From IMG/VR virus record IMGVR_UViG_3300031237_000251: a DNA stretch of 64,000 bases; one strand, given 5' to 3'. This DNA is from a virus. Positions within the stretch are counted from its first letter, which is position 1; each line of letters begins with the position of its first letter. The translations under genes and the position numbers were made by a program. Under the pieces are notes generated by a model. It made no database searches. It saw nothing but the letters and a program-made list of their open reading frames with translations, and was not told where the DNA came from. Below, in pieces: positions 1 to 64,000 of this stretch.

Positions 1-17
1 CCATTTACCCACCCTAC
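1..17. repeat. Right end of a REP doublet, cut by the window edge
   Basis: ...tacccaccctac matches the 3' end of the copies at 1827-1901 and 3607-3681. Confidence 0.7.
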
Positions 18-61
18 GACTAGTGGTTCAACTTATCAGCCGTGGAGGCGAACCGCATGAA

Positions 62-122
62 ACCTAACACTAGATTCCAAGAGACGCCGCAAGCGGCGCG
101 CCCCTGAGCTTCGACGTTATGC
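62..122 (+). other. Integron attC recombination site
   Basis: R'' ACCTAAC (62-68), inner imperfect palindrome GACGCCGC-AAGC-GGCGCG, R' GTTATGC (116-122); 61 bp. Confidence 0.8.
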
Positions 123-162
123 CAAAAACACACTCAACCCAGCGGAACCAAGAAGAAAATAA

Positions 163-428
163 ATGATCGAGAGTTTAATTATCGCCTAGGTATTAACCGT
201 AATAGCTTGCCTTGCGGTACTTCTCAAAAAAATAGTTCGCTAGCATTTTTCTGGGCGGACGTAACAATGATTACCGGTAGCGTTCTCACAGTGATCGGGT
301 TGATAACACTGGTTTCAACAGGGCTAACAGCTGCTCAAGAAACAGCAACCCAGTTAATTCTTATTACCGGCGAAGCAGTAGGAGGTAACTTCATTGCCCA
401 CGCCTTCACCTCTCACAGCAACGCATAA
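163..428 (+). pseudogene. Decayed cassette gene for a small membrane protein
   Basis: ATG at 163 gives MIESLIIA*VLTVIACLAVLLKK with an in-frame TAG at 187. A 1-nt-short A7 run (226-232) shifts into the hydrophobic frame of ORF 207-428, which ends at the attC R''. Confidence 0.65.
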
Positions 429-498
429 CAATTGGTTCAAACCGCTCGCCTCGCTCACTGGGACCGACTAAAGCCGGCCCATTAACCAAACGTTAGGA
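423..498 (+). other. Integron attC site (Pseudomonas chromosomal-integron type)
   Basis: GCATAAC-AATTGGTTCAA...TTAACCAAAC-GTTAGGA, 76 bp. Its R'' GCATAAC is exactly complementary to the GTTATGC that opens this cassette. Confidence 0.9.
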
Positions 499-508
499 AT
501 CTATCCAT

Positions 509-985
509 ATGCATCTGCCAACCTACCTTATTCTGATGGGCTCAGCCATCCTTTATGGTGTCGTGCGGGCTGTCGAGCTATGGCTTACGAATAAATTGCT
601 TTTTGCGGTTTCAGTGTTCACCACCTTGGTCACACTGACCGGTGCATTAATGCAGTCCGTAAATGCTGATGATTTCGAATTCAAATGGATGCTTTGGTAT
701 TTAATACCCGTTGGATTGTTGCTTCTCGGTGGTATTCTAGGCATCAACGAATTACAAGATGCTGCGCTTTCCAAGGTTGGTGTTCAACCGCCTTCGCATG
801 TTCTCCCTGGTGTAAGCAGTGACTACAAGCACGCCGCCTGGGGGCATTTTGCTTCAATGCTTTTTCCAATAGCAGCAGCACTCTTTGCGAAGTTGGTCCA
901 TTTTGGACTGAATAGCAGAAACACTGCCAAGCGCGTGGTGGTAGACAACGGCACAGCCTTGCCTACTAATGCCAACGATAGGTAA
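509..985 (+). CDS. Cassette-encoded multi-pass membrane protein, function unknown
   Basis: Starts 10 nt after the attC R'; about 4 hydrophobic segments; the 3' end reads into a degenerate REP copy. Confidence 0.75.
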   Translation: MHLPTYLILMGSAILYGVVRAVELWLTNKLLFAVSVFTTLVTLTGALMQSVNADDFEFKWMLWYLIPVGLLLLGGILGINELQDAALSKVGVQPPSHVLPGVSSDYKHAAWGHFASMLFPIAAALFAKLVHFGLNSRNTAKRVVVDNGTALPTNANDR

Positions 986-1010
986 TCATTGCACGAGCTA
1001 GCCACCCTAC
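935..1010. repeat. Degenerate GTAG-type REP doublet
   Basis: GGTAGACAACGGCACAGCCTTGCCTAC...GCCAACGATAGGTAATC...CCACCCTAC aligns end to end with 1827-1901. Confidence 0.75.
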
Positions 1011-1051
1011 CAACTCCAATCCACAATATAGATTTTACCTTGACAAGCAAA

Positions 1052-1807
1052 ATGCAAGAAAACCCTACAGAATTCGTGAAACTAAGAAACAGAGAGCTTC
1101 ACTATCACAAGGCTCTGCTCTTGAGAATGGAGCGCGAAAACAGGAGAAGGCGCCTAATTTTTATATCCTTAGCAATGCCGCTTTTCTCCCTGATGGCAGC
1201 ACTGTTCGCCATCCTTTTACAAGGAAAAGAACTGATAGAGAAGCGTGGACTCCAAAGAGACATATCCACAATCATCATTAACGGCGGCGACTTGTCAGCA
1301 GTTAAAAGATCACTTCAGTCCTACCCAACAGCAAAGCCCTGGGCAGTTTTCTTCCCAGGAAAATCCGAACTTTATAGCCGGGACATACCACTTTCATCAG
1401 TCTTATCAGACATCAGGATTGATGCATTTCGCAGTGGAAATACTGAGATCCTAAGCACTTTGGAACCGCTGATTCACGAGAACGAAAAGACAAACCCATT
1501 CGACAAGCTCCAACCAGGCCAAAAGGACTACTTTGAAAACATAATAGCCAAAATTGACGACGAGTATCCTAAGGTATCCAACGACTTAAACAGACTAGCC
1601 GAAGAGCTATACAGACAGAACATCTTAGTTGACGAATATCTTGGCGACTCTGAAAAATCCTTCTGGATATCAATAGTTGCCTTGCTTCTATCTTTGGCCA
1701 TGGGTGGGTACCAAATATTCTCCGCCAGACCAGAGGCCATGAAAAAACTATTCTTGAGCACTCTAGAGAGTGCAGGACCTGTTGCCCCTCAGAATAAAGA
1801 AAATTAG
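1052..1807 (+). CDS. Hypothetical protein with N- and C-terminal transmembrane helices
   Basis: AT-rich ORF. The track gives a TTG start at 989 inside the REP, so ATG 1052 is preferred. TM segments LIFISLAMPLFSLMAALFAILL and FWISIVALLLSLAMGGYQIF. Confidence 0.75.
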   Translation: MQENPTEFVKLRNRELHYHKALLLRMERENRRRRLIFISLAMPLFSLMAALFAILLQGKELIEKRGLQRDISTIIINGGDLSAVKRSLQSYPTAKPWAVFFPGKSELYSRDIPLSSVLSDIRIDAFRSGNTEILSTLEPLIHENEKTNPFDKLQPGQKDYFENIIAKIDDEYPKVSNDLNRLAEELYRQNILVDEYLGDSEKSFWISIVALLLSLAMGGYQIFSARPEAMKKLFLSTLESAGPVAPQNKEN

Positions 1808-1826
1808 CAGACAGGGTAGTAAGCGC

Positions 1827-1901
1827 GTAGGGTAGACAACGGCGCAGCCTTGTCTACCGATGCCAACGGTTGGTAATCGCTCCGCGGGCTACCCACCCTA
1901 C
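1827..1901. repeat. GTAG-type REP doublet (two inverted REP hairpins)
   Basis: GTAG foot plus GGTAGACAA/TTGTCTACC hairpin, linker GCCAACGGTTGG, inverted second hairpin ending CCCTAC. Confidence 0.85.
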
Positions 1902-2256
1902 GGCTAATCACCACGCCCCCAAATGCCCGCTCCTCCCCGCCGGACCTTTCGCTCTCTCCATCCCCCCCTTCAGGCCACCTGGGTGCGGTAGGTGTGCTCG
2001 CTGGAGAGAAAGCGACGGGCGAACCTCTAGCTGGCGGAGAGCTGAGAATCAATCGCTGCCTATGCGTAGTAGCTCATTGATATGGCTAGATCAGCCACCC
2101 CTGATGTATAACTGCCGGCCGTAGTCAGAAAGTCTTCGACACTCGAGACTAGATAGAGGAAGTAAATGTGATAATAAATCTCATACACTGCGCCCACCTA
2201 GGGAGTCAGGCACTAATTAGTACCCAAGGATCATTGTATCTCGAAGGAAATCTCGC

Positions 2257-2613
2257 TTGGACATGCATGATAAAGTAATTGCTGCCTTTATAGCCTGGAT
2301 GATCAGTAGCGCACTTATTATCTGGAGCACAAGAAAGCCATCCAAATATTTCACAACCCTCACCACAAGAATGCTTATCGCAGGAATTTGCCTTTTAACT
2401 GCAACAGTCCTTTTAAATTATTACACCAGCCAAATATATTACGACCACCAGAATTACTTAACAATAGCATCCGATGGCAAAAGAGGTTCTCTTGAAGAGC
2501 GTGCACTCCTATCCATGAAAAGCCTTATAGACCTCACAGCCCTTTTTTCTAACATATTTGGCGCAAGCATTGGCGGAAACTTGATCTACAAGGCCGCATA
2601 CTCAAAGGACTGA
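2257..2613 (+). CDS. Small membrane protein (about 3 TM), function unknown
   Basis: AT-rich hydrophobic ORF; C-terminal FGASIGGNLI motif resembles GEAVGGNFI in the 163-428 pseudogene. Confidence 0.7.
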   Translation: MDMHDKVIAAFIAWMISSALIIWSTRKPSKYFTTLTTRMLIAGICLLTATVLLNYYTSQIYYDHQNYLTIASDGKRGSLEERALLSMKSLIDLTALFSNIFGASIGGNLIYKAAYSKD

Positions 2614-2661
2614 AATAAGACAATACATATAACTGCCGTCACTTCGTTTGCTGAACAGCAA

Positions 2662-2745
2662 GTAGGGTAGACAACGGCGCAGCCTTGTCTACCGTTCCTA
2701 ACGGTTAGCAAGCAAGTAGGTTAAATAAGGACGCAGCCTTGTTTT
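2662..2745. repeat. Single REP hairpin (2662-2693) plus a second very degenerate copy (2716-2745)
   Basis: GTAGGGTAGACAACGGCGCAGCCTTGTCTACC is exact; GTAGGTTAAATAAGGACGCAGCCTTG is degenerate. Confidence 0.75.
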
Positions 2746-2900
2746 TTGGGTGAGCGGAACCGTGCGGGTTGGCGGACCGGTACAGGGACCGACAGGCTGA
2801 GAGACCGCCACAAACGGCCCGCCCATAATGGGTGCAAGCCATCCCGTGGACACAGAAAACCGCTCTAACGGCGGTCTGTGTCCGCCAACGAGCTCCGGGA
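2745..2900 (-). other. Structured phage-type c4/ash-like leader remnant
   Basis: Perfect 10-bp IR GTTGGCGGAC (2768-2777)/GTCCGCCAAC (2880-2889); stem GGACACAG/CTGTGTCC (2848-2883); minus-strand peptide ...IMGGP...GPPTRTVPLT recalls Ash-family ORFs (from memory). Confidence 0.4.
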
Positions 2901-2922
2901 CAGACCATCCTATCGTTCGCCT

Positions 2923-2968
2923 CGCTAACTGGACTATCAAAAGCTACGCTTTGGCTTCCCTGTTAGCT
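2923..2968 (+). other. Short degenerate attC-like site
   Basis: CGCTAAC...CAAAAGC-TAC-GCTTTGG...GTTAGCT; only 46 bp, shorter than canonical attC, but positioned just upstream of ORF 3010. Confidence 0.45.
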
Positions 2969-3009
2969 TAATCGCTAGTCTCTTTGGCCATCTGCCCTGG
3001 GAGATATAC

Positions 3010-3567
3010 ATGGCAACGAACAACGGCCCATATTTTAGGCATTTACACCAAGAATATACCGCCATGGCTGCGAGAGTCGACGCGTACTCCACTGGCACAT
3101 TTGATGATTTCAAACTCTTTGCCGCTTTGGGTGCCCTCCTTGCCTGGAAGCCCATCGCAGATAGTTTTAGTGGTTCAGAAAAGAAACCCATAGTGCTTTT
3201 CTTGGGCTTCTTAGCAATTGCCGCTTTAGTCGTAATCATGGAAGCCCGTTCACTATTGAAGCTTTCCCTGATTCGTTACTACATGGAAAGATTGAACGAT
3301 ATTGAGACTGAAATGATCGAGTTTTCTCCCAATAAATCGACAAAGGCATTTAACATCGCACACTGCTGGGACAATTGGTATGAGAAGATACATCGCCCCA
3401 TCGGGAAGCTTTACCACGCCTTCCTATATGGGACTATCGTATTCTTGCCGATGGTCATTATTGCCTTTTCCTACAGATCTCTGTTTCTGGCCTTTCTTTA
3501 CGTAGTAATTACAGCCACTCTCTGTATCAAACTCCACCACGCTGCATTGGCTCTCACGAGAAAGTAA
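3010..3567 (+). CDS. Cassette-encoded 4-TM membrane protein, function unknown
   Basis: AT-rich ORF with 4 hydrophobic segments, preceded by GTTAGCT and followed by GGCTAAC. Confidence 0.75.
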   Translation: MATNNGPYFRHLHQEYTAMAARVDAYSTGTFDDFKLFAALGALLAWKPIADSFSGSEKKPIVLFLGFLAIAALVVIMEARSLLKLSLIRYYMERLNDIETEMIEFSPNKSTKAFNIAHCWDNWYEKIHRPIGKLYHAFLYGTIVFLPMVIIAFSYRSLFLAFLYVVITATLCIKLHHAALALTRK

Positions 3568-3580
3568 TGCGCTGTTTGAT

Positions 3581-3600
3581 GGCTAACACGGAATTCAAGC
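3581..3600 (+). other. Left half of an attC, truncated at a REP
   Basis: GGCTAAC-ACGGAATTCAAGC resembles the R''/L'' start of 423-498; no L' or R' follows, and the REP begins at 3607. Confidence 0.55.
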
Positions 3601-3606
3601 AAGCAA

Positions 3607-3681
3607 GTAGGGTAGACAACGGCACAGCCTTGTCTACCGATGCCAACGGTGGGTAATCGCTACGCGAGTTATCCACCCTAC
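3607..3681. repeat. GTAG-type REP doublet
   Basis: Near-identical to 1827-1901; similarity continues downstream through a terminator-like hairpin AAAGGCCCG/CGGGCCTTT. Confidence 0.85.
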
Positions 3682-3980
3682 GACTGACCGCCACACAGCC
3701 GCTCAAAGGCCCGCCCCTCCCCGCCGGGCCTTTCGCTTTCCAGACACCACTCCCCCTTCACGCCATCTCCACTTACACCCGCCACACCGCCTATTTCTGA
3801 ACAGGACAGGGCACCTGCTTGGCCTTACCCCAGCGTGCCAAGCGCGAGACTTTTCATGCCTCTCGAAAAATTAATTACCTGCGGAATTGATATATAAATA
3901 ACCGGCGGATATAGTAGGTCATGCAGGCGATCAGCACCTAACAGATCGCGATTCTCTCCACCACAGAGATGAGGCCCACC

Positions 3981-4163
3981 ATGCACACCACCGCCACCCT
4001 GCACGTCCATCCGGCGTGCGCCTCCAACCGCCAACTGATCGAGCGCCTCCAGGCCGCGACCGGCCGTCTCGTCGTCGTTCGCGGCGGCAAGCCCAGGCTC
4101 AGCGAGCGCAAGACGCCCCTGCCCGCCCCCTTCGACCCGAACGACGGAGGGTTCGCCGCATGA
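3981..4163 (+). CDS. Small hypothetical protein typical of Pseudomonas phage or island early regions
   Basis: MHTTATLHVHP... with an RBS-like GAGG; ATGA overlap with the next ORF. Confidence 0.6.
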   Translation: MHTTATLHVHPACASNRQLIERLQAATGRLVVVRGGKPRLSERKTPLPAPFDPNDGGFAA

Positions 4164-4236
4164 GCAGGCTTCAGCTATCGGCCAATGCCGGCGTGCGTCT
4201 CAGGGCTCAACTGAACCTGAGCGGCACCTTCACCCA
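4160..4236 (+). pseudogene. 5' fragment of a hypothetical gene fused out of frame to the integrase
   Basis: ATG 4160 MSRLQLSANAGVRLRAQLNLSGTFTH, after which the sequence switches to the integrase frame. Confidence 0.5.
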
Positions 4237-5214
4237 TACTACTACCTGGGCAAGGACGAGAACGGCAAGCGCAAGGAAATCCCTCTCGGGACCGACCTCA
4301 ACGAGGCACGTATCGAGTGGGCACGCCTGGAGCGCACAACCACTCCGAAGGTCGTCCGCTTCATGAAGGAGCTATTCGACCGGTATGAGCGCGAGATCAT
4401 TCCCACCAAGGCTCCCCGCACCCAGGCCGATAACCGGACCGAACTGAAGAATCTGCGTAGGGCGTTTGACTCTGCTCCTATCGAGGCAATCACGCCGCAC
4501 ATAGTTGCCCAGTACCGAGATGGTCGCTCAGCGAAAACCCGCGGCAACCGCGAGATCGCCTTGATGTCCCACGTCTTCACGATGGCTCGTGAGTGGGGCC
4601 ACACCGACAAGGAAAACCCCTGCGCTCGCGTGCGGCGTAACAAGGAAAAAGCCAGAGGCTACTACGCAGCGGACGACGTCTGGTCGGCTGTCTACGCCCA
4701 GGCCTGCCAGGAACTGCGCGATGCGATGGATCTGGCCTACCTCACGGGCCAGCGGCCTGCCGACACCCTAAAGGCATGCACTGGCGATCTGAGTGGAGAG
4801 TTCCTGCTTGTGGCCCAGGGCAAGACGAACAAAAAGCTCCGTATCCGGCTCTACGATGGGGAGCGGGCGACAGGCCTTGGCCAGTTCATCGACGGATTGC
4901 TGGAAAGGCGCAAGCTTGCAGGCATAACCAGCTCCAGGCTGATCACCAACGCCGGAGGTCTGCGCCTGAGCTACGCCATGATGCGTAACCGATGGGACGA
5001 GGCCAGGTCGAAGGCTGCAGCCACTGCATTGGCGAACGGCGACGAGCCCCTGGCCCAGCGGATCAAACAGTTCCGCTTTAGTGATATCCGGCCGAAGGCG
5101 GCCAGTGAAATCGATAGCTTGACCGAGGCTAGCCGGCTTCTTGGACACACCAAGGAGCAGATCACCAAGACGGTTTACCGGCGTGTCGGCGAAGTTGTGA
5201 ACCCAACCCGCTGA
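4237..5214 (+). pseudogene. int: Phage tyrosine integrase lacking its native start codon
   Basis: Catalytic motifs GQRPAD, QGKT, SDIRPKAAS, LLGHT and VYRR are intact. Integrase-like YYYLGKDENGKRKEIPLG starts at 4237, but the first in-frame ATG is at 4363. Confidence 0.8.
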
Positions 5215-5275
5215 CGTCCGCATAGTGGAAACGATCCCAAAATAATGGAAATCGCATCTGCACAAGCTGGAAATG

Positions 5276-5309
5276 AAAAAGCCCCGTAGACCTGAATCTA
5301 CGGGGCTTT
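5276..5309. terminator. Bidirectional intrinsic terminator between int and the tRNA fragment
   Basis: AAAAAGCCCCGTAGA-CCTGAA-TCTACGGGGCTTT. Confidence 0.85.
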
Positions 5310-5314
5310 CATAG

Positions 5315-5361
5315 TGGAGGCCGAGGTCGGAATCGAACCGGCGTACACGGATTTGCAATCC
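5315..5361 (-). tRNA. 3' part of tRNA-Cys(GCA) acting as an att site; not a complete tRNA
   Basis: Minus strand GGATTGCAAATCC-GTGTAC-GCCGGTTCGATTCCGAC-CTCGGCCTCCA has the anticodon arm, T-arm and CCA; the D-arm and 5' acceptor strand are absent. Confidence 0.9.
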
Positions 5362-5404
5362 GATATAAAAAGCCAGGCATCACGCGGCTTACAGGCGAAG
5401 CGGC

Positions 5405-5476
5405 GTGCTAAAACGAAAAGAAAATAACGCCTCTGCAGGCCCCATTCTACGGGCCTCCCCGTTTGAGTTTTAGCAC
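5405..5476. repeat. 10-bp inverted repeat next to att, possible integrase arm-type sites
   Basis: GTGCTAAAAC (5405-5414) / GTTTTAGCAC (5467-5476). Confidence 0.5.
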
Positions 5477-5579
5477 TCTTTTTTGCCCCTCCTCCGCCCG
5501 TCCGGGCAATCAATTCCCTCCTGTAGAAACGCTCACTTTGCTACCCTAGACAGCTATCAATTTGCCACCGAAAACGCCC

Positions 5580-5762
5580 ATGACCACCAGCAGTAAGAGC
5601 GTCTTATCCGCCCTGGAGCAGGCCCAGGACATTCTCGCCAGATGGTTTGAGCCAGATGGAATATCAGCAGAGCAGGCCATGAATGAACTGTTGCCGATCT
5701 TGGATAACAAGAAGCTGGTGCGGGCGCAGCGCAAGCTTTGGCGTGAAATTGGTGATGACTGA
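5580..5762 (+). CDS. Small hypothetical protein
   Basis: MTTSSKSVLSALEQAQDILARWFEP..., amphipathic-helix pattern. Confidence 0.55.
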   Translation: MTTSSKSVLSALEQAQDILARWFEPDGISAEQAMNELLPILDNKKLVRAQRKLWREIGDD

Positions 5763-6255
5763 TCAGTCGAAGGCCGAAGCGCCGGTCTGCCGAGCGGAAT
5801 GAAGCGGCTCATCCTCTCCAGTCCGGACAACACTATCCCTTGCAGAAACGCTTTACACCAAGCGTAAACATCACCGCGCAGAGAGCAAGGCGGCCAGGAC
5901 AGGAAAGTTCTGGTTCCACGCCGCTCGTGGTCCTAAGCGGCCTGTCATGCCCGGCAGAAATCGGCCACTAGCAGATAATCGCTATACATCTCCCTCGACA
6001 CAAATGTCCTACAAGGATAATTTCTCGTTAGGCTGGCACGGTGCCACTGCCGTGCGCCCTTGGTTTACATCGTACAACTTGATTACTCAGTTGAAGCCTA
6101 TCTAGGTCGGAGGAGTTACATAAAAGCTTGGGAGCGCTTTGGCGTTACCGTTAGTAAGCATGGGGTTGGTTAGGGGCGGAGCACTTTGCTTGTGGCCCCT
6201 CCAAGCTACCGTCCTACTAACTTTGAAAAGGACAATTTGGATACGAGAAGATGCC

Positions 6256-7377
6256 ATGGTGGTGAAAAGAGATTCAGCATTTTACCGACGACTACAGTCA
6301 CGTAGGCAGGCGACCCCAAATATCAGCTCAAAGGAGACTAGCAGTAGTGGGTGGCGTGAGAAAGTTGCGCTACTGGGAGAATTGGCACAAATAATATTGG
6401 TAGTAGTAGCCGTATTTGGATATTTTTATACGGTCCGCCCGATTTATCAGAAAGATAGATTGGAAGAACAAGTGGCGGAATTTGAGGGATTGATAAAAGA
6501 GCAGAAGCCTAAGCTTGAAAGTTTGGTTGTCGAGTCAAATAGGCTTCGGTCAGAAAAAAATCAACTTAACGCAGAAAAAGAACGATTGATATCAGAGATA
6601 TCTAAAGCCCAGAAAGAAATGCTATTGGCAAAGGCTGAGAAAAAGAAAATCGAGGATCAAACTCAGTATATGGCTTATATGTATCACTTGCCAGATGGAA
6701 GGCCTGCAACTACTTCAGCTCAAGTTCTCGAGGTTCAGAAATTAAAGGTCCGCGAGAATTTCGCAAGAGGCACTCTATGGCAGTGCGAATTTAGGACGGA
6801 CGACGTTTTTCCAAGCCAGTATTTTGCGAAGGAGTCCGAAGAGGGTAGCGAATTTTTTCCCTTTACAGAGAAAGAAATAGAGTTATGGCGAAAGGAAGGA
6901 ACTGCTATTCCGGCTAAACGCGCGGCGAAGTGCCTAGAAGAGTTAGCGGTCAAATTTGAAAAAGCGAACGCCTCAAACCCTCAATTTTCAGGAACCGTTA
7001 AAGAAGTGGTTTCAAAGCTGCGAGTTAATTTGGAGGTGATCAGAGCTGAGAAGTGGAGCCCTCCAAGTAAGCCTGAGAATTTGATCAGTAAATTAAAGTC
7101 CACTATCCAGTCTGCGCGAGTGGAAAAAGATGCGGAAATAAAGAAAGTTAAGGCTGAGTACGGCGACTGGGAGAGCGTATGGGGAGATTCAAAAAGAGCA
7201 ATTTATAAAAATAACTATGAGGTCGGCCTGTCTAATGCAAAAATTACGGAATTTAATAAGATTTTTACTGCGAAATGGGAATCGCAGGGGGAGGCTAATA
7301 AGTTTAGAAAAAGCATGGATGAGGAAGTCCAGCGGCTTACAAAAAAAGCTACTGCCGGTCTATCGGTGTTGAAATAG
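6256..7377 (+). CDS. Membrane-anchored coiled-coil hypothetical protein (moron)
   Basis: AT-rich long ORF with one TM (LAQIILVVVAVFGYFYTV) followed by heptad-rich E/K sequence; start uncertain (track gives TTG 6139). Confidence 0.75.
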   Translation: MVVKRDSAFYRRLQSRRQATPNISSKETSSSGWREKVALLGELAQIILVVVAVFGYFYTVRPIYQKDRLEEQVAEFEGLIKEQKPKLESLVVESNRLRSEKNQLNAEKERLISEISKAQKEMLLAKAEKKKIEDQTQYMAYMYHLPDGRPATTSAQVLEVQKLKVRENFARGTLWQCEFRTDDVFPSQYFAKESEEGSEFFPFTEKEIELWRKEGTAIPAKRAAKCLEELAVKFEKANASNPQFSGTVKEVVSKLRVNLEVIRAEKWSPPSKPENLISKLKSTIQSARVEKDAEIKKVKAEYGDWESVWGDSKRAIYKNNYEVGLSNAKITEFNKIFTAKWESQGEANKFRKSMDEEVQRLTKKATAGLSVLK

Positions 7378-8008
7378 CGTTCCAAGTGGCTTCAGCTCGA
7401 GAAAATATATGACATCGCGCCGGATTCGCGATTGACCACCTGAATGACAGGCAAGATCGGGGCTGGAGGCAAATTCAGTGCCCGCTTCACGTCATATGGT
7501 CTTGAAGGACGACTTGGAAGACCTCCATGGCGATGTCCTTTGCGCTTGGGAGCCTGGGCAGAGCAAAGAGCCACCGACGCAAGAATTGATTGCGTGAATC
7601 GACCATAGATTCGTAGACGCCTTCAAACTGCTGTTTCTGGCCAGGAGCGGCTGCTTTTGGCCGCATCCTGCCCGTCGCCACTGTCCGCTTTGGGTCGCCT
7701 ACGGCCTGTCACGACTTTCGAGGATGAACAATCAATTTCACCGCGCAGACGCCTCCTGCGCGATGGGAGAGGAAGAGGCCTGCAGACGCTGCCGATCGAT
7801 GCACTCGAGCACTTGCCCGACGCAGCTCAGCCCCCCCTCCAGCGCATCGACAGCGGCGCGCCAGTCGTCATTGGTTTGCGGCGCTGAGCGCGCCGGCAGC
7901 CAGCATGAGGGCAGAGGGCAGCCGATCCGGACTGTGGTAGGCGGAGGGATCTGTAGTCGTTGCAGTAGGGACTACTGCTGAAGATCGGCGAGCCGAAGTG
8001 CTGAACGC

Positions 8009-8040
8009 AAAAAACCCCTGTCGGTGTGACAGGGGCTTTT
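8009..8040. terminator. Intrinsic terminator downstream of MCP1
   Basis: AAAAAA-CCCCTGTC-GGTGT-GACAGGGG-CTTTT. Confidence 0.8.
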
Positions 8041-8072
8041 GGTTTGGGGCTAGCCGGTGCCTCGCACCCAGG

Positions 8073-9578
8073 CTAGGTCAATGCTGGGATTGCCTTGATA
8101 GGCGCCCTGACGAGCAGCTCTGTTCCCCCCAGTCGGAAGTGGTCGATGGTCTCCAGAAGCTTGCTGGCCGTCTCGAGCAGTTCGCCGGCCAGTTGGCGGT
8201 TCGACTCGATCGCGTCATTGCTGGCGACCTGGGACTGGTTCATGAGCACGGCCGCATCGCCCAGCGCCTCGATATCGGCATGCTGTTGCTGGGACGTCCG
8301 GTCGATTTCCTGCATACGCTCGGCAACCTTGCGAAAGGCGGCCAGGATTTCCTGCATGATCTGCACCGAGTTGCGGGTCTGCTCCAGCCCGCCACTCACG
8401 CTATGCTCGGCGGTAGAGACCAGATCCCGTATCTGTCGGGCGATCTCGGTCGTGCGACCGGCTAGGGAACGCACCTCTCCAGCGACGACGGCAAAGCCCC
8501 TACCCTGCTCACCCGCCCGCGAGGCCTCGATGGCTGCGTTCAATGCCAGCAGGCTGGTCTGGGTGGTGATTTCGTCGATGCTGCCGAGCAGGCCGGCGAT
8601 GGACTGGGTATGCCGAGCAATGTCGCCGATAACGCTTTCCAGCGCATCGATGGTTTCCATCCCATTGCCGGCACGCTGTTCTATGGTGGCAGTGAGCTGG
8701 TTGGTCTGACGCACTTGCTCGCCGGCCAGACGGGTCGCTTCGCGAAGGTGCTGGCTACCCTCGGCGATGCGCTGGATCTGCAGGGCGTTCTGACTAGCCT
8801 GATCGGCAAGCTCGCTCTGGCTTGAACTCAATCGCCGACTGCCATCGCTGACTTGGCGCGCCACCTGCTGCGCTTGTTGCAAAGTGGCGCTCAGGTATTC
8901 CTGCATGCCGGCAAGCGCCGCCAGAGCTGGCCGCTGACGCTGCGCCTGGGGAATCTCAACGGCCAGGTCGCCCTCGCGTGCGCTCAGCGCAAACTCGGTG
9001 ACCGATAGGCCATCCCCGACCACGCCCTTCAGCACACGGCTCAGGTAGGCCAGTACCGCAGCCTGGGCAACCACCGCTCCGGCATGCATCAGCAAGCAAT
9101 GCACCAGTGCCGTCTTCAGGGAGTGGCCCGAGTGGTCGCCGCCTAGAGCGTAGATTTCCACCAGCCCATAGTCCTGCAACACGGTGAACAGTATGTGATG
9201 CACCGCGATGAACAGGGCGCCGATCAGGATCACTCGCCAGTCGGCATAGAGAATCAACGCGGAGAGCAGGATGAAGATGCTGAAATGCGCTTCGATCTGA
9301 CCATCGCTCAGGTCGATGAGCAGCGCCGAAGCGGTCATCATCAGGACGGCCATAGTGGCCGAACTAAGCAAGGTGCCGGGGTACTTGCGCATCAGCAGAT
9401 AGCTCGTCGTCCCGGCCAGCAGGACGATGAGAGAGGCCTCCAGCCAGCGTCCCTGGAAGATGCCAACGGCCATGCAGAGCAGCAGCATGGCCAGTGCCGG
9501 AAGCCATTCAAGGCGGTCAATGCGAGCACGATAAGCTTGGAACGTATCGGATGACGAACTCTTAACTCTAGGATTCAT
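8073..9578 (-). CDS. Methyl-accepting chemotaxis protein with an integral-membrane sensor region (MCP1)
   Basis: Signalling tip QTSLLALNAAIEASRAGEQGRGFAVVAGEVRSLA; 5-6 N-terminal TMs with EAHF...YADWR...AVHH motif. Confidence 0.92.
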   Translation of the reverse strand: MNPRVKSSSSDTFQAYRARIDRLEWLPALAMLLLCMAVGIFQGRWLEASLIVLLAGTTSYLLMRKYPGTLLSSATMAVLMMTASALLIDLSDGQIEAHFSIFILLSALILYADWRVILIGALFIAVHHILFTVLQDYGLVEIYALGGDHSGHSLKTALVHCLLMHAGAVVAQAAVLAYLSRVLKGVVGDGLSVTEFALSAREGDLAVEIPQAQRQRPALAALAGMQEYLSATLQQAQQVARQVSDGSRRLSSSQSELADQASQNALQIQRIAEGSQHLREATRLAGEQVRQTNQLTATIEQRAGNGMETIDALESVIGDIARHTQSIAGLLGSIDEITTQTSLLALNAAIEASRAGEQGRGFAVVAGEVRSLAGRTTEIARQIRDLVSTAEHSVSGGLEQTRNSVQIMQEILAAFRKVAERMQEIDRTSQQQHADIEALGDAAVLMNQSQVASNDAIESNRQLAGELLETASKLLETIDHFRLGGTELLVRAPIKAIPALT

Positions 9579-9962
9579 AAGAACATTCGCGGTCTGATGT
9601 GATAAAGGCAGGTTGTCTGCTCGGTTATCGAAGCCATAGCCGGACGGGCAACTGTCATAATGATGTCACAAAGACACTATCTCAGTGCATATCCCTGCAC
9701 CCCATTGGGGCATAAGCCAAAACAAGCCAATCAGACCGACGGCGAGCGAGACCAGCCTCGGCTTACCGTATGGACTGCACTCAGCTAGCAGCCACGCACT
9801 TTGGCCTCTAGGCTATCGCCCCCTCCGCAAGGGGCTCGTCCATATGGCAACAAACTCCCCCCAACCTCCTTTAGTCATATGCCACGGTAATGGCGATTAG
9901 CCATGTTAGGATGACTCCGACGTGTTTTTCTTGGCCGTCAAATACGTTGCGTGAAAAGGGGG

Positions 9963-9992
9963 TAGGCTCCGGTGCCCCCAACACCGGGGCCT
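9963..9992. other. Strong hairpin downstream of the giant gene
   Basis: TAGGCTCCGGTG-N6-CACCGGGGCCTA. Confidence 0.45.
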
Positions 9993-10091
9993 ATTCATTC
10001 CACTCGCCGCACCTCCAGTACCCAACCAGGCAGCCTGGCCGAAATCACCCTGTAAAGCCCCTCCTCGCTCCTCGCTTCATTCCCTTCGCTT

Positions 10092-12280
10092 TCACAAAGC
10101 CCCCTGCAGATATCCCAGCCGGCTATCCAGTGCCAAGCCGCCCTTCGTCCGCTCATCCCGCTGGGCGCGGGCCTTCATGGACAGCAGGAAGGTTCTGCCG
10201 GTGATGGCCACCGTTGGGAACCGCCGGTTGAAGTCGGCGATCTTGGCCTGGAGCGCCTGGCGCGACTCGGTGTCGCCGGCCTTGGTCGCCATGGCGTACC
10301 GGTTCAGCAGTCGGCGCCTCTCGCTGAGGATCTTCTGCTCTGCGTTCTTGAGCGCATTGTTGCGGTCGTACTGCTCGGTGATATGGGCCGGGGTAAAGCC
10401 CATCGCCTGCGACAGCACGTTCCACATCGTCACCTCGTCCACCAGCGCATCGCCAGCCATGGTCTGCACGCCCTCGCTGGCATAGCGGCCCGAGCGCATC
10501 GCGTCCTTGACCGCCTTCGGCATCATGGTTTCCAGGCCGCGCCAGACATGCCCCTCACCGATCTGCTTCATGCCGGTGAAGGCATTGCCGACCATCGCCG
10601 GAGCGGCGCCCAGGGCCTGCTCCATCCAGTAGTAGTAGGCGTCCTGCCCCTCCAGCTCGCGACTGGGCGAGTAGAACCACAGGTTCCCCATCCCCAGGCG
10701 ATCGGTCAGCGAGATATCCAGCGCCGCCCCGGGCACGCCGCCCAGGATCACCCGGGAGAGATCCGGCCCGAGCGTCTCGGCGAGGGTCCGCTTGATCTTG
10801 TCCTCCGCGGTCCACTCGTCGTCATCGTCCAGGGCATTGAGCAGCAGCAGGATGGTCTGCATCCCCGGAACGCCCATGACGCCCGCGAACAGGGCGAACA
10901 TGGAGAAGATCCCGGCCAGCCGGCGGCGCGCGGCGTTCTTCACCTGGGCGCTCTCGCCCTTCATGGCATCCTTGAGGTCGATCACCAGGCGCGACAGCAT
11001 GTTGATCGAATACTGCCGGAACACGAACAGCACCTTGGCCGTGTCGTTCTGCAGGTACCGGGCTCGGTTGCCGCTCGAGTAATCGAAGTGGGTGGTCCAC
11101 GTCAGGTCGGCCGCCTCCTTGATCGCAGCCTCATGGCTCAGGCCGCTTTCCCGAGCCATCCGGTACGCCGCCATGGCGGTGACTTCCCGGTTGTAGCGCT
11201 CGGCGTTGTGGAAGCCCCAGCTGATGTAGCCCATCACCTTCTGCCGCAGCGGGTTGTACTCCACCCCCGTCTCGCCGACGCCGGCCAGGTCGTGCGCCTG
11301 GGTCTTGTCGATCAGGCCCATGCGCAGGAACTCGGCGAAGGCCTTGGCCTCGTCGCCCTCCAGCTTGTTCTCGATGTGCCCGCGGCCGGTCACGAAGTCC
11401 GCAGAGGCCTTGGTCAGCGCCGCCAGGGCCTTCGCCTCGCTGCCGAAGCGGGTGCCGAGGATCGGGATACCCATCATCCACGTCTGCGTGGTGTTCACCA
11501 GGGCGGCCGCCGGCGTGATGCCAAGCTGGTAGATGAACGCGGCGCTGGTGATGCGCTGGGCGAGCTTGCTGCCCTTCGGCGCCATCACCCACTCGTGCCG
11601 CTGACGCATCTCGTTGGCGATGGTCATGGCATCCACCGGGTCGGCCGCGTCCTTGGCTTGCTCTTCCATCTGGTCGACCAGATCGCCCATTTCAAGCGAG
11701 TGCTTCAAGCGGGCGATCTGGTAGGACGAGTGGAACATGGAGGATGCGAAGGACCGCAGTGCGTCGCGGCTGAAGCCGGCGACCTTCTTCCGGTGGATGA
11801 AGCCTTTGCGCATTGAGTAATCGGGCAGCGTGTCGAGGTACAGCTGCCAGATCTGATCACCCAGCTCCTGGGCATTCGGCTGCTCGGCCACCAGCTCCTG
11901 CAGGTCCGAGACGAATCCCGGGTCGACGGCGCCGACGAGCTGCTGCTTCATCGACTGGCGCCCGACCTTCACCTCCAGGCCCGGGTAGGTCTTGCGCAGC
12001 TCCTCGGCAGCGGCCTCCATGGCGGCGGCGTTCTCGAACATGCTGAACGACACCAGCTTGTTGCCGTCGCGCAGCGCCACGAAGTAGTCGCCGAAGCGCT
12101 TGAGCGGGAAATAGGGCTCATCCACCCGCATGCTCTCAAACCGCTTGCGCAGCAACAGGATCTTGGCGCTGTTGCCGTTCTCGGCCGCCGCCACGCGACG
12201 CGCGTAGCGTTTCTCGGCCGTCTCGATAGCCTCGTCCAGATCCTCGCCGGTCAGCTCGTCGCGGGCCTCCTCGATCGCGG
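10092..12280 (-). CDS. C-terminal part (PLxRFG / LPD-type) of the giant polyvalent virion protein, in a shifted frame
   Basis: YFPLKRFGDY motif; no credible start of its own; continues 12136-21033 across a frameshift. Confidence 0.8.
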
Positions 12281-15200
12281 CGCGCGCGCCGCTTGGCGAA
12301 CTCGGCGCTCTTGCGGATGTTCTCCTCGATGACACGTTCCAGCAGGCCGATCTGCCCCCGGTAGGCGTCCCGCGCCTCGTTGAACATGGCCCGGTGCCCT
12401 TCCGGCAGCGCCTCGTACTGTGCCCGCAGGCGGTCGTACTCCGGCCGCTGGTCGGGGTTGTACCGGCTGCCGAACGGCTTGCTAGGGTCGATGCCGGCCA
12501 GGGTGGCGGCGTGCATCAGGTCCGACAGGGCGTGCTCGGCCTGGCGATCGGTCCACCGCAGCTTGAGCCAGCGCTGGGCGATCGCGTCGTACTCGGTGTG
12601 CAGCTCGTTGCGGTCGGCATCCATGGCGCGCTTCTGTTCCAGATACTGATCCAGGGCGGTCATGCTCTTGGGCGCGAAGTCGCGCAGGTAGGAAAGCGGC
12701 AAGGCTCCCAGCAGCGCAGGTTTCAGGTCGGATAGCTTGCCGCGCAGGCCTCGGGCGATGTTGCGCTTCTCCAGCTGGAACGGCGCTTTGCCGCCGATCC
12801 AGTCCGGGGTGAAGTCGGCCAGGCGGAACCGGGTGTCGGTATTGACATCGACCATTTCTGCGTCATTCTTGTCAGTACCTTCCGTGTCGTGCGGGCTGCC
12901 ACTCCTTGAAGTGTCCCGTTGCGTGCCGGAGGTCGAGAGGTCAGCGCCCATGGTTCCCTGGGCAGGCGTAGGGGAATCATGCGTAGGGGTATGCGCACCG
13001 GAACCGGCCATGCCCGCATCTGGCCTCATCACCCAACCAGTTACCAGCCACGGATTGCTGCCCGCTTTCCGGGTGAGAATCGCCTCGGTTTCCCTGTAGC
13101 GGATCTTTGCCGTCTGGCTGCCATTCATTTCCTCCCGCTTGATCTCCTGGCCCCGGGCAATCGTCTCAATGATCTGGTCTAGCAGATGGCTTACCTCTGG
13201 CTCGGTCATTTTATCTTTGCGCTGGCGGGCCTCGAAAATGTGCGACAACCCCATTGCGCCGGCAGTCTTGCCCGATGGCTTAACCCGGCCCGTACTGCCC
13301 CATACAAAGTCCAGCCAGCCAAGCCCGTTGCGGAACATGGCACGATGCACGCTGGTCTTGTCCATCACGGCATGCGCCAGAGCCTCGCGGCCTCGCCGGA
13401 TGTTGGCCTCCACGCTCTTCATGGCGGACAGGGAATAGCGCACGCGATCGCTGTCGTCGAAGGTGCCGATATTGGCTACCGCCTTCACGTCCTTGCCATC
13501 GAAGGCAACCGCCCAATTCAGCCCCTTGATCCAGAGGCCGTCATAACCATCGGCCTGCAGCTGCTCGCGGTAGGTGCGCACTCGCTCCGGTGACCAGTCG
13601 CCCATGGCCTCGAACTGCATCATGTTCAACGTCTTGGGCTTCACCATCTTGATGAAGAAGCGCTCGACGAACGGGCCGTAGCGCTCCACGTTGCCCACGT
13701 CGCGGGTAGCGAAGAAATGCCCCAACTGGGCCGTAGCGGTCCCGGTCTTGCCACCCAGGCGGGCATTGGAGAAGCGCTCGCGCGGGTCGAAGCTGCGGTG
13801 ATAGAACGGGACTGGGGTGCCATCCTTGGTCCGCATCTTCGAGTCGCCGAACCAATGGCGGAAAAAGGCCGACTCGGTGCCCTGGCTGTCGTAGAGCGCG
13901 CGGGCGAAGTCTTCCAGTTGCTTGCCGTTGATTTCGGCGCCGACCTCGGGAAGAGGCAGGGCCTCGGCGACTATGTCGCGGCGATAGCGCGAGTCAGACC
14001 CATTGCCATCCGGCAGGTTTCGGCCTTGCCGAATTCCCTTGGCGATGACCTCAACCTCACGCAACAGCTCTTCGCGGGTCAGGATGCCGCGCTTCTTGAG
14101 GCCAACAAGGCGCAGAAGGCGCGTCAGCACCAGGCGCAGCTTGTCGACGATCCGCAATGCCGTGCTGCGCTCCAGCTCGGCGATGTGCGCGAACACTTCC
14201 TCGGCCTGCACCAGCCTGCTCTTGTCGGAGTAGATGCGCTCCACATACTCCCAGGTCGATTTCAGGCTGGGCTCATTGCGGCTGTCTAGGATTCTCTGGA
14301 GAAAAGCCTCCTTATCAGCCGCCTTAAACGCATCCAGACCGAAGTGTCCGAGTATCTCGTGGCGTATGGTTTCTCGTGCATCGGTGGTATCCGACAGATG
14401 ATCGGCGGCAAGGGTAAAAACTCCTCGTCCTGGGTGGTAGGCTCCCTTGACGACTCCGATTCGATCGATGGTTCCCTTGGGTCCGTACAGTTCAAACTGA
14501 GTCTTCCTAATCAACGGGGTCAGCGGAATATTGCCATTGTAATCGGCAAGAAACTGCTGCCAGACGGCTTCGGCTTCCGCCACGCTGATCGGATTCTTCG
14601 GCACATTGCCGATAACCACGCTGGACGGCGACAGGCCGGCGCGGGAATAGCGCGCATCCGCCGACTCGTCCTCGGGCGTGGCCGTGACCGGATCTCCCTT
14701 GGGCTTGTCGATAACCACCATGCGCGCATTGACGCCGGTATTGACCGGCAGCGCCGGATCCGTGAAGGAGCCCTCCGGCAACCTCTCGCTGGTAGCACCC
14801 AGGTCATCCAGCCAGGCACGGAAGCTCTCTGCACCCTTGTTGCTCTGGAAGAAAGCCCCCTCCCCCATGATCGCCACCAGCCGGCCGCCCGGCCTCAACA
14901 GCCCATAGGCGTGCATGACGTGCTGAATGTCTCGCCCCTTGGAGAACGGCGGGTTCATGATGATGCGGTCGTAGCCGCTCCAGGAGCCGCGTTGCTCGAC
15001 TCCGGTCAGGTCTTCGCGGTCGTACCAGCCCAGCATGCGGCCCTCACTGCCGTCCTCATTGACGGCATGGAGGCTGGCTCGCCCACTCCAGGCCGGGCCG
15101 CCGTGCATGATGCCCTCGGTACCATCCGAAGCACGGAACACGTCCCCGTAGGTAAAGAACTCGCGCGGCTCTATGGCCATGAAGTCGTCGCCGGCCAGGT

Positions 15201-18200
15201 GATACCCCTTGGCCTCCAGCAGCTCGCGGCGCTCGCCGGACAGCTCCACCACATCCGGCTCCACACCGGTCTTCTCGCGGATCGCGTCGGCGATGTGGCC
15301 CATGCCGGCGGATGGCTCCAGTACCGCCATGCCTGGCTCGATCTCGGCCGCGTCCAGCATGCTGTCCACCACCGCCTCGCTGGTCGGGAAGAAGTCCAGG
15401 CCATCGGCGCGGCGACCGATCATCGCCCGCTCCATTTCCCTGATCTTGTCCGGGGTGGCCATCGCCTCCTGAATGCCGGCGAACTCGCGCAGCGCGGCGC
15501 GGTATTCGCTGGCGGTGAAGATGCCCATACCCTCCAGGCGCTTGCGCTTCTCGTAGGCCGACTCCAGCGCCCACGGCAGTTTGATCTTGCCGTTCGCACG
15601 GCGGCCGATGGCCTCGACCATTTCGCGGCCGAAATCGGCGTTCAGGGTGATGCGCTTGTCGCCATCGCCGGCCCACAGGCCCAGCTTCATGGCCTCGCTG
15701 GGCGACAGGATGACGCGGTTCACGCCGCGCTTGATCGGCAACACGATGGCCTTGTCGGTGATGCCCGAGCGGCGAATGGCGCGCTCGGCATCGTCACGGC
15801 TGCGAAACTCGGCCAGCTCTCCGGCACGGCCGAAGCGGCTGACCTCGAGTAGGTTCTGCTTGGCCCAGTCGGTGTATGCCTCGGTCACGTCATCGGCGAC
15901 GCTCATCAGGCGCGCGCCGAGCTTCTTGGTGCCGTCCACCTCGAGCATCTGACGGGCTATGCCGGCTAGGTCCGAGCGCATGGCGGTGTAGCTCGGGAAG
16001 GTCGCGTGGTCCACGGTTTCCGCGTCCACCGGCTCACCCCGGTGCCGTTCCTGATCGGCATAGCTCTGGTACTTCGCACGGATCTGCGCGTCCTTGGCGT
16101 TGCGCAGCTCGCGCGCCAGAAACTCCACCTGCACCTTCTGCCGGACAGTGTCCAGGTACTTGGCCTTGCCGCCCTCGATGGCATCGGCCAGGTTGCTCAT
16201 GGTGCCAGCCAGCGCCTTGTCGGCGCGCGCAGCTGCTTCGGCGTTGCTGGCCATGCGAGCTCGGCGTGCGGTATTGGCCTTGCGCTCCACTGCCAGAGAG
16301 GCGTCGGCGCGCTCGTTCAGTGCATCCGCCATGGTGCGCAGACGCTGAACTGCGCTCTGGCTGCGGTCATCGTCGAAGGCATCGCGGCGAGCCTGCACCA
16401 CGGCTTGAGCGTCTGCAGCATCGCCGGCCACCAGCTTGCTGAAGGCGTCAGCCGCTTCCCGGGTGCGAAACTGGAAGCCAGGCACTGCGCCGTTTCCGCG
16501 ATAACTGCTGTAGCTGCCCCCCATGCGCTTCGCCGAGGCGTTCAGGGTGTCGTAGTCCTCGCGACTCACCCGCTCGGCCAGTTGCACCACGAACAGGTCA
16601 TGCCCGTGCTTGGTGTGCTTCGTCTCGATCACCTGCCCGGTGGTCAGCTGGCCGGCGGTGGCCACCTGCGCACGCTGCCTGGCCTTGGCCTGCTCGCGCT
16701 GGGTCTTGGTGCTGTCGGCTTCCAGCTCGTCGTAGCGCTGACGCTGCTCGGGGGTTAGGCGCAGATACGCCTGCTGCCGGGTTTCTCCGTTGGCCTCCAT
16801 GTAATGGCTGATCGCCGAACGGAAGTCGGACAGGCTTTGCGGGTCGTTGATGGCCTTCTGCGTGGCCTCTTTGCGGGCGGCCGACTCGGCGCGCGCTTCG
16901 GCAATCTCCTTGGCGTAGGCCTGGATGTCAGCATCGGTGGTGTTGGCCACCAGCTCGCGCAGCGCAGCGTCCTGGGCCTTACGGTGCGCAGCCAGTCCGG
17001 CAGCGCTCATCACGAAGCTGCTCGAACCATAGCTGCGGCCCAGCGCGTACTCATCCAGGATGCGACCGACCAGCGCCTCGATAATCTCGGCCTTCTTATC
17101 GTCGCGGTAGCGGTGATAGAAGCTGTATCCCCCCGAGCGCAGCAGGTCGTCCTTCTTCATGGTGTTCAGCTCAGCGGTGATCGCCTCGCGACTGGATTCG
17201 GCGCGCTCGAAAGACGCTTTGAACTCGTCAGCCTTAGCCTCACCGCTGCGCACGCGTTTCATCAGGGCGACATGCGCATCCAAAGTCGGGGTCTTCGAAT
17301 CACTGGCCTTGGCCGGCGCAGCGGTTTCGGCTGGAGGCGTCGTGGCAGGCTCTTCCGTGGCCTGGGCGGCATTCTCGGCACGCACTGCGTCCACGAGCTC
17401 GCGCACGCGGCGCTTGGATGCAGGCACGCTCATGCCGCGCTCACGGAACAGGGCTGCCAGGTCGAACTTGTCGTCGGTCAGCACGCTGCCATCGGTGGGC
17501 GCCAGCTTGATGCTGGTCGGGTAACCGTCGCGGCCGAGGTTCACGCCGGCCAGGTTCGCGGTCTTGGTGATCGCCACCGGCTCGCCGCCCTTCTTCCACG
17601 ACAGGATCTTACGCATCAGGCGGCGGTCGCTGTCCTCCTTGTGCTGCGCCTTGTCCTGCCGGGCCCTCTCTGTGGCAGTCTGATCGGCGGCCTTTTGCTC
17701 GTCGGTTCGCGCATCCAGAACGGCCTGGCGCACCCGGTCCTGGTTCGCCTTCTGCCAGCTCACGAAGGTATCGATGGCGCGATCCAAGGCGTTGTTGCGG
17801 TTGGCCGCCTGCTTGCTATTCAACCCAGAGCGCCCGGCTACGAAGCCGCTATAGGTGCCGGCACGGATATTCATCAGGCGACGGTACTGTTGCAGGTACT
17901 CCTCGCGCAATGCAGTGACGGCCTGCTCGGCAGCGGCCTTCTGCGCATCGGTGTGGGCGATGGCCATGCCGGCATCGCGCGCCACGTCGATGTAGGTGTT
18001 GAACTCGTCGGCATCCGCCTTGGCGCGGCTGTTTCCATTGTGCGAGATGCCGGAGTAGCTGGCGGCGGCCTCATTCAGCGGAAACTCAGCGATTGATTGC
18101 GCTTCCGGCGTTGCAACACGATCCACCGGGCCAGCCTTCAGGTCTCGAGCATCCGGCGGCGTGGCATGGGTGCGCTCGTGCTCGTTCGGCACGTCCACCC

Positions 18201-21033
18201 AGGCGTCCCCGTTCTTCTCGACTGCGCGGACCGTGACGCTCCAGCGCCCTTCGGGATCTGGCGGGGTGTAGGCGATAACGCGGTCATGCCCACCGTAGCT
18301 CTTCACCACATTGCCGGGGCGGTAGTAGTCGGCGCGCGCCTTGGCTTCGGCCTCCGCTTTCTTCGCCAGCACACCACGGGGTTTCGGCTTGGCCGGCGCC
18401 TTCTCCACGGTACTCAGGGGCGCGGCCTTGGTGGCGGGCGGCTGTTGATCGGTCGACGGCACCTCGCTGGAGGTTGCCGGCTTCGAAAGATCCCCACCAG
18501 CGAGCCAATCCTTGAACTGCTGTACCGATAGGGAGGCGACCGGGCCCACCTTCCAGTCAGGGTCGAAGTTGGAGCGGTAGGCGGCCACGGCCGACGCTTC
18601 ATCCGGATAGCCGAGGATGACCTTGTGCTCATCGAAACTGCCGTCCTGCTGGTGGAGCTGGTCGACGACGAATACTCGATCGCTCTCCGGCTGCGGGCCG
18701 ACATACACGTCGACCTGCTCATTGTCGGAGCCGACGCTGCGCTTGATGTAGCCGTAGTGGTCGCTCATGGTGTGGCGCCATTCGGTGCCATCAGGTCGCA
18801 TGCCGCGGCGCTCGGAGCCGCGGGGATTCTCGATGGAGATATCCAGGCCCTGCATGCGAAAGTGCCCCTTCTTGTAGTTCCCGGCCTCGATTTGGGCGTG
18901 GCTGGGCTCTGGCAGATCGTTGTGCGGCGAGGTGGCCGCCTCATGCGCGGCGTTGTCTATCTCGGCCGAGCGCGAATCGGCTTCTTCTGCAGAGCTTGGC
19001 GCCGGCTGGCCTCCCGGCTGCTCGGGCTCACTGGTGGTCGGCGCCTGCTGCTCGGGCTGCTTAATGGGCTCTTGATCGACTGCCGGAGTTTCGGCTTTCG
19101 CGCCAACAGTGTCGGGTGCCGCGTCGTTGACGGGCATTTGATCGGTGGCCGGCTGCGGCGCCTTGGCCGCCTCGAACGGCTCGAGCGCCTGGCGCAAGCG
19201 GGCGCGCTCCTTGCTCAGGTGCGTATTCCAGCCGCCAGTCGTGCGGGCCTGGTTCTCGACATAAGCGAGCTGGTCGCGCAGCGCTTGCTCCTGCTGGGCC
19301 TGCTGGTCCTCCTGCACGCGGGAAGCAGCCGCATCGAGCCGCTGCTGCTGACCATCGGTGACAGCCTGGCCTTCCAACTGCTGCCGCTGGGCCCGGGCCT
19401 GCAGCTCCAGGCTGCGCTGGCGGCGCCCTTCGGCATTGTCGCCATTGAGGCGGGCAGCCTTCGCCGCCTGACGCGCCTCGGCCTCCTGGCGGCGCAGCGC
19501 TTCGGCGGAGCTCGCGGTGTCGGCCGGTACCGGCTGGTCGAGCAGCTCGGCAGCGGTCTTGCCGGTGACGCGCCAGGCGTTGCCGTCCTGCACCACCTTG
19601 TACTCGTCGGCAGCATCCAGCTTGGCGCGGGCTCTCTCGGCGCCCTGGCGGCTCAGGTAGCGGGCCTTGGTGGTCCGCGCCTCGCTATCGTCCGGCGCCA
19701 GCGTGGCCGGCTGGGAGGGGGCGGCAGCGGCCGGCGCGGGCGTCCCGGCGTCGGTGGCCACTGGTTGCCCTTGCGGCTGGGCGTCCGGCTGACCGAGCTT
19801 GCCGGTGTCCAGTACCGGCGGGGCGCTCTGCCAGCCCACCGGGCTGCCGGCCTTGGCGAACAGCTGCTGGCTGACCTTCTGCGGGTCGACCGCCGGGGCC
19901 TTGGCGCTCCAGTCCGGCTGGGAGGTGTTCAGATCCACCTGCTGCGCGATTCGCGCGGCATCCAGCAGCGGCGGCGCCGTGAGGCCGGCGGCCTGGTCGA
20001 TTCGCTGGGTGTCCAGCACCGGGGCCGGGGTCGGCAGCAGGTTCGCGGCGCGCGACAGCGGGCCGTTGTTCGGATTCGGCCGCGGCACCGGGGCCGGGCT
20101 CGGGTTCTCCACGCTCGGCGCCGGCTGCACGCTGTCCTCGGTCTTCGGCGTGGCGGCCGGCAGCGCGCCGAAGCCGGCGCCCATCGCACCTCCCGTCACC
20201 AGCCCAGTAGCCGCCGCATTGCCGACGCCCTCGCCCAGCGGCTTGCCCAGCGCATAGTTCTGCAGCCCCTGCTCGGCGACCGACTGCGGCATCTCCTGCA
20301 GGGCGCCCTCGACCGCGGCCCCGCCGGCCAGGCGCGCCGGCAGGCCTCGGGCTCCGGCATTCTTCGCGCCCTCAACCAGAGCCGTATCCAGATCGCCCAG
20401 GCCCAGCTTCTGCCCGACCTTCGCCCCGCCCGCGCCGACCGCCCCGCCGATCAGGCCGGTGCCGGCCGCGGCCAGCTGCTGCTCGGGGGTAAGTAGGCCG
20501 TCCGGGGTCTGCTGGCGGATGTTCTCCGCGGCAGAGCCGGCCATGACAGTCCCCTCGCCCGCCGCGCCGGCCGCCCAGGGCGCCAGCTTTGGCGCCACTG
20601 CGCTGATGCCCCGGCCGGCCACGCCGCCGGCCAGCATGGGAGGCAGCGACTCGGCAACGGTGTGCGGGATCACGCTCGGGTTGTCGGCGATCGCCTTGGC
20701 GGTGTCGACGAAGCCATCCGCCTGGGCGACGTTGCGATTGGCGGCCTGCTGCTCGGGGCTCAGGTAGCTGTCGAGGATCTGCTTGGCCTCCTTGGGGCGG
20801 AAGCCGAGGCCTTCGGCGGTCTTGCCGGCGGCGCCGCCGGTAGCGATATCGGCCAGACCGACTGCCGTTTCCGGTACCGCGATCGTCCCTTTCAGCAGGG
20901 AGATGCCGGTGTCGCCCAGCCCGCGGCGGATGAGCCCGGATTTCTTCGGCTCCAGATCGTTGAACAGGCCGCTGCCGCCCTCGGTGCCGGTGGTTTGCTG
21001 GCCTTTCGGCTCCAGATCGTCAAAAAGTCCCAT
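12136..21033 (-). CDS. Giant polyvalent (DarB-like) virion-ejected protein: InPase-like, N6-methyltransferase, zincin, ART-like and PBECR-like domains
   Basis: YGYIKRSVGSDNEQVDVYVG (~18700-18760), VLEPSAGMG and IIMNPPF (~14700-15400), RHEILGH (~14350), FRHWFGDSK...PFYH (~13450-13860), DFVWG...GLSHI (~13000-13420). Confidence 0.85.
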   Translation of the reverse strand: MGLFDDLEPKGQQTTGTEGGSGLFNDLEPKKSGLIRRGLGDTGISLLKGTIAVPETAVGLADIATGGAAGKTAEGLGFRPKEAKQILDSYLSPEQQAANRNVAQADGFVDTAKAIADNPSVIPHTVAESLPPMLAGGVAGRGISAVAPKLAPWAAGAAGEGTVMAGSAAENIRQQTPDGLLTPEQQLAAAGTGLIGGAVGAGGAKVGQKLGLGDLDTALVEGAKNAGARGLPARLAGGAAVEGALQEMPQSVAEQGLQNYALGKPLGEGVGNAAATGLVTGGAMGAGFGALPAATPKTEDSVQPAPSVENPSPAPVPRPNPNNGPLSRAANLLPTPAPVLDTQRIDQAAGLTAPPLLDAARIAQQVDLNTSQPDWSAKAPAVDPQKVSQQLFAKAGSPVGWQSAPPVLDTGKLGQPDAQPQGQPVATDAGTPAPAAAAPSQPATLAPDDSEARTTKARYLSRQGAERARAKLDAADEYKVVQDGNAWRVTGKTAAELLDQPVPADTASSAEALRRQEAEARQAAKAARLNGDNAEGRRQRSLELQARAQRQQLEGQAVTDGQQQRLDAAASRVQEDQQAQQEQALRDQLAYVENQARTTGGWNTHLSKERARLRQALEPFEAAKAPQPATDQMPVNDAAPDTVGAKAETPAVDQEPIKQPEQQAPTTSEPEQPGGQPAPSSAEEADSRSAEIDNAAHEAATSPHNDLPEPSHAQIEAGNYKKGHFRMQGLDISIENPRGSERRGMRPDGTEWRHTMSDHYGYIKRSVGSDNEQVDVYVGPQPESDRVFVVDQLHQQDGSFDEHKVILGYPDEASAVAAYRSNFDPDWKVGPVASLSVQQFKDWLAGGDLSKPATSSEVPSTDQQPPATKAAPLSTVEKAPAKPKPRGVLAKKAEAEAKARADYYRPGNVVKSYGGHDRVIAYTPPDPEGRWSVTVRAVEKNGDAWVDVPNEHERTHATPPDARDLKAGPVDRVATPEAQSIAEFPLNEAAASYSGISHNGNSRAKADADEFNTYIDVARDAGMAIAHTDAQKAAAEQAVTALREEYLQQYRRLMNIRAGTYSGFVAGRSGLNSKQAANRNNALDRAIDTFVSWQKANQDRVRQAVLDARTDEQKAADQTATERARQDKAQHKEDSDRRLMRKILSWKKGGEPVAITKTANLAGVNLGRDGYPTSIKLAPTDGSVLTDDKFDLAALFRERGMSVPASKRRVRELVDAVRAENAAQATEEPATTPPAETAAPAKASDSKTPTLDAHVALMKRVRSGEAKADEFKASFERAESSREAITAELNTMKKDDLLRSGGYSFYHRYRDDKKAEIIEALVGRILDEYALGRSYGSSSFVMSAAGLAAHRKAQDAALRELVANTTDADIQAYAKEIAEARAESAARKEATQKAINDPQSLSDFRSAISHYMEANGETRQQAYLRLTPEQRQRYDELEADSTKTQREQAKARQRAQVATAGQLTTGQVIETKHTKHGHDLFVVQLAERVSREDYDTLNASAKRMGGSYSSYRGNGAVPGFQFRTREAADAFSKLVAGDAADAQAVVQARRDAFDDDRSQSAVQRLRTMADALNERADASLAVERKANTARRARMASNAEAAARADKALAGTMSNLADAIEGGKAKYLDTVRQKVQVEFLARELRNAKDAQIRAKYQSYADQERHRGEPVDAETVDHATFPSYTAMRSDLAGIARQMLEVDGTKKLGARLMSVADDVTEAYTDWAKQNLLEVSRFGRAGELAEFRSRDDAERAIRRSGITDKAIVLPIKRGVNRVILSPSEAMKLGLWAGDGDKRITLNADFGREMVEAIGRRANGKIKLPWALESAYEKRKRLEGMGIFTASEYRAALREFAGIQEAMATPDKIREMERAMIGRRADGLDFFPTSEAVVDSMLDAAEIEPGMAVLEPSAGMGHIADAIREKTGVEPDVVELSGERRELLEAKGYHLAGDDFMAIEPREFFTYGDVFRASDGTEGIMHGGPAWSGRASLHAVNEDGSEGRMLGWYDREDLTGVEQRGSWSGYDRIIMNPPFSKGRDIQHVMHAYGLLRPGGRLVAIMGEGAFFQSNKGAESFRAWLDDLGATSERLPEGSFTDPALPVNTGVNARMVVIDKPKGDPVTATPEDESADARYSRAGLSPSSVVIGNVPKNPISVAEAEAVWQQFLADYNGNIPLTPLIRKTQFELYGPKGTIDRIGVVKGAYHPGRGVFTLAADHLSDTTDARETIRHEILGHFGLDAFKAADKEAFLQRILDSRNEPSLKSTWEYVERIYSDKSRLVQAEEVFAHIAELERSTALRIVDKLRLVLTRLLRLVGLKKRGILTREELLREVEVIAKGIRQGRNLPDGNGSDSRYRRDIVAEALPLPEVGAEINGKQLEDFARALYDSQGTESAFFRHWFGDSKMRTKDGTPVPFYHRSFDPRERFSNARLGGKTGTATAQLGHFFATRDVGNVERYGPFVERFFIKMVKPKTLNMMQFEAMGDWSPERVRTYREQLQADGYDGLWIKGLNWAVAFDGKDVKAVANIGTFDDSDRVRYSLSAMKSVEANIRRGREALAHAVMDKTSVHRAMFRNGLGWLDFVWGSTGRVKPSGKTAGAMGLSHIFEARQRKDKMTEPEVSHLLDQIIETIARGQEIKREEMNGSQTAKIRYRETEAILTRKAGSNPWLVTGWVMRPDAGMAGSGAHTPTHDSPTPAQGTMGADLSTSGTQRDTSRSGSPHDTEGTDKNDAEMVDVNTDTRFRLADFTPDWIGGKAPFQLEKRNIARGLRGKLSDLKPALLGALPLSYLRDFAPKSMTALDQYLEQKRAMDADRNELHTEYDAIAQRWLKLRWTDRQAEHALSDLMHAATLAGIDPSKPFGSRYNPDQRPEYDRLRAQYEALPEGHRAMFNEARDAYRGQIGLLERVIEENIRKSAEFAKRRARRDRGGPRRADRRGSGRGYRDGRETLRASRGGGRERQQRQDPVAAQAV

Positions 21034-21035
21034 GC

Positions 21036-22673
21036 TCAGTTCTCCAGACCACGGCTGTAGGCTTGTTGCAGTCGTTTCTCCACCTCGGCCCGCTTCGATG
21101 GGTCGGCGGCGACGATACGGCGCGCTTGCGCCAGGTCGGCTTGCATCTGCGGGTTGGTCAGTCCGAGGCCCTGGCCGACGACTTGCCCGGTGGTCACGTC
21201 CACCGCGGCCTTGCCGGTGATCGGGGCGCCGGTCGCGTCCTGGCCCAGCACCACGTCCTGCAGGACGTAGCGGTCCTTGGCTGGGGTGGTGAGGGCCGCA
21301 TAGTTGCGTTCGAGCTGGGCGCGCTCGTTGGCGGGCAGGCTCGGGTCGGCCAGCCGGGTGCGGATGGCCTGAACCTGCTGCTGTTGATCCAGCGTCAGCT
21401 GGTTGTTCTGGATTTCCTGCTGCGTCTTCTGGCGATCGAGGGCGCCGGTCTGCTCGGCGTTGACCACCTCGCGCTGCCGAAGCCCAAGCTCCGCCTGCGT
21501 ATTGGCGTTGTTCTGGTTCAGCTCGCGGGCCTTGAGGCGGTTCTCCGCGATCGCCTGGTCGGTACCGTCGCGGCGACGGCGGCGGGCCTCCAGCTCCTGC
21601 CCGAACAGAGAGCCGCGGGTGTTGTCGCCGACCACGGTGAAGTTGCCGGTATCCCCCAGCCCGCCGCGGCTGGCGTCCACCATGCGCTGCCGCTCGGCAT
21701 TGGCGCGGTCGACGCGCTCGATCGCCTGCTGGGCGTCGCCCGCCTGGCCCACGCTTAAGCCGCCGATGCCGTCGCCCATGTTGCCGTCCACCAGCCGCGT
21801 GCCGGCGGCGCCGGCCACGTCGCCCTGCGCGTTGCTGAACTCCATCACGCCCTGGCTATTGCGCCGGCCGACGATGCCGCCGATACCGGTCTGCTGGAAG
21901 CCGTTGCCCTGGGCGGCGGCCGGGGCGCTGGCCTGCTCGGTCGGGGCGCCATTGGCCCCGCCGGTATCCATCGAAGGCGTGCCAGTGACGGAGGCCGGGC
22001 GCGACGGCGCCTGCGGCTGGGCCTTGGCCTGTGGCTGGCTACCGCCTTGTGCCCCCTGCTCAGCCCCGGCGCCCACCGGCTGGGCGCCCAGGGCGGACAG
22101 CAGACCGCGGCCGATCTGCTGCCCACCGGCCGCGATCGGCTGCCAGCCCTCACGCAGGGTCTGCATGGCCGAGTTGTGGAAGCCGCTGGTACCGCCCGGG
22201 AGGGTGTTGGGGTTGCCGCCGGCCAGGCGGGTGATACCGTTGCGGGCAGTGTCCAGCACTGGGGCGGCCACGGCGCCCAGCCCGCCTACCGCGAGCTTGC
22301 CCAGCCCGCTGGCGACATTCAGGCCGGAGTCGATGACCTGCTGGGCGGTACCGGGCTGGCCACCCGACTGCACCGGCAGGGGCGTGCCGCTGATTTCCTG
22401 CCGCACGCGATCCGGGGGCATCTGGTCATAGTTGCCGGCATCTGCCGCGCCCGGCGGGTTGCTGTAGTCGGGCAGGTGCGAGACGCGCAAGCCTCCAACG
22501 GAGACGGTCCCCGGTCCGCCATTGGCGACCGAGGCCAGCGTGGGAGCTGGTGCATTGGATGTGGCGGGTACGCTCGGCGCGGCTGCAGAGCGTGGGGTGA
22601 GGCCAAGGCCGGTGGGCTGTGCCGCGCGCTGGGCGCGGCGTTTCTCTTCGAGGGGGTTCGGATCGGTAGCCAT
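21036..22673 (-). CDS. Putative virion ejection / internal protein
   Basis: Gly/Ala/Gln-rich 545 aa directly upstream of the giant gene, behind a late-motif copy. Confidence 0.7.
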   Translation of the reverse strand: MATDPNPLEEKRRAQRAAQPTGLGLTPRSAAAPSVPATSNAPAPTLASVANGGPGTVSVGGLRVSHLPDYSNPPGAADAGNYDQMPPDRVRQEISGTPLPVQSGGQPGTAQQVIDSGLNVASGLGKLAVGGLGAVAAPVLDTARNGITRLAGGNPNTLPGGTSGFHNSAMQTLREGWQPIAAGGQQIGRGLLSALGAQPVGAGAEQGAQGGSQPQAKAQPQAPSRPASVTGTPSMDTGGANGAPTEQASAPAAAQGNGFQQTGIGGIVGRRNSQGVMEFSNAQGDVAGAAGTRLVDGNMGDGIGGLSVGQAGDAQQAIERVDRANAERQRMVDASRGGLGDTGNFTVVGDNTRGSLFGQELEARRRRRDGTDQAIAENRLKARELNQNNANTQAELGLRQREVVNAEQTGALDRQKTQQEIQNNQLTLDQQQQVQAIRTRLADPSLPANERAQLERNYAALTTPAKDRYVLQDVVLGQDATGAPITGKAAVDVTTGQVVGQGLGLTNPQMQADLAQARRIVAADPSKRAEVEKRLQQAYSRGLEN

Positions 22674-22699
22674 GGGGCGCTCCTGTCACGGAAGCGCCC

Positions 22700-22728
22700 G
22701 AACCTATGTGACTGCCGACGATCGGCAA
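22700..22728 (-). promoter_or_regulatory. Phage late-promoter motif, copy 1
   Basis: TTGC-CGATCGTCGG-CAGTCACATAGGTTC, about 27 nt upstream of ATG 22673. Confidence 0.7.
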
Positions 22729-22757
22729 GGGCAACCGCCTGCTTCGCCTTGCCCAAA

Positions 22758-22773
22758 GTACCTTTTTTGGTAC
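22758..22773. promoter_or_regulatory. Putative TA operator palindrome
   Basis: GTACC-TTTTTT-GGTAC just upstream of the toxin ATG 22783. Confidence 0.55.
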
Positions 22774-22782
22774 ACCATCCCC

Positions 22783-23124
22783 ATGACAGACACCCCTGCC
22801 GTCCTCAGCGTCAAATTCTTCCGCACCGAAGCGGGGAACGAGCCTGTCCGCGAATGGCTAGCCGACCTCCCCAGGGAGCAGCGCCGGCAGGTCGGCACCG
22901 ACATCAAAACCGTCCAGCTCGGCTGGCCCATCGGAATGCCGGTAGTCCGTAAGCTCGACAGCGGACTATGGGAGGTCAGGACGAACCTCGGCGACACCAT
23001 CGCCCGCGTCATCTTTACCGTCGTAGGCGCCGACATGGTGTTGCTCCATGGCTTCATCAAGAAGAGCCAGAAAACCCCAGCAGTCGACCTACAAACGGCC
23101 AGGCAGCGCAAATCCAAACTGTGA
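22783..23124 (+). CDS. RelE/HigB-like (Gp49-type) type II toxin
   Basis: VKFFRTEAGNEPVREWL...GWPIGMPVVRKLDSGLWEVR...ARVIF...VLLHGFIKKSQKTP. Confidence 0.85.
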   Translation: MTDTPAVLSVKFFRTEAGNEPVREWLADLPREQRRQVGTDIKTVQLGWPIGMPVVRKLDSGLWEVRTNLGDTIARVIFTVVGADMVLLHGFIKKSQKTPAVDLQTARQRKSKL

Positions 23125-23132
23125 GGTACAGC

Positions 23133-23435
23133 ATGAACCCGCACATCGGCTCCGACTTCGATGACTTCCTCGCCGAACAAGGCCTGTCGGAAGAGGTTTC
23201 CGCCGCCGCACTCAAACGCGTCATCGCCTGGCAGATCGCCGAGGCCATGAAAGCGCAGCACATCAGCAAGAAGGCCCTGGCCGAGCGCATGCACACTAGC
23301 CGCACCGCCGTGGATCGCGCGCTCGACGAGGACGATTCCGGCATGACCCTCGCCACCCTTGCCAGCGCCGCGCGTGCGCTGAAGCGGCGCGTCGAGATTC
23401 GCCTGCTTCCCGAGGATGGCGCGACGCACGCTTGA
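23133..23435 (+). CDS. XRE-HTH antitoxin (HigA-like)
   Basis: MNPHIGSDFDDFL...HTH ISKKALAERMHTSRTAVDRAL; follows the toxin. Confidence 0.85.
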   Translation: MNPHIGSDFDDFLAEQGLSEEVSAAALKRVIAWQIAEAMKAQHISKKALAERMHTSRTAVDRALDEDDSGMTLATLASAARALKRRVEIRLLPEDGATHA

Positions 23436-23476
23436 GCAGGTGCGAGGCCTGACGCCGAGGCTTGCCGCACACCGGG

Positions 23477-23938
23477 TCAGACTATTTCGGCGGTGTTCGT
23501 GAAGTTCGTCCAGAACGCCGGCAGCGGCGGCGCCACCTGAAACACGGCCTCCAGCAGCGACGGCTCCTCGCCCAGAGCCTCGGTCAGTAGCGCAGTCACG
23601 TCCACCTTGTCCCCCTCGGCCGGGCTGGCGATCGACAGGGAGTGGCGATCGCCGCCCCATATCGCCAGGGTGTACCAGTTCAGGTCGACCGAGTAGCTTG
23701 CCGTGGCATCCCGAAAGACCAGGCCGTAGGCGTCGCCGGCATCCAGCGTGTAGGGCGAGCCGACGCCGCACCAGTTGCGCCCGTTGATGACGGCCGCCGC
23801 CAGCCCGGCGTCGGCTGCCAGGGTGTCGATGGAGGCCACCGGCAGCTGGCCCCAATAGTTCGTGTAGTCCCCCGGTACCGGATCGACCTCGCCGACCTTG
23901 CGCCAGAGCCCATCAATTTCGCGGTTCAGCTGTGCCAT
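23477..23938 (-). CDS. Phage structural-region hypothetical protein
   Basis: Tightly packed co-directional gene with phage-like codon usage. Confidence 0.7.
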   Translation of the reverse strand: MAQLNREIDGLWRKVGEVDPVPGDYTNYWGQLPVASIDTLAADAGLAAAVINGRNWCGVGSPYTLDAGDAYGLVFRDATASYSVDLNWYTLAIWGGDRHSLSIASPAEGDKVDVTALLTEALGEEPSLLEAVFQVAPPLPAFWTNFTNTAEIV

Positions 23939-23950
23939 GTTGCGGCCTCC

Positions 23951-24541
23951 TTACAGTGCACGGGTATCGATGTATTCCATGGCGACCAGGCGCTCGCCCT
24001 CGCCGGTCGTCACCAGCGCACTGGTATCGCCGAACGCGGCATTGCCCCCGGCTGCTGGCGTGGAGACGCGCGTCGAGCCGTCCGCGCTCAGGGTGATGAC
24101 CGCCGGGTCGGGGTAGGTGATCCCAGTGGACGCATCGACCCGCCGCAGGGCGACCAAGGCACCGTCCGGGGTGGCCACGATGGCGCTCTTGGCGATTCGG
24201 TAGGTGACCGAGCCGACCATGCCCGCCAGCTCGACGACATCCGTAGCCGACACCTCCAGCAGGCGCGTGCGGTAGTAGGTGCTCCCGTTGAGGGCCACGC
24301 CCGACAGCGTCACGATCCGCGCCACGTTGCCATTCGCGCCGACCAGCTGCGAAACCCGAAGCGTCGTCTCGGCGCCGGCATGCTGCGCCAGCAGGCCGTC
24401 CACGTCGGCCCCGAGCGAGGCGTCGAGCTGTGCCCCGGCGATCGCCGACTTCGCCAGGACTTCCCGGGTCGCAGGGTCCATCCGCACCAGCACCTTGCCC
24501 GTGCTGATGGTTGCCAGCAAAAAGAGATACGGCTTATCCAT
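23951..24541 (-). CDS. Phage structural-region hypothetical protein
   Basis: Tight operon packing; beta-rich sequence. Confidence 0.7.
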   Translation of the reverse strand: MDKPYLFLLATISTGKVLVRMDPATREVLAKSAIAGAQLDASLGADVDGLLAQHAGAETTLRVSQLVGANGNVARIVTLSGVALNGSTYYRTRLLEVSATDVVELAGMVGSVTYRIAKSAIVATPDGALVALRRVDASTGITYPDPAVITLSADGSTRVSTPAAGGNAAFGDTSALVTTGEGERLVAMEYIDTRAL

Positions 24542-24550
24542 GAACGATCC

Positions 24551-26395
24551 TCATAGGCCGCTACAGATGCTGATATCCCGCAGCGGGTTGCCAAGGTAGA
24601 AGGCCGGCCCCGTCGCGCCGGCCATCACGGTTTGCCAGGTCCGCCCGCCGTCTCGGCTGAGCTTGTACTGGCTGGTGGGCTCCCCGTAGTAGGAGAAAAC
24701 CCAGGCCATCAGCACCGCGGGGCTGCTCTCGGCTTCCGGCTGGACCACGGTGAAACACACGTTGGTGTTGTCGTGCTCGAGCAAGGTGCCGATCAGCCCA
24801 CGGCTTTCCACGAATGACAGGTCACTGGCGCGCAGGACGACCAACTGCCAGTCGATCTCGGCGAAACGGGTACCGGCCTGGCTGCGCGGCGCCGCGACGA
24901 CGCCGATCAGGCCGTAGCCCAGGTACTGCGCGACGCAGTGCTGGGGGGCGCTGGAGTAGCCCAGGTTGTCCTTGTGCCCCCAGGGGCTGTAGGCCCACGA
25001 CAGGCGCGGCCAGAACGGCGCGTAGCCGGCCGCCCCCAGCCCGGTCGTCAACTGGTCGCCGGTCGTGGTGAAGAACACCAGCTGAATCGTGTCCGGCTGG
25101 ATGATGGTGCCCGCCTCCCCGGCGGCGCCGCTGGCGGTGAACTGCACGCAGGCCAGGGTGGTGACCGTCTCCTCGCCGTCCTGGGCGGGGCGTCGGTACT
25201 CCAGGCGGTTGAGCGACAGGATGAAGGGAAGCGCGGCGGCGCCAGTCAGCACGTAGCCCGTCAGGGTCTGCTGGTAGGCGGCGCTGGCCTTGGCGATGGT
25301 GGTGACGCTGTACTGCCCGGTCTGCCGGTTGATACGGACCAGCTGCGTGCCCATGGTGTCGGTGTAGGTGTACGCGCCGGCATCGGCCCGCCGCACCGAG
25401 CTGACCACGGCGACCAGGCGATCGTCCGCGTCGGCCATGCCCACATCGGCGATCCGATGATCCAGCCAGAGCGAACCATCCAGCGGATCGGGGACCGGCC
25501 GCAGATCCGGGTTCGGGTTCTGCGAGGCGGGCACGAAGATGCCCCAGCGCGGCAGCAGCCAGCGGTTCAGTACATCCCCCTCGCCCTCGGGAACGGCATG
25601 CCGGGCCCGGAACAGCCCCACCATCCAGCCGTGCTCCAGCACGTCCCAGCCCTTCTCGGCACTCTTCTGCTTGTCGTAGCGGGAGTAGGACGCGGCGATC
25701 ACCACCTCCTCGTACTCCAGCCCATCGCTGTCGTCGGTGACGATCCGCGGCGCGCTGGTCGCCTGGGAGTTGCTGGTATACGGGCGGAAGGTGAACAAGG
25801 CGTCCCCGGCCCACTGCTGGAAAAAGGCGTCGGTGAACAGGTAGTTCATCTGCGCATCGAGGCGCGGCGTGGTCTGCTTGTTGATCGGCGTGCGGCCGTT
25901 GACCGCCCGGGCGAACACCATGTAGCTGGTGTTCTCGTCGGCCGTCTGCCGGTCCATCGAGCGCTCGGTGGCCATGACATAGCCGCTGTTCCAATTCGTC
26001 TGCCCGGCGCCGGCCCCGTAGGGCGTTGGGATATCCCCGGTCGAGGCAAAACCGCTGGCAGTGGCGATCAGCACGTTCTCGCCGGTGATGGTCAGCACCT
26101 CGGGCGGCGCGGGCGGCTCCAGGGTCGGCAGCAGGTCGCCGCGGGTCAGGTGGCGGGCCAGGTGGGGAAAGGCGCTGCTCGCGCCCCAGCGATCGCAGAA
26201 CAGCCAGTCGGCCGGCGGCTCGATCGCCGTCACCCGGACCACATCGCCCTTGGCCACGGCGCGCAGGATGAAGCCGTCGTGAAGCTCGTTCATCACGCCG
26301 CCGCCGCGGCGCACCAGCTTCTCGCCCAGCCGGCGGGCCTGTTGGCGCAGCTTCGCCGCGGCGCCACTGGTCGGCCGGTAGATGATCTTGGCCAC
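24551..26395 (-). CDS. Putative tail / baseplate protein
   Basis: GTG start at 26395 (MAKIIYRPT...) right after the upstream stop; beta-strand-rich, 614 aa. Confidence 0.7.
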   Translation of the reverse strand: MAKIIYRPTSGAAAKLRQQARRLGEKLVRRGGGVMNELHDGFILRAVAKGDVVRVTAIEPPADWLFCDRWGASSAFPHLARHLTRGDLLPTLEPPAPPEVLTITGENVLIATASGFASTGDIPTPYGAGAGQTNWNSGYVMATERSMDRQTADENTSYMVFARAVNGRTPINKQTTPRLDAQMNYLFTDAFFQQWAGDALFTFRPYTSNSQATSAPRIVTDDSDGLEYEEVVIAASYSRYDKQKSAEKGWDVLEHGWMVGLFRARHAVPEGEGDVLNRWLLPRWGIFVPASQNPNPDLRPVPDPLDGSLWLDHRIADVGMADADDRLVAVVSSVRRADAGAYTYTDTMGTQLVRINRQTGQYSVTTIAKASAAYQQTLTGYVLTGAAALPFILSLNRLEYRRPAQDGEETVTTLACVQFTASGAAGEAGTIIQPDTIQLVFFTTTGDQLTTGLGAAGYAPFWPRLSWAYSPWGHKDNLGYSSAPQHCVAQYLGYGLIGVVAAPRSQAGTRFAEIDWQLVVLRASDLSFVESRGLIGTLLEHDNTNVCFTVVQPEAESSPAVLMAWVFSYYGEPTSQYKLSRDGGRTWQTVMAGATGPAFYLGNPLRDISICSGL

Positions 26396-26396
26396 G

Positions 26397-27368
26397 CTAC
26401 AGGGTCTCGATTTCCGCGGTGAGGGTGCCGGCCGAAGCCGCCGCCTGGGACGCGACATCGCCGAAGGCGCGGGCGGCGTTGGCCAGCGCCGCCGCCTTGC
26501 CCGAGGCATCGCTGTTCTTGCGGTTGGTGATCCGGTTGCGATCGACCTCCAGATCCGTCTGCACGTCCGCCTGCTTGGCCTTGAGCCCCAGCTCCTCGAA
26601 CGCCACCTCGACGTTGTAGTAGGAGGACAGCGCCGAATACAGCGACGACAGGGCCTGCGCCTTGAGCCGGGCGCGCTCCAGATCCTGATCCGGCAGGGCG
26701 ATCCACTGGCGGTAGAAGTCGGCCAGCGCCTGCAGGATGCCCAGCTTGTAGGTCAGGGCCTGCTGTTCGGCGAATTTCAGGATCTCCAGCTTGATCTCGG
26801 CGTCCTTGATCGCCTGCTCACGGTTCACGTCGAGGATGGCCGTGTCGGCCCGCTCGGCGGCCTCGCCCAGGGCCGCGACCATGGCCCCCGGCGGCAGGGT
26901 GAAGCCGCGGCCGGTGAAGGCCGCCTCCAGCTGCCGCTGCTCGGTGGCCATCGTGCGATAGGCGCGATCGCGCGCCCGGTGCCAGACCAGCTCGAACACG
27001 GTGGCATCCTGGCCGAACGGCTTGACGCCGGAAATCACGCCGCACAGCCAGTCCTCGGGCAGCTCGCGCAGGCACTTGTCCATGGAGGGAAAGAACTTGT
27101 CCATCCAGGCCGCGGCATCGGCGTTGAGCTTCTCCAGGCGCGTATCGGTGGTATCGCCCAGGTCCAGCACATCCGACAGCTTCGGCGGCGTGCCGAGGCT
27201 CGGCTTGCTGAGCGAGTAGGTGAAGTCCGGCTCGCGCAGGTAGGCGAAGTCGTTGGTCGGCTCGATCAGGTTCCAGATCATCGACCGGGTGTTGTCGACC
27301 TGCAGCATGGCCGAGTTGGCCAGCTTCTGCAGGAAGTCGGTCGAGGCGTTGTAGTTGCTCGTCGTCAT
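26397..27368 (-). CDS. Phage structural protein, helical / coiled-coil
   Basis: 323 aa, operon overlap with neighbours. Confidence 0.75.
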   Translation of the reverse strand: MTTSNYNASTDFLQKLANSAMLQVDNTRSMIWNLIEPTNDFAYLREPDFTYSLSKPSLGTPPKLSDVLDLGDTTDTRLEKLNADAAAWMDKFFPSMDKCLRELPEDWLCGVISGVKPFGQDATVFELVWHRARDRAYRTMATEQRQLEAAFTGRGFTLPPGAMVAALGEAAERADTAILDVNREQAIKDAEIKLEILKFAEQQALTYKLGILQALADFYRQWIALPDQDLERARLKAQALSSLYSALSSYYNVEVAFEELGLKAKQADVQTDLEVDRNRITNRKNSDASGKAAALANAARAFGDVASQAAASAGTLTAEIETL

Positions 27369-29242
27369 TACCGCATTCCCCTTCTCGCCGCCACGGCGAC
27401 GATGTGCTCAATGGTGTCCAGCTCGAACTCGGTGGCGTCGGTGACTTCCAGGGTGAGGTTCCAGCGCCGGGCAGCGACGCCCCGGGCCGGCGCGGCGCGC
27501 ATCATCGGCCCGCGCGCCACCGCCCGGTAACTGCGATCGACACCATCGGCGCGCAGCGTGACGATCACCTCGCCATCGGTGGTCAGGCCCAGGAAAACCT
27601 CCTGCACCGTCTTGGCCTGCACGGCGCCGTAGTCGGTCGCCCCGAAGTCCAGGGTCACGGCGATCGGGCTGCCGTCGTCGTCCCCCGGGCGCATGCGGTA
27701 CAGGCCATCCGGCCGGCAGGCGTACAGCGTGTTGTCGGCCAGCGCGAAGGCGTCGAAGTCGAAGCCGCTGTAGGTGGTCAGGGCGCCGGTCAGGACGTTG
27801 ACGGCGTACTGCACGGACGCGGCGGTACCGGCATCGGCCGTCCCGCCCAGCAGCAGGCCGGATTGGATCACGGCCGACAGCGCCCGGTAGGCGCTGACCT
27901 CGCTACTGATCGCCAGCGCCTCGAACAGGGCGCCGTCGATCACCACGCCCAGGGTGAAACCGCTGCTCAGGCCCAGTTGCTCGGCCAGCACGGCGCTCTG
28001 CCGGCGGCTGGCCACCCACAGGTCGGCGACCACGAGGAAGTTGTCGCGCGCGTTGCCGTAGTCGGTGGGGGCGAAGGTGAGCCCTGCGCCGGTCAGCGCC
28101 GGCAGGGTGCCGCGGGCCTCCGCGTAGGCATGATCGGCGCCCAGGCCTTGCAGCGGCGGCAGCGCCGCCTCGATGCGCCCCACCGAACCCGTCAGCCCGC
28201 GGAGCAGCCCCGACAGGGGCGGCAGGATGCCGACCACGGTAGCGCGGGAAACCTGCGGGAATCCGCCGTTCAGGGTGCCCGCCAGCGCCGGCAGCGTGCC
28301 CCGCACTTCGCTGTAGGCATGGTCTGCCGCGTGGCCGCCGAGCGCCGGCAGGCTCCCCTCGATCCGCCCTATCCCGCCGCCGATCCCCGACGCCAGCCCG
28401 CCGAGCGACGGCAGCCGGCCCCCACCGAAGGCATAGGACGCGCGATCGGTCAGCAGGCCGACCAGCGGCGGCAAGGTGGCGCGGATTTCCCCGCTCTGCA
28501 CCAGGGCGGCGACCAGCTGCGGGTTATCGACGTAATCGCCCGAGGCGTAGATGGTCGCATCGAGGTACGGCGCGCCCTGGGAGACAACGGCGCTGGTGTA
28601 GGCCCAGCCATCGTAGAGATAGGTCACTTGGCCGAGGGAACGGCTGATAGCCAGACGCTTGCCGGCACTGTGCGGGGTCGGGGCGGTGGCCACCACCACC
28701 CCGGATTCCATGACGGCGACCACGCCCTGGTGGACGTAGAAGGCGTGGCTCGGCTCGGCCGGCGAGGTGGACTCGTCGGCGCCCACCAGGCCGACCACGA
28801 CGCCGATCGCCGCCGGGCCCACCTCGAACGTGAAGGCCCCGTCGCCGACCAGGGGCCTGATGCTGCGCGCGCCGCCGTTCCAGCCATCGATGGCCGTGTA
28901 GGTGAGCTTCGCCGGCTCGGCCGGTATCGCCGCGACCGCCGGGTAGCAGACGCGCCGGGTGATCGGCACCTGCTCGTCGTTGCCGCTCTCGGTGTTCAGC
29001 ATCACCCCGGCAAAGCCGCCGCTCGCCAGGTCGCTGAGCGCATCGCGTACCTGGCCGGGGCTGACACTGCCGAAGCCCGTAGTCACGCCGTTCCCGTCCA
29101 CCAGGCCCACGTCGTACCCCGACAGGCCCGACGTGGACTGATAGCCGATGACCGTGGTGACGCAGTACGCCGGGCTGCCCGGCTGATAGGGCGAACTCGG
29201 CGTGTACTGAGCCTGGGCCAGCTTCTTCAAGCGGTTCGCCAT
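27368..29242 (-). CDS. Putative tail protein with internal G-x-L-P-x-L-x-G repeats
   Basis: 624 aa with seven LPxL repeats in the middle. Confidence 0.75.
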   Translation of the reverse strand: MANRLKKLAQAQYTPSSPYQPGSPAYCVTTVIGYQSTSGLSGYDVGLVDGNGVTTGFGSVSPGQVRDALSDLASGGFAGVMLNTESGNDEQVPITRRVCYPAVAAIPAEPAKLTYTAIDGWNGGARSIRPLVGDGAFTFEVGPAAIGVVVGLVGADESTSPAEPSHAFYVHQGVVAVMESGVVVATAPTPHSAGKRLAISRSLGQVTYLYDGWAYTSAVVSQGAPYLDATIYASGDYVDNPQLVAALVQSGEIRATLPPLVGLLTDRASYAFGGGRLPSLGGLASGIGGGIGRIEGSLPALGGHAADHAYSEVRGTLPALAGTLNGGFPQVSRATVVGILPPLSGLLRGLTGSVGRIEAALPPLQGLGADHAYAEARGTLPALTGAGLTFAPTDYGNARDNFLVVADLWVASRRQSAVLAEQLGLSSGFTLGVVIDGALFEALAISSEVSAYRALSAVIQSGLLLGGTADAGTAASVQYAVNVLTGALTTYSGFDFDAFALADNTLYACRPDGLYRMRPGDDDGSPIAVTLDFGATDYGAVQAKTVQEVFLGLTTDGEVIVTLRADGVDRSYRAVARGPMMRAAPARGVAARRWNLTLEVTDATEFELDTIEHIVAVAARRGMR

Positions 29243-29252
29243 GGGCGGCTCC

Positions 29253-29699
29253 TTACTGCAGCGGCTGGGTCAGCGCCACGTACTCGACCTTCTGGATGGC
29301 ATCCTTGGCCAGCGCCACGCTGTTCAGGTTCAGGAACTTGCCGGCGACTCCCACATCACCCTGCAGGCGCACGTCGGTGGTGCTGGCGGCGCCCGTGCCG
29401 GTCGGCTTGGCGAAGCGGCAGAACGTCGCCGTGCCCGCTGCTGCCACGGTGCCCTGCCAGACTTGGGTCGCGTCCTTCTCCAGGGTGCCGCCCACGGCAT
29501 TGGCGGCGAACGCCAGGCCGGAGCCATCGCCGTTGCCGCTGATGTCGCAGAGCAGCACGGCATCGCCCGGCAGCGCGGCATCGGCGCTGGCCGGCTCGGT
29601 ACCGGCGTAGATGAAGAGGTGCAGGCCGGTCAGCGCAGTCTTGAGGCTTCCGGAAGAAAGCAGGGCATTAGCCAGCCCGGTGCTGATTTTGAGGGACAT
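29253..29699 (-). CDS. Phage tail-associated protein
   Basis: MSLKISTGLANALL...GTATFCRF...RLQGDVG, in the structural operon. Confidence 0.75.
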   Translation of the reverse strand: MSLKISTGLANALLSSGSLKTALTGLHLFIYAGTEPASADAALPGDAVLLCDISGNGDGSGLAFAANAVGGTLEKDATQVWQGTVAAAGTATFCRFAKPTGTGAASTTDVRLQGDVGVAGKFLNLNSVALAKDAIQKVEYVALTQPLQ

Positions 29700-29708
29700 G
29701 GTGGCTCC

Positions 29709-30209
29709 TTACAGGCTGGTGGGGATCAGGGTCAGGCCGGCGGCCAGGGTGAAGGGCTCGCCGGCATCGATGTCTTTCGGGCTGGCGAAGCGGGCGATCG
29801 ACAGCAGCCGGCCGCCAGAGCCGCCCTTGGTGGACGTGCTGACGATGAAGGCGCCGTAGATCCGCTTGGCCTGGTTGAAGGTGAACGTCGCCTTGTTGCC
29901 GAGGCTGTCGATTACCGCCTTGCCGTCGTAGGAATGGGTCCAGGCCGGCCGGGTCGCCTCGTCGTAGGCGGTGCACTCGGTCAGGAGGCTGGGCAGGTCG
30001 GCGGCCTTGAAGGCGGCATCGGGCACGGTGTTGCTCTCGAACAGGCCGACATACCAGTTGCCGATCGCCGCCTCGCTGCCGCGCAGCAGGCCGGCTACGA
30101 AGTCGATGGCCTCCTGGGGCAGCAGGTTGTGATCCTCGGCGCGCTCAATGCGGCCGTCGTGCCGCTGAATCTCGGTGGTGTAGGTAAAGCCAGTGCCAAG
30201 CAGGGTCAT
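29709..30209 (-). CDS. Phage tail-associated protein
   Basis: 166 aa, ATGA overlap with 30206-31423. Confidence 0.75.
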   Translation of the reverse strand: MTLLGTGFTYTTEIQRHDGRIERAEDHNLLPQEAIDFVAGLLRGSEAAIGNWYVGLFESNTVPDAAFKAADLPSLLTECTAYDEATRPAWTHSYDGKAVIDSLGNKATFTFNQAKRIYGAFIVSTSTKGGSGGRLLSIARFASPKDIDAGEPFTLAAGLTLIPTSL

Positions 30210-31423
30210 GGGCGAACTACCTCCCCAATGAAAAAGTCCGTCGCGGCCAGCTGGTTGGCGCCCTGCGGCCCGCGGGTGGTGGTGACGATCAACTGATTGC
30301 CGTTGTGCTCGATGACCCCGGCGGCGCCCTGCGCGGTCAGTTCGGGGGCGTAGTGCTGGCGGTTGACCAGCTGCAGGCCGCCGCTGCCGTCGCCGACGCT
30401 CACGGCCTGGCCGTAGCGGGTCATCCAGGCGCAGCGCTCGTCGGGCAGGATCACGGCCGAGCCCCGCAGCGCCGGGAAGTTGAGGATTTCGCGCTGGCTG
30501 GGGGTGTCCCCGGCCACATCGCTCAGGCTGTAGCTCACGTCGCTGCTGACATAGAGCGTCGTCTGATCGCTCATCAGCTCCCCGACCTCGGCCGGGAACT
30601 GGAGGAAACCGCGCAGGGGGTCGAGCAGATGCGGGCGCATGGGCGCGGTCAGCCAGACGACGCGGCCCTGGGCGATCGCCAGTTGGGAGCCGTGGGCGCA
30701 GATCACGCTGCCGATCACCGGGGCCCGCAGGCGCGCAGTGGTCAGGGTGCGGGTGTCGTCGCGCAGGCTGGTGACGCGCAGCGGCGTCGCGGCGCTGCCC
30801 TGCCCCTGCAAGTAGAGGGTCTGGCTGTTCGGGTAGCCCAGGTAGAGATTCACCCGGCCGCCCTCCGGCGGCGCCGGCAGCTCCACGTCCAGGGCGCCGC
30901 CCTCGGGGACCGTCACCAGCAGCGGCGTATCGGTCCCGCCCTCGCGGCCGTCCGCGTCGGTGAAGGTCACGGCCAGGCGGTAGATACCCGCCCGCAGCGC
31001 GCCGCCGGTCGTGACGGCCGGCAACGGCTGGGCCAGCACGTCCGGCACGCCCCAGGCCCGCACGCGGCGGCCGTCATACTCGAGGCTTTCGTTGGCGGTC
31101 TGGAAATACAGGGTGTTGTTCAACACGGCGCCGATGAACTGGCCGGCGCCGGCAATGGTGCGCAGCACGCGCGCGCCTTGGGTCTGCGGGTCGAACTCGA
31201 TCAGCTCGGGGCCATCGGCGATCAACAGCTTGTCGCCCAGGGCCAGGACGCCGCGCACGGCGTTACCGGCATAGACCTGCTCGTAGCCGGAGCGCAGATG
31301 CAGCTCGCCGCCGGGGGTGGCATCGACGTTCACGGCCCGGCGGACGAAGCCCTTGGGTACGCGATCGGCCGGAGTCAGGTTATCGACTCCGCCGGTCCAC
31401 TGGTTTTGGATGAGGGGACGCAT
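30206..31423 (-). CDS. Putative tail / head-stabilisation protein
   Basis: 405 aa beta-rich; first gene behind late-motif copy 2. Confidence 0.7.
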   Translation of the reverse strand: MRPLIQNQWTGGVDNLTPADRVPKGFVRRAVNVDATPGGELHLRSGYEQVYAGNAVRGVLALGDKLLIADGPELIEFDPQTQGARVLRTIAGAGQFIGAVLNNTLYFQTANESLEYDGRRVRAWGVPDVLAQPLPAVTTGGALRAGIYRLAVTFTDADGREGGTDTPLLVTVPEGGALDVELPAPPEGGRVNLYLGYPNSQTLYLQGQGSAATPLRVTSLRDDTRTLTTARLRAPVIGSVICAHGSQLAIAQGRVVWLTAPMRPHLLDPLRGFLQFPAEVGELMSDQTTLYVSSDVSYSLSDVAGDTPSQREILNFPALRGSAVILPDERCAWMTRYGQAVSVGDGSGGLQLVNRQHYAPELTAQGAAGVIEHNGNQLIVTTTRGPQGANQLAATDFFIGEVVRP

Positions 31424-31455
31424 GGATCACCCGTTGGGAAGTGGTAACGGGTGCC

Positions 31456-31484
31456 GAACCTATGTGACTGCCGGCGCGACGCAA
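31456..31484 (-). promoter_or_regulatory. Phage late-promoter motif, copy 2
   Basis: TTGC-GTCGCGCCGG-CAGTCACATAGGTTC. Confidence 0.7.
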
Positions 31485-31520
31485 GCAGCTATGCCCACGC
31501 CGGCAGCTATACCCACGCCG
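31485..31520. repeat. 18-bp tandem duplication covering the stop codon of the adaptor gene
   Basis: GCAGCTATGCCCACGCCG / GCAGCTATACCCACGCCG. Confidence 0.7.
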
Positions 31521-32175
31521 TGTTGTGGTGCTCCACGTCCTCGCGGGTGATGCGGCGCAGGTCGCTGTCGGGGCGCGGGCCGAAGTAGCGCTCGAAGGCC
31601 TGGGCGGCCACCTGCGCACGGGTCAGGTCCAGGGTTTCCGCGGTGGGCATGCTGAACGCCCGGAACAGCGCCCAATCAATCAGATGCCGGTGGTGGGCAT
31701 CGTTAATCTCCGGTCTGGCCGAGCCGCTGGCCGCCAGCGAGCCGAGCGGCAGGCGGTAGCCCTCCAGCAGCAGGGTGCCCGCGGCCGTTGGGGTGGGAAC
31801 CAGGCGCAGCGAGGTGTCATCCTGCACGACGTACTCGACGCGCCCGCTGCGATCGCGCCAATCCGGCAGGTGCGCGTCCAGATACTCGGTGGACACCAGG
31901 CGCACCGGCCGGCGCCGGGCCTCGCCCGCCTCCTTGATGCCCAGGTGGTCCAGCTCGTACAGCATCGGATGCAGCGGATAGACCCGCTGCCCGGGCGCGA
32001 TGGCGATTTCGCAGAGGGCCGGGTCGTCCGCCACATGCAGCAGCCGGCCCCGGATGCAGGCCTCCGCCTCGGCCTCCTCCAGCCAGTTGGCCACCCAGGG
32101 CGTGCGCCACAGGTAGGGGTCGATCAGATCCTGCGTCTGCACCCGGAACTCTTGGATCAGCTCGTCACGGGTCAT
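31507..32175 (-). CDS. Head-tail adaptor protein
   Basis: MTRDELIQEFR...DPYLW...EAEAEAC...PEINDAHHRHLIDWALFRAF, typical podoviral adaptor position. Confidence 0.75.
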   Translation of the reverse strand: MTRDELIQEFRVQTQDLIDPYLWRTPWVANWLEEAEAEACIRGRLLHVADDPALCEIAIAPGQRVYPLHPMLYELDHLGIKEAGEARRRPVRLVSTEYLDAHLPDWRDRSGRVEYVVQDDTSLRLVPTPTAAGTLLLEGYRLPLGSLAASGSARPEINDAHHRHLIDWALFRAFSMPTAETLDLTRAQVAAQAFERYFGPRPDSDLRRITREDVEHHNTAWV

Positions 32176-32177
32176 CG

Positions 32178-32606
32178 TCAGACCAGTCCGAAGCGATCAA
32201 TCAGGGAAATCACCTGGCCGCGCAGGTTCTCGACGTTGTAGCGCATGTCCAGATCCTGCTGGTAGTTGATCTTGGCGAACTGGCCCAGGGCCTCCTTATC
32301 CATCTGGCTGACGCGATCGAACATATCCTGCAGGCTGTTCTGATCCTCGGTGCGCTGGGCCTCATCCTTGGCGGCCTGCTCCAGCAGCTCGGCGGTATCG
32401 TCGGTGCTGGTTTTCTTCTTGCTCCGCTCGGTTGCCTCGGTGGCGGCCTCGAACACATCGGCATGGCGCAGGAACTTGCGCGCCAGCTCAGCCGGCACCA
32501 GGCGGCACTGGCCGGGCTCGAACGTCAGGCCCGAGCGGTAGAGGCGGTCCTTGAACGGCTTGCGGCCGGTGTACTTCACTGCTTGCTGTGGTTTCTGCAT
32601 GGTCAC
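32178..32606 (-). CDS. Phage hypothetical protein
   Basis: 142 aa between the decoration and adaptor genes. Confidence 0.7.
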   Translation of the reverse strand: MTMQKPQQAVKYTGRKPFKDRLYRSGLTFEPGQCRLVPAELARKFLRHADVFEAATEATERSKKKTSTDDTAELLEQAAKDEAQRTEDQNSLQDMFDRVSQMDKEALGQFAKINYQQDLDMRYNVENLRGQVISLIDRFGLV

Positions 32607-32617
32607 TCCCGGTAGGC

Positions 32618-32643
32618 AAAGGGAAGGGCCGAAGCCCTCCCCC
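32618..32643 (-). terminator. Terminator after the capsid and decoration genes
   Basis: Minus strand GGGGAGGGC-TTCG-GCCCTTCCC-TTT. Confidence 0.7.
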
Positions 32644-32649
32644 TATTCA

Positions 32650-33129
32650 TCAGCGCGGGCCGATCAGCTCGCCCTGGATCAGCACGTCGATCTGCGATGC
32701 CTTGGCGTTGTTGGCGCCGGCAAGGGTCAGAATCAGACGGGCCGGCTTGGGCAGCAGGACCGGCGGCTTGGCGGTGGCCACGCGCAGACGGCCGGCCGTG
32801 TTCAGCACCAGGCCGGCACCGAAGTAGCCGGCATCCTGCGGCACCTCAGCGCTGTCCGCGCCATCCTCGTAGACGAAGCCGAGCGAGCCGGTCACCGCGG
32901 CGGTCATCGCCGTGGAGACGATCACCTGGCAGTCATCCAGGCTGAACCCCGCGGGCAGCGGCCCCAGGTCCACCACATCGCCCTCGGCCAGGGCGGCGGA
33001 CGAGTCGGCGCCGATCGCCCCGCCGGCCGCGCCGGTCTTGAGCAGGTAGCGCAAGGTGGTGGTGTTGCCGTAGGGAACCGTGGTGCCGAACTGGCGGGCA
33101 CGGAATTGGTTAAGCGTCACTTGGGCCAT
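32650..33129 (-). CDS. Putative capsid decoration / cement protein
   Basis: 159 aa immediately after the major capsid gene. Confidence 0.65.
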   Translation of the reverse strand: MAQVTLNQFRARQFGTTVPYGNTTTLRYLLKTGAAGGAIGADSSAALAEGDVVDLGPLPAGFSLDDCQVIVSTAMTAAVTGSLGFVYEDGADSAEVPQDAGYFGAGLVLNTAGRLRVATAKPPVLLPKPARLILTLAGANNAKASQIDVLIQGELIGPR

Positions 33130-33184
33130 GATGGGCTCCTATGTGGGTTCAACAGAGGCGGGCCGGATCACCCGGCCCGGCCCA

Positions 33185-34477
33185 TCAGTTGCGCGCACCG
33201 ATGATCGGCACGGCGGTGTCGATCACCGTGGCGCCGTAGTCGGTGATCTGCGTGCTGCCGCCGTGGTCGATTTCGAAGCGGATCTTCGAAACGCCGCGGA
33301 TCAGCCCCAGCAGCAACTCCACCTTGTCGCCGTGGTCGAGTTCCTTCTCGCTCCAGAAGAACGGGATCTGCGTCTTATCGCTGGCAGCCCAGGCCTCGGC
33401 GATCGCCTGGCCGCCCAGGAGGATGGCGCGGTCGATGGCGAAGGAGGTGCCGAAGGAATCCGGCACCTTGCAGCTCGATTCGGCCTCGGAGCTGTAGGAG
33501 TCGCAGTATTGGATGGTGTCGCCGGCATAGAAGCGGATCGGCTTCGGCATCTTGACGATGAGGATGCCGTTCCACAGACCGGCTTCGCCCAGGAACAACG
33601 GGTGCCCGCCGGCCTGCTGGGCGCGCGCCAGGGAGCTGGCCTGCAGCTGACGGAAACTCGGATCGGTGGCGAAACCACTGTACTGAGCCGGCGATACCAG
33701 CAGCACGCGCAGCGGGCTGTCGGTGGCGGCCTTGTCGCCCTCGAAGATGACCGGCGGCGGCGGCAGAGCAATCTGCTCCATGTAGGTGCGGATGCCATCC
33801 ACCGTGTCCATGCGCAGCAGGTCGGTGGTATCCAGCGACACCGCGCCGGCATTGACGGAGAACGGAACGATGCCGTGGGTGCCGTCCGCCATGAAATGGC
33901 GGTTCTTCGACGGGGCCCGCACCGGGTTGACCATGATTTCCGCGAATTCCGGGTCGTCGCTGGTGGGCACGACCCATTCGATGTTGTCTTGGAAACCACG
34001 GGCGCCGGCCATGTGGACCAGCAGGGATTGGTCGACGTACTTGTCGGCCAGGCCCTGCGCGACCGGACGGCCCAGGCGGCGGAAGTCGGCCGGGCTGCGG
34101 ATCGAGGTCATCACGTTGCCCAGGTCGAGCGGGAAACGCGCCTGGTTGACGCGCAGCTTGTCCTCGGACAGCTTCATGCCGACGCCGCGGCCTTCCGCCC
34201 GGTTGCTGCCCATGATCGGCTTGCCGCCGACCGGGTTCAGCAGGTGGAACGTCACCTCATCGCCCCGGCCTTTGGATAGGTCCTGGCATTTGACGATCGG
34301 CATGTGCTGGGTGGACTGCTTGCGCAGGGTAGCCTCGGCGCCCGCCGTGCCCTTGGGCATCGGGCCACTGAGGCGGCTCAGGGTGGTGTTGCGCTGGTTG
34401 TGCGTGGCGAACAGGCCCACGGCCTGCTGCACCATGGCGACCTTATCGCCATACGCCATGTTGGTAGATCCGCTCAT
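33185..34477 (-). CDS. Major capsid protein, N4-gp56 (DUF4043)-like
   Basis: DLSKGRGDEVTF, VNQARF, RAILLGGQA, DHGDKVE motifs; located after the scaffold gene. Confidence 0.85.
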   Translation of the reverse strand: MSGSTNMAYGDKVAMVQQAVGLFATHNQRNTTLSRLSGPMPKGTAGAEATLRKQSTQHMPIVKCQDLSKGRGDEVTFHLLNPVGGKPIMGSNRAEGRGVGMKLSEDKLRVNQARFPLDLGNVMTSIRSPADFRRLGRPVAQGLADKYVDQSLLVHMAGARGFQDNIEWVVPTSDDPEFAEIMVNPVRAPSKNRHFMADGTHGIVPFSVNAGAVSLDTTDLLRMDTVDGIRTYMEQIALPPPPVIFEGDKAATDSPLRVLLVSPAQYSGFATDPSFRQLQASSLARAQQAGGHPLFLGEAGLWNGILIVKMPKPIRFYAGDTIQYCDSYSSEAESSCKVPDSFGTSFAIDRAILLGGQAIAEAWAASDKTQIPFFWSEKELDHGDKVELLLGLIRGVSKIRFEIDHGGSTQITDYGATVIDTAVPIIGARN

Positions 34478-34511
34478 CTACAGCTCCTAATCAGTTCAGT
34501 CGGGAATGGGC

Positions 34512-35564
34512 TCACAAGCTCCGGTTGAGGAATTCCTCGATCTGAGCCGGGGTCATGTTCGCCATTGCGTCCGCCATGTCCGGGGCGCTCAATTTGGCGA
34601 GCGCTTCATCACGCGAGGCCGGCCCGGCCGTGCCGCCCGGGATATCCGAGAGGCTGCCCGGTACCGGCGCACGCGCCTTGGCCATGGCTTGCTTGGCGGC
34701 TTCCTTCGCTGCTGCGTCGTCGGCCGCCGGTTGAGTCTTTCCAGCCGTTCCCTTGAACTGATCGAGCAGCTCGATCACCTCGGCCGCGCTGCCTTTCTGC
34801 AGAACGGTCTCGATCCCGGCCCGGGCAAAGCTCGGTTGAGCCTTGATCCAGTTCGCCAGCTCCTGGCTTTCGGCAATGGAGTCGGCGTCCGGGTGCTTCT
34901 CGTAGATCGCCCGGAAGTGCGCCTCGGTGGCGGCGGCCTGCTGCCGTTGCAGATCGGCCTCCTGCTGCTGTTGCAGTGGGGCCAGGGCCGCTTTCACCTT
35001 CTCGTCCACCAGGGCTTGCACCCGTTGATCCACCAGGGACTGCACCCCCTTGGCGATCGCCTCTTCGGAGAAGTCCCCGAACAGGTCAGGGTCTGCACCC
35101 TGGTCGATCGCCTGCTCGGCGATGGCAAGGTTCTGGTCAGCCTGGGTCGGGGCCTGGCCGGCATCGGCGCGTTGCTGGGCCTGGGCCTTGATGGCGTCCA
35201 GTTCCTGCAGTGCCGCTTGGGCCTTGTCCCGCCATTGCTTCTCCCCTTCCCGCGCCTCGATGAGCTTTTCGTAGGGAATCGTGTGCTTGCCGTCCTTCGC
35301 CAGGATCACGGCGCTGGCCGGGTCCGTGGCTGCAGGCGGCTGCCCCGCTGGATCAGTGGAGGGGTTCTCGGTGGTCGGCGCAGCACCTGGGGTCTGAGCT
35401 TCGGGAGCAGGGGTAGCGCTGGGCGCGCTGCCAGTGTCCGGGGTACCGCCTGCGGCGGCTCCGGTATCGCCCAATTCGGTCAGCTCCAAGAGCTGGGCCG
35501 CCTGTTCGGGAGTCAGGTTTCCATCCGGTGCGTGCTGCTGGAAAAACTCTGCTGTGGTTGTCAT
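34512..35564 (-). CDS. Capsid scaffolding protein
   Basis: Ala/Gln-rich coiled protein between portal and capsid; IPYEKL motif; start ATG 35564 preferred. Confidence 0.75.
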   Translation of the reverse strand: MTTTAEFFQQHAPDGNLTPEQAAQLLELTELGDTGAAAGGTPDTGSAPSATPAPEAQTPGAAPTTENPSTDPAGQPPAATDPASAVILAKDGKHTIPYEKLIEAREGEKQWRDKAQAALQELDAIKAQAQQRADAGQAPTQADQNLAIAEQAIDQGADPDLFGDFSEEAIAKGVQSLVDQRVQALVDEKVKAALAPLQQQQEADLQRQQAAATEAHFRAIYEKHPDADSIAESQELANWIKAQPSFARAGIETVLQKGSAAEVIELLDQFKGTAGKTQPAADDAAAKEAAKQAMAKARAPVPGSLSDIPGGTAGPASRDEALAKLSAPDMADAMANMTPAQIEEFLNRSL

Positions 35565-35668
35565 ACCTATCCCGCCACATATCGCCGTGGCCGCATGGGG
35601 GTTCATGGACGCCCAGCAGGGGCCAGCTGCCAGGCATTCGGTGGGCGCCTTGCCTGCCGATGCGTGGC

Positions 35669-35697
35669 GAACTTATGTGACTGGCGGGGGTACGCAA
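35669..35697 (-). promoter_or_regulatory. Phage late-promoter motif, copy 3
   Basis: TTGC-GTACCCCCGC-CAGTCACATAAGTTC, immediately downstream of the portal terminator. Confidence 0.7.
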
Positions 35698-35711
35698 GCG
35701 CGCCGGGTATG

Positions 35712-35737
35712 AAAAGCCCGCACTCGGCGGGCCTTTT
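35712..35737 (-). terminator. Terminator after the portal gene
   Basis: AAAAGCCCG-CACTCGG-CGGGCCTTTT. Confidence 0.7.
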
Positions 35738-35738
35738 C

Positions 35739-38039
35739 TCACTGCAGGTTGTCGGCGGGGGTCGGTGTCTCGATGCCGTGCATGGGCGAGGCGCCATGCT
35801 GGGGAACCGGCGGGAATGCCGGGCTGGTGTTGCGGTGCACGCCCGGCGCTTCCACCGGCTGGGCTCCGGCTGACGCTTCCACCGGCACGCTTCCCGCGGG
35901 CTGGAGACCGGCCGGCGTCGGGAAGTTGGGATCGTCTCCTCCCGGGTTCGGCGCCCGGTAGCCGGCCCCCTCCATGACGGCATCAGCGATCGGCGCAATC
36001 TGCGGCATCTGCGCCACCTGAACGCCGGCCTGCATGGCGCTGTAGGAGGCCTGCACGCCGGTCTGCACGGTGTTGGCGTCCAGATTGCGGATCTCCGATT
36101 CGGCCTTGCGCTCTTTCAGGGCCAGCTCGCGGGCCTTGAGGTCGTTGCCGGCCTTGGCCAGGGCATCCTGCACAGCCTGGTTGATGCGCTGCTGGATCTG
36201 CTCCGGGCTCTCCTGCTGGGCTGCGGCGCGCACCGCTTCCACCACGTCTTTCTTGAACGGCACGTCCATCAGCGAGACGAGGAACGGCAGGACCGCCGCC
36301 TGGTACTGCGGCGGCAGCGACTTGACCGCCTCGCTCATGGCATTGAGCTGCTGGCCGCGGTAGCTGGCCGTGCTCGGTACGTCCTCCAGCGCGACCTTCA
36401 GGCGGGTACGCTGCAGGTCGTTGGACAGGTAGGGAATCCCGGTGTGCGGGTCCACCTCGGGCCGGTTCAGCACCACGGTGCGATCAGCGCGCACGGCGTC
36501 GCCCTCGATGACGATGACGTGCTGCTGCTCGCCCAGCTCGTCGACGATCATCGCCAGCAGCATCTCGCCGACCAGGGAGCGGGCGAAGCGGAAGTTGTCC
36601 ATGATTCGGGCCAGACTCTGGTTGCTCTGCTCCACCTGGGTCTGCTCCTGCAGACCACTGCGGGCCGTGCCCTCCTTGCCCATGAAGCCGGACGTCACCG
36701 CCGACACCCGCTGGATGGACTGCCGGCCGTCCTGAATCAACTGGAAGTGCTGGGAGTTGAGCTGGAAGTCGCGCTTGACCTCGAACCGGGCGCCCGGCTG
36801 CGCCATGTGCGCGGCGTCCAGCACGATATCGGCATCCACCCGGGCGACCTGCCGGCGGAATTGCGCGTCCGACATGGCCACCGCGCCCTTGGTGCGCTCG
36901 GTCCTGACCGCCGCCATGCCCCAGCGCAGCTTGCTGATCCCGCTGTTCACGCTGTCCTGCGGGTAGACCATCCCGCGCACATAGCCATAGGGCACGCTGG
37001 TGGTGTCCTCGCGGAAGCCCCAGAACGGCACATAGGGGAAATGCTGGTGGGTGTAGGGGCTGGGACCATCATGCAGGCAGATCGGGCCGAGCCAGTAGCT
37101 GCGCCGCACCCGGGCGACCAGGGCGCGGAAGGTTTCGACCTTGCCGCTGAGGACCGCGGCATTGTGGGTCGGGTTGTTCTCGTCGTACTCCACCACGCGT
37201 CCGTCCGGGCTGCGCAGGACCGGCACGTTCACCCAGCGCCGGTACCAGACCTCGGCCAGGCAGATGTCCTTGTTGGTCGGGTTGTACCAGCGGTCCTCCT
37301 GCACGGTCCAGTTGCGGGCGTCGGCCCAGGCATTGTTCAGGCCGGTGGAGGTGCCGCCGTCCAGCAGTTCTATGCCGCGCTCGGCCCACCAGCTCGGCCC
37401 GTGGGTGCCGATCGCCTCGATCACCTCCTTGTGCTCGGGGAACACCAGGGCAATGCGCTCCTTGGGCAGCCAGCGCTGCCGCCGCAGCCAGCGGGCATCG
37501 GACAGGTCAGGCTCCTGGGCCTTGAAGTCCCAATGGATCTCGTTGCGATGGATCATCCCGCAGCGATAGGGATACTTGAAGGGATCGGTTTCCTTACGCA
37601 CCTCCACCCAGCCGATACCGACGGCGATCTGCGAGCGGAACGCATCGGAGCATGCGCGATCGGCCCGGCTCTCGCGCTCGGCCTCGTTGAGCTTGTAGTT
37701 CAGGGCATCTGCCACGTCCTGCCCGCCGATGCCGCCGCTCGGGGTCACGCGCCAGTCGGTGCGGATGGTGGCTTCATAGCCCTGGATCGACAGCAGGGCC
37801 GGGCCGATCAGATCCTCCACGGCCGGCGGAATGCCGAGCGCCTGCTGCCGCTTCAACAGCTCGGAATCCAGCTGGTTGCCGTCCGCGTACTCCATCTCCT
37901 TGTCGGCGGTGTGCCGCCACTTGGGCTGTTCCTCGATCTCCCGCATGAATTCGGCGTATTCATCGACGGTCAAGGCCAGTTCGTCAGCCTGGCCGATACT
38001 GGGTTGCGTGCTAGTCATGGCGTCCATGATGGTCCTCAA
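35739..38039 (-). CDS. Portal protein (P22-like podoviral)
   Basis: 766 aa after terL; YADGNQ, HFPYVPFWG, GYVRGMVYPQD motifs. Confidence 0.88.
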   Translation of the reverse strand: MRTIMDAMTSTQPSIGQADELALTVDEYAEFMREIEEQPKWRHTADKEMEYADGNQLDSELLKRQQALGIPPAVEDLIGPALLSIQGYEATIRTDWRVTPSGGIGGQDVADALNYKLNEAERESRADRACSDAFRSQIAVGIGWVEVRKETDPFKYPYRCGMIHRNEIHWDFKAQEPDLSDARWLRRQRWLPKERIALVFPEHKEVIEAIGTHGPSWWAERGIELLDGGTSTGLNNAWADARNWTVQEDRWYNPTNKDICLAEVWYRRWVNVPVLRSPDGRVVEYDENNPTHNAAVLSGKVETFRALVARVRRSYWLGPICLHDGPSPYTHQHFPYVPFWGFREDTTSVPYGYVRGMVYPQDSVNSGISKLRWGMAAVRTERTKGAVAMSDAQFRRQVARVDADIVLDAAHMAQPGARFEVKRDFQLNSQHFQLIQDGRQSIQRVSAVTSGFMGKEGTARSGLQEQTQVEQSNQSLARIMDNFRFARSLVGEMLLAMIVDELGEQQHVIVIEGDAVRADRTVVLNRPEVDPHTGIPYLSNDLQRTRLKVALEDVPSTASYRGQQLNAMSEAVKSLPPQYQAAVLPFLVSLMDVPFKKDVVEAVRAAAQQESPEQIQQRINQAVQDALAKAGNDLKARELALKERKAESEIRNLDANTVQTGVQASYSAMQAGVQVAQMPQIAPIADAVMEGAGYRAPNPGGDDPNFPTPAGLQPAGSVPVEASAGAQPVEAPGVHRNTSPAFPPVPQHGASPMHGIETPTPADNLQ

Positions 38040-39310
38040 ACTCGCCAGTCGGGTGGCGGGGCTTCGTCGTAGTCGGTATCGAAGGTGTTTTTCATGAGCG
38101 GCACGGCCTGGCCGATGTAGCGGAACATATCGGCGCCATGGCTGAACTCATCGTGCAGTGGAGCCATCGGCTCGCCGGTCTTGGTGTGGATGTCTCGCCG
38201 ATACCGTTTCAGGCACTCCAGCAGCCGGGCCGTCTTGTTCTTGTCGAAGTAGCAGCGTGGGAACAGCATGCGGGCCGCCTTGATGCCTTCCTCCACGCTG
38301 GTTGCAGCCTGCACCACGACTTCTCGGCGCCCCATGGCACGCAGTTGCTCCTCGGTGCTCTTGCCGGTCTGGAAGTTACGGGTGCGGCCATCGTGTGGCA
38401 GGTAGTCGGTGCCCCAGCGATAGGGCCGCTTCTCCAGCTGGGCGACATACCAGTCCAGCGTGCGGTGGCTGTCCTCGATGTAGTCGATAAGCCGCACGTC
38501 CTGAGGGCCGCGCTGGACCATGCCGATGGTCATGGCGTCGTTCCAGCCGAGATCCCAGATGGTGTGCACCGGCAGGGTCGGGTCGTATGGCACGGGACAG
38601 ACGCGGCCATCGGCATATAGCGCCTCGATCTCGTAGCGGTAGATGGCGCCCTCGGCCACGGTCCGAGGTTTGCCTTCCCAGATGTGCTCGTAGTCCTCCT
38701 TCGAGCTACCACGCTTGGCCTTCAGGCGCTCCTGGTTCAGGACTTCGGGAAACCAGGGGTTGTCCCGCCAGTTGATTTCGCAAACCCAGGTATCGTCGCT
38801 GGGGGTGGCGATGAAGCGGACATAGGTTTCATCGGTGTCCATGTCCGGGTTGAGGGTGAGCCAGATCTCGCTACCTTCCTTGCGGATGGTGGGAATCAGT
38901 ACGTCCCAGCTCTTCTTGCTGACGCCGTGCGCCTCCTCCACCCACACGATGTCGACACCCTCGAACGACTTGATGGAGTCGACGGTATGGCTCTGCAGGC
39001 CGGTGAACAGGAACAGCGATCCATTGGCACCGCGGATCTCGGTATCGAGCACCTCGTAGAACGACTCCATTCCCAACTTGACCACCTGGTCCTTGAGCAG
39101 CCGGTGCACGGAGTCGCGCATGGACTTCTGCACCTCCCGGGCGCAGAGAATGCGCAGCGGTCTGTCCGCGGCGATGGTCAGCAGCACGCCGGCCACGCTC
39201 CACGACTTGCCGCCTCCGCGACCTCCATGCATGACCTTGTAGCGGCGAGGATCGAACAACGGAGACAGCTTCTCCGGTAGCCGTAGTCTGGAAATCGGAG
39301 GCTCGATCAT
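38036..39310 (-). CDS. terL: Terminase large subunit (PBSX family)
   Basis: Walker A HGGRGGGKS, Walker B VWVEEA, nuclease WDLGWND and HGADMFRY. Confidence 0.93.
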   Translation of the reverse strand: MIEPPISRLRLPEKLSPLFDPRRYKVMHGGRGGGKSWSVAGVLLTIAADRPLRILCAREVQKSMRDSVHRLLKDQVVKLGMESFYEVLDTEIRGANGSLFLFTGLQSHTVDSIKSFEGVDIVWVEEAHGVSKKSWDVLIPTIRKEGSEIWLTLNPDMDTDETYVRFIATPSDDTWVCEINWRDNPWFPEVLNQERLKAKRGSSKEDYEHIWEGKPRTVAEGAIYRYEIEALYADGRVCPVPYDPTLPVHTIWDLGWNDAMTIGMVQRGPQDVRLIDYIEDSHRTLDWYVAQLEKRPYRWGTDYLPHDGRTRNFQTGKSTEEQLRAMGRREVVVQAATSVEEGIKAARMLFPRCYFDKNKTARLLECLKRYRRDIHTKTGEPMAPLHDEFSHGADMFRYIGQAVPLMKNTFDTDYDEAPPPDWRV

Positions 39311-39960
39311 TCGTCGTCATCCTCCGGGTGTGGCCGTGGCTTCACAAACTCCAGTGCGATCCTGGCGCCAGCGCTGCCGCCCTCCGGAATCGCGCTCTTG
39401 GCGTCCAGGCCGAATGCCTGGCGCTGCATGTCCACGCACACCCGCAGGGAGTCCGCCAGCGCCTTCATGGTCTTGGCTCGCTCCGGCAAGGAGATGATCC
39501 GCTGGTACAGGTCGTTGAGCTTGTCGCGGCCGTGCTCGTCCTCATCCCTGAGCAGGTCGCCCAAGGCCTCGAGCAGCTCGACGTTCTCCCGGCCGGCTTG
39601 CAGCTCAAGCTCGTCCAGCAGGCGCATGGCGATAGTCTTGGCCCGCTGGATATCTCGCCGCTGCCCGAGCAGAACCTCAGCTATGCCCTGTGCATTGGCT
39701 TCGATAACCTGCCGCTCGGCGACCTTGGTTTCCATGGATACCGGCGTGGATACCGCCGCTTTGGATACCAGTGCATCCGCCTTGGCATGGATCTTCGCGG
39801 ACAGGTCGCGCTCCCATCCGTCACGCTTTGCACGCTTGTTGATGGCTCCGTGGGATATGCCGTGCTCGGCTGCTATCTGGCGCAAGGTCTTGATGCCTGC
39901 CCGATAGTCCAGCTCGATGCGCTCCCAATCCGGCGCTGTGTTTTCGGGCTTCTCGCTCAC
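39307..39960 (-). CDS. terS: Terminase small subunit
   Basis: GTG 39960; PDWERIELDYRAG...IAAEHGISHGAINKRAKRDGW HTH; overlaps terL. Confidence 0.85.
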   Translation of the reverse strand: MSEKPENTAPDWERIELDYRAGIKTLRQIAAEHGISHGAINKRAKRDGWERDLSAKIHAKADALVSKAAVSTPVSMETKVAERQVIEANAQGIAEVLLGQRRDIQRAKTIAMRLLDELELQAGRENVELLEALGDLLRDEDEHGRDKLNDLYQRIISLPERAKTMKALADSLRVCVDMQRQAFGLDAKSAIPEGGSAGARIALEFVKPRPHPEDDDE

Positions 39961-39988
39961 CCTGCCCTCCTGTATCAGATAGGAAGGC

Positions 39989-40017
39989 GACGCTATGTGA
40001 CTGGCACGGCCTGGCAA
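39989..40017 (-). promoter_or_regulatory. Phage late-promoter motif, copy 4
   Basis: TTGC-CAGGCCGTGC-CAGTCACATAGCGTC, after terminator 40025-40047. Confidence 0.7.
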
Positions 40018-40024
40018 CGGGCAT

Positions 40025-40047
40025 AAGAAACCCGGCGCGTGGCCGGG
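40025..40047 (-). terminator. Terminator after the fibre gene
   Basis: Minus strand CCCGG-CCACGCG-CCGGG-TTTCTT. Confidence 0.65.
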
Positions 40048-40076
40048 CTGGTCGAAGCAGATGAATCAGCCGCGCC

Positions 40077-41993
40077 CTACGATGACGGAAACGGGGTCAC
40101 GGTCACTGCCACGTCCTGGCTGAACGTGGCGCACTGGCCGCCGCTGATCGCCGCAATGGTGGCGTCTGCGCGCTTGCTCCAGTCGGAGACGTTGTAGCTC
40201 AACACGCTCGGCGTCATGTCAGGGGCGGAGAGCGTCAGGACTTTGCCATCCTGGCTGAACGACAGCCTGGAGTATGGATAGGTCGGGAGTGCAACCGGGC
40301 CAGCGAGCTTGTCGCCGGTGAGGTTATTGTAGATCAGCAGGTACGGCGCCGAGGCCACCGACACCGCCATCAGCTCACCGTTCGGGCTGTACGCGACCGC
40401 CACCGCGTTGGACGCGGGCAGTGCAGCGAACGGCATGGACTTGTACACGCTCGAGTTGGGGTCCAGCGCGTAGGTCGACAGGTACGGGGCCCCGCCGTGT
40501 GCTACAGAGAACATTTCATCGTGAGGATCGAAGGCAACCGCGTTGGCGTACCCTGGCAGTGCCGTGTCCACCGCCGGCTTGGCCGCCCAGGTAGCCGTGT
40601 CATAGATCGCGAGGTACGGGGTTTCAGCGGTCCCAAGGACGACGGTATTTCCAGCCGGGTTCACGGCAATAGCAGTTGGCGCCGCCGATAGCGCAGGTCC
40701 TCCCGTTGCCGCCCAGGACGCGGTATCAAACACCGTCAGGTACGGGCTGGCCGAATGGATGACGTACAGCCGCCCACTGTTCGGGCTGAACGCCACGTCC
40801 GTGATCGTTTCGCTCCCGTTGCCTGCCCACTCAGCCAGCAGTTTCCACCCCTTCACCCGGAATACGGACAGGACGTGGGTCAGAGGGCCGGATGCGCTCT
40901 CGCGGGCCAGCGCAATCATCGTCCGGTCAGGGCTCACCGCGATCTTGAGTACCTTCGTGCTCACCAGCGCCGGTAGCGCGATCTCGCTCCAGTCGCTCGG
41001 GCTGAACGCCCGTAGATACGGGGAGGCGCCGACGCCGACGTACAGGGCGCTCGGCAGGCTGTAATCGGCCAGCCGGCCGGAGAGCGTCCAGATGTTCTCG
41101 GCGATGCGCTTGAGCTTGGCCACCCCGTAGCGTTCCGCGATCCGTGGGTCGCAGTCCCCCGGCAGGCGCAGCGTCACGCCACTGCCCGCGGCGAACTTGA
41201 CCGCGCCCGCGCCGGCCTGCTCGATCTCCAGCTCGGCATTGGCAGCCCAGCCGCCCGTCGCCTGGTCAGCGATGGTCAGCACCGCCGGGTCTGCCGTCTC
41301 GGATACCAGATAGCTGCTGTCATGGCTGCTGGTCAGGCTCACGGCGGTCGTGGTCGAGGTGGCCACCGCACTGTTGCCCCCGCCGCCGCCACTGCTGCCG
41401 CCCTCGGCAATGCCCGCCAGCTTGGTCTTCTCGGCATCGGTGAAGGCGTTGGTATCCGCGTTCGCCTCGTACAGTGCCTTGACCTGGGCGGCAGTGAGGC
41501 TGGTCGCGCTGGCTTGCGGCTTCCAGGCCGCATCGCTGGCATCCCATAGGTAGCGCATCACATCGGCGCCGGTTCCGGCATCCACGTCCGCATAGTCGCC
41601 TGCGATCGGCGAGGCCACGACGGCCTGCAGGGCGGCGAGGTCGACATAGGTGCCCTTGAAGTGGCTGCTCTCCAGGCCGGCGAGCTTGGTTTTCTCGGCG
41701 GTGGTGAAGTCATTGGTCGACAGGCCTTTACCGTCTACGGCGTCGACTTTCGCAGCCAGGGCCTGGGTCATGGCCTGGGTGGTGACGAATTCCGCGTGGT
41801 TGTAGGCCTGCTCGTGTGCCTTGACGGCCGCCGCTCCAGCTCCGCCCTTCTCCACCAGCACCCAATCGGCGGCGGAGGCAGTCCCCTTCGCCATGTACTG
41901 GTCGCCGCTCTCGGTGTCGGTGTAATGGGCAGTGAGGCTGGGGGGCACAGACGTGGGCGCGCCCGCTCCCTGTACGATGTGCTGGACGGTCAT
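40077..41993 (-). CDS. Fibre / receptor-binding-like protein with a C-terminal beta-propeller
   Basis: DGKGLSTNDFTTAEKTKLAG fibre motif (twice), Gly linker, repeated [ST/A]PYL blades. Confidence 0.7.
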   Translation of the reverse strand: MTVQHIVQGAGAPTSVPPSLTAHYTDTESGDQYMAKGTASAADWVLVEKGGAGAAAVKAHEQAYNHAEFVTTQAMTQALAAKVDAVDGKGLSTNDFTTAEKTKLAGLESSHFKGTYVDLAALQAVVASPIAGDYADVDAGTGADVMRYLWDASDAAWKPQASATSLTAAQVKALYEANADTNAFTDAEKTKLAGIAEGGSSGGGGGNSAVATSTTTAVSLTSSHDSSYLVSETADPAVLTIADQATGGWAANAELEIEQAGAGAVKFAAGSGVTLRLPGDCDPRIAERYGVAKLKRIAENIWTLSGRLADYSLPSALYVGVGASPYLRAFSPSDWSEIALPALVSTKVLKIAVSPDRTMIALARESASGPLTHVLSVFRVKGWKLLAEWAGNGSETITDVAFSPNSGRLYVIHSASPYLTVFDTASWAATGGPALSAAPTAIAVNPAGNTVVLGTAETPYLAIYDTATWAAKPAVDTALPGYANAVAFDPHDEMFSVAHGGAPYLSTYALDPNSSVYKSMPFAALPASNAVAVAYSPNGELMAVSVASAPYLLIYNNLTGDKLAGPVALPTYPYSRLSFSQDGKVLTLSAPDMTPSVLSYNVSDWSKRADATIAAISGGQCATFSQDVAVTVTPFPSS

Positions 41994-42439
41994 GCTGCTG
42001 CTCCAGTGGTTAGAACTTGATTGGCGCCATCGGTGAGAAGGTTGCCGCTGGCATCGGTCAGGGCATTGGCGGGAACAGACGGGGTAGTCCCCTGCTCCAG
42101 GGCGGCGACGCGAGACGACAGCGAGGCGATCGAATCGGCCTGGTTGGCGAGCTTGGTGCTTTGCGAGGCGTCGGATTGCTGCAGGGCGGCGAGCTGCTGG
42201 GCCTGTGCGGTGAGCGCCTGCTGCAGGGCGGCGATGGATTGGCCCTGGCTGGTGACAGTCTCGGCCAGCGCCTCAACGAGGCCGGCGGCGGTGCCCGCGG
42301 GATCAGCGCCCACGTCAGCGACCTTGAGCACGACGGCGCCCGTCTGGCCGTTCACCGACTCGACACCGCCCGACCGGCCGCGGAGGCCGCCGCTACCGAC
42401 GATGACGCCGCCGCTGCGCTGGATGACGATCAGGCCCAT
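41990..42439 (-). CDS. Short fibre-like coiled-coil protein
   Basis: VESVNGQTGAVVL motif and heptad repeats. Confidence 0.65.
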   Translation of the reverse strand: MGLIVIQRSGGVIVGSGGLRGRSGGVESVNGQTGAVVLKVADVGADPAGTAAGLVEALAETVTSQGQSIAALQQALTAQAQQLAALQQSDASQSTKLANQADSIASLSSRVAALEQGTTPSVPANALTDASGNLLTDGANQVLTTGAAA

Positions 42440-43041
42440 ACCGTCACCTCCGGGGCGATCACCACCCGGCTCGGGCCGATCACGGCGACCACGGCGCCAT
42501 CGGGCCGAATGGCCTCCAGATCGTAGGTGCCACTGCTCCAGGCGATCGCCGCCGTCTGGTCCGCATCCAGGCCGATGACGAAGGCGCTGTTGGCCACGTC
42601 CACCTCGACCGTGCCATCCGCCTGGTCGGCCGGGTCGGAGCTGAATGACAGCAGGACAGCGCCGCCGATGCGGTCGCGGATCTGCATGCGGGCCTTCCAG
42701 CCCTCCAGATCGGCCGGCCTGGGATAGACCAACACGCTCGGCGGCGCGAAAGCCCTGGCGCCCACCATGTCCAGCTGGTCGAACTCCAGGGTATCGGCGT
42801 CAACGACGAGGGGCGTCCAGTATTCGCCCTCGGGCGTGTTGAGCTCGGCCGGCGCGCGGGTGCGCTCGATGCGCACGGCCCAATTGTCCGGCACGCCGTG
42901 GCCGGTAACAGTCAGGCGCACCGGGGCCTTGCTCGGCATGGCAGTGATGTTGCGGTAGACCAGCTGCTCGTCGTGGTAGCCGAACGACTGCGCCAGGGTC
43001 TTACCCTTGGTAATGGTCAGGTCGAAGGTGGGGGCGGTCAT
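42430..43041 (-). CDS. Phage hypothetical structural protein (Ig / BppU-like)
   Basis: GWKARMQIR...YDLEA motif; first gene behind late-motif copy 5. Confidence 0.65.
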   Translation of the reverse strand: MTAPTFDLTITKGKTLAQSFGYHDEQLVYRNITAMPSKAPVRLTVTGHGVPDNWAVRIERTRAPAELNTPEGEYWTPLVVDADTLEFDQLDMVGARAFAPPSVLVYPRPADLEGWKARMQIRDRIGGAVLLSFSSDPADQADGTVEVDVANSAFVIGLDADQTAAIAWSSGTYDLEAIRPDGAVVAVIGPSRVVIAPEVTVWA

Positions 43042-43067
43042 GCTGGCACTCCGGTAGGAATGCCGCG

Positions 43068-43096
43068 GACGCTATGTGACTGCGCAGAGAGCGCAA
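43068..43096 (-). promoter_or_regulatory. Phage late-promoter motif, copy 5
   Basis: TTGC-GCTCTCTGCG-CAGTCACATAGCGTC. Confidence 0.7.
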
Positions 43097-43162
43097 GGAG
43101 AGAGGCTCGGGCGGGTTGGCGCTCTCGACCTTAGTAAAAACTGGGTGCGATTCCGGCGCCTG

Positions 43163-43471
43163 TCAGGCGCATACCCAGCAATCAAGCATGTAAAAGGCGA
43201 AAAGGGCGCACCATGAGCCGATGATGACCATGGCGGGATGCATGACAACCCATTCATTCAGACGACGCCCGAGGCAGCTATCCGTTGTCGTCGGGCTGAA
43301 TGGCTTATTCCTCCAGCGATACCGATCAATCGCACCGCAGATGAGCCACACAGCCACCGGCAACATCAATCCCATCCATAAGGGCAAAAGTACTGCTTCC
43401 GTGATCAAGATACTGCTCCAGCTACCGCTACTTTGCGGCCTGTCTGATTCCCATATTGTGAACGAGCTCAC
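43163..43471 (-). CDS. Small 2-TM membrane protein (moron)
   Basis: AT-richer than its flanks; two hydrophobic segments. Confidence 0.5.
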   Translation of the reverse strand: MSSFTIWESDRPQSSGSWSSILITEAVLLPLWMGLMLPVAVWLICGAIDRYRWRNKPFSPTTTDSCLGRRLNEWVVMHPAMVIIGSWCALFAFYMLDCWVCA

Positions 43472-43610
43472 TGATGTCTCAATAACATCATGCTAGGGCA
43501 ATGGCGATTCTGACTTGGCGCAACGTTAAGCGCTATAGCTCTGGAGAAGAATTGATACTGCGGAAGTGGCCTGCATCAGGCGGGGTGAAACTTTTTCCGG
43601 CACAAACAAA

Positions 43611-43637
43611 AACGGCGAGGGTATTAGCCTCGCCGTT
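43611..43637. terminator. Terminator downstream of the lysis cassette
   Basis: AACGGCGAGG-GTATTAG-CCTCGCCGTT flanked by A/T runs. Confidence 0.65.
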
Positions 43638-43846
43638 CATTTTTCCCTGTTTTCCTTTTGCTCATCATCCTGACGAGCAGCCGCTTATCCTGCGACTTTC
43701 CACGGCCGCCATCCTTGGTCAGCCCGCATCGTTCCTTCGACGCTTTATGGGATTCACTATATCCAAGAGCCGGCCTCGAACATATTGGGAAAGCTCTCGA
43801 TCTCCTGTAGGCAATGGCTTACAGCGGACGCGCTGGAGAGAGCCCG

Positions 43847-44101
43847 CTACTTGCCGTCCCCTTGCCTCAGCGCCTTGACCAGCCCGTTATGCAGCGTCCT
43901 GCACTCCTCGTACTGGCCGGCCAGGGCGATGTCGGCTTTCACCACGTCCCCCATAGGGGCGGTACCGTCCTCAGCGGTCGGTATCGCCTCCATCGGCGGG
44001 CACTCCTGCAGCAGCCCCTCGTCCATCTGCTCCGCTCCGCGCTGCGTTGAGCAGCTGCACACCATCAGCAGGCACACGGCAATTGATATAAACCGGATCA
44101 C
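43847..44101 (-). CDS. o-spanin (Rz1-like lipoprotein)
   Basis: GTG 44101; signal IRFISIAVCLLMVCS-C; overlaps the i-spanin in another frame; CPP motif. Confidence 0.7.
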   Translation of the reverse strand: MIRFISIAVCLLMVCSCSTQRGAEQMDEGLLQECPPMEAIPTAEDGTAPMGDVVKADIALAGQYEECRTLHNGLVKALRQGDGK

Positions 44102-44342
44102 GGACAATCTCCTTTTCGGCCTTCTGGTAGATGGTCCGCTGCTCAATACGGATATTCCCGATCGCGCTCAGCGTCTGCCGGGTTACGTCGGCGACCAGGG
44201 CGCGCTGGTGTTCCTGCTGCTGGATCGTGACGAGCTCCGCGCTGTCGGCCTGCCAGTCGCGGATCTGCCAGCCACAGGCGAATCCGGCGCCGGCCAAGCC
44301 CGCATAGGCCAGCAGGCGCAGTCCATCCACGGGGAAGATCAT
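43971..44342 (-). CDS. i-spanin (Rz-like)
   Basis: N-terminal TM, coiled region, CRVPADGVQLLNAAR; ATGA overlap with the endolysin. Confidence 0.8.
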   Translation of the reverse strand: MIFPVDGLRLLAYAGLAGAGFACGWQIRDWQADSAELVTIQQQEHQRALVADVTRQTLSAIGNIRIEQRTIYQKAEKEIVRDPVYINCRVPADGVQLLNAARSGADGRGAAAGVPADGGDTDR

Positions 44343-44833
44343 TGCTGCGCACTCATGCACTGCTGGTAGACGCGCTGACGGTCAGCCCACAGTCCGGGGC
44401 AGATCCGGTTGCCCGGCCTGGAGCAGTCGTAGCCATTCGAGAACTTGAACAGCAGGATCGCCTCACAAGCGCCGCGATAGTCCTGGGCGCTCAGGCGCTT
44501 GACGATGGTCGAGCCGCAGAAGCGCCCCGGGCCGATGTTGTGCGCCAGGGCCAGGTAGGCGTCGTACTCGGCCTGGTAGAGCGGGACGTGAACGCACTGT
44601 TTGACTGCCCCCTCGAACTCCGTCACCTCGCGCAGGCTGCGGTTGATCGCAGCGACCGGCGTGATGGTGTCACCCATCCGCACGCCGGAGGTCGAGCCAA
44701 AGCCGAGGGTCGGCAGGGATTCGCCGCGGGTGGGGTCCGGGTAGGCCTCGGGGCTGAAGCCCTCGCGGGTCAGGATACCGGCGAAGGCCGCCGCACTGAG
44801 GGTTAGCGCGGTAATGGCGATTCGACCCTTCAT
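44339..44833 (-). CDS. Endolysin, GH24 lysozyme, possibly SAR-type
   Basis: Hydrophobic N-terminus then REG...YPD...TLGFG catalytic motif, AHNIG. Confidence 0.9.
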   Translation of the reverse strand: MKGRIAITALTLSAAAFAGILTREGFSPEAYPDPTRGESLPTLGFGSTSGVRMGDTITPVAAINRSLREVTEFEGAVKQCVHVPLYQAEYDAYLALAHNIGPGRFCGSTIVKRLSAQDYRGACEAILLFKFSNGYDCSRPGNRICPGLWADRQRVYQQCMSAQQ

Positions 44834-45057
44834 TTCGTGCTGACCTCCTGCTGGCGTGCCTTGCGCGCCCGAAGTTCGCGGCGCAGCAGGAATGCCATCT
44901 GCATCAGCACATAAAGCGCGGTCAGGACGCTGACGATGATGCTGGCCTGGTCCGCCAGGCTCGGTCCGCTGGTAAGAACAACGCCGCTGGCGGCAACGGC
45001 CGGTGCGGATTTGCCCGCCTCGATCAGGACATTCGTGGTGCTGGTGTTATCGCTCAT
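44830..45057 (-). CDS. Holin
   Basis: 75 aa with hydrophobic helices and a basic C-terminus, upstream of the endolysin. Confidence 0.75.
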   Translation of the reverse strand: MSDNTSTTNVLIEAGKSAPAVAASGVVLTSGPSLADQASIIVSVLTALYVLMQMAFLLRRELRARKARQQEVSTK

Positions 45058-45121
45058 GGGGTACAGCCTATGCTGGGGTCGATGATCGGCTCCGCATAGG
45101 AGCCCATGCAGTGCCACGGCG

Positions 45122-45150
45122 GACGCTATGTGACTGCATGGGCCAGACAA
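45122..45150 (-). promoter_or_regulatory. Phage late-promoter motif, copy 6
   Basis: TTGT-CTGGCCCATG-CAGTCACATAGCGTC, upstream of the holin. Confidence 0.7.
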
Positions 45151-45217
45151 CCCTCTTCAACACATTGGGAGAGCCAGCGGGACGACAGCCCCTGATCGCC
45201 GCACCGCTCCCCCGACC

Positions 45218-45439
45218 TCACAGACTGCAGGCCCGGCGGTATCCCTCCCGGCACCAGTTGTCCATCCACCGAACCCTGCGAAGCCCCGGGCGCAACGCCT
45301 CTTCCCAACTCGAACCCCGGTAACGGCGCATGCGGACCGTCTGCCACTTCAGACCTCGCTTCTCAGCCCAATCGATTGCTGTCTTGGTCACCCCACCCAA
45401 GGTCACCAACGTGTTGGTTGCGCAAATCGTGTTACTCAT
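45218..45439 (-). CDS. Small basic HTH-like protein, candidate late regulator
   Basis: GGVTKTAIDWAEKRGLKWQTVRMRRYRGSSWEEAL; last early gene before lysis. Confidence 0.6.
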   Translation of the reverse strand: MSNTICATNTLVTLGGVTKTAIDWAEKRGLKWQTVRMRRYRGSSWEEALRPGLRRVRWMDNWCREGYRRACSL

Positions 45440-45459
45440 CCCCTTCCCCCTCCACAACA

Positions 45460-45909
45460 TCATCGACTCCCAACTTCCAGCACCTGGAGCGGCACGATCC
45501 GGACACGCACACAGGGCGTCTCGGCGTACCGCTTGGAGATATGCGCATCGACTACCTGCACGTCGTCCTTCCAGACCACCCCGTTGAGGCCGTCGAAAAT
45601 GGCCTTGGTCACGTTGTCCGCATCGGGCTTCTTCGCCGGAAGCAGCTCGCCGGCCAGCGCCATGGACTTCCGTTTTTTCGACATGGATTGAGGGATGCTA
45701 AGCAGTATCCGCAGTTCGACCAGGACAGGCCCTTCGAGCAATGCGCGCTCGCCCATGGCCTCCTTGCCTGCCAGGGCAATCAGGCCCTCGTAGTTGGCGG
45801 TTTTCCCCGGCGTGTACATGCGCGCAAAGCCATTCCGAGCACTGACCCTGGGCCGTCCCTTCCCGATGGGCTCGCCAGGAACCACGAAACTGATCGGTGT
45901 CATGCTCAT
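45460..45909 (-). CDS. rusA: RusA-family Holliday junction resolvase
   Basis: VPGEPIGKGRPR...YTP, KKPDADNVTKAIFDGLNGVVWKDD. Confidence 0.9.
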   Translation of the reverse strand: MSMTPISFVVPGEPIGKGRPRVSARNGFARMYTPGKTANYEGLIALAGKEAMGERALLEGPVLVELRILLSIPQSMSKKRKSMALAGELLPAKKPDADNVTKAIFDGLNGVVWKDDVQVVDAHISKRYAETPCVRVRIVPLQVLEVGSR

Positions 45910-46640
45910 ACAGCCCGCACCTCCCGATGGATCCGCAGGCTGGCCAGCAGCTGGTTGCGGGCCTGGACTGCGGTGGCATCGACGAGCCCCTGCCGCTCCA
46001 GGCGCTCACGCATCTTGCGTTCGGCAAACTCGTCAGCCAGCTCGCGAATACTCCTGCCAAGGTCATGCTCGAGGGCACACACAACCGGGGCGTCCAGCGG
46101 CTCGCCATTGGCATAACGGCGAGCCATGGTCAGGTACTGGAATGCAAAGCGCTTGCGCAGACTCTCGTCGGTCAGCTCTCCACGGTGCAGGTCATACAGC
46201 CCAGTCGCAGCTGCTGCGGCCTTCACGACCAAGTGCCTATAGCGCCGTGCCAAGGCCTGATGAAATGCGCTTTCGATATCGGGCAAGCCAATGGCCTCGG
46301 GCTGGACGTTCAAGCACAGCCCTCGGAATTCAGGCGCAGACGGCGGCCATTTGTACGTCAGCGCGACGAGCATGTTCAGTCCGTGCGCAATCTGCCGACC
46401 GTTGATCCCCCTCAGAGCCGAAGCCCAGGCGCTAGCGGGGTCAGCTGATGCGCCAAAACTCGACGTCCAGCGGTGGCCGTAGAGCTCCGTCATCTTCAGC
46501 CATAGGCGCTCCAGCAGCTTGTCGGGCAGCTTCTCGGCGGGCGATGTCGGCTTTGACTCGGTCAACGGCGGAAAGAGAGCCTCGCTGATTAGGTCCCCGA
46601 TGGGCCTGGCTATGCTCGGGTTGTTCGGTTCTTGGTCCAT
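45906..46640 (-). CDS. Phage replication protein P-like (helicase loader)
   Basis: LWLKMTELYGHRWTSSFG...WPPSAPEFRGLC; overlaps the 3' end of the O-like gene. Confidence 0.75.
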   Translation of the reverse strand: MDQEPNNPSIARPIGDLISEALFPPLTESKPTSPAEKLPDKLLERLWLKMTELYGHRWTSSFGASADPASAWASALRGINGRQIAHGLNMLVALTYKWPPSAPEFRGLCLNVQPEAIGLPDIESAFHQALARRYRHLVVKAAAAATGLYDLHRGELTDESLRKRFAFQYLTMARRYANGEPLDAPVVCALEHDLGRSIRELADEFAERKMRERLERQGLVDATAVQARNQLLASLRIHREVRAV

Positions 46641-47406
46641 GGCTTGTGCTCCGACCGGCTTGTTCGTAACGCGTGGCACGCTTGATCGTCTGTGCCAGCT
46701 CGTGCTCCCACTGGCCTTGGGATTGGTGTTTGTCAGGACGGTTGACCCAGTACGACCGAAACTCCATCAGGCGCTCATCGGTCAGGTCGCCTGGGCTGAT
46801 GCCGTTGCGAGTGATCGTTGCCTTCCAGCCTCGCGGACTTGGTGTCCAGTCGTCGTGCATCGGGAAGCGCAGATCGGTTTCAGCTCTCACGCGCGAAGAA
46901 GAAGTAGGAGGATTAGGAGGAAGACCGGAGGTGGGCCCCACCTCTGGCCCCACCTCCGGAAAACCTGCGGCCCCAGCTTCTTCGTCAACTCCGCTGAAAG
47001 CCTGTAAATCCGGGGCTTCTGGCATTTCCTCTAAGGCCCCACCTATGGCCCCTCCTGGTGCCAACCTCTGGCCCCACCTCCCCGAGACGGATTTGTCCGA
47101 CGATGCGAGGGGGAGTCTGAAAACGAAGGGGCTTATCTCCGGGCAAGCGATCAGCATCCCAATCCGAATCAGGTAGTCGATCGCGTAACGGCATTCCTTC
47201 CTGCTTGCCTTATGGGCAGGCCTTCCAGGGGACGCGGGTGTACTCAGGAGCTCTCGAAGCATCTGCTCACTCAGGCGCCTCTCCAGACCAGCGATACCCG
47301 TCTTGAAGTCCATGCAGCGGCGAATGCCGCAATAGACTTTCAGCAGGTGATGCGACTCATCGAAGAGTGCATTCCACTCGGCGTCATTGATCAGGAAGCC
47401 CGGCAC
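46441..47406 (-). CDS. Phage replication initiator O-like, with a DnaT-like domain
   Basis: FPMHDDWTPS...LMEFRSYW...QWEHELAQ; follows cII. Confidence 0.8.
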   Translation of the reverse strand: MPGFLINDAEWNALFDESHHLLKVYCGIRRCMDFKTGIAGLERRLSEQMLRELLSTPASPGRPAHKASRKECRYAIDYLIRIGMLIACPEISPFVFRLPLASSDKSVSGRWGQRLAPGGAIGGALEEMPEAPDLQAFSGVDEEAGAAGFPEVGPEVGPTSGLPPNPPTSSSRVRAETDLRFPMHDDWTPSPRGWKATITRNGISPGDLTDERLMEFRSYWVNRPDKHQSQGQWEHELAQTIKRATRYEQAGRSTSHGPRTEQPEHSQAHRGPNQRGSLSAVDRVKADIARREAARQAAGAPMAEDDGALRPPLDVEFWRIS

Positions 47407-47409
47407 GAA

Positions 47410-47715
47410 TCAGTCCCACCCCAACGGTCCCGGGCGCTTCTTCTCTGCCTGCAGGCCCAGCTCGGCCAGCGTCTTCAGCGCCTGGATGTACTGCGGCGGA
47501 TGGCACTGAACATCGCTCGGAACGATGCGCAGGCCGAGCAGCGCAAGCACCCTGCACCAACGCTCGATCTCACCCTCCTTCCAGCGGCTCACCGTCGACT
47601 CACTCACGCCGATTGCATCGGCCACGGTCTTTTGCCCTACCGATAAAAGTCGCTTTAACGTCAGGGCTTCGGAATCCCGTGCCCTTGCATCCTGCTCGGG
47701 GCTTAATCCGCTCAT
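47410..47715 (-). CDS. cII: CII-family transcriptional activator
   Basis: GQKTVADAIGVSESTVSRWKEG HTH; located after cro. Confidence 0.8.
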   Translation of the reverse strand: MSGLSPEQDARARDSEALTLKRLLSVGQKTVADAIGVSESTVSRWKEGEIERWCRVLALLGLRIVPSDVQCHPPQYIQALKTLAELGLQAEKKRPGPLGWD

Positions 47716-47759
47716 GGTTTGTCTCCTGTGGAGGTGGCGCCAGATGGCGCGGCAAGGGG

Positions 47760-47963
47760 TCAGGCAACTGATTGAGTTGGCTCAGCCTGAGCATCAGGGC
47801 TGATTCCTGGCTTCAGCTTTCCATTCGTGATTTTTTCCAGTTGGTACTGTCGGAGCTCAGGTACCTCCTCCCCCCACTGCCGCACAGCTTCATAAGTGAT
47901 GCCAAGAGCGCGGGCCAGCGCTGGGATGGAGCCGAAGTAATCAATTGCCGTCTGGCGTTTCAT
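47760..47963 (-). CDS. cro: Cro-like repressor
   Basis: MKRQTAIDYFGSIPALARALGITYEAVRQWGEEVPELRQYQLE. Confidence 0.88.
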   Translation of the reverse strand: MKRQTAIDYFGSIPALARALGITYEAVRQWGEEVPELRQYQLEKITNGKLKPGISPDAQAEPTQSVA

Positions 47964-47982
47964 AAAGGATCTCCAATACTCA

Positions 47983-48041
47983 CAAGCCAAATTCAAGCAT
48001 GCTTGTATTTATTAAGCAAGCATGCTTTGCAAGCCTCCTTG
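47983..48041. promoter_or_regulatory. Rightward operator cluster (OR-like)
   Basis: CAAGCATGCTTG (47994-48005), CAAGCATGCTTT (48017-48028), CAAGCCTCCTTG (48030-48041) between divergent cro and cI. Confidence 0.8.
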
Positions 48042-48053
48042 TACATTGAGCCA

Positions 48054-48734
48054 ATGAACATCACTGAACGAATTGAAAAGCTCGTACTCGCTAGAAGGCC
48101 CCAAATCGGGGTCCGCGGCGTAAAGCGGGATATCTCTAAGACCTGCGGTATCAGCTACGAAGCGGTGCGCCAGTGGTTTGCAGGGGATACTGGAAATATC
48201 AAGAACGAGAACCTGCTCGCCATCGCTGCAGGCTATGACACGACTGTTGATTGGCTCCTATCGGGAGAGGGCGAGCCTCCTTTCAGGAGTGCTGAAGAGC
48301 CCAGCAACGTCCTGCCTGTGACTCAACCAGAGCGCCTCTATCGCTACCCAGTTGTCAGCGAAGTGCAGGCCGGCGCGTGGACTGATGCCGTTCAGCCCTA
48401 TGAGCCGGGTGCAGAAGATCAATTTGAACTGACCGATTACCAGGCCCGAGGTCCTGCCTTCTGGCTGAGGGTCAACGGCGACTCGATGACCTCTCTCACG
48501 CCGCCCAGCATTCCAGAGGGCTGCTTCGTGCTGGTCGATACCGGCTTAACCGCACAACCAGGCGATCTGGTGGTCGCCAAGCTTGATACCGAAGAGAAAG
48601 CCACCTTCAAGAAGTTGGTTTCCGATGCTGGCCAGCTCTATCTCAAGCCGCTGAACCCTGCTTATCGAGTGATCCCCATCGACGGAAATTGCCGACTGAT
48701 CGGGGTTGTGAAGGAAGCGAAAATGAAACTATGA
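48054..48734 (+). CDS. cI: CI-like repressor (HTH plus S24 autopeptidase)
   Basis: HTH ISYEAVRQW; cleavage-site-like VQAGAW; VNGDSM and ATFKKL catalytic motifs. Confidence 0.92.
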   Translation: MNITERIEKLVLARRPQIGVRGVKRDISKTCGISYEAVRQWFAGDTGNIKNENLLAIAAGYDTTVDWLLSGEGEPPFRSAEEPSNVLPVTQPERLYRYPVVSEVQAGAWTDAVQPYEPGAEDQFELTDYQARGPAFWLRVNGDSMTSLTPPSIPEGCFVLVDTGLTAQPGDLVVAKLDTEEKATFKKLVSDAGQLYLKPLNPAYRVIPIDGNCRLIGVVKEAKMKL

Positions 48735-48779
48735 GGTGAAAGAGCCCTCTGATGCACGGCTCAGATAGGAGGCACGCAG

Positions 48780-49013
48780 ATGATTAACCACAAAAAGATG
48801 CGCGAAGAGTTCGAAGCTTGGATGGAGCAGCGCTTTGGCGTAAATATCGAAAAAGTGCAGAGCGAATGTGGATCGCTACTTTTCGATGCCTGGCAAGCCT
48901 CCCGTGCAATGCTCGTTATTGAACTGCCAGCCGATGACCTGAGCCTTGAGCGAAGCAACGGAATCGACGAGTGCCGCGATGCCATTGCGGCCGCCGGCAT
49001 TCGTACCACCTGA
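48780..49013 (+). CDS. Small phage hypothetical protein, paralog of 56559-56822
   Basis: KMREEFE.W ... W.ASR....ELP ... AAGIRT shared with 56559. Confidence 0.7.
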   Translation: MINHKKMREEFEAWMEQRFGVNIEKVQSECGSLLFDAWQASRAMLVIELPADDLSLERSNGIDECRDAIAAAGIRTT

Positions 49014-49095
49014 GGCACCTACTTGAACGCCTCCCTTGGATACATCGAGGCAGGCCAGCCCGTATTCGCAGCGCAGCTAGCCTGCCTCGACTGTT

Positions 49096-50754
49096 TTAGA
49101 ACGTCTCCCAGTCCGACTCTGCGGCAACCGGTGCAGCCACCAGTTTGGTCTTCGCAGTAGTCGGCCTCGTTGGAGCAGCAATCCTCATAGATGGGCGATA
49201 CGATTCGCTGCTGCCAACCTTGAAGACTGCAACTGCAGCACGCAACTCTTCCGCCTGCTCAACCAGTGACTGTGATGCAGTCGAAGCCTCCTCGACCAGA
49301 ACAGCATTCTGATGCGTCACCTGATCCAGCTGGACCACGGCCGTATTGATTTGACCAATGCCGGAGCTCTGCTCTTCCGATGCTGCCGCAATCTCTTGCA
49401 TGAGGTCGGTCACGCGCTTCACCGCCTCAACAGCCTCGCCGATCGTGCTACCCGCCTCCTCGACGAGCTTTGAGCCGACACCAACTCGCGATACCGACTC
49501 GTGAATCAGGTCATGAATCTCCTTGGCCGCCGCTGCGCTACGCTGGGCAAGGGTGCGGATCTCTCCAGCCACTACGGCAAAACCGCGTCCATGCTCACCC
49601 GCACGCGCCGCCTCAACGGCTGCATTGAGCGCCAGGATGTTGGTCTGGAACGCAATACCCTCAATCACGCTGATGATTTCGGTCACTTTGGTCGAGCTGT
49701 TCGAGATCCCTTGCATGGTCTCAACGACCCGACCAACCACCTCGCCACCACGCTGCGCGATATCCGAAGCGGAAATGGCTAGCGCGGTCGCCTGCTTCGC
49801 ATTATCGGTATTGTGGTGAACCGTGCTCGTCAGTTCCTCCATACTCGAAGCTGTTTCCTGCAGCGAGGCAGCTTGCTCCTCTGTCCGTTGGGACAGATCG
49901 GTATTGCCATTCGCAATCTGCTCACTTGCAGACGCCACTGCCTCCGCATTCTGGCGAACACTAGACACAACCTTGACCAGGCTCGCCTGCATGTCCTTCA
50001 GGGCTCGCAGCAGTTCGGCAGTCTCATTCTCACCACTGGCATCGAACTGCAGACTCAAATCCCCATTGGCCACCGAGCGCGAGATCTCCACGGCCTTGCT
50101 TAGCGGACGAGTAACGGAGCGGATAATCCACATAGCCATGAATACAGCGATCACCACTGCCGCAATACCACACAGCCAGATGATGGCTTTCATGCTGGCA
50201 ATTTCGCCGAACGCCTGATTCGCAGACTCCTCCATCGCATTGTTCTGAAAAGCGATCAGGTCATCCAGCGTCGCAAGGTAAGCCAGTTGGGCTGGGCGCA
50301 CCTCGCCCAACAACACTCCCTTAGCCTCATTGATCTTTCCATCGACAATCAGGCCAACGAATTTAGCTTCCAATGCCACGAACTTGCGGCTTTTGTCCAC
50401 GGAGTTGGCAAGCAATGCCTTCCCTTTTTCAGTTCGAACTCGCGGCTCAAGCACTCCCCACTGCTCGGTGATGCCCTTGTGGGCCAACTCGACCTGCTTG
50501 AGTTGCTCCCTGATATCCGCAGGGTCATCCATGAGCAGCGTGTTACGCAGGTAACGAGCAATCTGATTTAAACCGTCCTTGGCATTGTTGAGCGCAGCGA
50601 TTTTCACATAACGGTCGTGCACCACCGTGTCGAAGGTGGCGTCTACATGATTGGCCTTGAATAGTGAGACACCGCCCATCAGGATGATCAGTAGTGTCAG
50701 GATGCCAAACCCGAGCTCGAGTCTGGTTGAGATTTTCATGTCGTTGAGATTCAT
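49096..50754 (-). CDS. Tar/Tsr-like methyl-accepting chemotaxis protein with C-terminal pentapeptide DWETF (MCP2)
   Basis: 2 TM, periplasmic helical sensor, HAMP, RTEEQAASLQETASSMEELT methylation helix, QTNILALNAAVEAARAGEHGRGFAVVA tip; ATG 50754 preferred. Confidence 0.93.
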   Translation of the reverse strand: MNLNDMKISTRLELGFGILTLLIILMGGVSLFKANHVDATFDTVVHDRYVKIAALNNAKDGLNQIARYLRNTLLMDDPADIREQLKQVELAHKGITEQWGVLEPRVRTEKGKALLANSVDKSRKFVALEAKFVGLIVDGKINEAKGVLLGEVRPAQLAYLATLDDLIAFQNNAMEESANQAFGEIASMKAIIWLCGIAAVVIAVFMAMWIIRSVTRPLSKAVEISRSVANGDLSLQFDASGENETAELLRALKDMQASLVKVVSSVRQNAEAVASASEQIANGNTDLSQRTEEQAASLQETASSMEELTSTVHHNTDNAKQATALAISASDIAQRGGEVVGRVVETMQGISNSSTKVTEIISVIEGIAFQTNILALNAAVEAARAGEHGRGFAVVAGEIRTLAQRSAAAAKEIHDLIHESVSRVGVGSKLVEEAGSTIGEAVEAVKRVTDLMQEIAAASEEQSSGIGQINTAVVQLDQVTHQNAVLVEEASTASQSLVEQAEELRAAVAVFKVGSSESYRPSMRIAAPTRPTTAKTKLVAAPVAAESDWETF

Positions 50755-50903
50755 ATCAGTCTCATTGGGGAATAACAGTCGATAGCGATCGCCAGCGTCA
50801 CTGGCTCGCCTGAGCTTCTTAAGAAGGGAAAGGTTGTGGGGGTTGATTCCTGCGTCTTGGATCGATGGACACCAAGACCTGAATATCTTTGTTATGCCCG
50901 ACT

Positions 50904-50929
50904 GATCGGCATACATGAGGAATTCTTAA
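50904..50929 (-). promoter_or_regulatory. Sigma28 (FliA)-type promoter for MCP2
   Basis: TTAAG-N14-GCCGATC versus consensus TCAAG-N14-GCCGATA. Confidence 0.65.
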
Positions 50930-51070
50930 GGGCAAAATAGAATTTTTTGCACTAAAAGCGAGCACTACAGCTGCCCCGCTCCAGGGCAGGGCTTCTCGTT
51001 TTCATAACGCCAACATGACGAAACATTCACGCACCTACCCTTAACCTACAAGGGTTGTGCTTTTCCATTT

Positions 51071-51098
51071 AGCCCCGCTCCCCCAGCGGGGCTTTTTA
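51071..51098 (+). terminator. Intrinsic terminator-like hairpin
   Basis: AGCCCCGCT-CCCCC-AGCGGGGCT-TTTT. Confidence 0.6.
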
Positions 51099-51161
51099 TT
51101 TCTACTTTCCCGACCACTCCTTCTGAGATAGCATTTTGCCTCTATCTGCAAGGAGCTCCGC

Positions 51162-51650
51162 ATGGCACGACGCCGCAATCCCGATTCCCTCTCCCACATT
51201 TGCCTACGCCTAACCCTAGCGGCCGGCTTCGGTCTCTTCATGTGGCTCGTAGCCGCGCAGGTCATTACCCGCACGTTCACGACCATGCAGGAAGACATGC
51301 TGGCCAGCAACAGAGCGGCCCAAACGCAGGCCCAGGCGAAGATGAGGGAGGCTCAAGCTCAGCAGGCCGCTCGGCAACATTCGCCCCAGCAGCGCCAGAC
51401 AATGTCCGTGTCTGAGGTGCAGCAGCCCACTGCTCCCAACAAGCCAGGCAGATCCGATGCCCTAAGACAGCAGGTCGAGCAGCAGAGGCTGAAAGATGCG
51501 GCCTGGGAGCAGTTCTACCAAGCGCCGAGGGGGTGTGATGTCTGGAGGAGTGACCAGCACATGGTCCAATGCCAGAACGATATGATGAAGGCTAAGCGTG
51601 AGTTCGAGCATCGCTGGGCTACTGGGGAGTTTGCTCAGCCAAGTTCCTAA
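51162..51650 (+). CDS. Membrane-anchored hypothetical protein
   Basis: N-terminal TM, Gln-rich linker, C-terminal WEQFY...GC...QCQN. Confidence 0.7.
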   Translation: MARRRNPDSLSHICLRLTLAAGFGLFMWLVAAQVITRTFTTMQEDMLASNRAAQTQAQAKMREAQAQQAARQHSPQQRQTMSVSEVQQPTAPNKPGRSDALRQQVEQQRLKDAAWEQFYQAPRGCDVWRSDQHMVQCQNDMMKAKREFEHRWATGEFAQPSS

Positions 51651-51924
51651 TTTCGATGTGAGCTCTCGCCTCCTGCAACTGCGCCCTCAGCCATACCCGC
51701 TCCTGCTCTGCAACCTGCGCCTGTACCTCTCGCAGAAACAACGCGAGGCGTAAGCGCCGCTCCGATAGAGATAGAGAATCCCATCCCCAGAATAGCCACT
51801 CCCCGTCCTGTGCATCCTGATCCTCTGACCCCGAAAGCACAGCAGGGCGCATCACCCTCTCCCAGCAGAGCCCTGTCATAAATAAACCGCAACAACCGAG
51901 AAACAATGAAAAGAGGTCGGTCAT
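51619..51924 (-). CDS. Hypothetical protein
   Basis: N-terminal hydrophobic segment and coiled C-terminus; convergent overlap. Confidence 0.5.
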   Translation of the reverse strand: MTDLFSLFLGCCGLFMTGLCWERVMRPAVLSGSEDQDAQDGEWLFWGWDSLSLSERRLRLALFLREVQAQVAEQERVWLRAQLQEARAHIEIRNLAEQTPQ

Positions 51925-52389
51925 CGCTAGATCGTCCCTGGTAGTGTCATGACTGCAATTTAACCGTGTCTTGTCATATTTCCGACAAATACAGCCTGAA
52001 ATTGTGACAAATCACACATAGATCCAATGGGTAATCACCAGGCAGCCGCCCCTCCAGGCCTCTACTCCATCGGGAAGAGATAGCAAAAAGACCATTACTG
52101 ATTCGTACCTAAAAAGCGGCTGCAGCCCCGTGCCGGGCGTTGATAAATCCGCTGTAGGTCAACTACGGCCTGTCGTGCACGGTATCTGCCGGCCTGTAGA
52201 GCTATGCCTCCATGCGCGTGCCCGGATAGTGCCGAGCCTGCCCACTAACCATTAGGCGAATTGCTACAACACCTGCAAGCGCCCTCAATAGGCCATCCTC
52301 GCGAGCCACGCTAGGGGCTATGAAGCGCCATCCGGGCTCGCGATGTTCATCCGTGCGCCGAACGGCGCTGTTTCACCCCTGGAGATAGC

Positions 52390-53676
52390 ATGACTGAGAA
52401 GAAAGCGCAGTTGATCATCGAAGGCCGGCAGCCGGTCGAGCTTCCAGTCCTGTCTGGCACACTCGGACCAGATGTCATCGATGTGCGGGCTTTATCGAGT
52501 ACGGGATGCTTCACCTACGACCCGGGCTTCATGTCCACCGCCTCCTGCTCGTCGAAGATCACCTACATCGACGGCGACAAGGGCATCCTGCTGCACCGTG
52601 GCTATCCCATCAAGCAGTTGGCCGAGCGTTCTGACTACTTGGAAACATGCTACCTGCTGCTGAACGGCGAACTGCCGGACGCCGCGCAGAAGACAGAATT
52701 CGTCGCAAAAGTGAAAGACCACACGCTGGTCCACGAGCAGATGCGCAGCTTCTTCAACGGGTTCCGCCGCGACGCCCACCCCATGGCTGTACTATGCGGT
52801 GCAGTTGGGGCACTCTCGGCCTTCTACCATGACTCCCTGGACATCACTAATCCGCAGCACCGGGATATTTCCGCGATTCGCCTGATAGCCAAGATGCCAA
52901 CCCTGGTGGCCATGGCCTACAAGTATTCGCATGGCCAACCGATGATGTACCCGGTCAACAGCCTGAGCTATGCAGAAAACTTCCTGCATATGATGTTCAA
53001 TACGCCAGCCCAGTCGAAACCAGTGAGCCCTGTGCTGGCCAGGGCCATGGACCGCATCTTCATCCTGCACGCCGACCACGAGCAAAACGCATCGACTTCC
53101 ACTGTGCGTTTGGCCGGCTCCTCGGGAGCCAATCCGTTCGCCTGTATCGCTGCGGGCATCGCCGCGCTGTGGGGCCCGTCGCATGGTGGCGCTAACGAAG
53201 CCGTGCTGCGGATGCTCAATGAGATCGGCGACGTGAAACACATCGAGCAGTACGTGGCCAAGGCCAAGGACAAGAACGACCCGTTCAAGCTGATGGGATT
53301 CGGTCACCGCGTCTACAAAAACTTCGACCCGCGCGCCAATGTCATGAAGCAGACCTGCGACGAGGTACTTAGCGAGCTAGGCATCAACGACCCGCTGCTG
53401 GAGTTGGCGATGAAGCTGGAGGAGATCGCCCGCCACGACGAATACTTCATCGAGCGCAACCTCTACCCGAACGTCGATTTCTACTCGGGAATCATCCTCA
53501 AGGCAGTCGGGATCCCGACCAACATGTTCACCGCCATATTTGCCCTAGCTCGGACCGCCGGCTGGATCTCGCACTGGAAGGAAATGGTCTCCGGACCGTA
53601 CAAGATTGGCCGCCCGCGCCAGCTGTACACTGGGCACACACAGCGCGATATCCTCCCGCTCGCTCAGCGTCGCTGA
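52390..53676 (+). CDS. gltA: Type II citrate synthase
   Basis: [47 protein letters not shown] and YPNVDFYSG with the catalytic His, His and Asp intact; RBS GGAG. Confidence 0.96.
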
Positions 53677-53758
53677 CTGCTATGGTCGGCAGGGAAAACC
53701 GGTGTTAGGTACGACGCCGGCTTTCGATGAACAGCCCCATTGGGTATGAAGCCCCCAA

Positions 53759-53790
53759 AGAAAAGGCCCCGACTAATGCCGGGGCCTTTC
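53759..53790. terminator. Bidirectional terminator between gltA and the flxA-like gene
   Basis: GAAAAGGCCCCG-ACTAATGC-CGGGGCCTTTC. Confidence 0.75.
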
Positions 53791-53804
53791 TCATTCAAGT
53801 GTCT

Positions 53805-54266
53805 TTAAGCAGTGGCAGATACCATATTGCCCGAGCTGCCAGAGCCTCCGCTCTTCAGTGCTTCGGAGAGCTGGCCGTAGGCCTGCTGTATAGATGCGTT
53901 GAGAGTGACGATCTGCGCCTGCAGCGATGTCTCGGTAATGGTCTTGGTTTGCTCGTCCTGGTTAGACGCCTCGACCTGCTGCAAGCGCTGCTGCAACTCC
54001 TGCAACTGCTTCTGCAGTTTAGCGATCTGCTCCTTGAGTGCTTTGACAGTGGGATCCTGGCTGTCGCTGCTATCGCTGGATTCCGAACTACCCCCGATGC
54101 CGCCTGCTTTGCCACTACCGGCCAGCGTCTGGACGTTAATGGTTGCGCTCGAGTTTGCGCCGCCACTCGGCCCCCGGGAGTTACTGCCCTGGACATTGCT
54201 CACATCGCCGGGGGTCTGGCTGTACGAAGAAACAACTTGGGGCGTTACTGCGGCGATACTCACCAT
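53805..54266 (-). CDS. FlxA-like family protein
   Basis: Ser/Gly-rich N-terminus, coiled coil VKALKEQIAKLQKQLQELQQRL...LQAQIVTLNASI. Confidence 0.65.
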   Translation of the reverse strand: MVSIAAVTPQVVSSYSQTPGDVSNVQGSNSRGPSGGANSSATINVQTLAGSGKAGGIGGSSESSDSSDSQDPTVKALKEQIAKLQKQLQELQQRLQQVEASNQDEQTKTITETSLQAQIVTLNASIQQAYGQLSEALKSGGSGSSGNMVSATA

Positions 54267-54346
54267 GATAGCTACCTACCTGAAAAGAACGGCGGTCTAA
54301 AGCGACCGCTCTACGACGGGCATTGTAAGCCCACTACTACGAATAG

Positions 54347-54372
54347 TATCGGCAGTCATTGGTGCGTCTTGA
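54347..54372 (-). promoter_or_regulatory. Sigma28 (FliA) promoter for the flxA-like gene
   Basis: Exact TCAAG-N14-GCCGATA, 80 nt upstream of the ATG. Confidence 0.8.
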
Positions 54373-54553
54373 GCCACGGAGGGGAAACTAAGCAGCACCC
54401 GCCATCCGGCTCTCGTAGGGAATGCGCAAACCATTATGCAACTGGTGGCTGTTTTTTAGCTGTTCCAGCGCCAGGTCTGATTTAAGTCTATAGGTAAGAT
54501 ACCGCCTGGATTTATCTTACTCGAAGCAACTACTCGGCCATACGAAGCACTAT

Positions 54554-54910
54554 ATGATGAAAAAACCTTCACCGCTGGCGGGCATGATGCTTCTAACAAT
54601 ATCCGCAACTCTTATGGGCGGCCATGCATCTGCATCATCTCTTTGTAGCCATGGCGTCGTGTCGGTAGGCGACTCTTACGAAGCTGTTGAGAAAAAATGC
54701 GGAAAACCTGATCACGAAACGATTCTACAAGTTGCTCAAAACGCCCCATCAAACAGCCAATACCCTCATGCAGCAATCACTCTATGGTTTTACGGTCCTA
54801 AAAATGGTGCCGTAACCCAAATAAGGTTCTCGGATAACCAGGTGATAAACACGATAACCTATCGACCGAACCGAGAAGAAGAGCAAGACCTCTACAAGAT
54901 AGATCCCTGA
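54554..54910 (+). CDS. DUF2845-like secreted protein
   Basis: Signal peptide, C...VSVGDS..AV.KKCGKP...W.YGP.NG. Confidence 0.75.
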   Translation: MMKKPSPLAGMMLLTISATLMGGHASASSLCSHGVVSVGDSYEAVEKKCGKPDHETILQVAQNAPSNSQYPHAAITLWFYGPKNGAVTQIRFSDNQVINTITYRPNREEEQDLYKIDP

Positions 54911-54931
54911 TAACCAACAAGACGATGTCTC

Positions 54932-55237
54932 TTACTCTCGCTCAGTACGTATCTCAACAAGCTCCCCCTCAACAAATCGAAAATACTTATAGGCACCGCC
55001 ATCCGGGCCATAAACCAGCGTCGCCTCACTAACAGCCCCCTTTTTGGGAACGCCATTATTTCTCAATGCAGGCCCCCACTCCTCTCGCCTAGTGGGTTTT
55101 CCACATTTCGCTAAAACCTGATCAATCGAATCTCCTGTACTGACAATCTCTGTTCCGCAGCGAACGGTTGAAGCATAGACCTCGCCCAAAGAGAGCATCA
55201 AAACACTTCCCAAGAGAAAAGAAATCCAGTCTTTCAT
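54932..55237 (-). CDS. DUF2845-like secreted protein (convergent paralog)
   Basis: Signal peptide, RCG..IVSTGDS..QVLAKCGKP...YGPDGG. Confidence 0.78.
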   Translation of the reverse strand: MKDWISFLLGSVLMLSLGEVYASTVRCGTEIVSTGDSIDQVLAKCGKPTRREEWGPALRNNGVPKKGAVSEATLVYGPDGGAYKYFRFVEGELVEIRTERE

Positions 55238-55479
55238 AAATCATTTCACCGACAGTAATTTAAGGATCAGACGGGGGCATTGGATGGCATGATGTTCATC
55301 ATATTGCCCACCGCAGCACCCCGTCATATTGGGGCATGTGTACCCACAAGTCATACTTTGGCCGATTATCTTTGGCAGTCGATCACGAGCACTACACGAT
55401 ACTTCTATCTGACTGAAAAATTTACATGCGACCAAAGGCCACCAGCCTGAGTGCTTGATCTCCCCGCATGCGACAAATA

Positions 55480-55495
55480 CTGTATAGATAAACAG
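55480..55495. promoter_or_regulatory. LexA (SOS) box
   Basis: CTGTATAGATAAACAG = CTGT-N8-ACAG, 18 nt upstream of ATG 55514. Confidence 0.8.
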
Positions 55496-55513
55496 CAGTA
55501 GTAAGGAAGCATC

Positions 55514-55747
55514 ATGGAGACCACTCAGTCCACCTACACCGCCCTCACCCGCCGCGTGCAAACGATCATCGCCACGCCCCGCGCCCAAATTGAGCACCAG
55601 GCGGTGATCTATCGACAGAGTGGTGAGTCGCCCCAGGACTGGGAGCGGCTCCTCGAGGAAATCCGGGACGCCGAAGGCGTGACCATGAGCGCACGCGAGG
55701 ATGGAGGCGTCCATCTGGCTTGGTATGTAGAACCGGCCGATTTCTGA
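55514..55747 (+). CDS. DUF1654-like protein, SOS-regulated
   Basis: YTALTRRVQTIIATPRAQ...DWERLLEEI...GGVHLAW; SOS box upstream and terminator GCCCGC/GCGGGT-T7 downstream. Confidence 0.78.
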   Translation: METTQSTYTALTRRVQTIIATPRAQIEHQAVIYRQSGESPQDWERLLEEIRDAEGVTMSAREDGGVHLAWYVEPADF

Positions 55748-55812
55748 TCCATCCCCTTTCTCCGATCCGAGCCCGCCAAGTGCGGGTTTTTTTCTGTCTC
55801 AAATATTTTTTG

Positions 55813-55867
55813 CAAGCTTGCTTGCACATTAAAAGCAAGCATGCTTTTATAAATACAAGTCTGCTTG
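55813..55867. promoter_or_regulatory. Leftward operator cluster (OL-like) and early promoter
   Basis: CAAGCTTGCTTG (55813-55824), CAAGCATGCTTT (55836-55847), CAAGTCTGCTTG (55856-55867); same consensus as OR. Confidence 0.8.
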
Positions 55868-56142
55868 CACAGCGGCAGGGCCTACCAGGCCCATCGATAA
55901 GGGCAACGAGCCGGCGCCAGAAAGTCCGGTACAGGGGAGGCCTCACCCCGGGTTCGCAGGATAGAGAACCGCATAAAAGAGAGTCGGCAGGCGAGCAGCC
56001 GTGGCCGACTGTCGGGCCCACAGGGCCCCCGAGAAAGCAATCGCCCAGCCGCAGGTGGCGTGTAACAGCGGACAGAGGAAGTTTTCACTGAAGCGCCTTC
56101 ACCGAGGGCGCTTTGGGGAAACAACCACCATCAGGAGTACCA

Positions 56143-56322
56143 ATGAGCGAGTTCAAGAAAGGCCAACCGGTGAAGTTCACCAACCCGAGGGGCCAGGTAC
56201 GGACCGGCAAATATGTCGGCGAGGTTGACCTGGGTCCGGGCCGCGGCAAGGGCGTCTATGCTGAAATCGACATCGAGGGAAAAACACTTCGCACGCGGCC
56301 GAACAAACTGCAGGCCGCCTGA
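56143..56322 (+). CDS. Small SH3-like early phage protein
   Basis: RBS AGGAG; FKKGQPVKF...GKYVGEV. Confidence 0.65.
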   Translation: MSEFKKGQPVKFTNPRGQVRTGKYVGEVDLGPGRGKGVYAEIDIEGKTLRTRPNKLQAA

Positions 56323-56558
56323 TGTAGCAACCCGCCACGGGTTCGGTATGCACGAGCGTTAGCGCTGCAGCCCCATCTCAGCAGAGCAGGTCTCACGGCC
56401 CGGCTCAAAGCGCGCTCGTGTTCGAGTAAACCCGAAGCCAAGGTGACAAGCCTCCTAACGGCCGCTGCGACCGTGGCGACACAGCAGACGACTGGCCGGC
56501 GTAACCGGCCCATTTCTCGAACGCCCAGCCAAGCGCTATTGAGGACGGAGGTATCGAG

Positions 56559-56822
56559 ATGAGCAATAAGATGCGCGAGGAGTTTGAAACCTGGCAGGTC
56601 GAGTCCGGCAGGACCGATCCGTACTGGTTCCAACCTGGCTACTCGTGGAATGAAGCCACCCAGAGCTACTCGATGCACGCCATCCAGGAAGACTGGGCGT
56701 GCTGGAGGGCATCGCGTTCGGCAATTGCGGTGGAACTGCCGCAACCAGCTGAAGACACGACACTCATGGATGCCAACGAGGTTCGCGCCGCCATTCACGC
56801 CGCGGGCATCCGCACTAACTAA
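56559..56822 (+). CDS. Small phage hypothetical protein, paralog of 48780-49013
   Basis: RBS GGAGG; shared motifs with 48780. Confidence 0.7.
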   Translation: MSNKMREEFETWQVESGRTDPYWFQPGYSWNEATQSYSMHAIQEDWACWRASRSAIAVELPQPAEDTTLMDANEVRAAIHAAGIRTN

Positions 56823-56991
56823 CAAATCACGCCCTCTCATGGCTGGAGATCAGCGCCAGCCACCTGCACCCCCTCCCTCTACCGCACCCATCCAGACAGC
56901 CGCTTCCTTCCTACTCACCGCATGGTCCCGCAATACCTGCAATGAGCGGAGGCGGCTGCCTGATGTGTGCCTAAGCCTCGAGGAAATCGAC

Positions 56992-57360
56992 ATGCCCACA
57001 CTAGCCCAGCGCAACGACGCTGCGATGCGCTCTACCCAGCGCACAGCAGATGGCGCCAACCCACCCGATGACAGCGGACGCTCCGGCTACATCGACAACC
57101 AAGTCGAGCTGCTGCTCTCCGGCCACGACGCCGACCATGTCTGGTTCGCCGGCATTCGCGGTGCTGACAACTTCGCAGAAGCCGCTACGGAGGCGCTCTG
57201 GCATGCAGATGCCGACACCGATAACACCATCCTGCGGATACTGATCGCAGTCCGTCGAGGTGACCTGGAAAGAGCACAGAGCCTGGCCGAGCAGTTCGAC
57301 ACCCCGCTGGATGCAGTTGCCCGGAAGATGGTCGTGAACACTACCCGGAGGGCGGCATGA
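56992..57360 (+). CDS. Early phage hypothetical protein
   Basis: RBS GAGG; ATGA chain with the following ORFs. Confidence 0.65.
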   Translation: MPTLAQRNDAAMRSTQRTADGANPPDDSGRSGYIDNQVELLLSGHDADHVWFAGIRGADNFAEAATEALWHADADTDNTILRILIAVRRGDLERAQSLAEQFDTPLDAVARKMVVNTTRRAA

Positions 57361-57614
57361 ACGCATCAGAAATGGAGTGGGCAAAAGCGAAGGCCGACAG
57401 CTTGATCCGGCAGATGATCGATAGGGTTGGCGAATCCATCTGGCCAACTCCCCACTTCTGCGAAGGATTGATCCAGATGGCCTACGCCACGGGCCTGATC
57501 GGAGACGCACGCCTTGGCTACTGGCAGCGCCGGCTGGAGTTGGCGGTAGCCGCCGGCACCGACAGAGCAAGATCAACACCGCAACCATCGAGGAGCGAGC
57601 CGTCGCATGATTGA
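57357..57614 (+). CDS. Early phage hypothetical protein
   Basis: FCEGLIQMAYATGLI motif; overlap chain. Confidence 0.65.
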   Translation: MNASEMEWAKAKADSLIRQMIDRVGESIWPTPHFCEGLIQMAYATGLIGDARLGYWQRRLELAVAAGTDRARSTPQPSRSEPSHD

Positions 57615-57807
57615 TTACCACCAAATCCCGCGTGCAGAGCTGCAGGCGCATCTGCGCTGCCACCGAGGCAACATGCGCTTACTCCGCAAGCATGCCCCGA
57701 AGCATGACACCGCCGCCGCCCGGCGCGCCATCTCCACCCAGTTCAACATCATGATCCAGATCTTCGAGATCGAGGTCCTGCTCGACACCCGGGAGAGCTC
57801 CTCATGA
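57607..57807 (+). CDS. Early phage hypothetical protein
   Basis: Overlap chain, RBS GAGGAG. Confidence 0.55.
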   Translation: MIDYHQIPRAELQAHLRCHRGNMRLLRKHAPKHDTAAARRAISTQFNIMIQIFEIEVLLDTRESSS

Positions 57808-57932
57808 AAACGATCGCTCCAACCTACAAGGATCTCGCCAAAGCCCTGCAATGCCAGGGCTTTTTTCTGGTCGCCGATCTGACCAAGTACCAGCGGGTGG
57901 TGAAGCGCAAGAAGAAGGACAAGGCGGCATGA
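57804..57932 (+). CDS. 42-aa basic hypothetical protein (not in the ORF track)
   Basis: MKTIAPTYKDLAKAL...KRKKKDKAA; ATGA overlaps at both ends. Confidence 0.5.
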   Translation: MKTIAPTYKDLAKALQCQGFFLVADLTKYQRVVKRKKKDKAA

Positions 57933-58048
57933 GCAGTCGTTACCAGCGCGCAAGGCGCTACGCCTACTGGCGCGGCTTCGCCATCGCCCTCTTCGTGTTC
58001 TCCCTTCTCTCCATCCTCGGCGGTCTCGCCGGCCAAATCACCTCCTGA
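57929..58048 (+). CDS. 39-aa single-TM protein
   Basis: MSSRYQRARRYAYWRGFAIALFVFSLLSILGG. Confidence 0.55.
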   Translation: MSSRYQRARRYAYWRGFAIALFVFSLLSILGGLAGQITS

Positions 58049-58061
58049 GGTTATCACCATC

Positions 58062-58856
58062 ATGGAAATCGTAACCGTGCGAGCCAGCTCGCTTGCGGAG
58101 CTATTCGACTGCCCGGCGCGCTGGGAAGCCAAGCATTTGCTCGGCATGCGTAACCCGTCTTCCGGGGCAGCCCTACTCGGCACTGCGGTCCACGCCTCTA
58201 CCGCCCTGTTCGACCAAGCGCAGCTTGATGGCAATCCCATCAACGCCTGCGAGGCCGCTGGGGCTCTGGTCGATGCGCTCTATCACCCGGATCAGGAAGT
58301 GGATTGGGAAGACTCCAGCCCCAAAGCAGTCGAGCCAATTGGTTTGGCATTGCATGCCCGCTACTGCAGCGAGATTGCACCGAAGCAGGACTACATCGGG
58401 ATCGAGGTCGCTTGCGAGCGTCTCGAAATCACCGACATCGGCCTTGCCCTGACGGGAACCACCGACCGGATTCGCCGGGTGGACGGCCAGCTCGGGATTG
58501 CCGATCTCAAGACTGGCGGGCGGGCGGTAGGCAGCGACGGGCATGCCGTCACCCAAGGCCACGGCCCGCAATTGGGGGTGTACGAGTTGCTCGCCGAGTT
58601 CGCCCTTGGCCAGCCGCTCACGGCTCCGGCCCAGATCATCGGCATGCAGACCGGCAAGACGGCCAACAGCCAGAAGGTAGGAATTGGCACCGTCGAGAAT
58701 GCCCGCGCTGCCCTGGTCGGCGATGAAGACTCCCCCGGCCTGCTCCAGCACGCCGCCCGAATCATCCATGGCGGGTCGTTCTACGGAAACCCGAAGTCGG
58801 TGCTGTGCTCAGCCCGCTACTGCCCCCGCTACCAATCCTGCCGCTTCAAGGGCTGA
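58062..58856 (+). CDS. PD-(D/E)XK exonuclease (Cas4/AddB-like, Cys cluster)
   Basis: RASSL...CPARW, GTTDR...IADLKTG, QLGVY, CSARYCPRYQSC. Confidence 0.85.
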   Translation: MEIVTVRASSLAELFDCPARWEAKHLLGMRNPSSGAALLGTAVHASTALFDQAQLDGNPINACEAAGALVDALYHPDQEVDWEDSSPKAVEPIGLALHARYCSEIAPKQDYIGIEVACERLEITDIGLALTGTTDRIRRVDGQLGIADLKTGGRAVGSDGHAVTQGHGPQLGVYELLAEFALGQPLTAPAQIIGMQTGKTANSQKVGIGTVENARAALVGDEDSPGLLQHAARIIHGGSFYGNPKSVLCSARYCPRYQSCRFKG

Positions 58857-58871
58857 CCACAAGGAGCCGAC

Positions 58872-59852
58872 ATGTCCAGTACCGCCACTCTAAATCAGCT
58901 CAAGAATCCTGCTCCACGCGAGGCATCTATGCCCATGGTGACCATGGGCTTCGGCAGCCTGCAAAGCTTTGAGCTGATGCAGCGCGCTGCCAAAGTTCTC
59001 GCTGGCTCGACCCTCGTCCCGACCGCCTACCGCGCTTTCAAAGAGGTGAAAGAGTTCGGACAGGTTGTCGGTTATGAGCCGAACGCAGCAGGCCTTCCAA
59101 ACTGCATCGTTGCGCTAAACATGGCGCAGCGTATGGGCGCGGATCCCCTGATGGTGATGCAGAACCTTCACATCATTGAAGGACGACCGAGTTGGTCGAG
59201 CACCTTCATCATCGCCGCAATCAATAACTGCGGTCGCTACAGCCCTCTGCGCTTCGAGCTGAGCGAGCCAAGCAGGCCGTTTGAGCTCGAGTACACCGCG
59301 GTTGAGTGGGTTTCCCAGCCCGGTAGCAACAAGAAGAAGAAACGTGACATCCAAAAGAAGGCCACCGTGCGCCATCAGACCTGCAAAGCCTGGGTGATCG
59401 AGAAGGAAACCGGTGAGCGCCTTGAGTCTCCCATCGTGTCTATTCAAATGGCGATTGACGAAGGCTGGCTGACGAAGAATGGCAGCAAGTGGCAAACGAT
59501 TCCCGAATTGATGCTGCGCTACCGCTGCGCGAGCTTCTTCGGTCGTCTCTATGCCCCCGAGTTGCTGATGGGCTTGCAGACGGTCGAAGAAACGCAGGAC
59601 TTCATCGAGGCCGAACCAGATGGTCGAGGAGGCTACTCCGTCAACCTCGACCATCTGCAGAGTCGGGCCGGGGATGAGCCCGCGCCGCCACCAGTGCCAG
59701 ATGCCGATGATGGGCATACCACCCTCCCCCATGAGCCAGCCGAGCAGGTGAACCTGCAGACCGGCGAGATCACCAGGCAACCGGAACCGGTAGCAGAGAC
59801 CGTCGGCCTGGCCGAGGAGCCTGGTACCACCGTCAGCCTGCAGCTGGAGTAG
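58872..59852 (+). CDS. RecT-like ssDNA annealing protein
   Basis: NCIVALNMAQRMGADPLMVMQNLHIIEGRP, WQTIPELMLRYRCASFF; follows the exonuclease. Confidence 0.75.
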   Translation: MSSTATLNQLKNPAPREASMPMVTMGFGSLQSFELMQRAAKVLAGSTLVPTAYRAFKEVKEFGQVVGYEPNAAGLPNCIVALNMAQRMGADPLMVMQNLHIIEGRPSWSSTFIIAAINNCGRYSPLRFELSEPSRPFELEYTAVEWVSQPGSNKKKKRDIQKKATVRHQTCKAWVIEKETGERLESPIVSIQMAIDEGWLTKNGSKWQTIPELMLRYRCASFFGRLYAPELLMGLQTVEETQDFIEAEPDGRGGYSVNLDHLQSRAGDEPAPPPVPDADDGHTTLPHEPAEQVNLQTGEITRQPEPVAETVGLAEEPGTTVSLQLE

Positions 59853-59855
59853 CCC

Positions 59856-60056
59856 ATGCTCAGCCGGACTGTCGACGAAATCTTCGATCGCGTCGAGGAG
59901 TTCACCTGCCTCCTCGGCGCAGCCGAGCTGAATGCCAGCACCGACTGGGAAGAACAGTTCGTCACCGACCTGCAGGCCAACTTCAAACGCTACGGCCCGC
60001 ACACCTACCTCAGTGACGCCCAGCACGAAACCCTCGAACGCATTGCCAACGCATAA
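59856..60056 (+). CDS. Small hypothetical protein
   Basis: WEEQFVTDL...YGPHTYLSDAQ..LERI. Confidence 0.7.
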   Translation: MLSRTVDEIFDRVEEFTCLLGAAELNASTDWEEQFVTDLQANFKRYGPHTYLSDAQHETLERIANA

Positions 60057-60066
60057 GGCCCCGCCC

Positions 60067-60855
60067 ATGAACCATATCAGCCATTCGATTGACCGCGCCC
60101 TTGATGACATGCTGGAAAGCGCCCAGCTGACCGACATCGACCTGAGCGAAGAGCTCGAGCCCATCCAGATGGCCAGCGAGACCCTCGGTCGCGACCTGCT
60201 GCAGGGCTGCCTGCAGGAAGTGCGCAACCTGCCCGAGGTCTGGCCCAAACTGAGCGAGCACTGCCAGGCCGACGTCATCGAACGCCTGACGGCCCGAATC
60301 GCCTCTTCGGTGAAGATGGCCGTTCGAATCCTGGCGGCAGACAACCGCCCCACCATCGACGGCATTCTGGAGTCGGTTGCCGTGAAAGACGGCATCAAGG
60401 CGACTTTCAAGGTCAGCCAGACGAACCCCGGGCGCCATGATCTGATCGACTCCGTGAACAAGGTCTGCCTGCTGGTGGTGGCCAGCGCAGCCGATCACCT
60501 GGGCGGGATGGAGGAGGTAAAGCCGGATCCCGACCAGTCGCCTCTGGATCTCAATGGCGGCGACGGAGACTTCGAAGAGGAAGTGGCGCGCGCCGAGCGG
60601 GAGTTCGCAGCCCCTGCTCCAGAAGAAACCTTCGGCGGCCGCACGATCGATGAGCTGGCCACCGACATCGCCAACCGCAAGAAAACCATCGATGCCAACT
60701 ACCTGCAGAGCCGCTATGCGCTGAGCAGCGACCAAGCGCTCCAGGTGATCGCCCAGCTTCTTGAGCGGAACGTGGTTGCGCTGGACGGCACCCATCACGA
60801 TGACGAGATGCAAACCGTCTACTGCGTCCTCAGCGACAACCTCAGCGTGGAGTAG
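60067..60855 (+). CDS. Phage protein with a C-terminal FtsK-gamma-like winged helix
   Basis: C-terminal IDANYLQSRYALSSDQALQVIAQLLERNVV resembles FtsK gamma. Confidence 0.65.
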   Translation: MNHISHSIDRALDDMLESAQLTDIDLSEELEPIQMASETLGRDLLQGCLQEVRNLPEVWPKLSEHCQADVIERLTARIASSVKMAVRILAADNRPTIDGILESVAVKDGIKATFKVSQTNPGRHDLIDSVNKVCLLVVASAADHLGGMEEVKPDPDQSPLDLNGGDGDFEEEVARAEREFAAPAPEETFGGRTIDELATDIANRKKTIDANYLQSRYALSSDQALQVIAQLLERNVVALDGTHHDDEMQTVYCVLSDNLSVE

Positions 60856-60861
60856 CGACAG

Positions 60862-62700
60862 ATGAAACTCGACCGCATCCTGGTCCAGAACATCCTGGGC
60901 CTGCGCCATGCCGATCTGGCGCTAACCGCTCCGATCACCCTCGTCGCCGGCCCCAATGGGGCTGGTAAATCCAGCCTGGGAGACGCCATTTCCATGGCGC
61001 TGCTGGGTAAACCCAAGCGCGTCAGCCTGAAGAAGGACATCGGGCAGTTGGTTACCGATGGCGCCAAGAAAGGCCTGGCAGCTGTATGGGCCGATGGCGA
61101 GCCGCTCGGCGAGCTCGTGCTGCCCAGTGATACCCATGCAGTGAACCCGCAAGATGGCTGGCAGTACCTGCCTTTCGTGCTGGATGCAGCCGCATTCACC
61201 ACGGCCCCGGCCGATGAGCGCCGCAAACTGCTGTTTCAGCTGACCGGCTGCCGCGCGACGCCAGATGCCATCGAGGCGCGGCTGATCGAGCTGGGGGCCG
61301 ATCCAGCCAAGGTCGCCGCCATCAAGCCGCTGCTGCTCTCCGGCTTCCCGGGCGCCAGCAAGGAAGCCAAATCCCGCGCCACCGAAGCCAAGGGCGCCTG
61401 GCGGGGAGTGACCGGCGAGACCTACGGCGATAAGAAGGCCGAAGGCTGGGAGCCGGCGCTCCCCACCACGCAGGTCGACGAGCAAGAGCTCGCAGAGAGC
61501 CGGAAGGCGCTGCAGGCGATCGAGACTGATTTGGAGGAAGCCCAGCAAACCCTGGGCGCCCACAAGGCCACTCGAAGCAATCATGCCGGCCTGGAAACGC
61601 GCATCGCCGAGCTCGAAGAACTGGCCGGGCTCGTCCAGCGCCGGCAGAACAAGCTGGACCACGACCAAGCTGACCTCCAGCACTGGAAAAGCCAGCTGGC
61701 TGCAGCCGAGGGGGCCGGCGCAGGGGGGAAACAAGGGCTGGTGCATGACATGGCCCGCAACCTGGCCGAGTGGCAGGCGCTGGCCAAGCGAACGGATGGC
61801 GTGAAGGAGAAGAACGGACCGACTACGCCCTGGCTCGTGCTCGGCGAGATGGACCGTCTCCACCTGCTGATGGACCGCTACCTCGAAGAGCATGGCCCGC
61901 TCGGCAGCGAGAGCAGCGAGAGCAGCGATCCGGATCAGACCAAGCGGGTACCGGAGTTCCGGCAGTACGTGGACAATCTCACCCGTACCGTCGCCAACAG
62001 CCAGCGCGATCTGACCGCGGCAGAAAGCGCCGCAGCCCAGGCCGCGGAGCTGAAGGCCCAACTGGATGCGGCCCCCAGCGAAGATGCTATCGCCAATGCC
62101 GAGCAGCTCATTAACGGGCTGCGCCAGCAGCGCGACACGCTGCGCGCCAAGGTGGAGGCTCTGCAGGCGGCATCCCAGGCCATTGCCCAGCACGACAGTT
62201 GTATCCAGCAGGCTGCGAAACACCATGCCGACGTGCAAGCCTGGACCCTCATCGGTGATGCACTGGCGCCCGATGGCATTCCGTCCGAGATGCTGGCCAA
62301 GGCCCTGAGCCCGATCAATGCCACCCTGCATGCCCTATCCAGTCGCGCCGGCTGGCCAGGGGTATCGGTGAGCAGCGACATGGAAGTGACTGCCAACGGC
62401 CGGACCTACGTCTTGCTCTCCGAGTCAGAGCAGTGGCGCTGCAATACCCTGATCGGCCTGGCTATCGCCCAGGCATCGGGCTTACGCCTGGCCGTGCTGG
62501 ATCGTTTCGACGTGCTGGACTTGCCCAGCCGGGCCCAACTGCTCGGCCTGCTGATCCAGATGGCCAAGGCTGGCGAAATCGACAGCGTCATCGTGTCAGG
62601 CACCCTGAAAGCGAAACCTGCTGCACTACCGACCGAGATCAATGCCGTTTGGATTGAGAGGGGTACTGTCGAAAGTACCCCCGTCAGTGCGGCTGCATGA
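60862..62700 (+). CDS. SMC / Rad50-like ABC ATPase with coiled coil
   Basis: Walker A GPNGAGKS, signature LSESEQ, Walker B AVLDRFD. Confidence 0.88.
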   Translation: MKLDRILVQNILGLRHADLALTAPITLVAGPNGAGKSSLGDAISMALLGKPKRVSLKKDIGQLVTDGAKKGLAAVWADGEPLGELVLPSDTHAVNPQDGWQYLPFVLDAAAFTTAPADERRKLLFQLTGCRATPDAIEARLIELGADPAKVAAIKPLLLSGFPGASKEAKSRATEAKGAWRGVTGETYGDKKAEGWEPALPTTQVDEQELAESRKALQAIETDLEEAQQTLGAHKATRSNHAGLETRIAELEELAGLVQRRQNKLDHDQADLQHWKSQLAAAEGAGAGGKQGLVHDMARNLAEWQALAKRTDGVKEKNGPTTPWLVLGEMDRLHLLMDRYLEEHGPLGSESSESSDPDQTKRVPEFRQYVDNLTRTVANSQRDLTAAESAAAQAAELKAQLDAAPSEDAIANAEQLINGLRQQRDTLRAKVEALQAASQAIAQHDSCIQQAAKHHADVQAWTLIGDALAPDGIPSEMLAKALSPINATLHALSSRAGWPGVSVSSDMEVTANGRTYVLLSESEQWRCNTLIGLAIAQASGLRLAVLDRFDVLDLPSRAQLLGLLIQMAKAGEIDSVIVSGTLKAKPAALPTEINAVWIERGTVESTPVSAAA

Positions 62701-62710
62701 GGAGAACGCC

Positions 62711-62929
62711 ATGAGCAATTCCCGAACCGCCGACAAGTTCGTGGTACGTCTACCAGACGGACTGCGCGGGCGCCTTGCCGATGCTGCCGCGGCACGGCAT
62801 GAGAGCATGAACACCCTCGCCATCCAGGCGCTGGAGAGCTATCTGGATCAGCACGCAGAGCTACAGATCATTCTCGGCGCACTGCGCGAACAACTGGAGC
62901 GTCAGGGGAAGCTTCCCTCTCCCGCCTGA
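62711..62929 (+). CDS. Arc-family ribbon-helix-helix regulator
   Basis: SRTADKFVVRLPDGLRGRL...SMN; RBS GAGGAG. Confidence 0.85.
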   Translation: MSNSRTADKFVVRLPDGLRGRLADAAAARHESMNTLAIQALESYLDQHAELQIILGALREQLERQGKLPSPA

Positions 62930-62993
62930 CGCCAAGCCCTCGCGACATCATGAGCCACCGCTGAAAGGTGCGGCGACTTTGTCTTGGAAAGGT

Positions 62994-63209
62994 TCAGGCC
63001 CTGAGCTGAACATTTCCCGGCATATCGTCACGGATGGCCCGCAGCTTCTCGGCATCACGGTTCAGCCGATGGACGACATTCAGCAGCCGCTGCCGAAGCA
63101 CCTGATCACCTACCTGATCAACCGCGCGCATCATCTCGATGGCGGCCGACTCATTGTCGGCTGCCACTGAATCCAGGGTCTTGCGAAAGCTTCTTACTGA
63201 TTGACTCAC
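62994..63209 (-). CDS. Small hypothetical protein
   Basis: Helical 71 aa with RBS GAGG. Confidence 0.6.
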   Translation of the reverse strand: MSQSVRSFRKTLDSVAADNESAAIEMMRAVDQVGDQVLRQRLLNVVHRLNRDAEKLRAIRDDMPGNVQLRA

Positions 63210-63663
63210 GGGGTTCCATCCTCTTGAAAGTCAGTTAAGGGGCTCTACAGACCCCCCCCCCAGCCGAAGTTCTACTGCAGATCGGGAGGCAGTGCGCCAG
63301 CACCGGCTTGTAGATGGAGCTCAGCTGACCAGCGCATATCTCCATCAATCACAATCCGGCTGCGATCAGCATGCACCAAGCGAATCTCCAGACCGACGTT
63401 TGGCTGGGAGATCCTGTCGAGGCCGTCGCCAACTGCAGTGTCGGCAGGTTCCATGCCTCACCAGACTGCCCCTACCACACCGACTATCGACCGGCCTGTG
63501 TAACGGCCGAAATCTACAGCACCACACTCAGACCCCAGCAATGAAAGCGAATCTGAATCCAGTCAAACGCGACAAGAGAGGGGAGCTTTTCGACTCCCGT
63601 GAAGTAACCAAAGTGGTGGTGAACTCCATCAATCAAGGCATCTACTTTTCCCAGAGGACAATC

Positions 63664-63978
63664 ATGAGCGAAGACATGAAAGAAGTTCAGGCAGCTGAGG
63701 CCAAAATTGACGCAATGATCAATGCCATTGGTCAGCGTATTGACCGGCTAAATATGGTCGAAGGCGACCTCAGCAAAAAGACCAAGGCGATTGGCGGAAG
63801 CGTCAGGGATTCCGCAGAGAAGCTCGCGCAAGGGCTTGCAAAGGTCGAGAAGGCCGCGAACTTCGACCGTCTTGAGCGGATGGTTAATCTACTGGAACGT
63901 GCGGCAACCGCGATGTCCACGCTGGCCGAGCTGGAAAAGGGCGGGAAGCTGGAGAGAATCGCAACCGCCATCAAGTAA
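63664..63978 (+). CDS. Coiled-coil hypothetical protein
   Basis: RBS GAGGA before ATG 63664 (alternative start 63541). Confidence 0.6.
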   Translation: MSEDMKEVQAAEAKIDAMINAIGQRIDRLNMVEGDLSKKTKAIGGSVRDSAEKLAQGLAKVEKAANFDRLERMVNLLERAATAMSTLAELEKGGKLERIATAIK

Positions 63979-64000
63979 CGAGGCGCACCTCAATGAAACT

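Follow-up and report, generated by a model that had tools for sequence, protein, structure and literature searches.

In phage lambda and other lambdoid phages, rexA–rexB and sieB-type genes occupy a slot downstream of the repressor gene cI and before the left operator OL. In the prophage state the rexAB-type region is active, and relatives differ in what it contains. Host-derived genes of central metabolism in phages are usually read as auxiliary metabolic genes. Morons, described by Hendrix and colleagues ('The moron comes of age', PMC3594210), are independent units of deviant composition whose presence or absence is polymorphic, and flxA of Escherichia coli lies on the Qin prophage and depends on sigma-F (PMC1935009).

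Here we analysed a 64-kb stretch of virus DNA, referred to throughout as the window, in which a 7.1-kb block fills the cI–OL slot of a prophage of an Azotobacter/Pseudomonas-type bacterium. This type of slot is already known; its filling with host-type genes, among them a chemoreceptor, a divergent citrate synthase and small genes linked to motility or DNA damage, is unusual. We regard the block as probably a mosaic of independently acquired morons in a hypervariable slot, and not a single dedicated system.

An accessory slot between cI and OL

The immunity region contains the following features.

47760–47963, minus strand: cro (PF14549 P22_Cro, E 4e-24), divergent from cI across OR
47994–48041: OR, three operators by motif scan (47994–48005, 48017–48028, 48030–48041)
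48054–48734, plus strand: cI repressor, 226 aa (Pfam HTH_3 and Peptidase_S24, E 4e-26)
48780–49013, plus strand: orf77, a phage-type small gene (phrog_343; Phage_phiTE_015 on precomputed Pfam)
49045–49090: hairpin with a 15-bp stem (inverted repeat) between convergent orf77 and MCP, followed on the plus strand by CTGTTTT
55769–55789, plus strand: intrinsic terminator ahead of OL
55813–55867: OL, three operators by motif scan; the probable PL reads rightward
56143–56322, plus strand: orf59, first early-left gene (phrog_15496)
56559–56822, plus strand: orf87, early-left gene (Phage_phiTE_015, via precomputed Pfam of the L018, L022 and L023 homologues)

Divergent cI and cro genes and operator arrays at both OR and OL, two marks of a lambdoid immunity region, are present. 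OR lies between cro on the minus strand and cI on the plus strand, and the OR–OL pair encloses cI and the block. The two triplets with the operator consensus CAAGCnTGCTT(G/T) proposed by the sequence-only reading are confirmed, and all matches in the 64-kb window fall in these two three-site clusters. That reading's cI start is one base off the ATG at 48054. Across 35 nt the OR and OL arrays are 80% identical. When CAAGCNTGCTTK was searched across the whole window with at most one mismatch, we found 11 strand-hits against 2.5 expected, a number reached in none of 100 shuffles. The same pair of arrays, with OR placed alike relative to cI, occurs in about 30 related loci. The N-terminal domain of cI is shared with the phage family at 70–82%, and its C-terminal S24 domain comes from another lineage. 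A TACATT −10-like hexamer stands only 6 nt before the cI ATG, so the cI mRNA is possibly leaderless. Downstream, orf77 is probably co-transcribed with cI, and the hairpin at 49045–49090 is the probable end of the PRM transcript. orf77 is a paralogue of early-left orf87 (38% identity), whose own protein in the window gave no family when scanned directly against Pfam.

We compared 23 distinct slots of the related phage family, the comparison that the sequence-only reading had called for. All have the OR–cI–slot–OL layout, which supports the placement of the block in the accessory slot of one lambdoid prophage. The related slots span 1.3–5.4 kb, and the block in the window is the largest. Their cargo, oriented as cI in most related phages, is mostly unannotated; the remainder includes defence-like, toxin–antitoxin and SOS genes, with HATPase_c_3 proteins, NA37 with RelA/SpoT (PDC-S33), PDC-S42, DUF6731, DUF7946/7947, a Panacea antitoxin gene, SRAP and UmuDC as named examples. 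This supports the reading of the slot as a place for variable cargo, part of it defence-like. None of the 22 other slots carries a chemoreceptor or citrate synthase gene, which makes this filling unique in the comparison. In contrast to rexAB, the block has a single gene, orf77, that runs with cI; its remaining genes are convergent or form self-contained units with host-type signals, and they encode a chemoreceptor, a TCA enzyme and small proteins of envelope or coiled-coil type. Nor does the cargo show homology to known or candidate defence proteins: PADLOC returned only weak coiled-coil noise, with the FlxA-like protein and MCP matching LmuB/JetC at E > 3e-4.

Cargo genes and their predicted control

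Beyond orf77 the block contains the following features.

49096–50754, minus strand: methyl-accepting chemotaxis protein (MCP), 552 aa (Pfam; phrog_8572, E 3.5e-120)
50905–50929, minus strand: sigma-28 (FliA)-type motif TTAAG-N14-GCCGAT, upstream of MCP and about 150 nt from its start (motif scan)
51071–51093, plus strand: GC-rich hairpin and T-run between MCP and orf162; several assemblies break close by
51162–51650, plus strand: orf162 (ORF), with a hydrophobic N terminus and a Gln-rich middle
51619–51924, minus strand: orf101, a small ORF (86 aa in the gene calls of related contigs)
52390–53676, plus strand: gltA, full-length hexameric-type citrate synthase, 428 aa (Pfam PF00285, E 1e-143)
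53762–53789: hairpin between convergent gltA and the FlxA-like gene, with a T-run on the minus strand, from sequence
53805–54266, minus strand: FlxA-like coiled-coil protein, 153 aa (PF14282; gene calls on L018, L022 and L023)
54348–54372, minus strand: sigma-28-type motif TCAAG-N14-GCCGAT, upstream of the FlxA-like gene and about 80 nt from its start (motif scan)
54554–54910, plus strand: DUF2845 protein a, 118 aa, with a hydrophobic signal-peptide-like N terminus (Pfam)
54932–55237, minus strand: DUF2845 protein b, 101 aa (Pfam)
55480–55495, plus strand: LexA (SOS) box CTGTATAGATAAACAG (CTGT-N8-ACAG motif), 18 nt before the DUF1654 start
55514–55747, plus strand: DUF1654 protein, 77 aa (Pfam)

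Pfam bore out the gene content first read from the letters: MCP, citrate synthase, FlxA-like, two DUF2845 and DUF1654. The MCP has the domains expected of a chemoreceptor, with a 4HB_MCP_1/TarH sensor (E 5e-25), HAMP (E 2e-10) and MCPsignal (E 1e-52), and its C terminus, ...ESDWETF, is an xWxxF pentapeptide. The 64-kb window contains exactly two matches to the sigma-28 motif TnAAG-N14-GCCGAT, where 0.11 are expected: one lies upstream of MCP, the other upstream of the FlxA-like gene. In relatives the hexamers are kept and the spacer varies (for the MCP motif, in L001/L024, L183, L187 and L023). On these motifs, both genes fit the promoter pattern of the sigma-28 (FliA) regulon. The proposal that the cargo has host-sigma promoters of its own is thus borne out for these two genes. 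We found no convincing promoter upstream of gltA, orf162 or DUF2845 a.

The FlxA-like gene has a counterpart in flxA of Qin, a cryptic prophage of E. coli: each is carried by a prophage, stands behind a sigma-28-type promoter signal and encodes a coiled coil, here of the probable FlxA family. It differs in host family and in kind of prophage, and its PF14282 match to a low-complexity coiled coil lies just above threshold (30.7 bits, cut-off 26.3), with 33 other coiled-coil families also matching weakly.

DUF1654 has been associated with resistance to DNA damage and is predicted to be under the control of LexA (bioRxiv 10.1101/072470). The gene in the window has the box of a LexA-regulon member, and 20 of 23 related loci have an equivalent box next to their DUF1654 gene. 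Both gene and box, counted as cargo by the sequence-only reading, are real; judged by their recurrence beside OL in about 20 related phages, they are conserved family backbone instead.

Integrity and recurrence of the block

Portions of the block are contained in metagenome runs of 14 studies. An identical cI was found on 13 contigs from at least eight samples, followed every time by orf77 and then MCP. Copies of gltA at 99–100% identity occur on contigs from at least five samples, always beside the FlxA-like gene, DUF1654, OL and phage exonuclease, RecT, SMC-like and Arc genes. Among the contigs colinear with the window, L184 corresponds to 39779–50756, L183 to 45849–51239, L023 to 49840–58085 and L022 to 51232–58900. 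A prophage of Azotobacter bryophylli shares orf77–MCP at 91–95% amino-acid identity, on a contig that stops just beyond.

These data bear on the reading that the block belongs to the host chromosome, whether joined in by a chimeric assembly or lying between two tandem prophages of the same immunity type. Its genes are of cellular type, its GC content is 0.51–0.59 against 0.62–0.73 in the virion-gene region, and several assemblies end near 51.2 kb. Yet every junction is spanned by independent assemblies, the two arms are complementary halves of a single lambdoid genome without duplicated functions, OR–cI–slot–OL is the family norm, and the chromosomal gltA of the genus is only about 80% identical to the phage gene in DNA. 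We found neither IS ends nor long inverted repeats at the flanks of the block. A chromosomal origin of this kind is extremely unlikely.

Transcription data came from assembled metatranscriptome contigs, from which level, strand and start sites are not derivable. Three RNA libraries gave contigs that map to cI, orf77, MCP, gltA and the FlxA-like gene, although DNA carry-over into these assemblies is possible. Such contigs are absent from 44.7–47.3 kb and almost absent from 57.3–59.3 kb, and they leave out the replication genes and most of the recombination genes; by contrast, a probable DNA library covered 27 of 30 bins. Of the outcomes that the sequence-only reading had named beforehand as refuting it, flanking IS ends and misassembly did not arise, and the RNA-library contigs give no sign of a silent block.

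A phage-borne citrate synthase

The phage GltA has the full-length Citrate_synt domain, the N-terminal extension and the catalytic His/His/Asp of its type, with H265, H306 and D363 retained. By alignment count it is 84% identical to Pseudomonas aeruginosa GltA (PDB 6ZU0; E 2.6e-255, residues 1 to 427 aligned), with which, as with the E. coli enzyme, both hexameric and NADH-regulated, it shares the catalytic triad. Unlike chromosomal GltA, it is phage-borne, lacks an sdh neighbour and sits on a long branch (within the Pseudomonadaceae clade, stem 0.37 substitutions per site), at about twice the usual amino-acid divergence of the family: dN is 0.10–0.13 between phage and family and 0.02–0.08 within the family, with dN/dS about 0.1. 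The host presumably also carries a canonical chromosomal gltA, as do all six nearest-genus genomes.

Met112 and Cys206 of E. coli GltA have been named as important for NADH binding (bioRxiv 10.1101/2022.08.25.505149). The phage enzyme carries M113L and C207A at these positions, with R189V and D191S near by. Leu113 and Ala207 are present in 6/6 phage copies, whereas 128 of 146 cellular homologues have the Met/Cys pair; the Cys is absent in 18 of these homologues, and both positions are altered in just four. Since both named residues are replaced, the phage GltA may escape NADH feedback at TCA entry. We came across no previous description of a phage-encoded enzyme of TCA entry whose allostery is altered.

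The phage citrate synthase matched no PHROG family. Among 50,697 phage records, the closest citrate synthase matches listed come from records of 254 kb that carry gltA and prpC annotations, and the others listed are mostly in short or unannotated records; these matches are unlikely to be genuine phage genes.

Like viral auxiliary metabolic genes of central carbon metabolism, gltA is host-derived and has phage genes on both sides. It could serve mainly lytic growth by sustaining TCA flux in the infected cell, with any expression in the lysogen incidental, which is how such genes are commonly seen; loss of the NADH-site residues would suit an infected cell with disturbed redox state. Unlike those genes, it sits in the part of a temperate phage genome that controls lysogeny. 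Neither the early nor the late operons include it, a 465-nt non-coding stretch precedes it and its neighbours are convergent, and the RNA-library contigs cover it along with cI while leaving the replication genes uncovered. We consider a mainly lytic role improbable.

Probably independent units in one slot

The cargo genes have remained intact, and selection on them is purifying, with dN/dS among phage variants of 0.09–0.11 for MCP, 0.10–0.27 for the FlxA-like gene and 0.02–0.13 for gltA. The block can be divided into cI–orf77, MCP, the FlxA-like gene, two unknown ORFs, gltA, the DUF2845 pair and DUF1654. MCP and the FlxA-like gene each have their own promoter motif and a hairpin (49045–49090 and 53762–53789), as morons do; deviant GC content and presence or absence among close relatives, the latter seen in the DUF2845 pair and in the lack of MCP and gltA in the 22 other slots, also match morons. 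Less usual for morons, several are stacked in one 7.1-kb slot and one is a full-length housekeeping-type enzyme.

The sequence-only reading saw one lysogenic-conversion module that would retune motility and TCA entry. As a coherent, co-adapted system, its chemoreceptor, FlxA-like, DUF2845 and citrate synthase genes would jointly couple the two. Purifying selection on all parts, the sigma-28 wiring common to MCP and the FlxA-like gene, and the equal order of MCP, orf162, orf101, gltA, FlxA-like, DUF2845 and DUF1654 in L023, a contig of a different sample, would suit such a system. The parts nevertheless vary independently. The DUF2845 pair is missing from L018/L019 and from one variant in run X15, and orf162 is replaced or divergent in some phage variants, one of which replaces 51307–51586. 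Both have cellular counterparts in G001: homologues of orf162, and a convergent DUF2845 pair (chromosomal or island) whose b copy is 85% identical in amino acids. The A. bryophylli genome has orf77–MCP, and we found no second gltA in it. Moreover, no sigma-28 motif precedes gltA, the parts are far apart in codon composition (GC3 from 0.43 to 0.78), and mixed gene directions with separate hairpins are the signature of serial insertions. A coherent system is therefore unsupported and, in our view, unlikely.

Under the favoured reading as a mosaic of morons, cI–orf77 would be read from PRM in the lysogen, up to the 49045–49090 hairpin. Host FliA–RNA polymerase would transcribe MCP and the FlxA-like gene at all times when the flagellar regulon is active, so that the lysogen would gain an extra four-helix-bundle chemoreceptor, with a CheR/CheB-tethering-type C terminus, in its arrays. 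The phage gltA would supply a second citrate synthase with its catalytic residues kept, perhaps escaping NADH feedback, and DNA damage would derepress DUF1654 just when the prophage is induced. Plausibly, every unit either brings the lysogen a small benefit of its own or is costless.

More speculatively, and with considerable doubt, this phage lineage of soil and sludge Pseudomonadaceae could reprogram its lysogen through cargo wired into several host global regulons: FliA-driven MCP and FlxA-like genes, an NADH-freed citrate synthase, LexA-controlled DUF1654 and an RsmZ-family RNA. If so, where the lysogen swims and how carbon feeds into its TCA cycle would be measurably changed.

Minor features

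A 252-aa plus-strand ORF overlies the minus-strand FlxA-like gene and was rejected as a shadow. The RsmZ-family RNA lies elsewhere in the prophage and is preceded by a GacA box.

A variable slot between cI and the left operator

The sequence-only reading had described matching operator triplets that bracket cI and a block of host-type genes (48735–55812, 7.1 kb), and these are borne out. CAAGCNTGCTTK with at most one mismatch gave 11 strand-hits over the 64-kb window, where 2.5 were expected (0 of 100 shuffles reached 11), and all of them fell in two clusters of three sites, OR at 47994–48041 and OL at 55813–55867, whose arrays are 80% identical over 35 nt. OR lies between the following two genes:

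47760–47963, minus strand: cro (P22_Cro, E = 4e-24)
ATG at 48054: cI (Peptidase_S24, E = 4e-26, and HTH_3)

The cI ATG is 6 nt past a TACATT hexamer and has no Shine–Dalgarno sequence, which suggests that the PRM transcript may be leaderless, as in lambda. The repressor is a chimera. Its residues 1–80 match a large phage family at 70–82%, which fits the shared operators, and its S24 domain matches another lineage (75% to Azotobacter bryophylli locus L024 and 68% to IMG/VR loci L034 and L035) that is without these operators.

A search of genomes and IMG/VR with cI yielded 49 loci. In most of these the N-terminal domain of cI is 70–82% identical to that of the window and cro is conserved, and the same operator motif clusters about 60 nt ahead of cI and again 1.3–5.4 kb downstream. 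Dropping identical slots and one mis-paired locus left 23 distinct slots including the window, in which the OR-to-OL distance (7.8 kb) is the largest. The other slots hold either no gene or 1–5 genes between cI and DUF1654, nearly all co-directional with cI like rexAB of phage lambda, which has the same slot layout. Most of these cargo genes have no annotation; those with a match encode HATPase_c_3 proteins (about 670 aa), an NA37 and RelA/SpoT pair (PADLOC PDC-S33), PDC-S42, DUF6731, DUF7946/7947, a BRCT protein, a Panacea antitoxin with an upstream 354-aa partner, SRAP and UmuD/UmuC, and the L034 slot has an Endonuclease I gene in addition. None of the related slots carries an MCP or a citrate synthase. 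The proposal of an accessory slot between cI and OL holds across this set, and the content of the slot varies.

Content of the block

Every gene that had been listed between cI and the second operator array is present; the block holds:

48780–49013: orf77, a 77-aa phage-type gene
start at 50754, minus strand: MCP with 4HB_MCP_1, HAMP and MCPsignal domains
51162–51650, plus strand: orf162, no assigned family
51619–51924, minus strand: orf101, no assigned family
52390–53676: citrate synthase gene gltA (E = 1e-143)
53805–54266, minus strand: FlxA-like coiled-coil gene
two convergent DUF2845 genes
55514–55747: DUF1654 gene, preceded by CTGTATAGATAAACAG at 55480–55495 and followed by a terminator

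The GC content of the block is 0.51–0.59, compared with 0.62–0.73 in the virion-gene region, and the 64-kb window contains no tRNAs. Two further open reading frames, on the plus strand at 53727–54485 (252 aa) and on the minus strand at 55241–55714 (157 aa), were set aside as shadows of the FlxA-like gene and DUF1654, respectively; neither has a Pfam match and related contigs are called on the opposite strand. A defence reading of the cargo was rejected after a defence-family search. In the intergenic region of MCP and orf162, two adjacent hairpins lie at 51034–51100 (plus strand), and assemblies tend to break just downstream; an anti-hemB Rfam match there is below threshold (26 bits versus 49.5) and probably due to chance.

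DUF1654 had been counted as SOS-boxed cargo. The gene and its box are present, but both are backbone of the immunity region, because DUF1654 ends nearly all slots and the box recurs in 20 of 23 loci (CTGT-N8-ACAG between DUF1654 and OL). In all slots except that of the window and one other, the gene is the last, on the minus strand, with its start abutting OL; its orientation is reversed in the window and L034/L035, with a terminator after the gene. In Pseudomonas fluorescens, DUF1654 genes confer resistance to cisplatin, and LexA control is predicted for close homologues (bioRxiv 10.1101/072470).

Regulatory signals of the cargo

TnAAG-N14-GCCGAT has exactly two copies in the window (0.11 expected), both on the minus strand. 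One precedes the MCP ATG (50754) by about 150 nt, and the other precedes the ATG of the FlxA-like gene by about 80 nt. A longer MCP reading frame starting at 50916 was excluded because the sigma-28 motif lies downstream of that start. Relatives keep both hexamers and vary in the spacer bases, as would be expected of functional sigma-28 promoters. For the FlxA-like gene there is a direct precedent from the 1990s of a prophage-borne, sigma-28-driven gene, E. coli flxA in the Qin prophage, which is strongly sigma-F dependent and 28-fold down in a fliA deletion (PMC1935009). The cargo had been credited with its own host-sigma promoters; the sigma-28 motifs support this for MCP and the FlxA-like gene, but no promoter was identified for gltA. 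A sigma-70 consensus scan found 1 site against 4.3 expected and is therefore uninformative for gltA, and a TGTGA-N4-TCACA repeat upstream of the gene was rejected as a CRP/Vfr site on account of its spacing.

A probable patchwork in phage DNA

The block looks like a patchwork, and we found no evidence that its parts form the single module that had been proposed. The parts vary independently: 54379–55407, which holds the DUF2845 pair, is missing from related loci L018 and L019 and from a variant in metagenome run X15, and contig L023 has orf162 at 83% identity, whereas in the X15 variant a part of this gene is replaced. GC3 ranges from 0.43 (DUF2845) to 0.78 (gltA), and the genes run in alternating directions, with hairpins at 49045–49090 and 53762–53789 separating convergent neighbours. 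The nearest genome that we compared is almost certainly A. bryophylli KCTC 62195, given identical matches from L024 and L001; the window itself comes from a soil-metagenome organism close to this species. Its prophage matches the virion DNA of the window at 97% and orf77–MCP at 91–95% aa and differs in the N terminus of cI. This genome has no second gltA and carries cellular homologues of orf162 and the DUF2845 pair (62–85% aa); the pair is convergent there too, so it was probably captured as one unit.

Flanking IS ends and misassembly of host chromosome had both been named as findings that would overturn the block. We looked for the former: neither the block nor any of its parts is flanked by a transposase, by IS ends or by inverted repeats of any length; the operator arrays are the sole long repeats, and an IS or transposon origin was rejected. 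Nor does misassembly or an origin in host DNA fit, as colinear contigs of independent assemblies cross every junction of the block at 96–97% identity:

39779–50756: L184
45849–51239: L183
49840–58085: L023
51232–58900: L022

A number of assemblies end near 51.2 kb, in a stretch where orf162 is polymorphic. The exact cI protein was found on 13 contigs from at least 8 samples, always with cro, cII, a lambda-P-like gene, RusA and lysozyme on one flank and orf77 and MCP on the other. Contigs from at least 5 samples carry GltA at 99–100% identity and always continue into the FlxA-like gene, DUF1654, OL and early-left phage genes (PDDEXK exonuclease, RecT or an alternative, SMC-like ATPase and Arc). 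Parts of the block are present in metagenome runs of 14 studies of soil, sludge, wastewater, bioreactors, marine sediment and rice paddy. Megablast of 46000–58000 against 50,697 phage records gave no match, and IMG/VR scans with GltA and MCP found no relatives; a JGI metagenome scan with GltA returned only cellular enzymes (82% or less). Exact-protein look-ups had neither the GltA nor the MCP of the window on record, and near-identical proteins were reached by homology search.

We note that L183 (ena:ERZ24875786 NODE_340) joins window 8585–10566 directly to 40393–45302, with about 30 kb of virion genes missing, including a giant 2965-aa ORF, and a 680-aa fused ORF across the joint. The contig may stem from a defective prophage that has undergone this deletion, or it may be chimeric through misassembly.

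A divergent citrate synthase

The phage GltA is full length and of the hexameric type; residues 1–427 align to PDB 6ZU0 (E = 2.6e-255, 84% identity). After the phage copies, the next-best matches are Pseudomonas and Halopseudomonas enzymes (82–85%), and other families of the order reach at most 76%. A maximum-likelihood tree unites the four phage copies in one clade (support 100) that falls within the Pseudomonadaceae; the stem of this clade measures 0.37 substitutions per site, compared with a median end branch of 0.07. The dN of phage gltA to family members is 0.10–0.13, versus 0.02–0.08 among members, with dN/dS near 0.1, which points to an enzyme that is constrained yet faster-evolving at the protein level.

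The catalytic residues (His265, His306 and Asp363) are invariant, and the phage enzyme differs at only 6 of 246 strongly conserved positions. For NADH binding, a study of the P. aeruginosa enzyme singles out two residues as important, Met112 and Cys206 of E. coli (bioRxiv 10.1101/2022.08.25.505149). All six phage copies have Leu113 and Ala207 at the equivalent positions; Met and Cys are both present in 128 of 146 cellular homologues, and both are changed in only 4. R189V and D191S, near NADH-site residues, are likewise rare changes. It is reasonable to hypothesize that the phage enzyme would have altered NADH feedback, and it poses a simple, testable question: would a GltA that has lost both NADH-site residues be free of feedback at entry to the TCA cycle?

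No PHROG family matches phage GltA. Citrate synthase matches among the 50,697 phage records are probably not true phage genes: the closest lie in 254-kb records that carry gltA and prpC annotations, and of the others listed most are in records that are short or lack annotation. The literature searched held no report of a prophage-borne citrate synthase.

Host-type genes outside the slot

Two further host-type elements lie elsewhere in the prophage:

8073–9578, minus strand: second MCP, 501 aa (MCPsignal, E = 5e-32), at the far end of the late region
43605–43744, minus strand: RsmZ/PrrB-family RNA (Rfam RF00166, 58 bits versus a gathering score of 44, E = 4e-11)

The second MCP has no recognized sensor domain and no strict-form sigma-28 motif upstream. 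The RNA sits between the late genes and the lysis region. It carries about 7 GGA motifs, ends in a terminator and folds with a z-score of −5.6. About 60 nt upstream is a GacA-box-like palindrome (TGTAAG-N6-CCTACA, 43806–43823), unique in the window (0.00 expected). The region is colinear in phage contigs L183 and L184, and no copy of the RNA turned up in a set of seven relatives of the phage. Both elements strengthen the picture of a phage lineage that collects host genes wired to regulons.

Selection and expression

Among phage variants of different samples, dN/dS was 0.09–0.11 for MCP, 0.02–0.13 for gltA, 0.10–0.27 for the FlxA-like gene and 0.14 for orf77. We mapped contigs of four runs on 40001–60000: three RNA libraries (two rice-paddy and one sludge) and a fourth labelled RNA that is probably DNA. 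RNA-library contigs at 95–100% identity lay on cI (48070–48739), orf77, MCP (49096–50756), gltA (52356–53625) and the FlxA-like gene (53881–54176), and in one run also on 56198–56795. They covered nothing of 44670–47337 (replication and late-regulator region) and almost nothing of 57343–59343; the probable-DNA run covered 27 of 30 bins. The DUF2845 bin was empty in all four runs. The contrast in the RNA libraries is what a lysogen would show, as read from contigs that give neither level, strand nor start sites.

Relation to known systems

The slot beside the repressor gene is a known site for genes kept switched on by the prophage. In deviant composition and in presence or absence among relatives, the cargo units of the window fall under the definition of morons (PMC3594210). 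New are the chemoreceptor and divergent TCA-entry enzyme as filling beside a repressor gene, the stacking of cargo to 7.1 kb and its apparent wiring to host regulons. The literature searched held no direct precedent for a prophage-borne chemoreceptor, citrate synthase or RsmZ; for temperate phages of Pseudomonas it mentions chemotaxis genes only once and in passing, as a putative one listed in two P. syringae phages (PMC11256456). Retuned motility and TCA entry would be plausible effects in the lysogen. Annotated slot cargo in this phage family is defence-like, toxin–antitoxin or SOS-related; the conservation of MCP and gltA across samples, purifying selection and host regulon signals suggest that, in Pseudomonadaceae of soil and wastewater, temperate phages may also exchange genes for behaviour and core metabolism. 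Delimited by the operators and SOS-boxed DUF1654, the family slot is a hotspot suited to the systematic harvest of further cargo.

In the same slot, IMG/VR loci L045 (10939–12985) and L052 carry an NA37-like gene followed by one for a RelA/SpoT-domain protein (PADLOC candidate PDC-S33), possibly a nucleotide-pyrophosphokinase defence or toxin pair. The IMG/VR phage L034 has two copies of the Proteo-phage-1 RNA (RF03044) at 2582–2664 and 16315–16394, on opposite strands and at about 64 bits each.

Follow-up and report, generated by a model that had tools for sequence, protein, structure and literature searches.

Can a prophage place genes under the flagellar sigma factor of its host, and if so, were the promoters made by the phage or captured together with the genes? 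The question is raised by a 64-kb stretch of viral DNA (hereafter the window) holding a lambda-like (lambdoid) prophage, in which a FlxA-like gene and a chemoreceptor gene, MCP2, each lie downstream of a sigma-28 (FliA)-type box. The explanation we favour, with a probability of roughly two in three (0.68), is that the prophage carries captured FlxA-like and MCP2 genes that have kept their own sigma-28 promoters and would be read by FliA in the lysogen.

Two sigma-28 boxes on the minus strand

The box of the FlxA-like gene is an exact TCAAG-N14-GCCGATA (54372..54347, minus strand) and that of MCP2 an exact TTAAG-N14-GCCGATC (50929..50904, minus strand), with transcript starts predicted near 54338 and 50895, respectively, the former placed by the -10 element of Pa fliC, which spans -15..-8 (PMC12784957). 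A looser pattern, TNAAG-N14-GCCGAT, has only these two matches over the whole window, where 0.11 are expected, and none of 100 shuffles of the window gave two or more. Both boxes point at minus-strand genes, which is the correct orientation for the FlxA-like ORF and for MCP2. The motifs are thus confirmed as real, correctly oriented and not due to chance, in agreement with the original prediction.

The published sigma-28 consensus is TAAAGTTT-N11-GCCGATAA (PMC7286023, PMC12784957). The -10 elements, GCCGATAC for the FlxA-like gene and GCCGATCA for MCP2, each agree with GCCGATAA at seven of eight positions and follow the pentamer after a 14-nt spacer; the -35 elements, TCAAG and TTAAG, are of the TAAAG or TCAAG type. 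The MCP2 -10 carries a C in place of the consensus A, and three relatives of the FlxA-like locus (L052, L057, L058) match the -10 consensus at all eight positions. The boxes had been ascribed to “the Pseudomonas FliA consensus”. They do fit the published sigma-28 consensus, but the name Pseudomonas is imprecise, the nearest genome to the window being that of Azotobacter bryophylli, with FlhC; a literature search for the wording 'TCAAG-t-N12-GCCGATA' for Pseudomonas did not find it.

The A. bryophylli genome contains fliA and flhC, the latter encoding the enteric-type master regulator. Across its 4.6 Mb the motif has 11 matches, against three for the reversed control; six of the 11 lie on the flagellar contig, and five precede flgK, fliD, motA, cheB and the flagellin gene, which makes the motif a good predictor of sigma-28 promoters in this lineage. 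The -35 element is TCAAG before flgK and motA, and TAAAG before fliD, cheB and flagellin. We assume that the prophage host was an Azotobacter-type soil bacterium and take its fliA from A. bryophylli, on which all our host inferences rest. On the strength of the motif, transcription of both prophage genes would depend on FliA.

The FlxA-like box is retained in all seven related loci (L052-L058), with varying flanking bases, and the MCP2 box is identical in A. bryophylli contig C6 and in L072. Two more distant loci (L073 and L074, 63-65% relatives) have TTAAG-N14-GCCGTTA upstream of the MCP gene, in a conserved CCCTTAAGAA context. At 8073-9578 the prophage has another chemoreceptor gene, and no sigma-28 box was found there.

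The prophage and its cargo

Late and replication genes of the prophage are on the minus strand, and a CI-like repressor and the early-left operon on the plus strand; the FlxA-like gene and MCP2 lie inside this operon, antisense to it. The repressor gene (HTH plus S24 peptidase; 47772..48734, plus; Pfam, phrog_4) probably starts further in than 47772, and its L072 homolog has 226 aa. It is followed by a small phage gene of phrog_343, phiTE_015-like (48780..49013, plus; PHROG match), which stands between repressor and MCP in L072 too. Further along come ORF162 (51162..51650, plus), an early phage gene for a membrane-anchored, Gln-rich protein, with a 93% identical copy in L052 and a 76%-identical DNA match in the A. 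bryophylli C29 prophage, within its early-left arm; the citrate synthase gene gltA, part of the cargo (52390..53676, plus; Pfam E 1.4e-143); and two convergent DUF2845 genes (54554..55237, with 54554-54910 plus and 54932-55237 minus; Pfam), whose paralogs on A. bryophylli C28 have 74-84% DNA identity. The DUF1654 (phrog_2707) early gene (55514..55747, plus; PHROG) adjoins the FlxA-like gene, an arrangement shared with L052-L054 and L057, and the early-left recombination genes, encoding a PD-(D/E)XK exonuclease, RecT, phrog_6576 and an SbcC-like ATPase (58062..62700, plus), have the same order as in L052. Long minus-strand ORFs at 55.2-58.2 kb had no family matches and probably overlap real small phage genes of the plus strand.

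Cargo is flanked by, or interleaved with, the repressor, phrog_343, ORF162, DUF1654, exonuclease, RecT and SbcC-like genes, and its G+C content is 51-59% against 62-73% for the phage genes. A DNA search of the phage collection with 43-64 kb gave no match, and the layout recurs on other contigs. The same operon ends in an integrase in L052, where the FlxA-like gene is again antisense and adjoins DUF1654, and DUF4238 occupies the place of gltA; the gltA-FlxA pair is also present in L053-L055 and L057. MCP2 adjoins the repressor in L072, together with Cro and CII, and in A. bryophylli C6, and the C29 prophage has late genes and ORF162 in common but lacks the cargo. Because phage genes are interspersed and the layout is shared, the description of these genes as prophage cargo holds. 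They have the marks of morons, lying between phage genes of one prophage, patchy among related phages and deviant in composition, and with their own promoters and terminators as predicted from the sequence (sigma-28 boxes upstream, hairpins downstream, antisense to the operon).

The FlxA-like gene (53805..54266, minus) encodes 153 aa with a disordered Ser/Gly-rich N-terminus, a helical hairpin and a C-terminal SGxxVSxTA tail. The PF14282 profile scores 30.7 bits on it (cut-off 26.3), the unrelated coiled-coil family ATG16 scoring 33.8. Its closest Atlas clusters are named FlxA-like (scores 0.94-0.96; one has PF14282 on 53% of its members), the hairpin and tail are common to its relatives in alignment A2, and the AF2 model has helices at 72-100 and 105-140. 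Similarity to E. coli FlxA is weak (BLASTP E 0.006 over 32 coiled-coil residues). A fold search with the model returned generic two-helix hairpins only (best E 0.35), Atlas structural neighbours were uninformative (TM < 0.55), no PHROG family matched, and just three close homologs exist in a set of 5.8 billion proteins. The ATG (54266) lies 80 nt downstream of the -10. Between them is a terminator-like hairpin, GCGGTC-loop-GACCGC followed by a T-rich run (54292..54309, minus), whose stem survives in L052 and L057 by way of G-U changes; folding of the leaders gave no significant stability (z -1.9 and -1.6). Where gltA and the FlxA-like gene converge, a GC-rich hairpin, GGCCCCG-loop-CGGGGCC followed by TTTTCTTT (53755..53792), can be read from the sequence, and is likely a two-way terminator for both.

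MCP2 (49096..50754, minus) encodes a 552-aa chemoreceptor with a 4HB/TarH sensor, HAMP, a Tsr-class signalling domain and a C-terminal DWETF (Pfam, Tsr alignment, phrog_8572 at E 3.5e-120). The cytoplasmic part aligns with E. coli Tsr without gaps from HAMP to the end (E 4e-91); this alignment and the C-terminal xWxxF, both present, identify it as a Tsr-class (36-heptad) receptor with a tethering pentapeptide. Its start is the ATG at 50754, 149 nt downstream of the -10, giving a long leader of ~140 nt. An extended ORF of 606 aa from 50916 was rejected: it would start inside the promoter spacer, and the A. bryophylli copy and L072 have ATA in place of its ATG, which is therefore not the MCP2 start. 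The A. bryophylli genome has at least 10 Tsr-like receptors; the MCP2 sensor domain is closest to receptors of Burkholderiales (38-60% identity). An MCP2 search of IMG/VR gave no match, and all matches in the phage collection were bacterial contigs or short unannotated fragments filed as phage. A long hairpin (49045..49091; 17-19-bp stem, -49.8 kcal/mol, z -3.95) lies in the 83-nt gap between MCP2 and the convergent repressor operon.

Origin and use of the promoters

The original prediction supposed that the phage would express these genes only in motile cells, read the two boxes as the sign of a recurring phage strategy of co-opting the motility programme, and proposed a survey of FlxA-like genes in prophages. 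Among 30 FlxA-like homologs across Pseudomonadaceae, 19 have the box with at most one mismatch (controls 0/30) and 25 with at most two (controls 0-1/30 over both thresholds). Twenty of these loci were examined for their setting and all lie in conserved chromosomal neighbourhoods, mostly in four syntenic groups; the neighbours scanned at five loci are housekeeping genes, including argH, cyaA, corA, GST, der and rmuC. No FlxA-like protein was found in the phage collection (50,697 phage records), in IMG/VR by single-sequence search or with alignment A2, or in genome_contigs by single-sequence search. Boxes were thus found at chromosomal homologs, and the phage and viral-contig collections gave no FlxA-like gene, which argues that the promoter belongs to the gene family and came with the gene; the sigma-28 link is a trait of the FlxA family itself. 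The closest chromosomal homolog of the window gene (G068, 41% identity) has no box, nor do the beta-proteobacterial MCP2 homologs (38-51% identity), so import of the promoters together with the captured genes appears likely but is not traced to a donor. Host sigma-28 wiring of prophage cargo stands as far as consensus fit and location go; a recurring phage strategy is not shown by a phage that would have imported an already-wired gene.

That the phage lineage itself selected or built these promoters, as a recurring strategy by which only motile cells make its cargo, seems unlikely to us. It would account for two separate sigma-28 genes within one prophage, for a FlxA-like gene keeping its place and box in several mosaic relatives, and for E. 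coli Qin too having a sigma-28 flxA adjoining its immunity region, and none of six Azotobacter species genomes searched with the prophage query has a FlxA-like gene of its own. Yet the box is the rule at chromosomal FlxA-like genes, the 63-65% MCP relatives have it outside this phage, phage records and IMG/VR yielded no FlxA-like gene, and the other chemoreceptor gene of the same prophage is without it. We regard as decidedly improbable that the boxes are relics or unused, with the genes either silent or transcribed by read-through or from other promoters. Contigs from four RNA-library runs, which may include DNA and cannot show transcript starts, overlap parts of MCP2, of gltA and of the FlxA coding region, with 54388-55800 in no run; one of them, X16 (50651-51028, 14 mismatches), spans the predicted MCP2 start and speaks for this reading, although it could represent a start further upstream, a relative, or carry-over of DNA. 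The imperfect MCP2 -10 and the A. bryophylli copy of MCP2, split into two ORFs, point the same way. Set against these are the conservation of both boxes amid drifting neighbouring bases and the scarcity of other promoters (one weak sigma-70-like site in 7.3 kb scanned, none upstream of either gene), and read-through cannot express the two genes, since they are antisense to the phage operon.

This antisense arrangement of both sigma-28 units, and the convergence of MCP2 on the repressor operon 83 nt away, would also suit transcripts whose main effect is that of antisense RNA on the early-left and repressor operons, so that lysogeny control is tied to motility. Such a role is very improbable given the stable hairpin that parts MCP2 from the repressor operon, the hairpin and T-run 3' of the FlxA-like gene, and the intact ORFs of both, which are conserved protein genes. 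Still less credence can be given to 49-55.5 kb being host or island DNA between two separate prophage fragments. The citrate synthase is of housekeeping type, G+C is lower, and neither att sites nor an integrase of this prophage are within the window; but the phage genes phrog_343, ORF162 and DUF1654 lie among the cargo genes and follow the operon direction, in L052 a single unbroken operon extends from ORF162 past the FlxA-like gene up to the integrase, and in the nearest genome the chromosomal gltA has another location and shares only 84% aa identity with the prophage copy.

Under the favoured reading of captured genes with their own promoters, lower-G+C foreign genes would have been inserted among the early-left genes, the FlxA-like gene and MCP2 against the operon, each preceded by a predicted sigma-28 promoter and followed by a strong hairpin. 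These promoters would be the normal ones of the FlxA and MCP gene families, arriving with the captured genes, rather than phage inventions. While the phage repressor would silence the early operons in the lysogen, host RNA polymerase with FliA would read the two genes in time with late flagellar and chemotaxis genes. MCP2, with a cytoplasmic architecture and CheR/CheB-tethering tail like those of the many Tsr-like receptors of the nearest genome, may then become part of the host receptor array and bring it a new sensing specificity; we infer both this timing and the entry into the array. More tentatively, and less probably than not, lysogeny may alter the behaviour of an Azotobacter-type host through a sigma-28-timed module of a FlxA-like protein and a Tsr-class receptor with a foreign sensor and a CheR/CheB-tethering tail, alongside the other receptor gene and the citrate synthase gene elsewhere in the prophage. 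None of the six Azotobacter species genomes has a FlxA-like gene of its own, and motile lysogens would therefore swim towards other cues than non-lysogens do, to the benefit of the prophage.

Relation to known systems

That a host flagellar sigma factor can control a prophage gene is known from E. coli Qin flxA. To this the window adds a second lambdoid lineage, unrelated to the first and from a different bacterial family, with a predicted sigma-28-controlled prophage gene, and places a complete chemoreceptor under the same predicted control. Retention of the promoter across Pseudomonadaceae, as in enterics, marks FlxA as a widespread, unstudied late flagellar gene, and the lysogen offers a simple system for the role of FlxA and for the effect of a prophage-supplied receptor on chemotaxis.

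The E. coli precedent cited in the original prediction is sound: flxA of the Qin prophage is sigma-F-dependent, falling 28-fold on sigma-F deletion and rising 8-fold on overexpression (PMC1935009), and we found its box, TAAAG-N14-GCCGATA. K-12 flxA (b1566) belongs to PF14282, the profile that scores above its cut-off on the window gene, and like that gene it lies in a lambdoid prophage near the immunity region (dicA/dicC in Qin), against its neighbours. It differs in its 24-nt leader, compared with 80 nt and a terminator-like hairpin in the window, and in lying on the cro side rather than the early-left side; the window gene belongs to another host family and is accompanied by genes for a chemoreceptor and a citrate synthase. 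In Pseudomonadaceae, chromosomal FlxA-like genes (for example L077, L079, L084 and L087) share the helical hairpin, the SGxxVSTTA tail and a sigma-28 box with a 14-nt spacer, but have housekeeping neighbours in conserved synteny, a -10 ending 30-35 nt before the start, and at most 41-45% identity.

MCP2 resembles the E. coli serine receptor Tsr (MCP I; PDB 6S1K, 3ZX6, 1QU7) in its gapless cytoplasmic domain, flexible linker and xWETF tail, and differs in being prophage-borne and in a sensor domain nearest to Burkholderiales receptors. As for its slot, lambda rexAB is a lysogenic-conversion moron of a lambdoid phage in the position adjacent to the repressor. Cargo of the window shares with rexAB-type morons the place beside the repressor gene and, by prediction, expression during lysogeny that does not depend on the lytic programme, but would use an alternative host sigma factor instead of a repressor or sigma-70 promoter, and runs antisense to the operon.

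Sigma-28 boxes in the window

Both sigma-28 (FliA) motifs of the original prediction were located on the minus strand, TCAAG-N14-GCCGATA at 54372..54347 upstream of the FlxA-like gene and TTAAG-N14-GCCGATC at 50929..50904 upstream of the chemoreceptor gene MCP2. They are the only TNAAG-N14-GCCGAT sites in the 64 kb (0.11 expected), and none of 100 shuffles of the window held two or more. Site counts were at background level when two mismatches were tolerated, thus the signal rests on near-exact matches. Using the P. aeruginosa fliC promoter, where the -10 element spans -15..-8 (PMC12784957), transcript starts are predicted at ~54338 for the FlxA-like gene and ~50895 for MCP2, and the leaders would be ~72 and ~141 nt long, respectively. 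The FlxA-side box is kept in seven of seven related FlxA loci while bases directly 3′ of the -10 vary, and the MCP2 box has the same sequence in Azotobacter bryophylli, the nearest genome, and in L072, a locus with an MCP2 relative. Two further relatives, L073 and L074 (63-65% sensor identity), carry TTAAG-N14-GCCGTTA upstream of the receptor gene in a conserved surrounding CCCTTAAGAA context; no box was found at beta-proteobacterial MCP2 homologs of 38-51% identity.

The motif was calibrated in A. bryophylli KCTC 62195, whose gene set includes fliA and FlhC, a master regulator of the enteric type, in agreement with a published study of FlhDC in A. vinelandii (PMC2885672). TNAAG-N14-GCCGATA gave 11 matches in its 4.6 Mb versus 3 for the reversed control; six of the 11 lie on the flagellar contig, and genes downstream of matches include flgK, fliD, motA, cheB and flagellin. 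Within this lineage, the motif marks sigma-28 promoters well. The stretch has matches in DNA sequencing data from many soil, sludge, wastewater and sediment studies. Parts of MCP2, gltA and the FlxA coding region are also covered by contigs assembled from four RNA libraries, which may include DNA and do not resolve transcript starts; one of these contigs spans the predicted MCP2 start.

Cargo of a lambda-like prophage

The gene order is that of lambda, with the early-left operon running rightwards. On the minus strand, late and replication genes (DnaT-like, lambda P-like) extend to 47.4 kb. The gene for a CI-like repressor (HTH and S24; 47772-48734, +) has a phrog_343 gene downstream of it, and exonuclease, RecT, phrog_6576 and SbcC-like ATPase genes run from 58062 (+). 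Between repressor and exonuclease lie, from left to right, MCP2 (49096..50754, -), ORF162 (51162-51650, +), an intact citrate synthase gene of the early-left region (gltA, 52390-53676, +, 428 aa), the FlxA-like gene (54266..53805, -), two DUF2845 genes, a DUF1654/phrog_2707 gene (+) and a second phrog_343 gene (+). The phage gene ORF162 encodes a conserved early protein that has a membrane helix at its N-terminus and a Gln-rich tail and belongs to no Pfam or PHROG family. Its copy in L052, a related 15.7-kb FlxA contig, is 93% identical; at the DNA level, a 76% match was located within the early-left arm of an A. bryophylli prophage (contig C29). That prophage, a relative inserted after pheT, has late genes in common with the present one at 90-97%. 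In L052, one unbroken operon holds ORF162, the antisense FlxA-like gene, DUF1654, phiTE_015, exonuclease, RecT, SMC-like, Arc and integrase genes, and MCP2 adjoins a phiTE_015 gene and an S24 repressor both in L072, where Cro and CII also occur, and on A. bryophylli contig C6. G+C is 51-59% in the cargo versus 62-73% in the phage. Gene order, these layouts and the G+C gap together place the FlxA-like gene and MCP2 as cargo in a single prophage, on the strand opposite to the early-left operon.

The citrate synthase shares 84% protein identity with chromosomal gltA of A. bryophylli, and four metagenome contigs have the convergent gltA-FlxA pair as well, 99-100% identical in the portions that they include. 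The two DUF2845 cargo genes, also convergent (54554-55237), have paralogs on the A. bryophylli chromosome (contig C28, 147-149 kb, 74-84% DNA identity). The left flank (1-10000) is low in G+C (45-55%), holds a weak integrase-like ORF (4363-5214, +) 98% identical to A. bryophylli contig C30, and is probably a separate island beside the prophage.

The MCP2 and FlxA-like products

The start codon of MCP2 is the ATG at 50754; another at 50916 was rejected, as it lies within the promoter spacer and is ATA in two relatives. The receptor comprises a 4HB/TarH sensor, HAMP and a signalling domain that aligns gaplessly with E. coli Tsr (E 4e-91), versus only 4e-15 for the P. putida-type receptor PcaY; at the C-terminus, a Pro/Ala/Thr linker leads to a final DWETF. 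Since A. bryophylli has at least 10 Tsr-like receptors (45-69% identity), MCP2 suits the host signalling system; the closest relatives of its sensor are Burkholderiales receptors. In L073 and L074 (metagenome 3300028024) the relatives adjoin integrase fragments and IS elements, with transposases of the IS21 or mutator type, and the receptor type seems to be carried by several kinds of mobile DNA. The A. bryophylli copy (463-2267 of the 5.9-kb contig C6) is split into two overlapping ORFs of 165 and 436 aa, the result of a frameshift or of misassembly. A second chemoreceptor gene (8073-9578, -), with the MCPsignal domain only, adjoins a giant tail/ejected-protein gene at the opposite prophage end, and no sigma-28 box was found upstream of it. 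The repressor operon and MCP2 converge on an unusually long, stable hairpin (49045-49091, 17-19 bp, z -3.95), which has a T-run after it on the plus strand only.

The FlxA-like ORF (153 aa) matches PF14282 at 30.7 bits against a cut-off of 26.3, a range in which coiled-coil families score similarly; its nearest ESM Atlas clusters are FlxA-like (score 0.96), and it shares a helical hairpin and SGxxVSTTA tail with 22 aligned homologs. The AlphaFold model predicts disorder over the N-terminal 67 residues, then two helices (72-100 and 105-140). In the leader, between promoter and start codon, a terminator-like hairpin precedes a T-rich run (54292-54309, -); its stem is preserved in relatives via G-U changes, and it may be an attenuator. 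Chromosomal FlxA genes, in contrast, have far shorter leaders (30-35 nt).

Origin of the promoters

FlxA homologs were found in 37 of 201 Pseudomonadaceae species genomes and in none of the six Azotobacter species genomes searched. Among the best 30 FlxA loci, where kin are not independent, the box is perfect in 11, within one mismatch in 19 and within two in 25; the best-scoring boxes all have a 14-nt spacer, and the -10 mostly ends 30-35 nt before the start. The reverse strand gave 0/30 at up to one mismatch and 1/30 at up to two, downstream regions 0/30, and shuffles 18/600 at two mismatches and none at fewer. When twenty of the loci were compared across 20 kb, most belonged to one of four synteny groups, and neighbours at five scanned loci include argH, cyaA, corA, GST, der, rmuC and a GreB-like gene; the copies examined are chromosomal, not prophage-borne. 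As they are chromosomal yet boxed, the sigma-28 box is a property of the FlxA gene family.

We favour, with a probability of roughly 0.7, import of two self-contained cargo units whose family-typical sigma-28 promoters would have arrived with the genes; in a lysogen, FliA polymerase would read both while the repressor silences the phage. That the phage itself evolved the sigma-28 link is unlikely, given the family-wide box in FlxA genes, the unboxed second receptor and a search of phage collections in which no FlxA-like gene was found; the same observations weaken the recurring phage strategy proposed in the original prediction. The boxes could instead be relics, which their conservation among relatives makes distinctly improbable, and an antisense regulatory role for the sigma-28 transcripts has even less to commend it, with strong hairpins lying 3′ of both genes. 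Least credible is that the FlxA-like and MCP2 stretch is not phage cargo at all, since phage genes are interleaved with it.

Prophage cargo with a sigma-28 box has a counterpart in flxA of the E. coli Qin prophage, whose invoked FliA dependence holds: strong sigma-F dependence has been reported (PMC1935009), and TAAAG-N14-GCCGATA stands 24 nt before the ATG. Qin flxA lies antisense between relBE and dicC, and the window prophage has the same kind of arrangement in another phage lineage and another host family. Relative to Qin flxA, it adds a chemoreceptor for which control of the same type is predicted.

Follow-up and report, generated by a model that had tools for sequence, protein, structure and literature searches.

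A citrate synthase gene carried in the cI-OL slot of an F116-like Pseudomonas prophage, with possibly altered NADH regulation

Introduction

Why would a temperate phage carry a citrate synthase gene, and does the encoded enzyme differ from that of its host in a way that matters? Citrate synthase gates the entry of carbon into the TCA cycle, and in Gram-negative bacteria the enzyme is restrained by NADH. Laboratory variants that are insensitive to NADH lead to higher citrate production in P. fluorescens (PMC4178029), and in the Lenski experiment fitness was affected by a single change that desensitised the enzyme (PMC4718724). In view of these precedents, a phage-borne version could shift the fitness of a lysogen on acetate or at low oxygen. 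The question is raised by a stretch of 64,000 nucleotides (IMG/VR record IMGVR_UViG_3300031237_000251), referred to here as the window, which is a metagenome-derived assembly (bin) with run X1 as its likely source. From the letters alone, an earlier note had read in it an intact citrate synthase gene carried by a prophage, and had proposed that the product might be an auxiliary, perhaps NADH-insensitive, enzyme that boosts TCA flux. Here we describe the gene, its setting and its relatives, and weigh what these indicate about its function.

A full-length gltA gene

The open reading frame at 52390..53676 (+) is gltA, which on the evidence of the TIGR01798 profile, an alignment to PDB entry 6ZU0 and its catalytic residues encodes a phage-borne type II citrate synthase of 428 aa (P0001). 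Among the NCBIfam profiles it scores 771 bits with TIGR01798, for which the curated cutoff is 485, and 768 bits with NF004126. Its alignment with 6ZU0, the NADH-sensitive, hexameric GltA of P. aeruginosa, is gap-free over residues 1-427 at 83% identity (E 2.6e-255), and the two proteins are alike in length, N-terminal beta-sheet domain and catalytic residues. Using the residue numbering of E. coli GltA throughout, verified against a Citrobacter GltA, we find the catalytic residues H264, H305 and D362 all intact and invariant in the alignment, and the substrate residues R314, R387 and F383 likewise present and invariant. As such, the earlier reading of a full-length GltA with intact catalytic motifs holds. 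The N-terminal beta-sheet domain of about 50 residues is absent from the dimers of type I citrate synthases; residues 1-50 of P0001, which make up this domain, match 6ZU0 without gaps, and the N-terminal beta-sheet of 6ZU0 is documented in PMC9765439. By these alignments, P0001 is classed as a member of the type II (large, hexameric) GltA family.

Three variant motifs had been pointed out, and all of them are found in P0001: KDHTL at 109-113, YPVNSL at 187-192 and NTPAQS at 204-209. At the corresponding positions the E. coli chains 1NXE and 4G6B read TRHTM, YPRNDL and TPCE, and P. aeruginosa GltA reads KNHTM, YPRNDL and NTPCE, which shows that the canonical YPRNDL and NTPCE had been given correctly. 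A tblastn search of the whole 64,000-nt window yielded no homologues of sdhCDAB or sucA, in agreement with the remark that gltA lacks an sdhCDAB neighbour there.

The prophage and its immunity region

The phage structural and packaging region occupies 10092..43000 (-). The nearest genome compared, G001, has a prophage on contig C29 with 96-98% identity to the structural genes at approximately 10-43 kb, and at 33.2-39.2 kb there is 75% DNA identity to the terminase, portal and capsid genes of the F116-like P. aeruginosa phages H66, LKA5 and PA8. Next to it lie the genes for a phage lysozyme, a lambda P-like and a DnaT/O-like replication protein (44339..47406, -; Pfam Phage_lysozyme, Phage_lambda_P and DnaT), followed by a cro-like gene (47760-47963, -) and a cI-like repressor gene (48054..48734, +), the 226-aa product of which combines an HTH with an S24 peptidase (Pfam HTH_3 and Peptidase_S24; phrog_4, transcriptional repressor, 3.4e-45). 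Between the latter two, pattern search and sequence reading revealed OR, with three operators of the CAAGCATGCTTG type (47994..48041). Three further operators of this type form OL (55813..55867), which comes after a terminator-like hairpin (55769-55789) and before the early-left genes. Across the window the CAAGCATGCTTG-type pattern is matched 11 times, where 2.5 matches would be expected, and every one of the 11 belongs to the OR or the OL cluster. Beyond OL, the early genes encode a PD-(D/E)XK exonuclease and a RecT-like annealing protein (58062..59852, +; Pfam PDDEXK_1; phrog_561, RecT-like, 1.1e-81), as well as an SMC-like ATPase; the window does not reach the right end of the prophage. 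The element is an F116-like lambdoid prophage of Pseudomonas, and the claim that gltA is carried by a prophage is borne out by structural, lysis, replication, cI, exonuclease and RecT genes on both sides of it. Unlike the F116-like structural genes, the immunity and cargo region at 47.7-56.2 kb has 0 matches among 50,697 phage records.

Since the operator triplets OR and OL flank the stretch with gltA, the gene occupies the slot between cI and OL, which in lambda is the position of rexAB. It is established that in lambdoid phages exclusion or defence genes are typical of this slot, and this would favour a non-metabolic role for gltA, be it in defence, in superinfection exclusion, or as a decoy subunit that perturbs the host hexamer. 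Such a role is very unlikely, as PADLOC models detect no defence systems in the slot and give weak coiled-coil matches only, the catalytic residues are all intact, and purifying selection, discussed below, is strong over the whole protein.

Several other observations concern the ends of the element and its immunity genes. Positions 1-10000 form a low-GC island (0.45-0.50) of unannotated ORFs, within which an integrase-family gene at 4363-5214 is 98% identical to a sequence on contig C30 of G001. The segment at 5365-5967 matches G001 twice, at a tail-fibre end (C29) and at an early-gene end (C16), and this double match might resemble an attachment-site duplication. Moreover, a contig of X1 with a chromosome-like depth of 1,519 carries a cI-like gene that is approximately 83% identical (48333-48727) and joined directly to the 50989 region, skipping the chemoreceptor gene in between. 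This contig suggests that the organism, or its community, has another, related immunity region.

gltA as accessory phage cargo

In public data there are five proteins that are 99-100% identical to P0001, and all others are at most 85% identical. On three contigs from different samples (L030, L034 and L035), the phage-type gltA adjoins genes for the FlxA-like protein, a DUF1654 protein, exonuclease, RecT, the SMC-like ATPase and Arc, and on L035 a methyl-accepting chemotaxis protein (MCP) gene is also present upstream of gltA. Furthermore, contigs of the independent wastewater run X2 together span the interval from cI to beyond OL. These data bear on the suspicion that a host gene has been trapped between phage remnants, or joined to phage sequence by a chimeric metagenome assembly, for which it speaks that the window is metagenome-derived and that the right end of the prophage lies outside it. 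Such an artefact is hardly credible when identical junctions occur in the independent assemblies of L030, L034, L035 and X2, matching operator sets bracket the slot, and the depth in X1 is even over the stretch. The likeness to host gltA, moreover, runs from the start codon to 40 nt before the stop codon; as it is confined to the coding sequence, no host flank was captured along with the gene. Samples with this allele come from soil, wastewater, sludge and paddies and represent at least nine studies; the allele is therefore not a one-off.

The phage-type gltA is missing from the related prophage of G001, in which the structural genes, cI and the MCP gene are present. The only genes of this kind in the G001 genome are the host gltA (84% identical, and divergent from sdhCDAB-sucAB) and prpC. 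That a host-type gltA normally sits with sdh, as had been stated, is confirmed by all 12 Pseudomonadaceae host-type loci compared, including that of the closest non-phage relative (P0008), in which sdhCDAB adjoins gltA; in P. aeruginosa, too, gltA lies beside sdhCDAB, whereas the gltA of the window lies in a prophage, and sdh genes are found beside gltA in none of four phage-type contigs. The gene is accessory phage cargo and, by its context, a moron.

Searching IMG/VR with P0001 gave no relative, and PHROGs v4 holds no family matching GltA. In INPHARED, the close matches are 254-kb contigs named ‘Acinetobacter phage MD-2021a’, which we rejected as they carry prpC and look bacterial; the remaining protein matches there have at most 53% identity to P0001.

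A host-type copy in the source sample

The depth of X1 is even across the stretch, at about 1,530. At gltA, this run contains a second, diverged gltA-like sequence at a depth equal to that of the phage type; at position 53007, for example, one alternative contig accounts for a depth of 1571 out of 3154 in total. X1 also contains a fraction of 0.91 of the sampled words of the host gltA-sdhCD locus of G001, and five other runs with the phage allele contain a G001-type gltA-sdhCD locus as well, from which it follows that the host is the species of G001 or one very close to it. The lysogen most likely has both gltA genes, where their placement in the same genome is based on the equal depth in X1 rather than on a closed chromosome. 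The phage gltA is therefore a copy in addition to the host gene, with 84% identity between the two enzymes. An auxiliary copy beside a host gltA-sdh locus had been supposed, and the host-type locus and the second gltA-like sequence in X1 agree with it; conversely, a sole gltA, or one identical to the host copy, had been named as evidence to the contrary, and neither is found, given the second gltA in the source sample and the identity of 84%.

Origin and selection

Maximum-likelihood analysis unites the six phage-type proteins in a clade (100% support) that is nested in the Pseudomonas GltA clade (support 95). The stem leading to it is 0.33 changes per site long, compared with 0.03 for the median tip branch. 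The phylogeny against host gltA that had been called for thus returns a separate phage clade on a long stem within Pseudomonas GltA, and by this placement gltA is to be regarded as a viral auxiliary metabolic gene of host origin. Within the clade, pairs of alleles differ by 7-16 synonymous and 0-4 non-synonymous codon differences, and dN/dS is 0.02-0.13 for those pairs that differ in protein. Between phage and host gltA, dN is 0.10-0.13, with dS near 1, compared with a dN of 0.02-0.09 for host-host pairs, meaning that the capture is old, or that the donor is unsampled. The phage protein has changed about twice as fast as the host enzymes and is now constrained; the gene is under strong purifying selection.

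Taken together, the gene is probably a working, phage-borne accessory citrate synthase gene in the cI-OL cargo slot of an F116-like Pseudomonas phage. An F116-like lambdoid temperate phage of a Pseudomonas species probably captured, long ago, the coding sequence of a Pseudomonas-type gltA alone, and has kept it in this slot of variable cargo with an upstream region, ribosome-binding site and likely hairpin terminator of its own. The lysogen would then have two type II citrate synthases, one encoded by the host gene beside sdhCDAB and the other by a phage gene outside the transcriptional control of the host.

Replacements in the NADH pocket

The earlier note had placed the variant positions near the NADH site, and alignment to E. 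coli indeed puts them in the NADH pocket. Where P0001 has D109, L112, V188, S190, A206 and Q207, P. aeruginosa GltA has N, M, R, D, C and E, the changes being N109D, M112L, R188V, D190S, C206A and E207Q. All six residues are fixed in the phage clade (6/6 alleles). Of 126 Pseudomonadaceae GltAs, none has D109, L112, V188, S190 or Q207 and ten have A206, while the usual N109, M112, R188, D190, C206 and E207 are each found in 88-96% of the 126. Not every position carries the same weight, as position 109 is variable among host GltAs, and A206 is natural in Halopseudomonas-type and Acinetobacter GltAs; the citrate synthase of Acinetobacter is still inhibited by NADH. Position 207, on the other hand, is acidic in 194 of 195 comparison sequences. 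Positions 188 and 190 covary, with R/D in most and D/R or D/K in 13 of the 195, and 207 does not covary with them. In gammaproteobacterial GltAs the two thus vary together as a charge pair, which speaks for a salt bridge next to N189, a residue of the NADH pocket; at 188 and 190 the phage clade has the neutral pair V/S. Of the 23 residues unique to the clade, five fall on NADH-site residues or directly beside them (permutation P 0.009, and 0.0014 among conserved columns), for a list of literature sites that is provisional in the part attributed to Stokell et al. 2003.

Seven pocket residues are retained in P0001, namely H110, T111, Y145, R163, K167, N189 and T204. All of these apart from T204 are listed as common to P0001 and the E. 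coli GltA of the 1NXG complex, with the same pocket architecture by alignment. H110 is the residue indicated by PMC4718724, and NADH-insensitive variants of E. coli GltA were obtained by Y145F, R163L and K167A (PMC4178029). The residues altered in these laboratory variants, and in the A258T variant of the LTEE, are unchanged in P0001 (PMC4178029, PMC4718724). Unlike them, the phage enzyme is altered on the M112/C206 side of the pocket, and M112 and C206 are both singled out in PMC9765439.

What do these replacements mean for regulation? Weakened inhibition is plausible because the clade-specific replacements line the NADH pocket as known from E. coli, and we tentatively propose that NADH inhibition of the phage enzyme may be weakened or retuned. 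It is also quite possible that gltA encodes nothing more than a further citrate synthase under normal NADH regulation, that any benefit arises through dosage or host-independent transcription only, and that the pocket changes are neutral or compensatory drift in a lineage long isolated. This would fit the seven retained residues, among them Y145, R163 and K167, whose mutation desensitises the E. coli enzyme, as well as the presence of A206 in host enzymes and the variable, covarying 188/190 pair among hosts; with an amino-acid divergence of the whole protein about twice the usual, some changes near any site are to be expected. Against drift stand the uniqueness of L112, V188, S190 and Q207 relative to the 126 Pseudomonadaceae GltAs, the near-invariant acidic residue at 207, the enrichment of clade-unique changes at the pocket by both P values, and the replacement of the very two residues, M112 and C206, that were singled out for the P. 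aeruginosa enzyme.

If feedback by NADH is weakened through the remodelled pocket, entry into the TCA cycle and the glyoxylate pathway would stay open at a high NADH/NAD ratio. A further step, which we consider less likely than not, is that a naturally NADH-blind or retuned enzyme, alone or in mixed hexamers with the 84%-identical host subunits, could make entry into both pathways independent of redox feedback in a lysogen. Were this true, it would amount to a phage-delivered override of an allosteric checkpoint which, together with the chemoreceptor and the RsmZ-like RNA described below, would form a host-reprogramming package.

Transcription signals and expression

The gene has its own ribosome-binding site, GGAG at 52381..52384 (+), 5 nt before the ATG. 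Upstream lies a region of 465 nt (51925..52389, +), the expected location of the promoter, which is conserved between contigs and near-identical across four independent ones. About 90 nt past the gltA stop codon, sequence reading identified a GC-rich hairpin at 53765..53786, consisting of GGCCCCG, an 8-nt loop and CGGGGCC, with A and T runs on either side and TTT on its 3' side. This is likely a two-way terminator common to gltA and the convergent FlxA-like gene. The RBS that the earlier note had listed is present, and the hairpin is the candidate for the terminator named there. In addition, a strong putative terminator on the + strand at 51071-51093, between cI and gltA, would block read-through from cI into gltA. 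Scanning upstream of gltA for sigma70 gave no promoter on the + strand, and a sigma28-type scan gave a single site, upstream of the MCP gene, and none before gltA. An Rfam scan of the gltA leader returned nothing, and with a fold z-score of -1.24, which is not significant, the leader has no special RNA structure.

Two paddy-soil RNA libraries (X15 and X16) contain phage-type contigs, 98-99.7% alike, on cI, the MCP gene, gltA and the FlxA-like gene; at the level of contigs, to which these data are limited, there are none on replication or recombination genes. Much of this pattern could be explained by phage mosaicism or DNA carry-over, since the DNA run X2 is also without the same modules. Because of the position of gltA, we consider its expression in the lysogen likely, and this would provide extra capacity for condensing acetyl-CoA with oxaloacetate.

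Could the gene serve the lytic cycle instead, being switched on after induction for energy and the supply of 2-oxoglutarate and glutamate, and silent in the lysogen? Auxiliary metabolic genes of phages are often active during infection, and gltA is among those reported for phages in soil viromes (PMC12016548). We regard this as improbable here, as gltA, in the interval from cI to OL, belongs to neither of the early operons and is isolated by terminator-like hairpins upstream (51071-51093) and downstream (53765-53786), with another (55769-55789) before OL. Furthermore, the gene keeps its own 465-nt upstream region, and its slot-mates, a chemoreceptor gene and the FlxA-like gene, serve the living host cell.

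Relation to known systems

A close analogy to the arrangement proposed here, an accessory enzyme gene active in the lysogen, is found in morons of the lambda rexAB type, with which gltA shares the slot, the OR and OL triplets, an accessory status in related phages, and flanking terminator-like hairpins. It differs from rexAB in that the latter is an exclusion system co-transcribed with cI, whereas the genes in the slot of the window encode an enzyme of central metabolism, a chemoreceptor and a FlxA-like protein and do not all point the same way. In the gltA genes listed for soil phages (PMC12016548), a host-derived metabolic gene is likewise found in a viral genome. Surveys of that kind list genes but not their context; in the present case the place of the gene within a temperate phage is defined, and the gene belongs to a long-branch clade under purifying selection and encodes a changed pocket. 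Neither this allele nor its immunity region has a match in PHROGs, IMG/VR or curated phage records.

A second copy kept by a temperate phage under purifying selection, with changes concentrated in the NADH pocket, would represent a natural rewiring, by a virus, of an allosteric control point in a heterotrophic host. P0001 offers a ready-made, Pseudomonas-compatible citrate synthase variant for study, and opens to direct test whether a phage naturally deregulates central metabolism.

Slot neighbours and other cargo

The slot-mates of gltA are the MCP gene, the FlxA-like gene and two DUF2845 genes. The MCP gene is annotated at 49096..50916 (-), with 50754 as its likely true start, by Pfam MCPsignal, 4HB_MCP_1 and HAMP and by phrog_8572. 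It is 98% identical to the partial gene on L035, and the PDB match of its ligand domain is marginal. The FlxA-like gene, at 53805..54266 (-), encodes a coiled-coil protein (Pfam FlxA and ATG16) and is convergent with gltA. It follows gltA on L030, L034 and L035 too, so that their linkage is constant across the metagenome contigs. In E. coli, flxA is prophage-borne and a member of the flagellar regulon.

The sigma28-like site upstream of the slot MCP gene reads TTAAGAAT-N11-GCCGATCA, at approximately 50929-50899. The element has a second MCP gene, at 8073-9578 (-), beside the tail-fibre genes. Between the lysis and structural genes, at 43605-43744 (-), lies a small RNA of the RsmZ/PrrB family (Rfam RF00166, 58 bits, where the gathering score is 44). 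The depth over 43605-43744 in the source run is about three-fold, indicating paralogues of this RsmZ-like RNA in the genome. A phage-borne sponge for RsmA/CsrA would be a second host-reprogramming cargo. Lastly, C28 and C29 of G001 carry several copies, 70-76% identical, of the region at 50984-51762, which comprises orf162 with its surroundings. The region coincides with the end of contig C6 of that genome and probably represents a family of repeated genes at which assemblies break.
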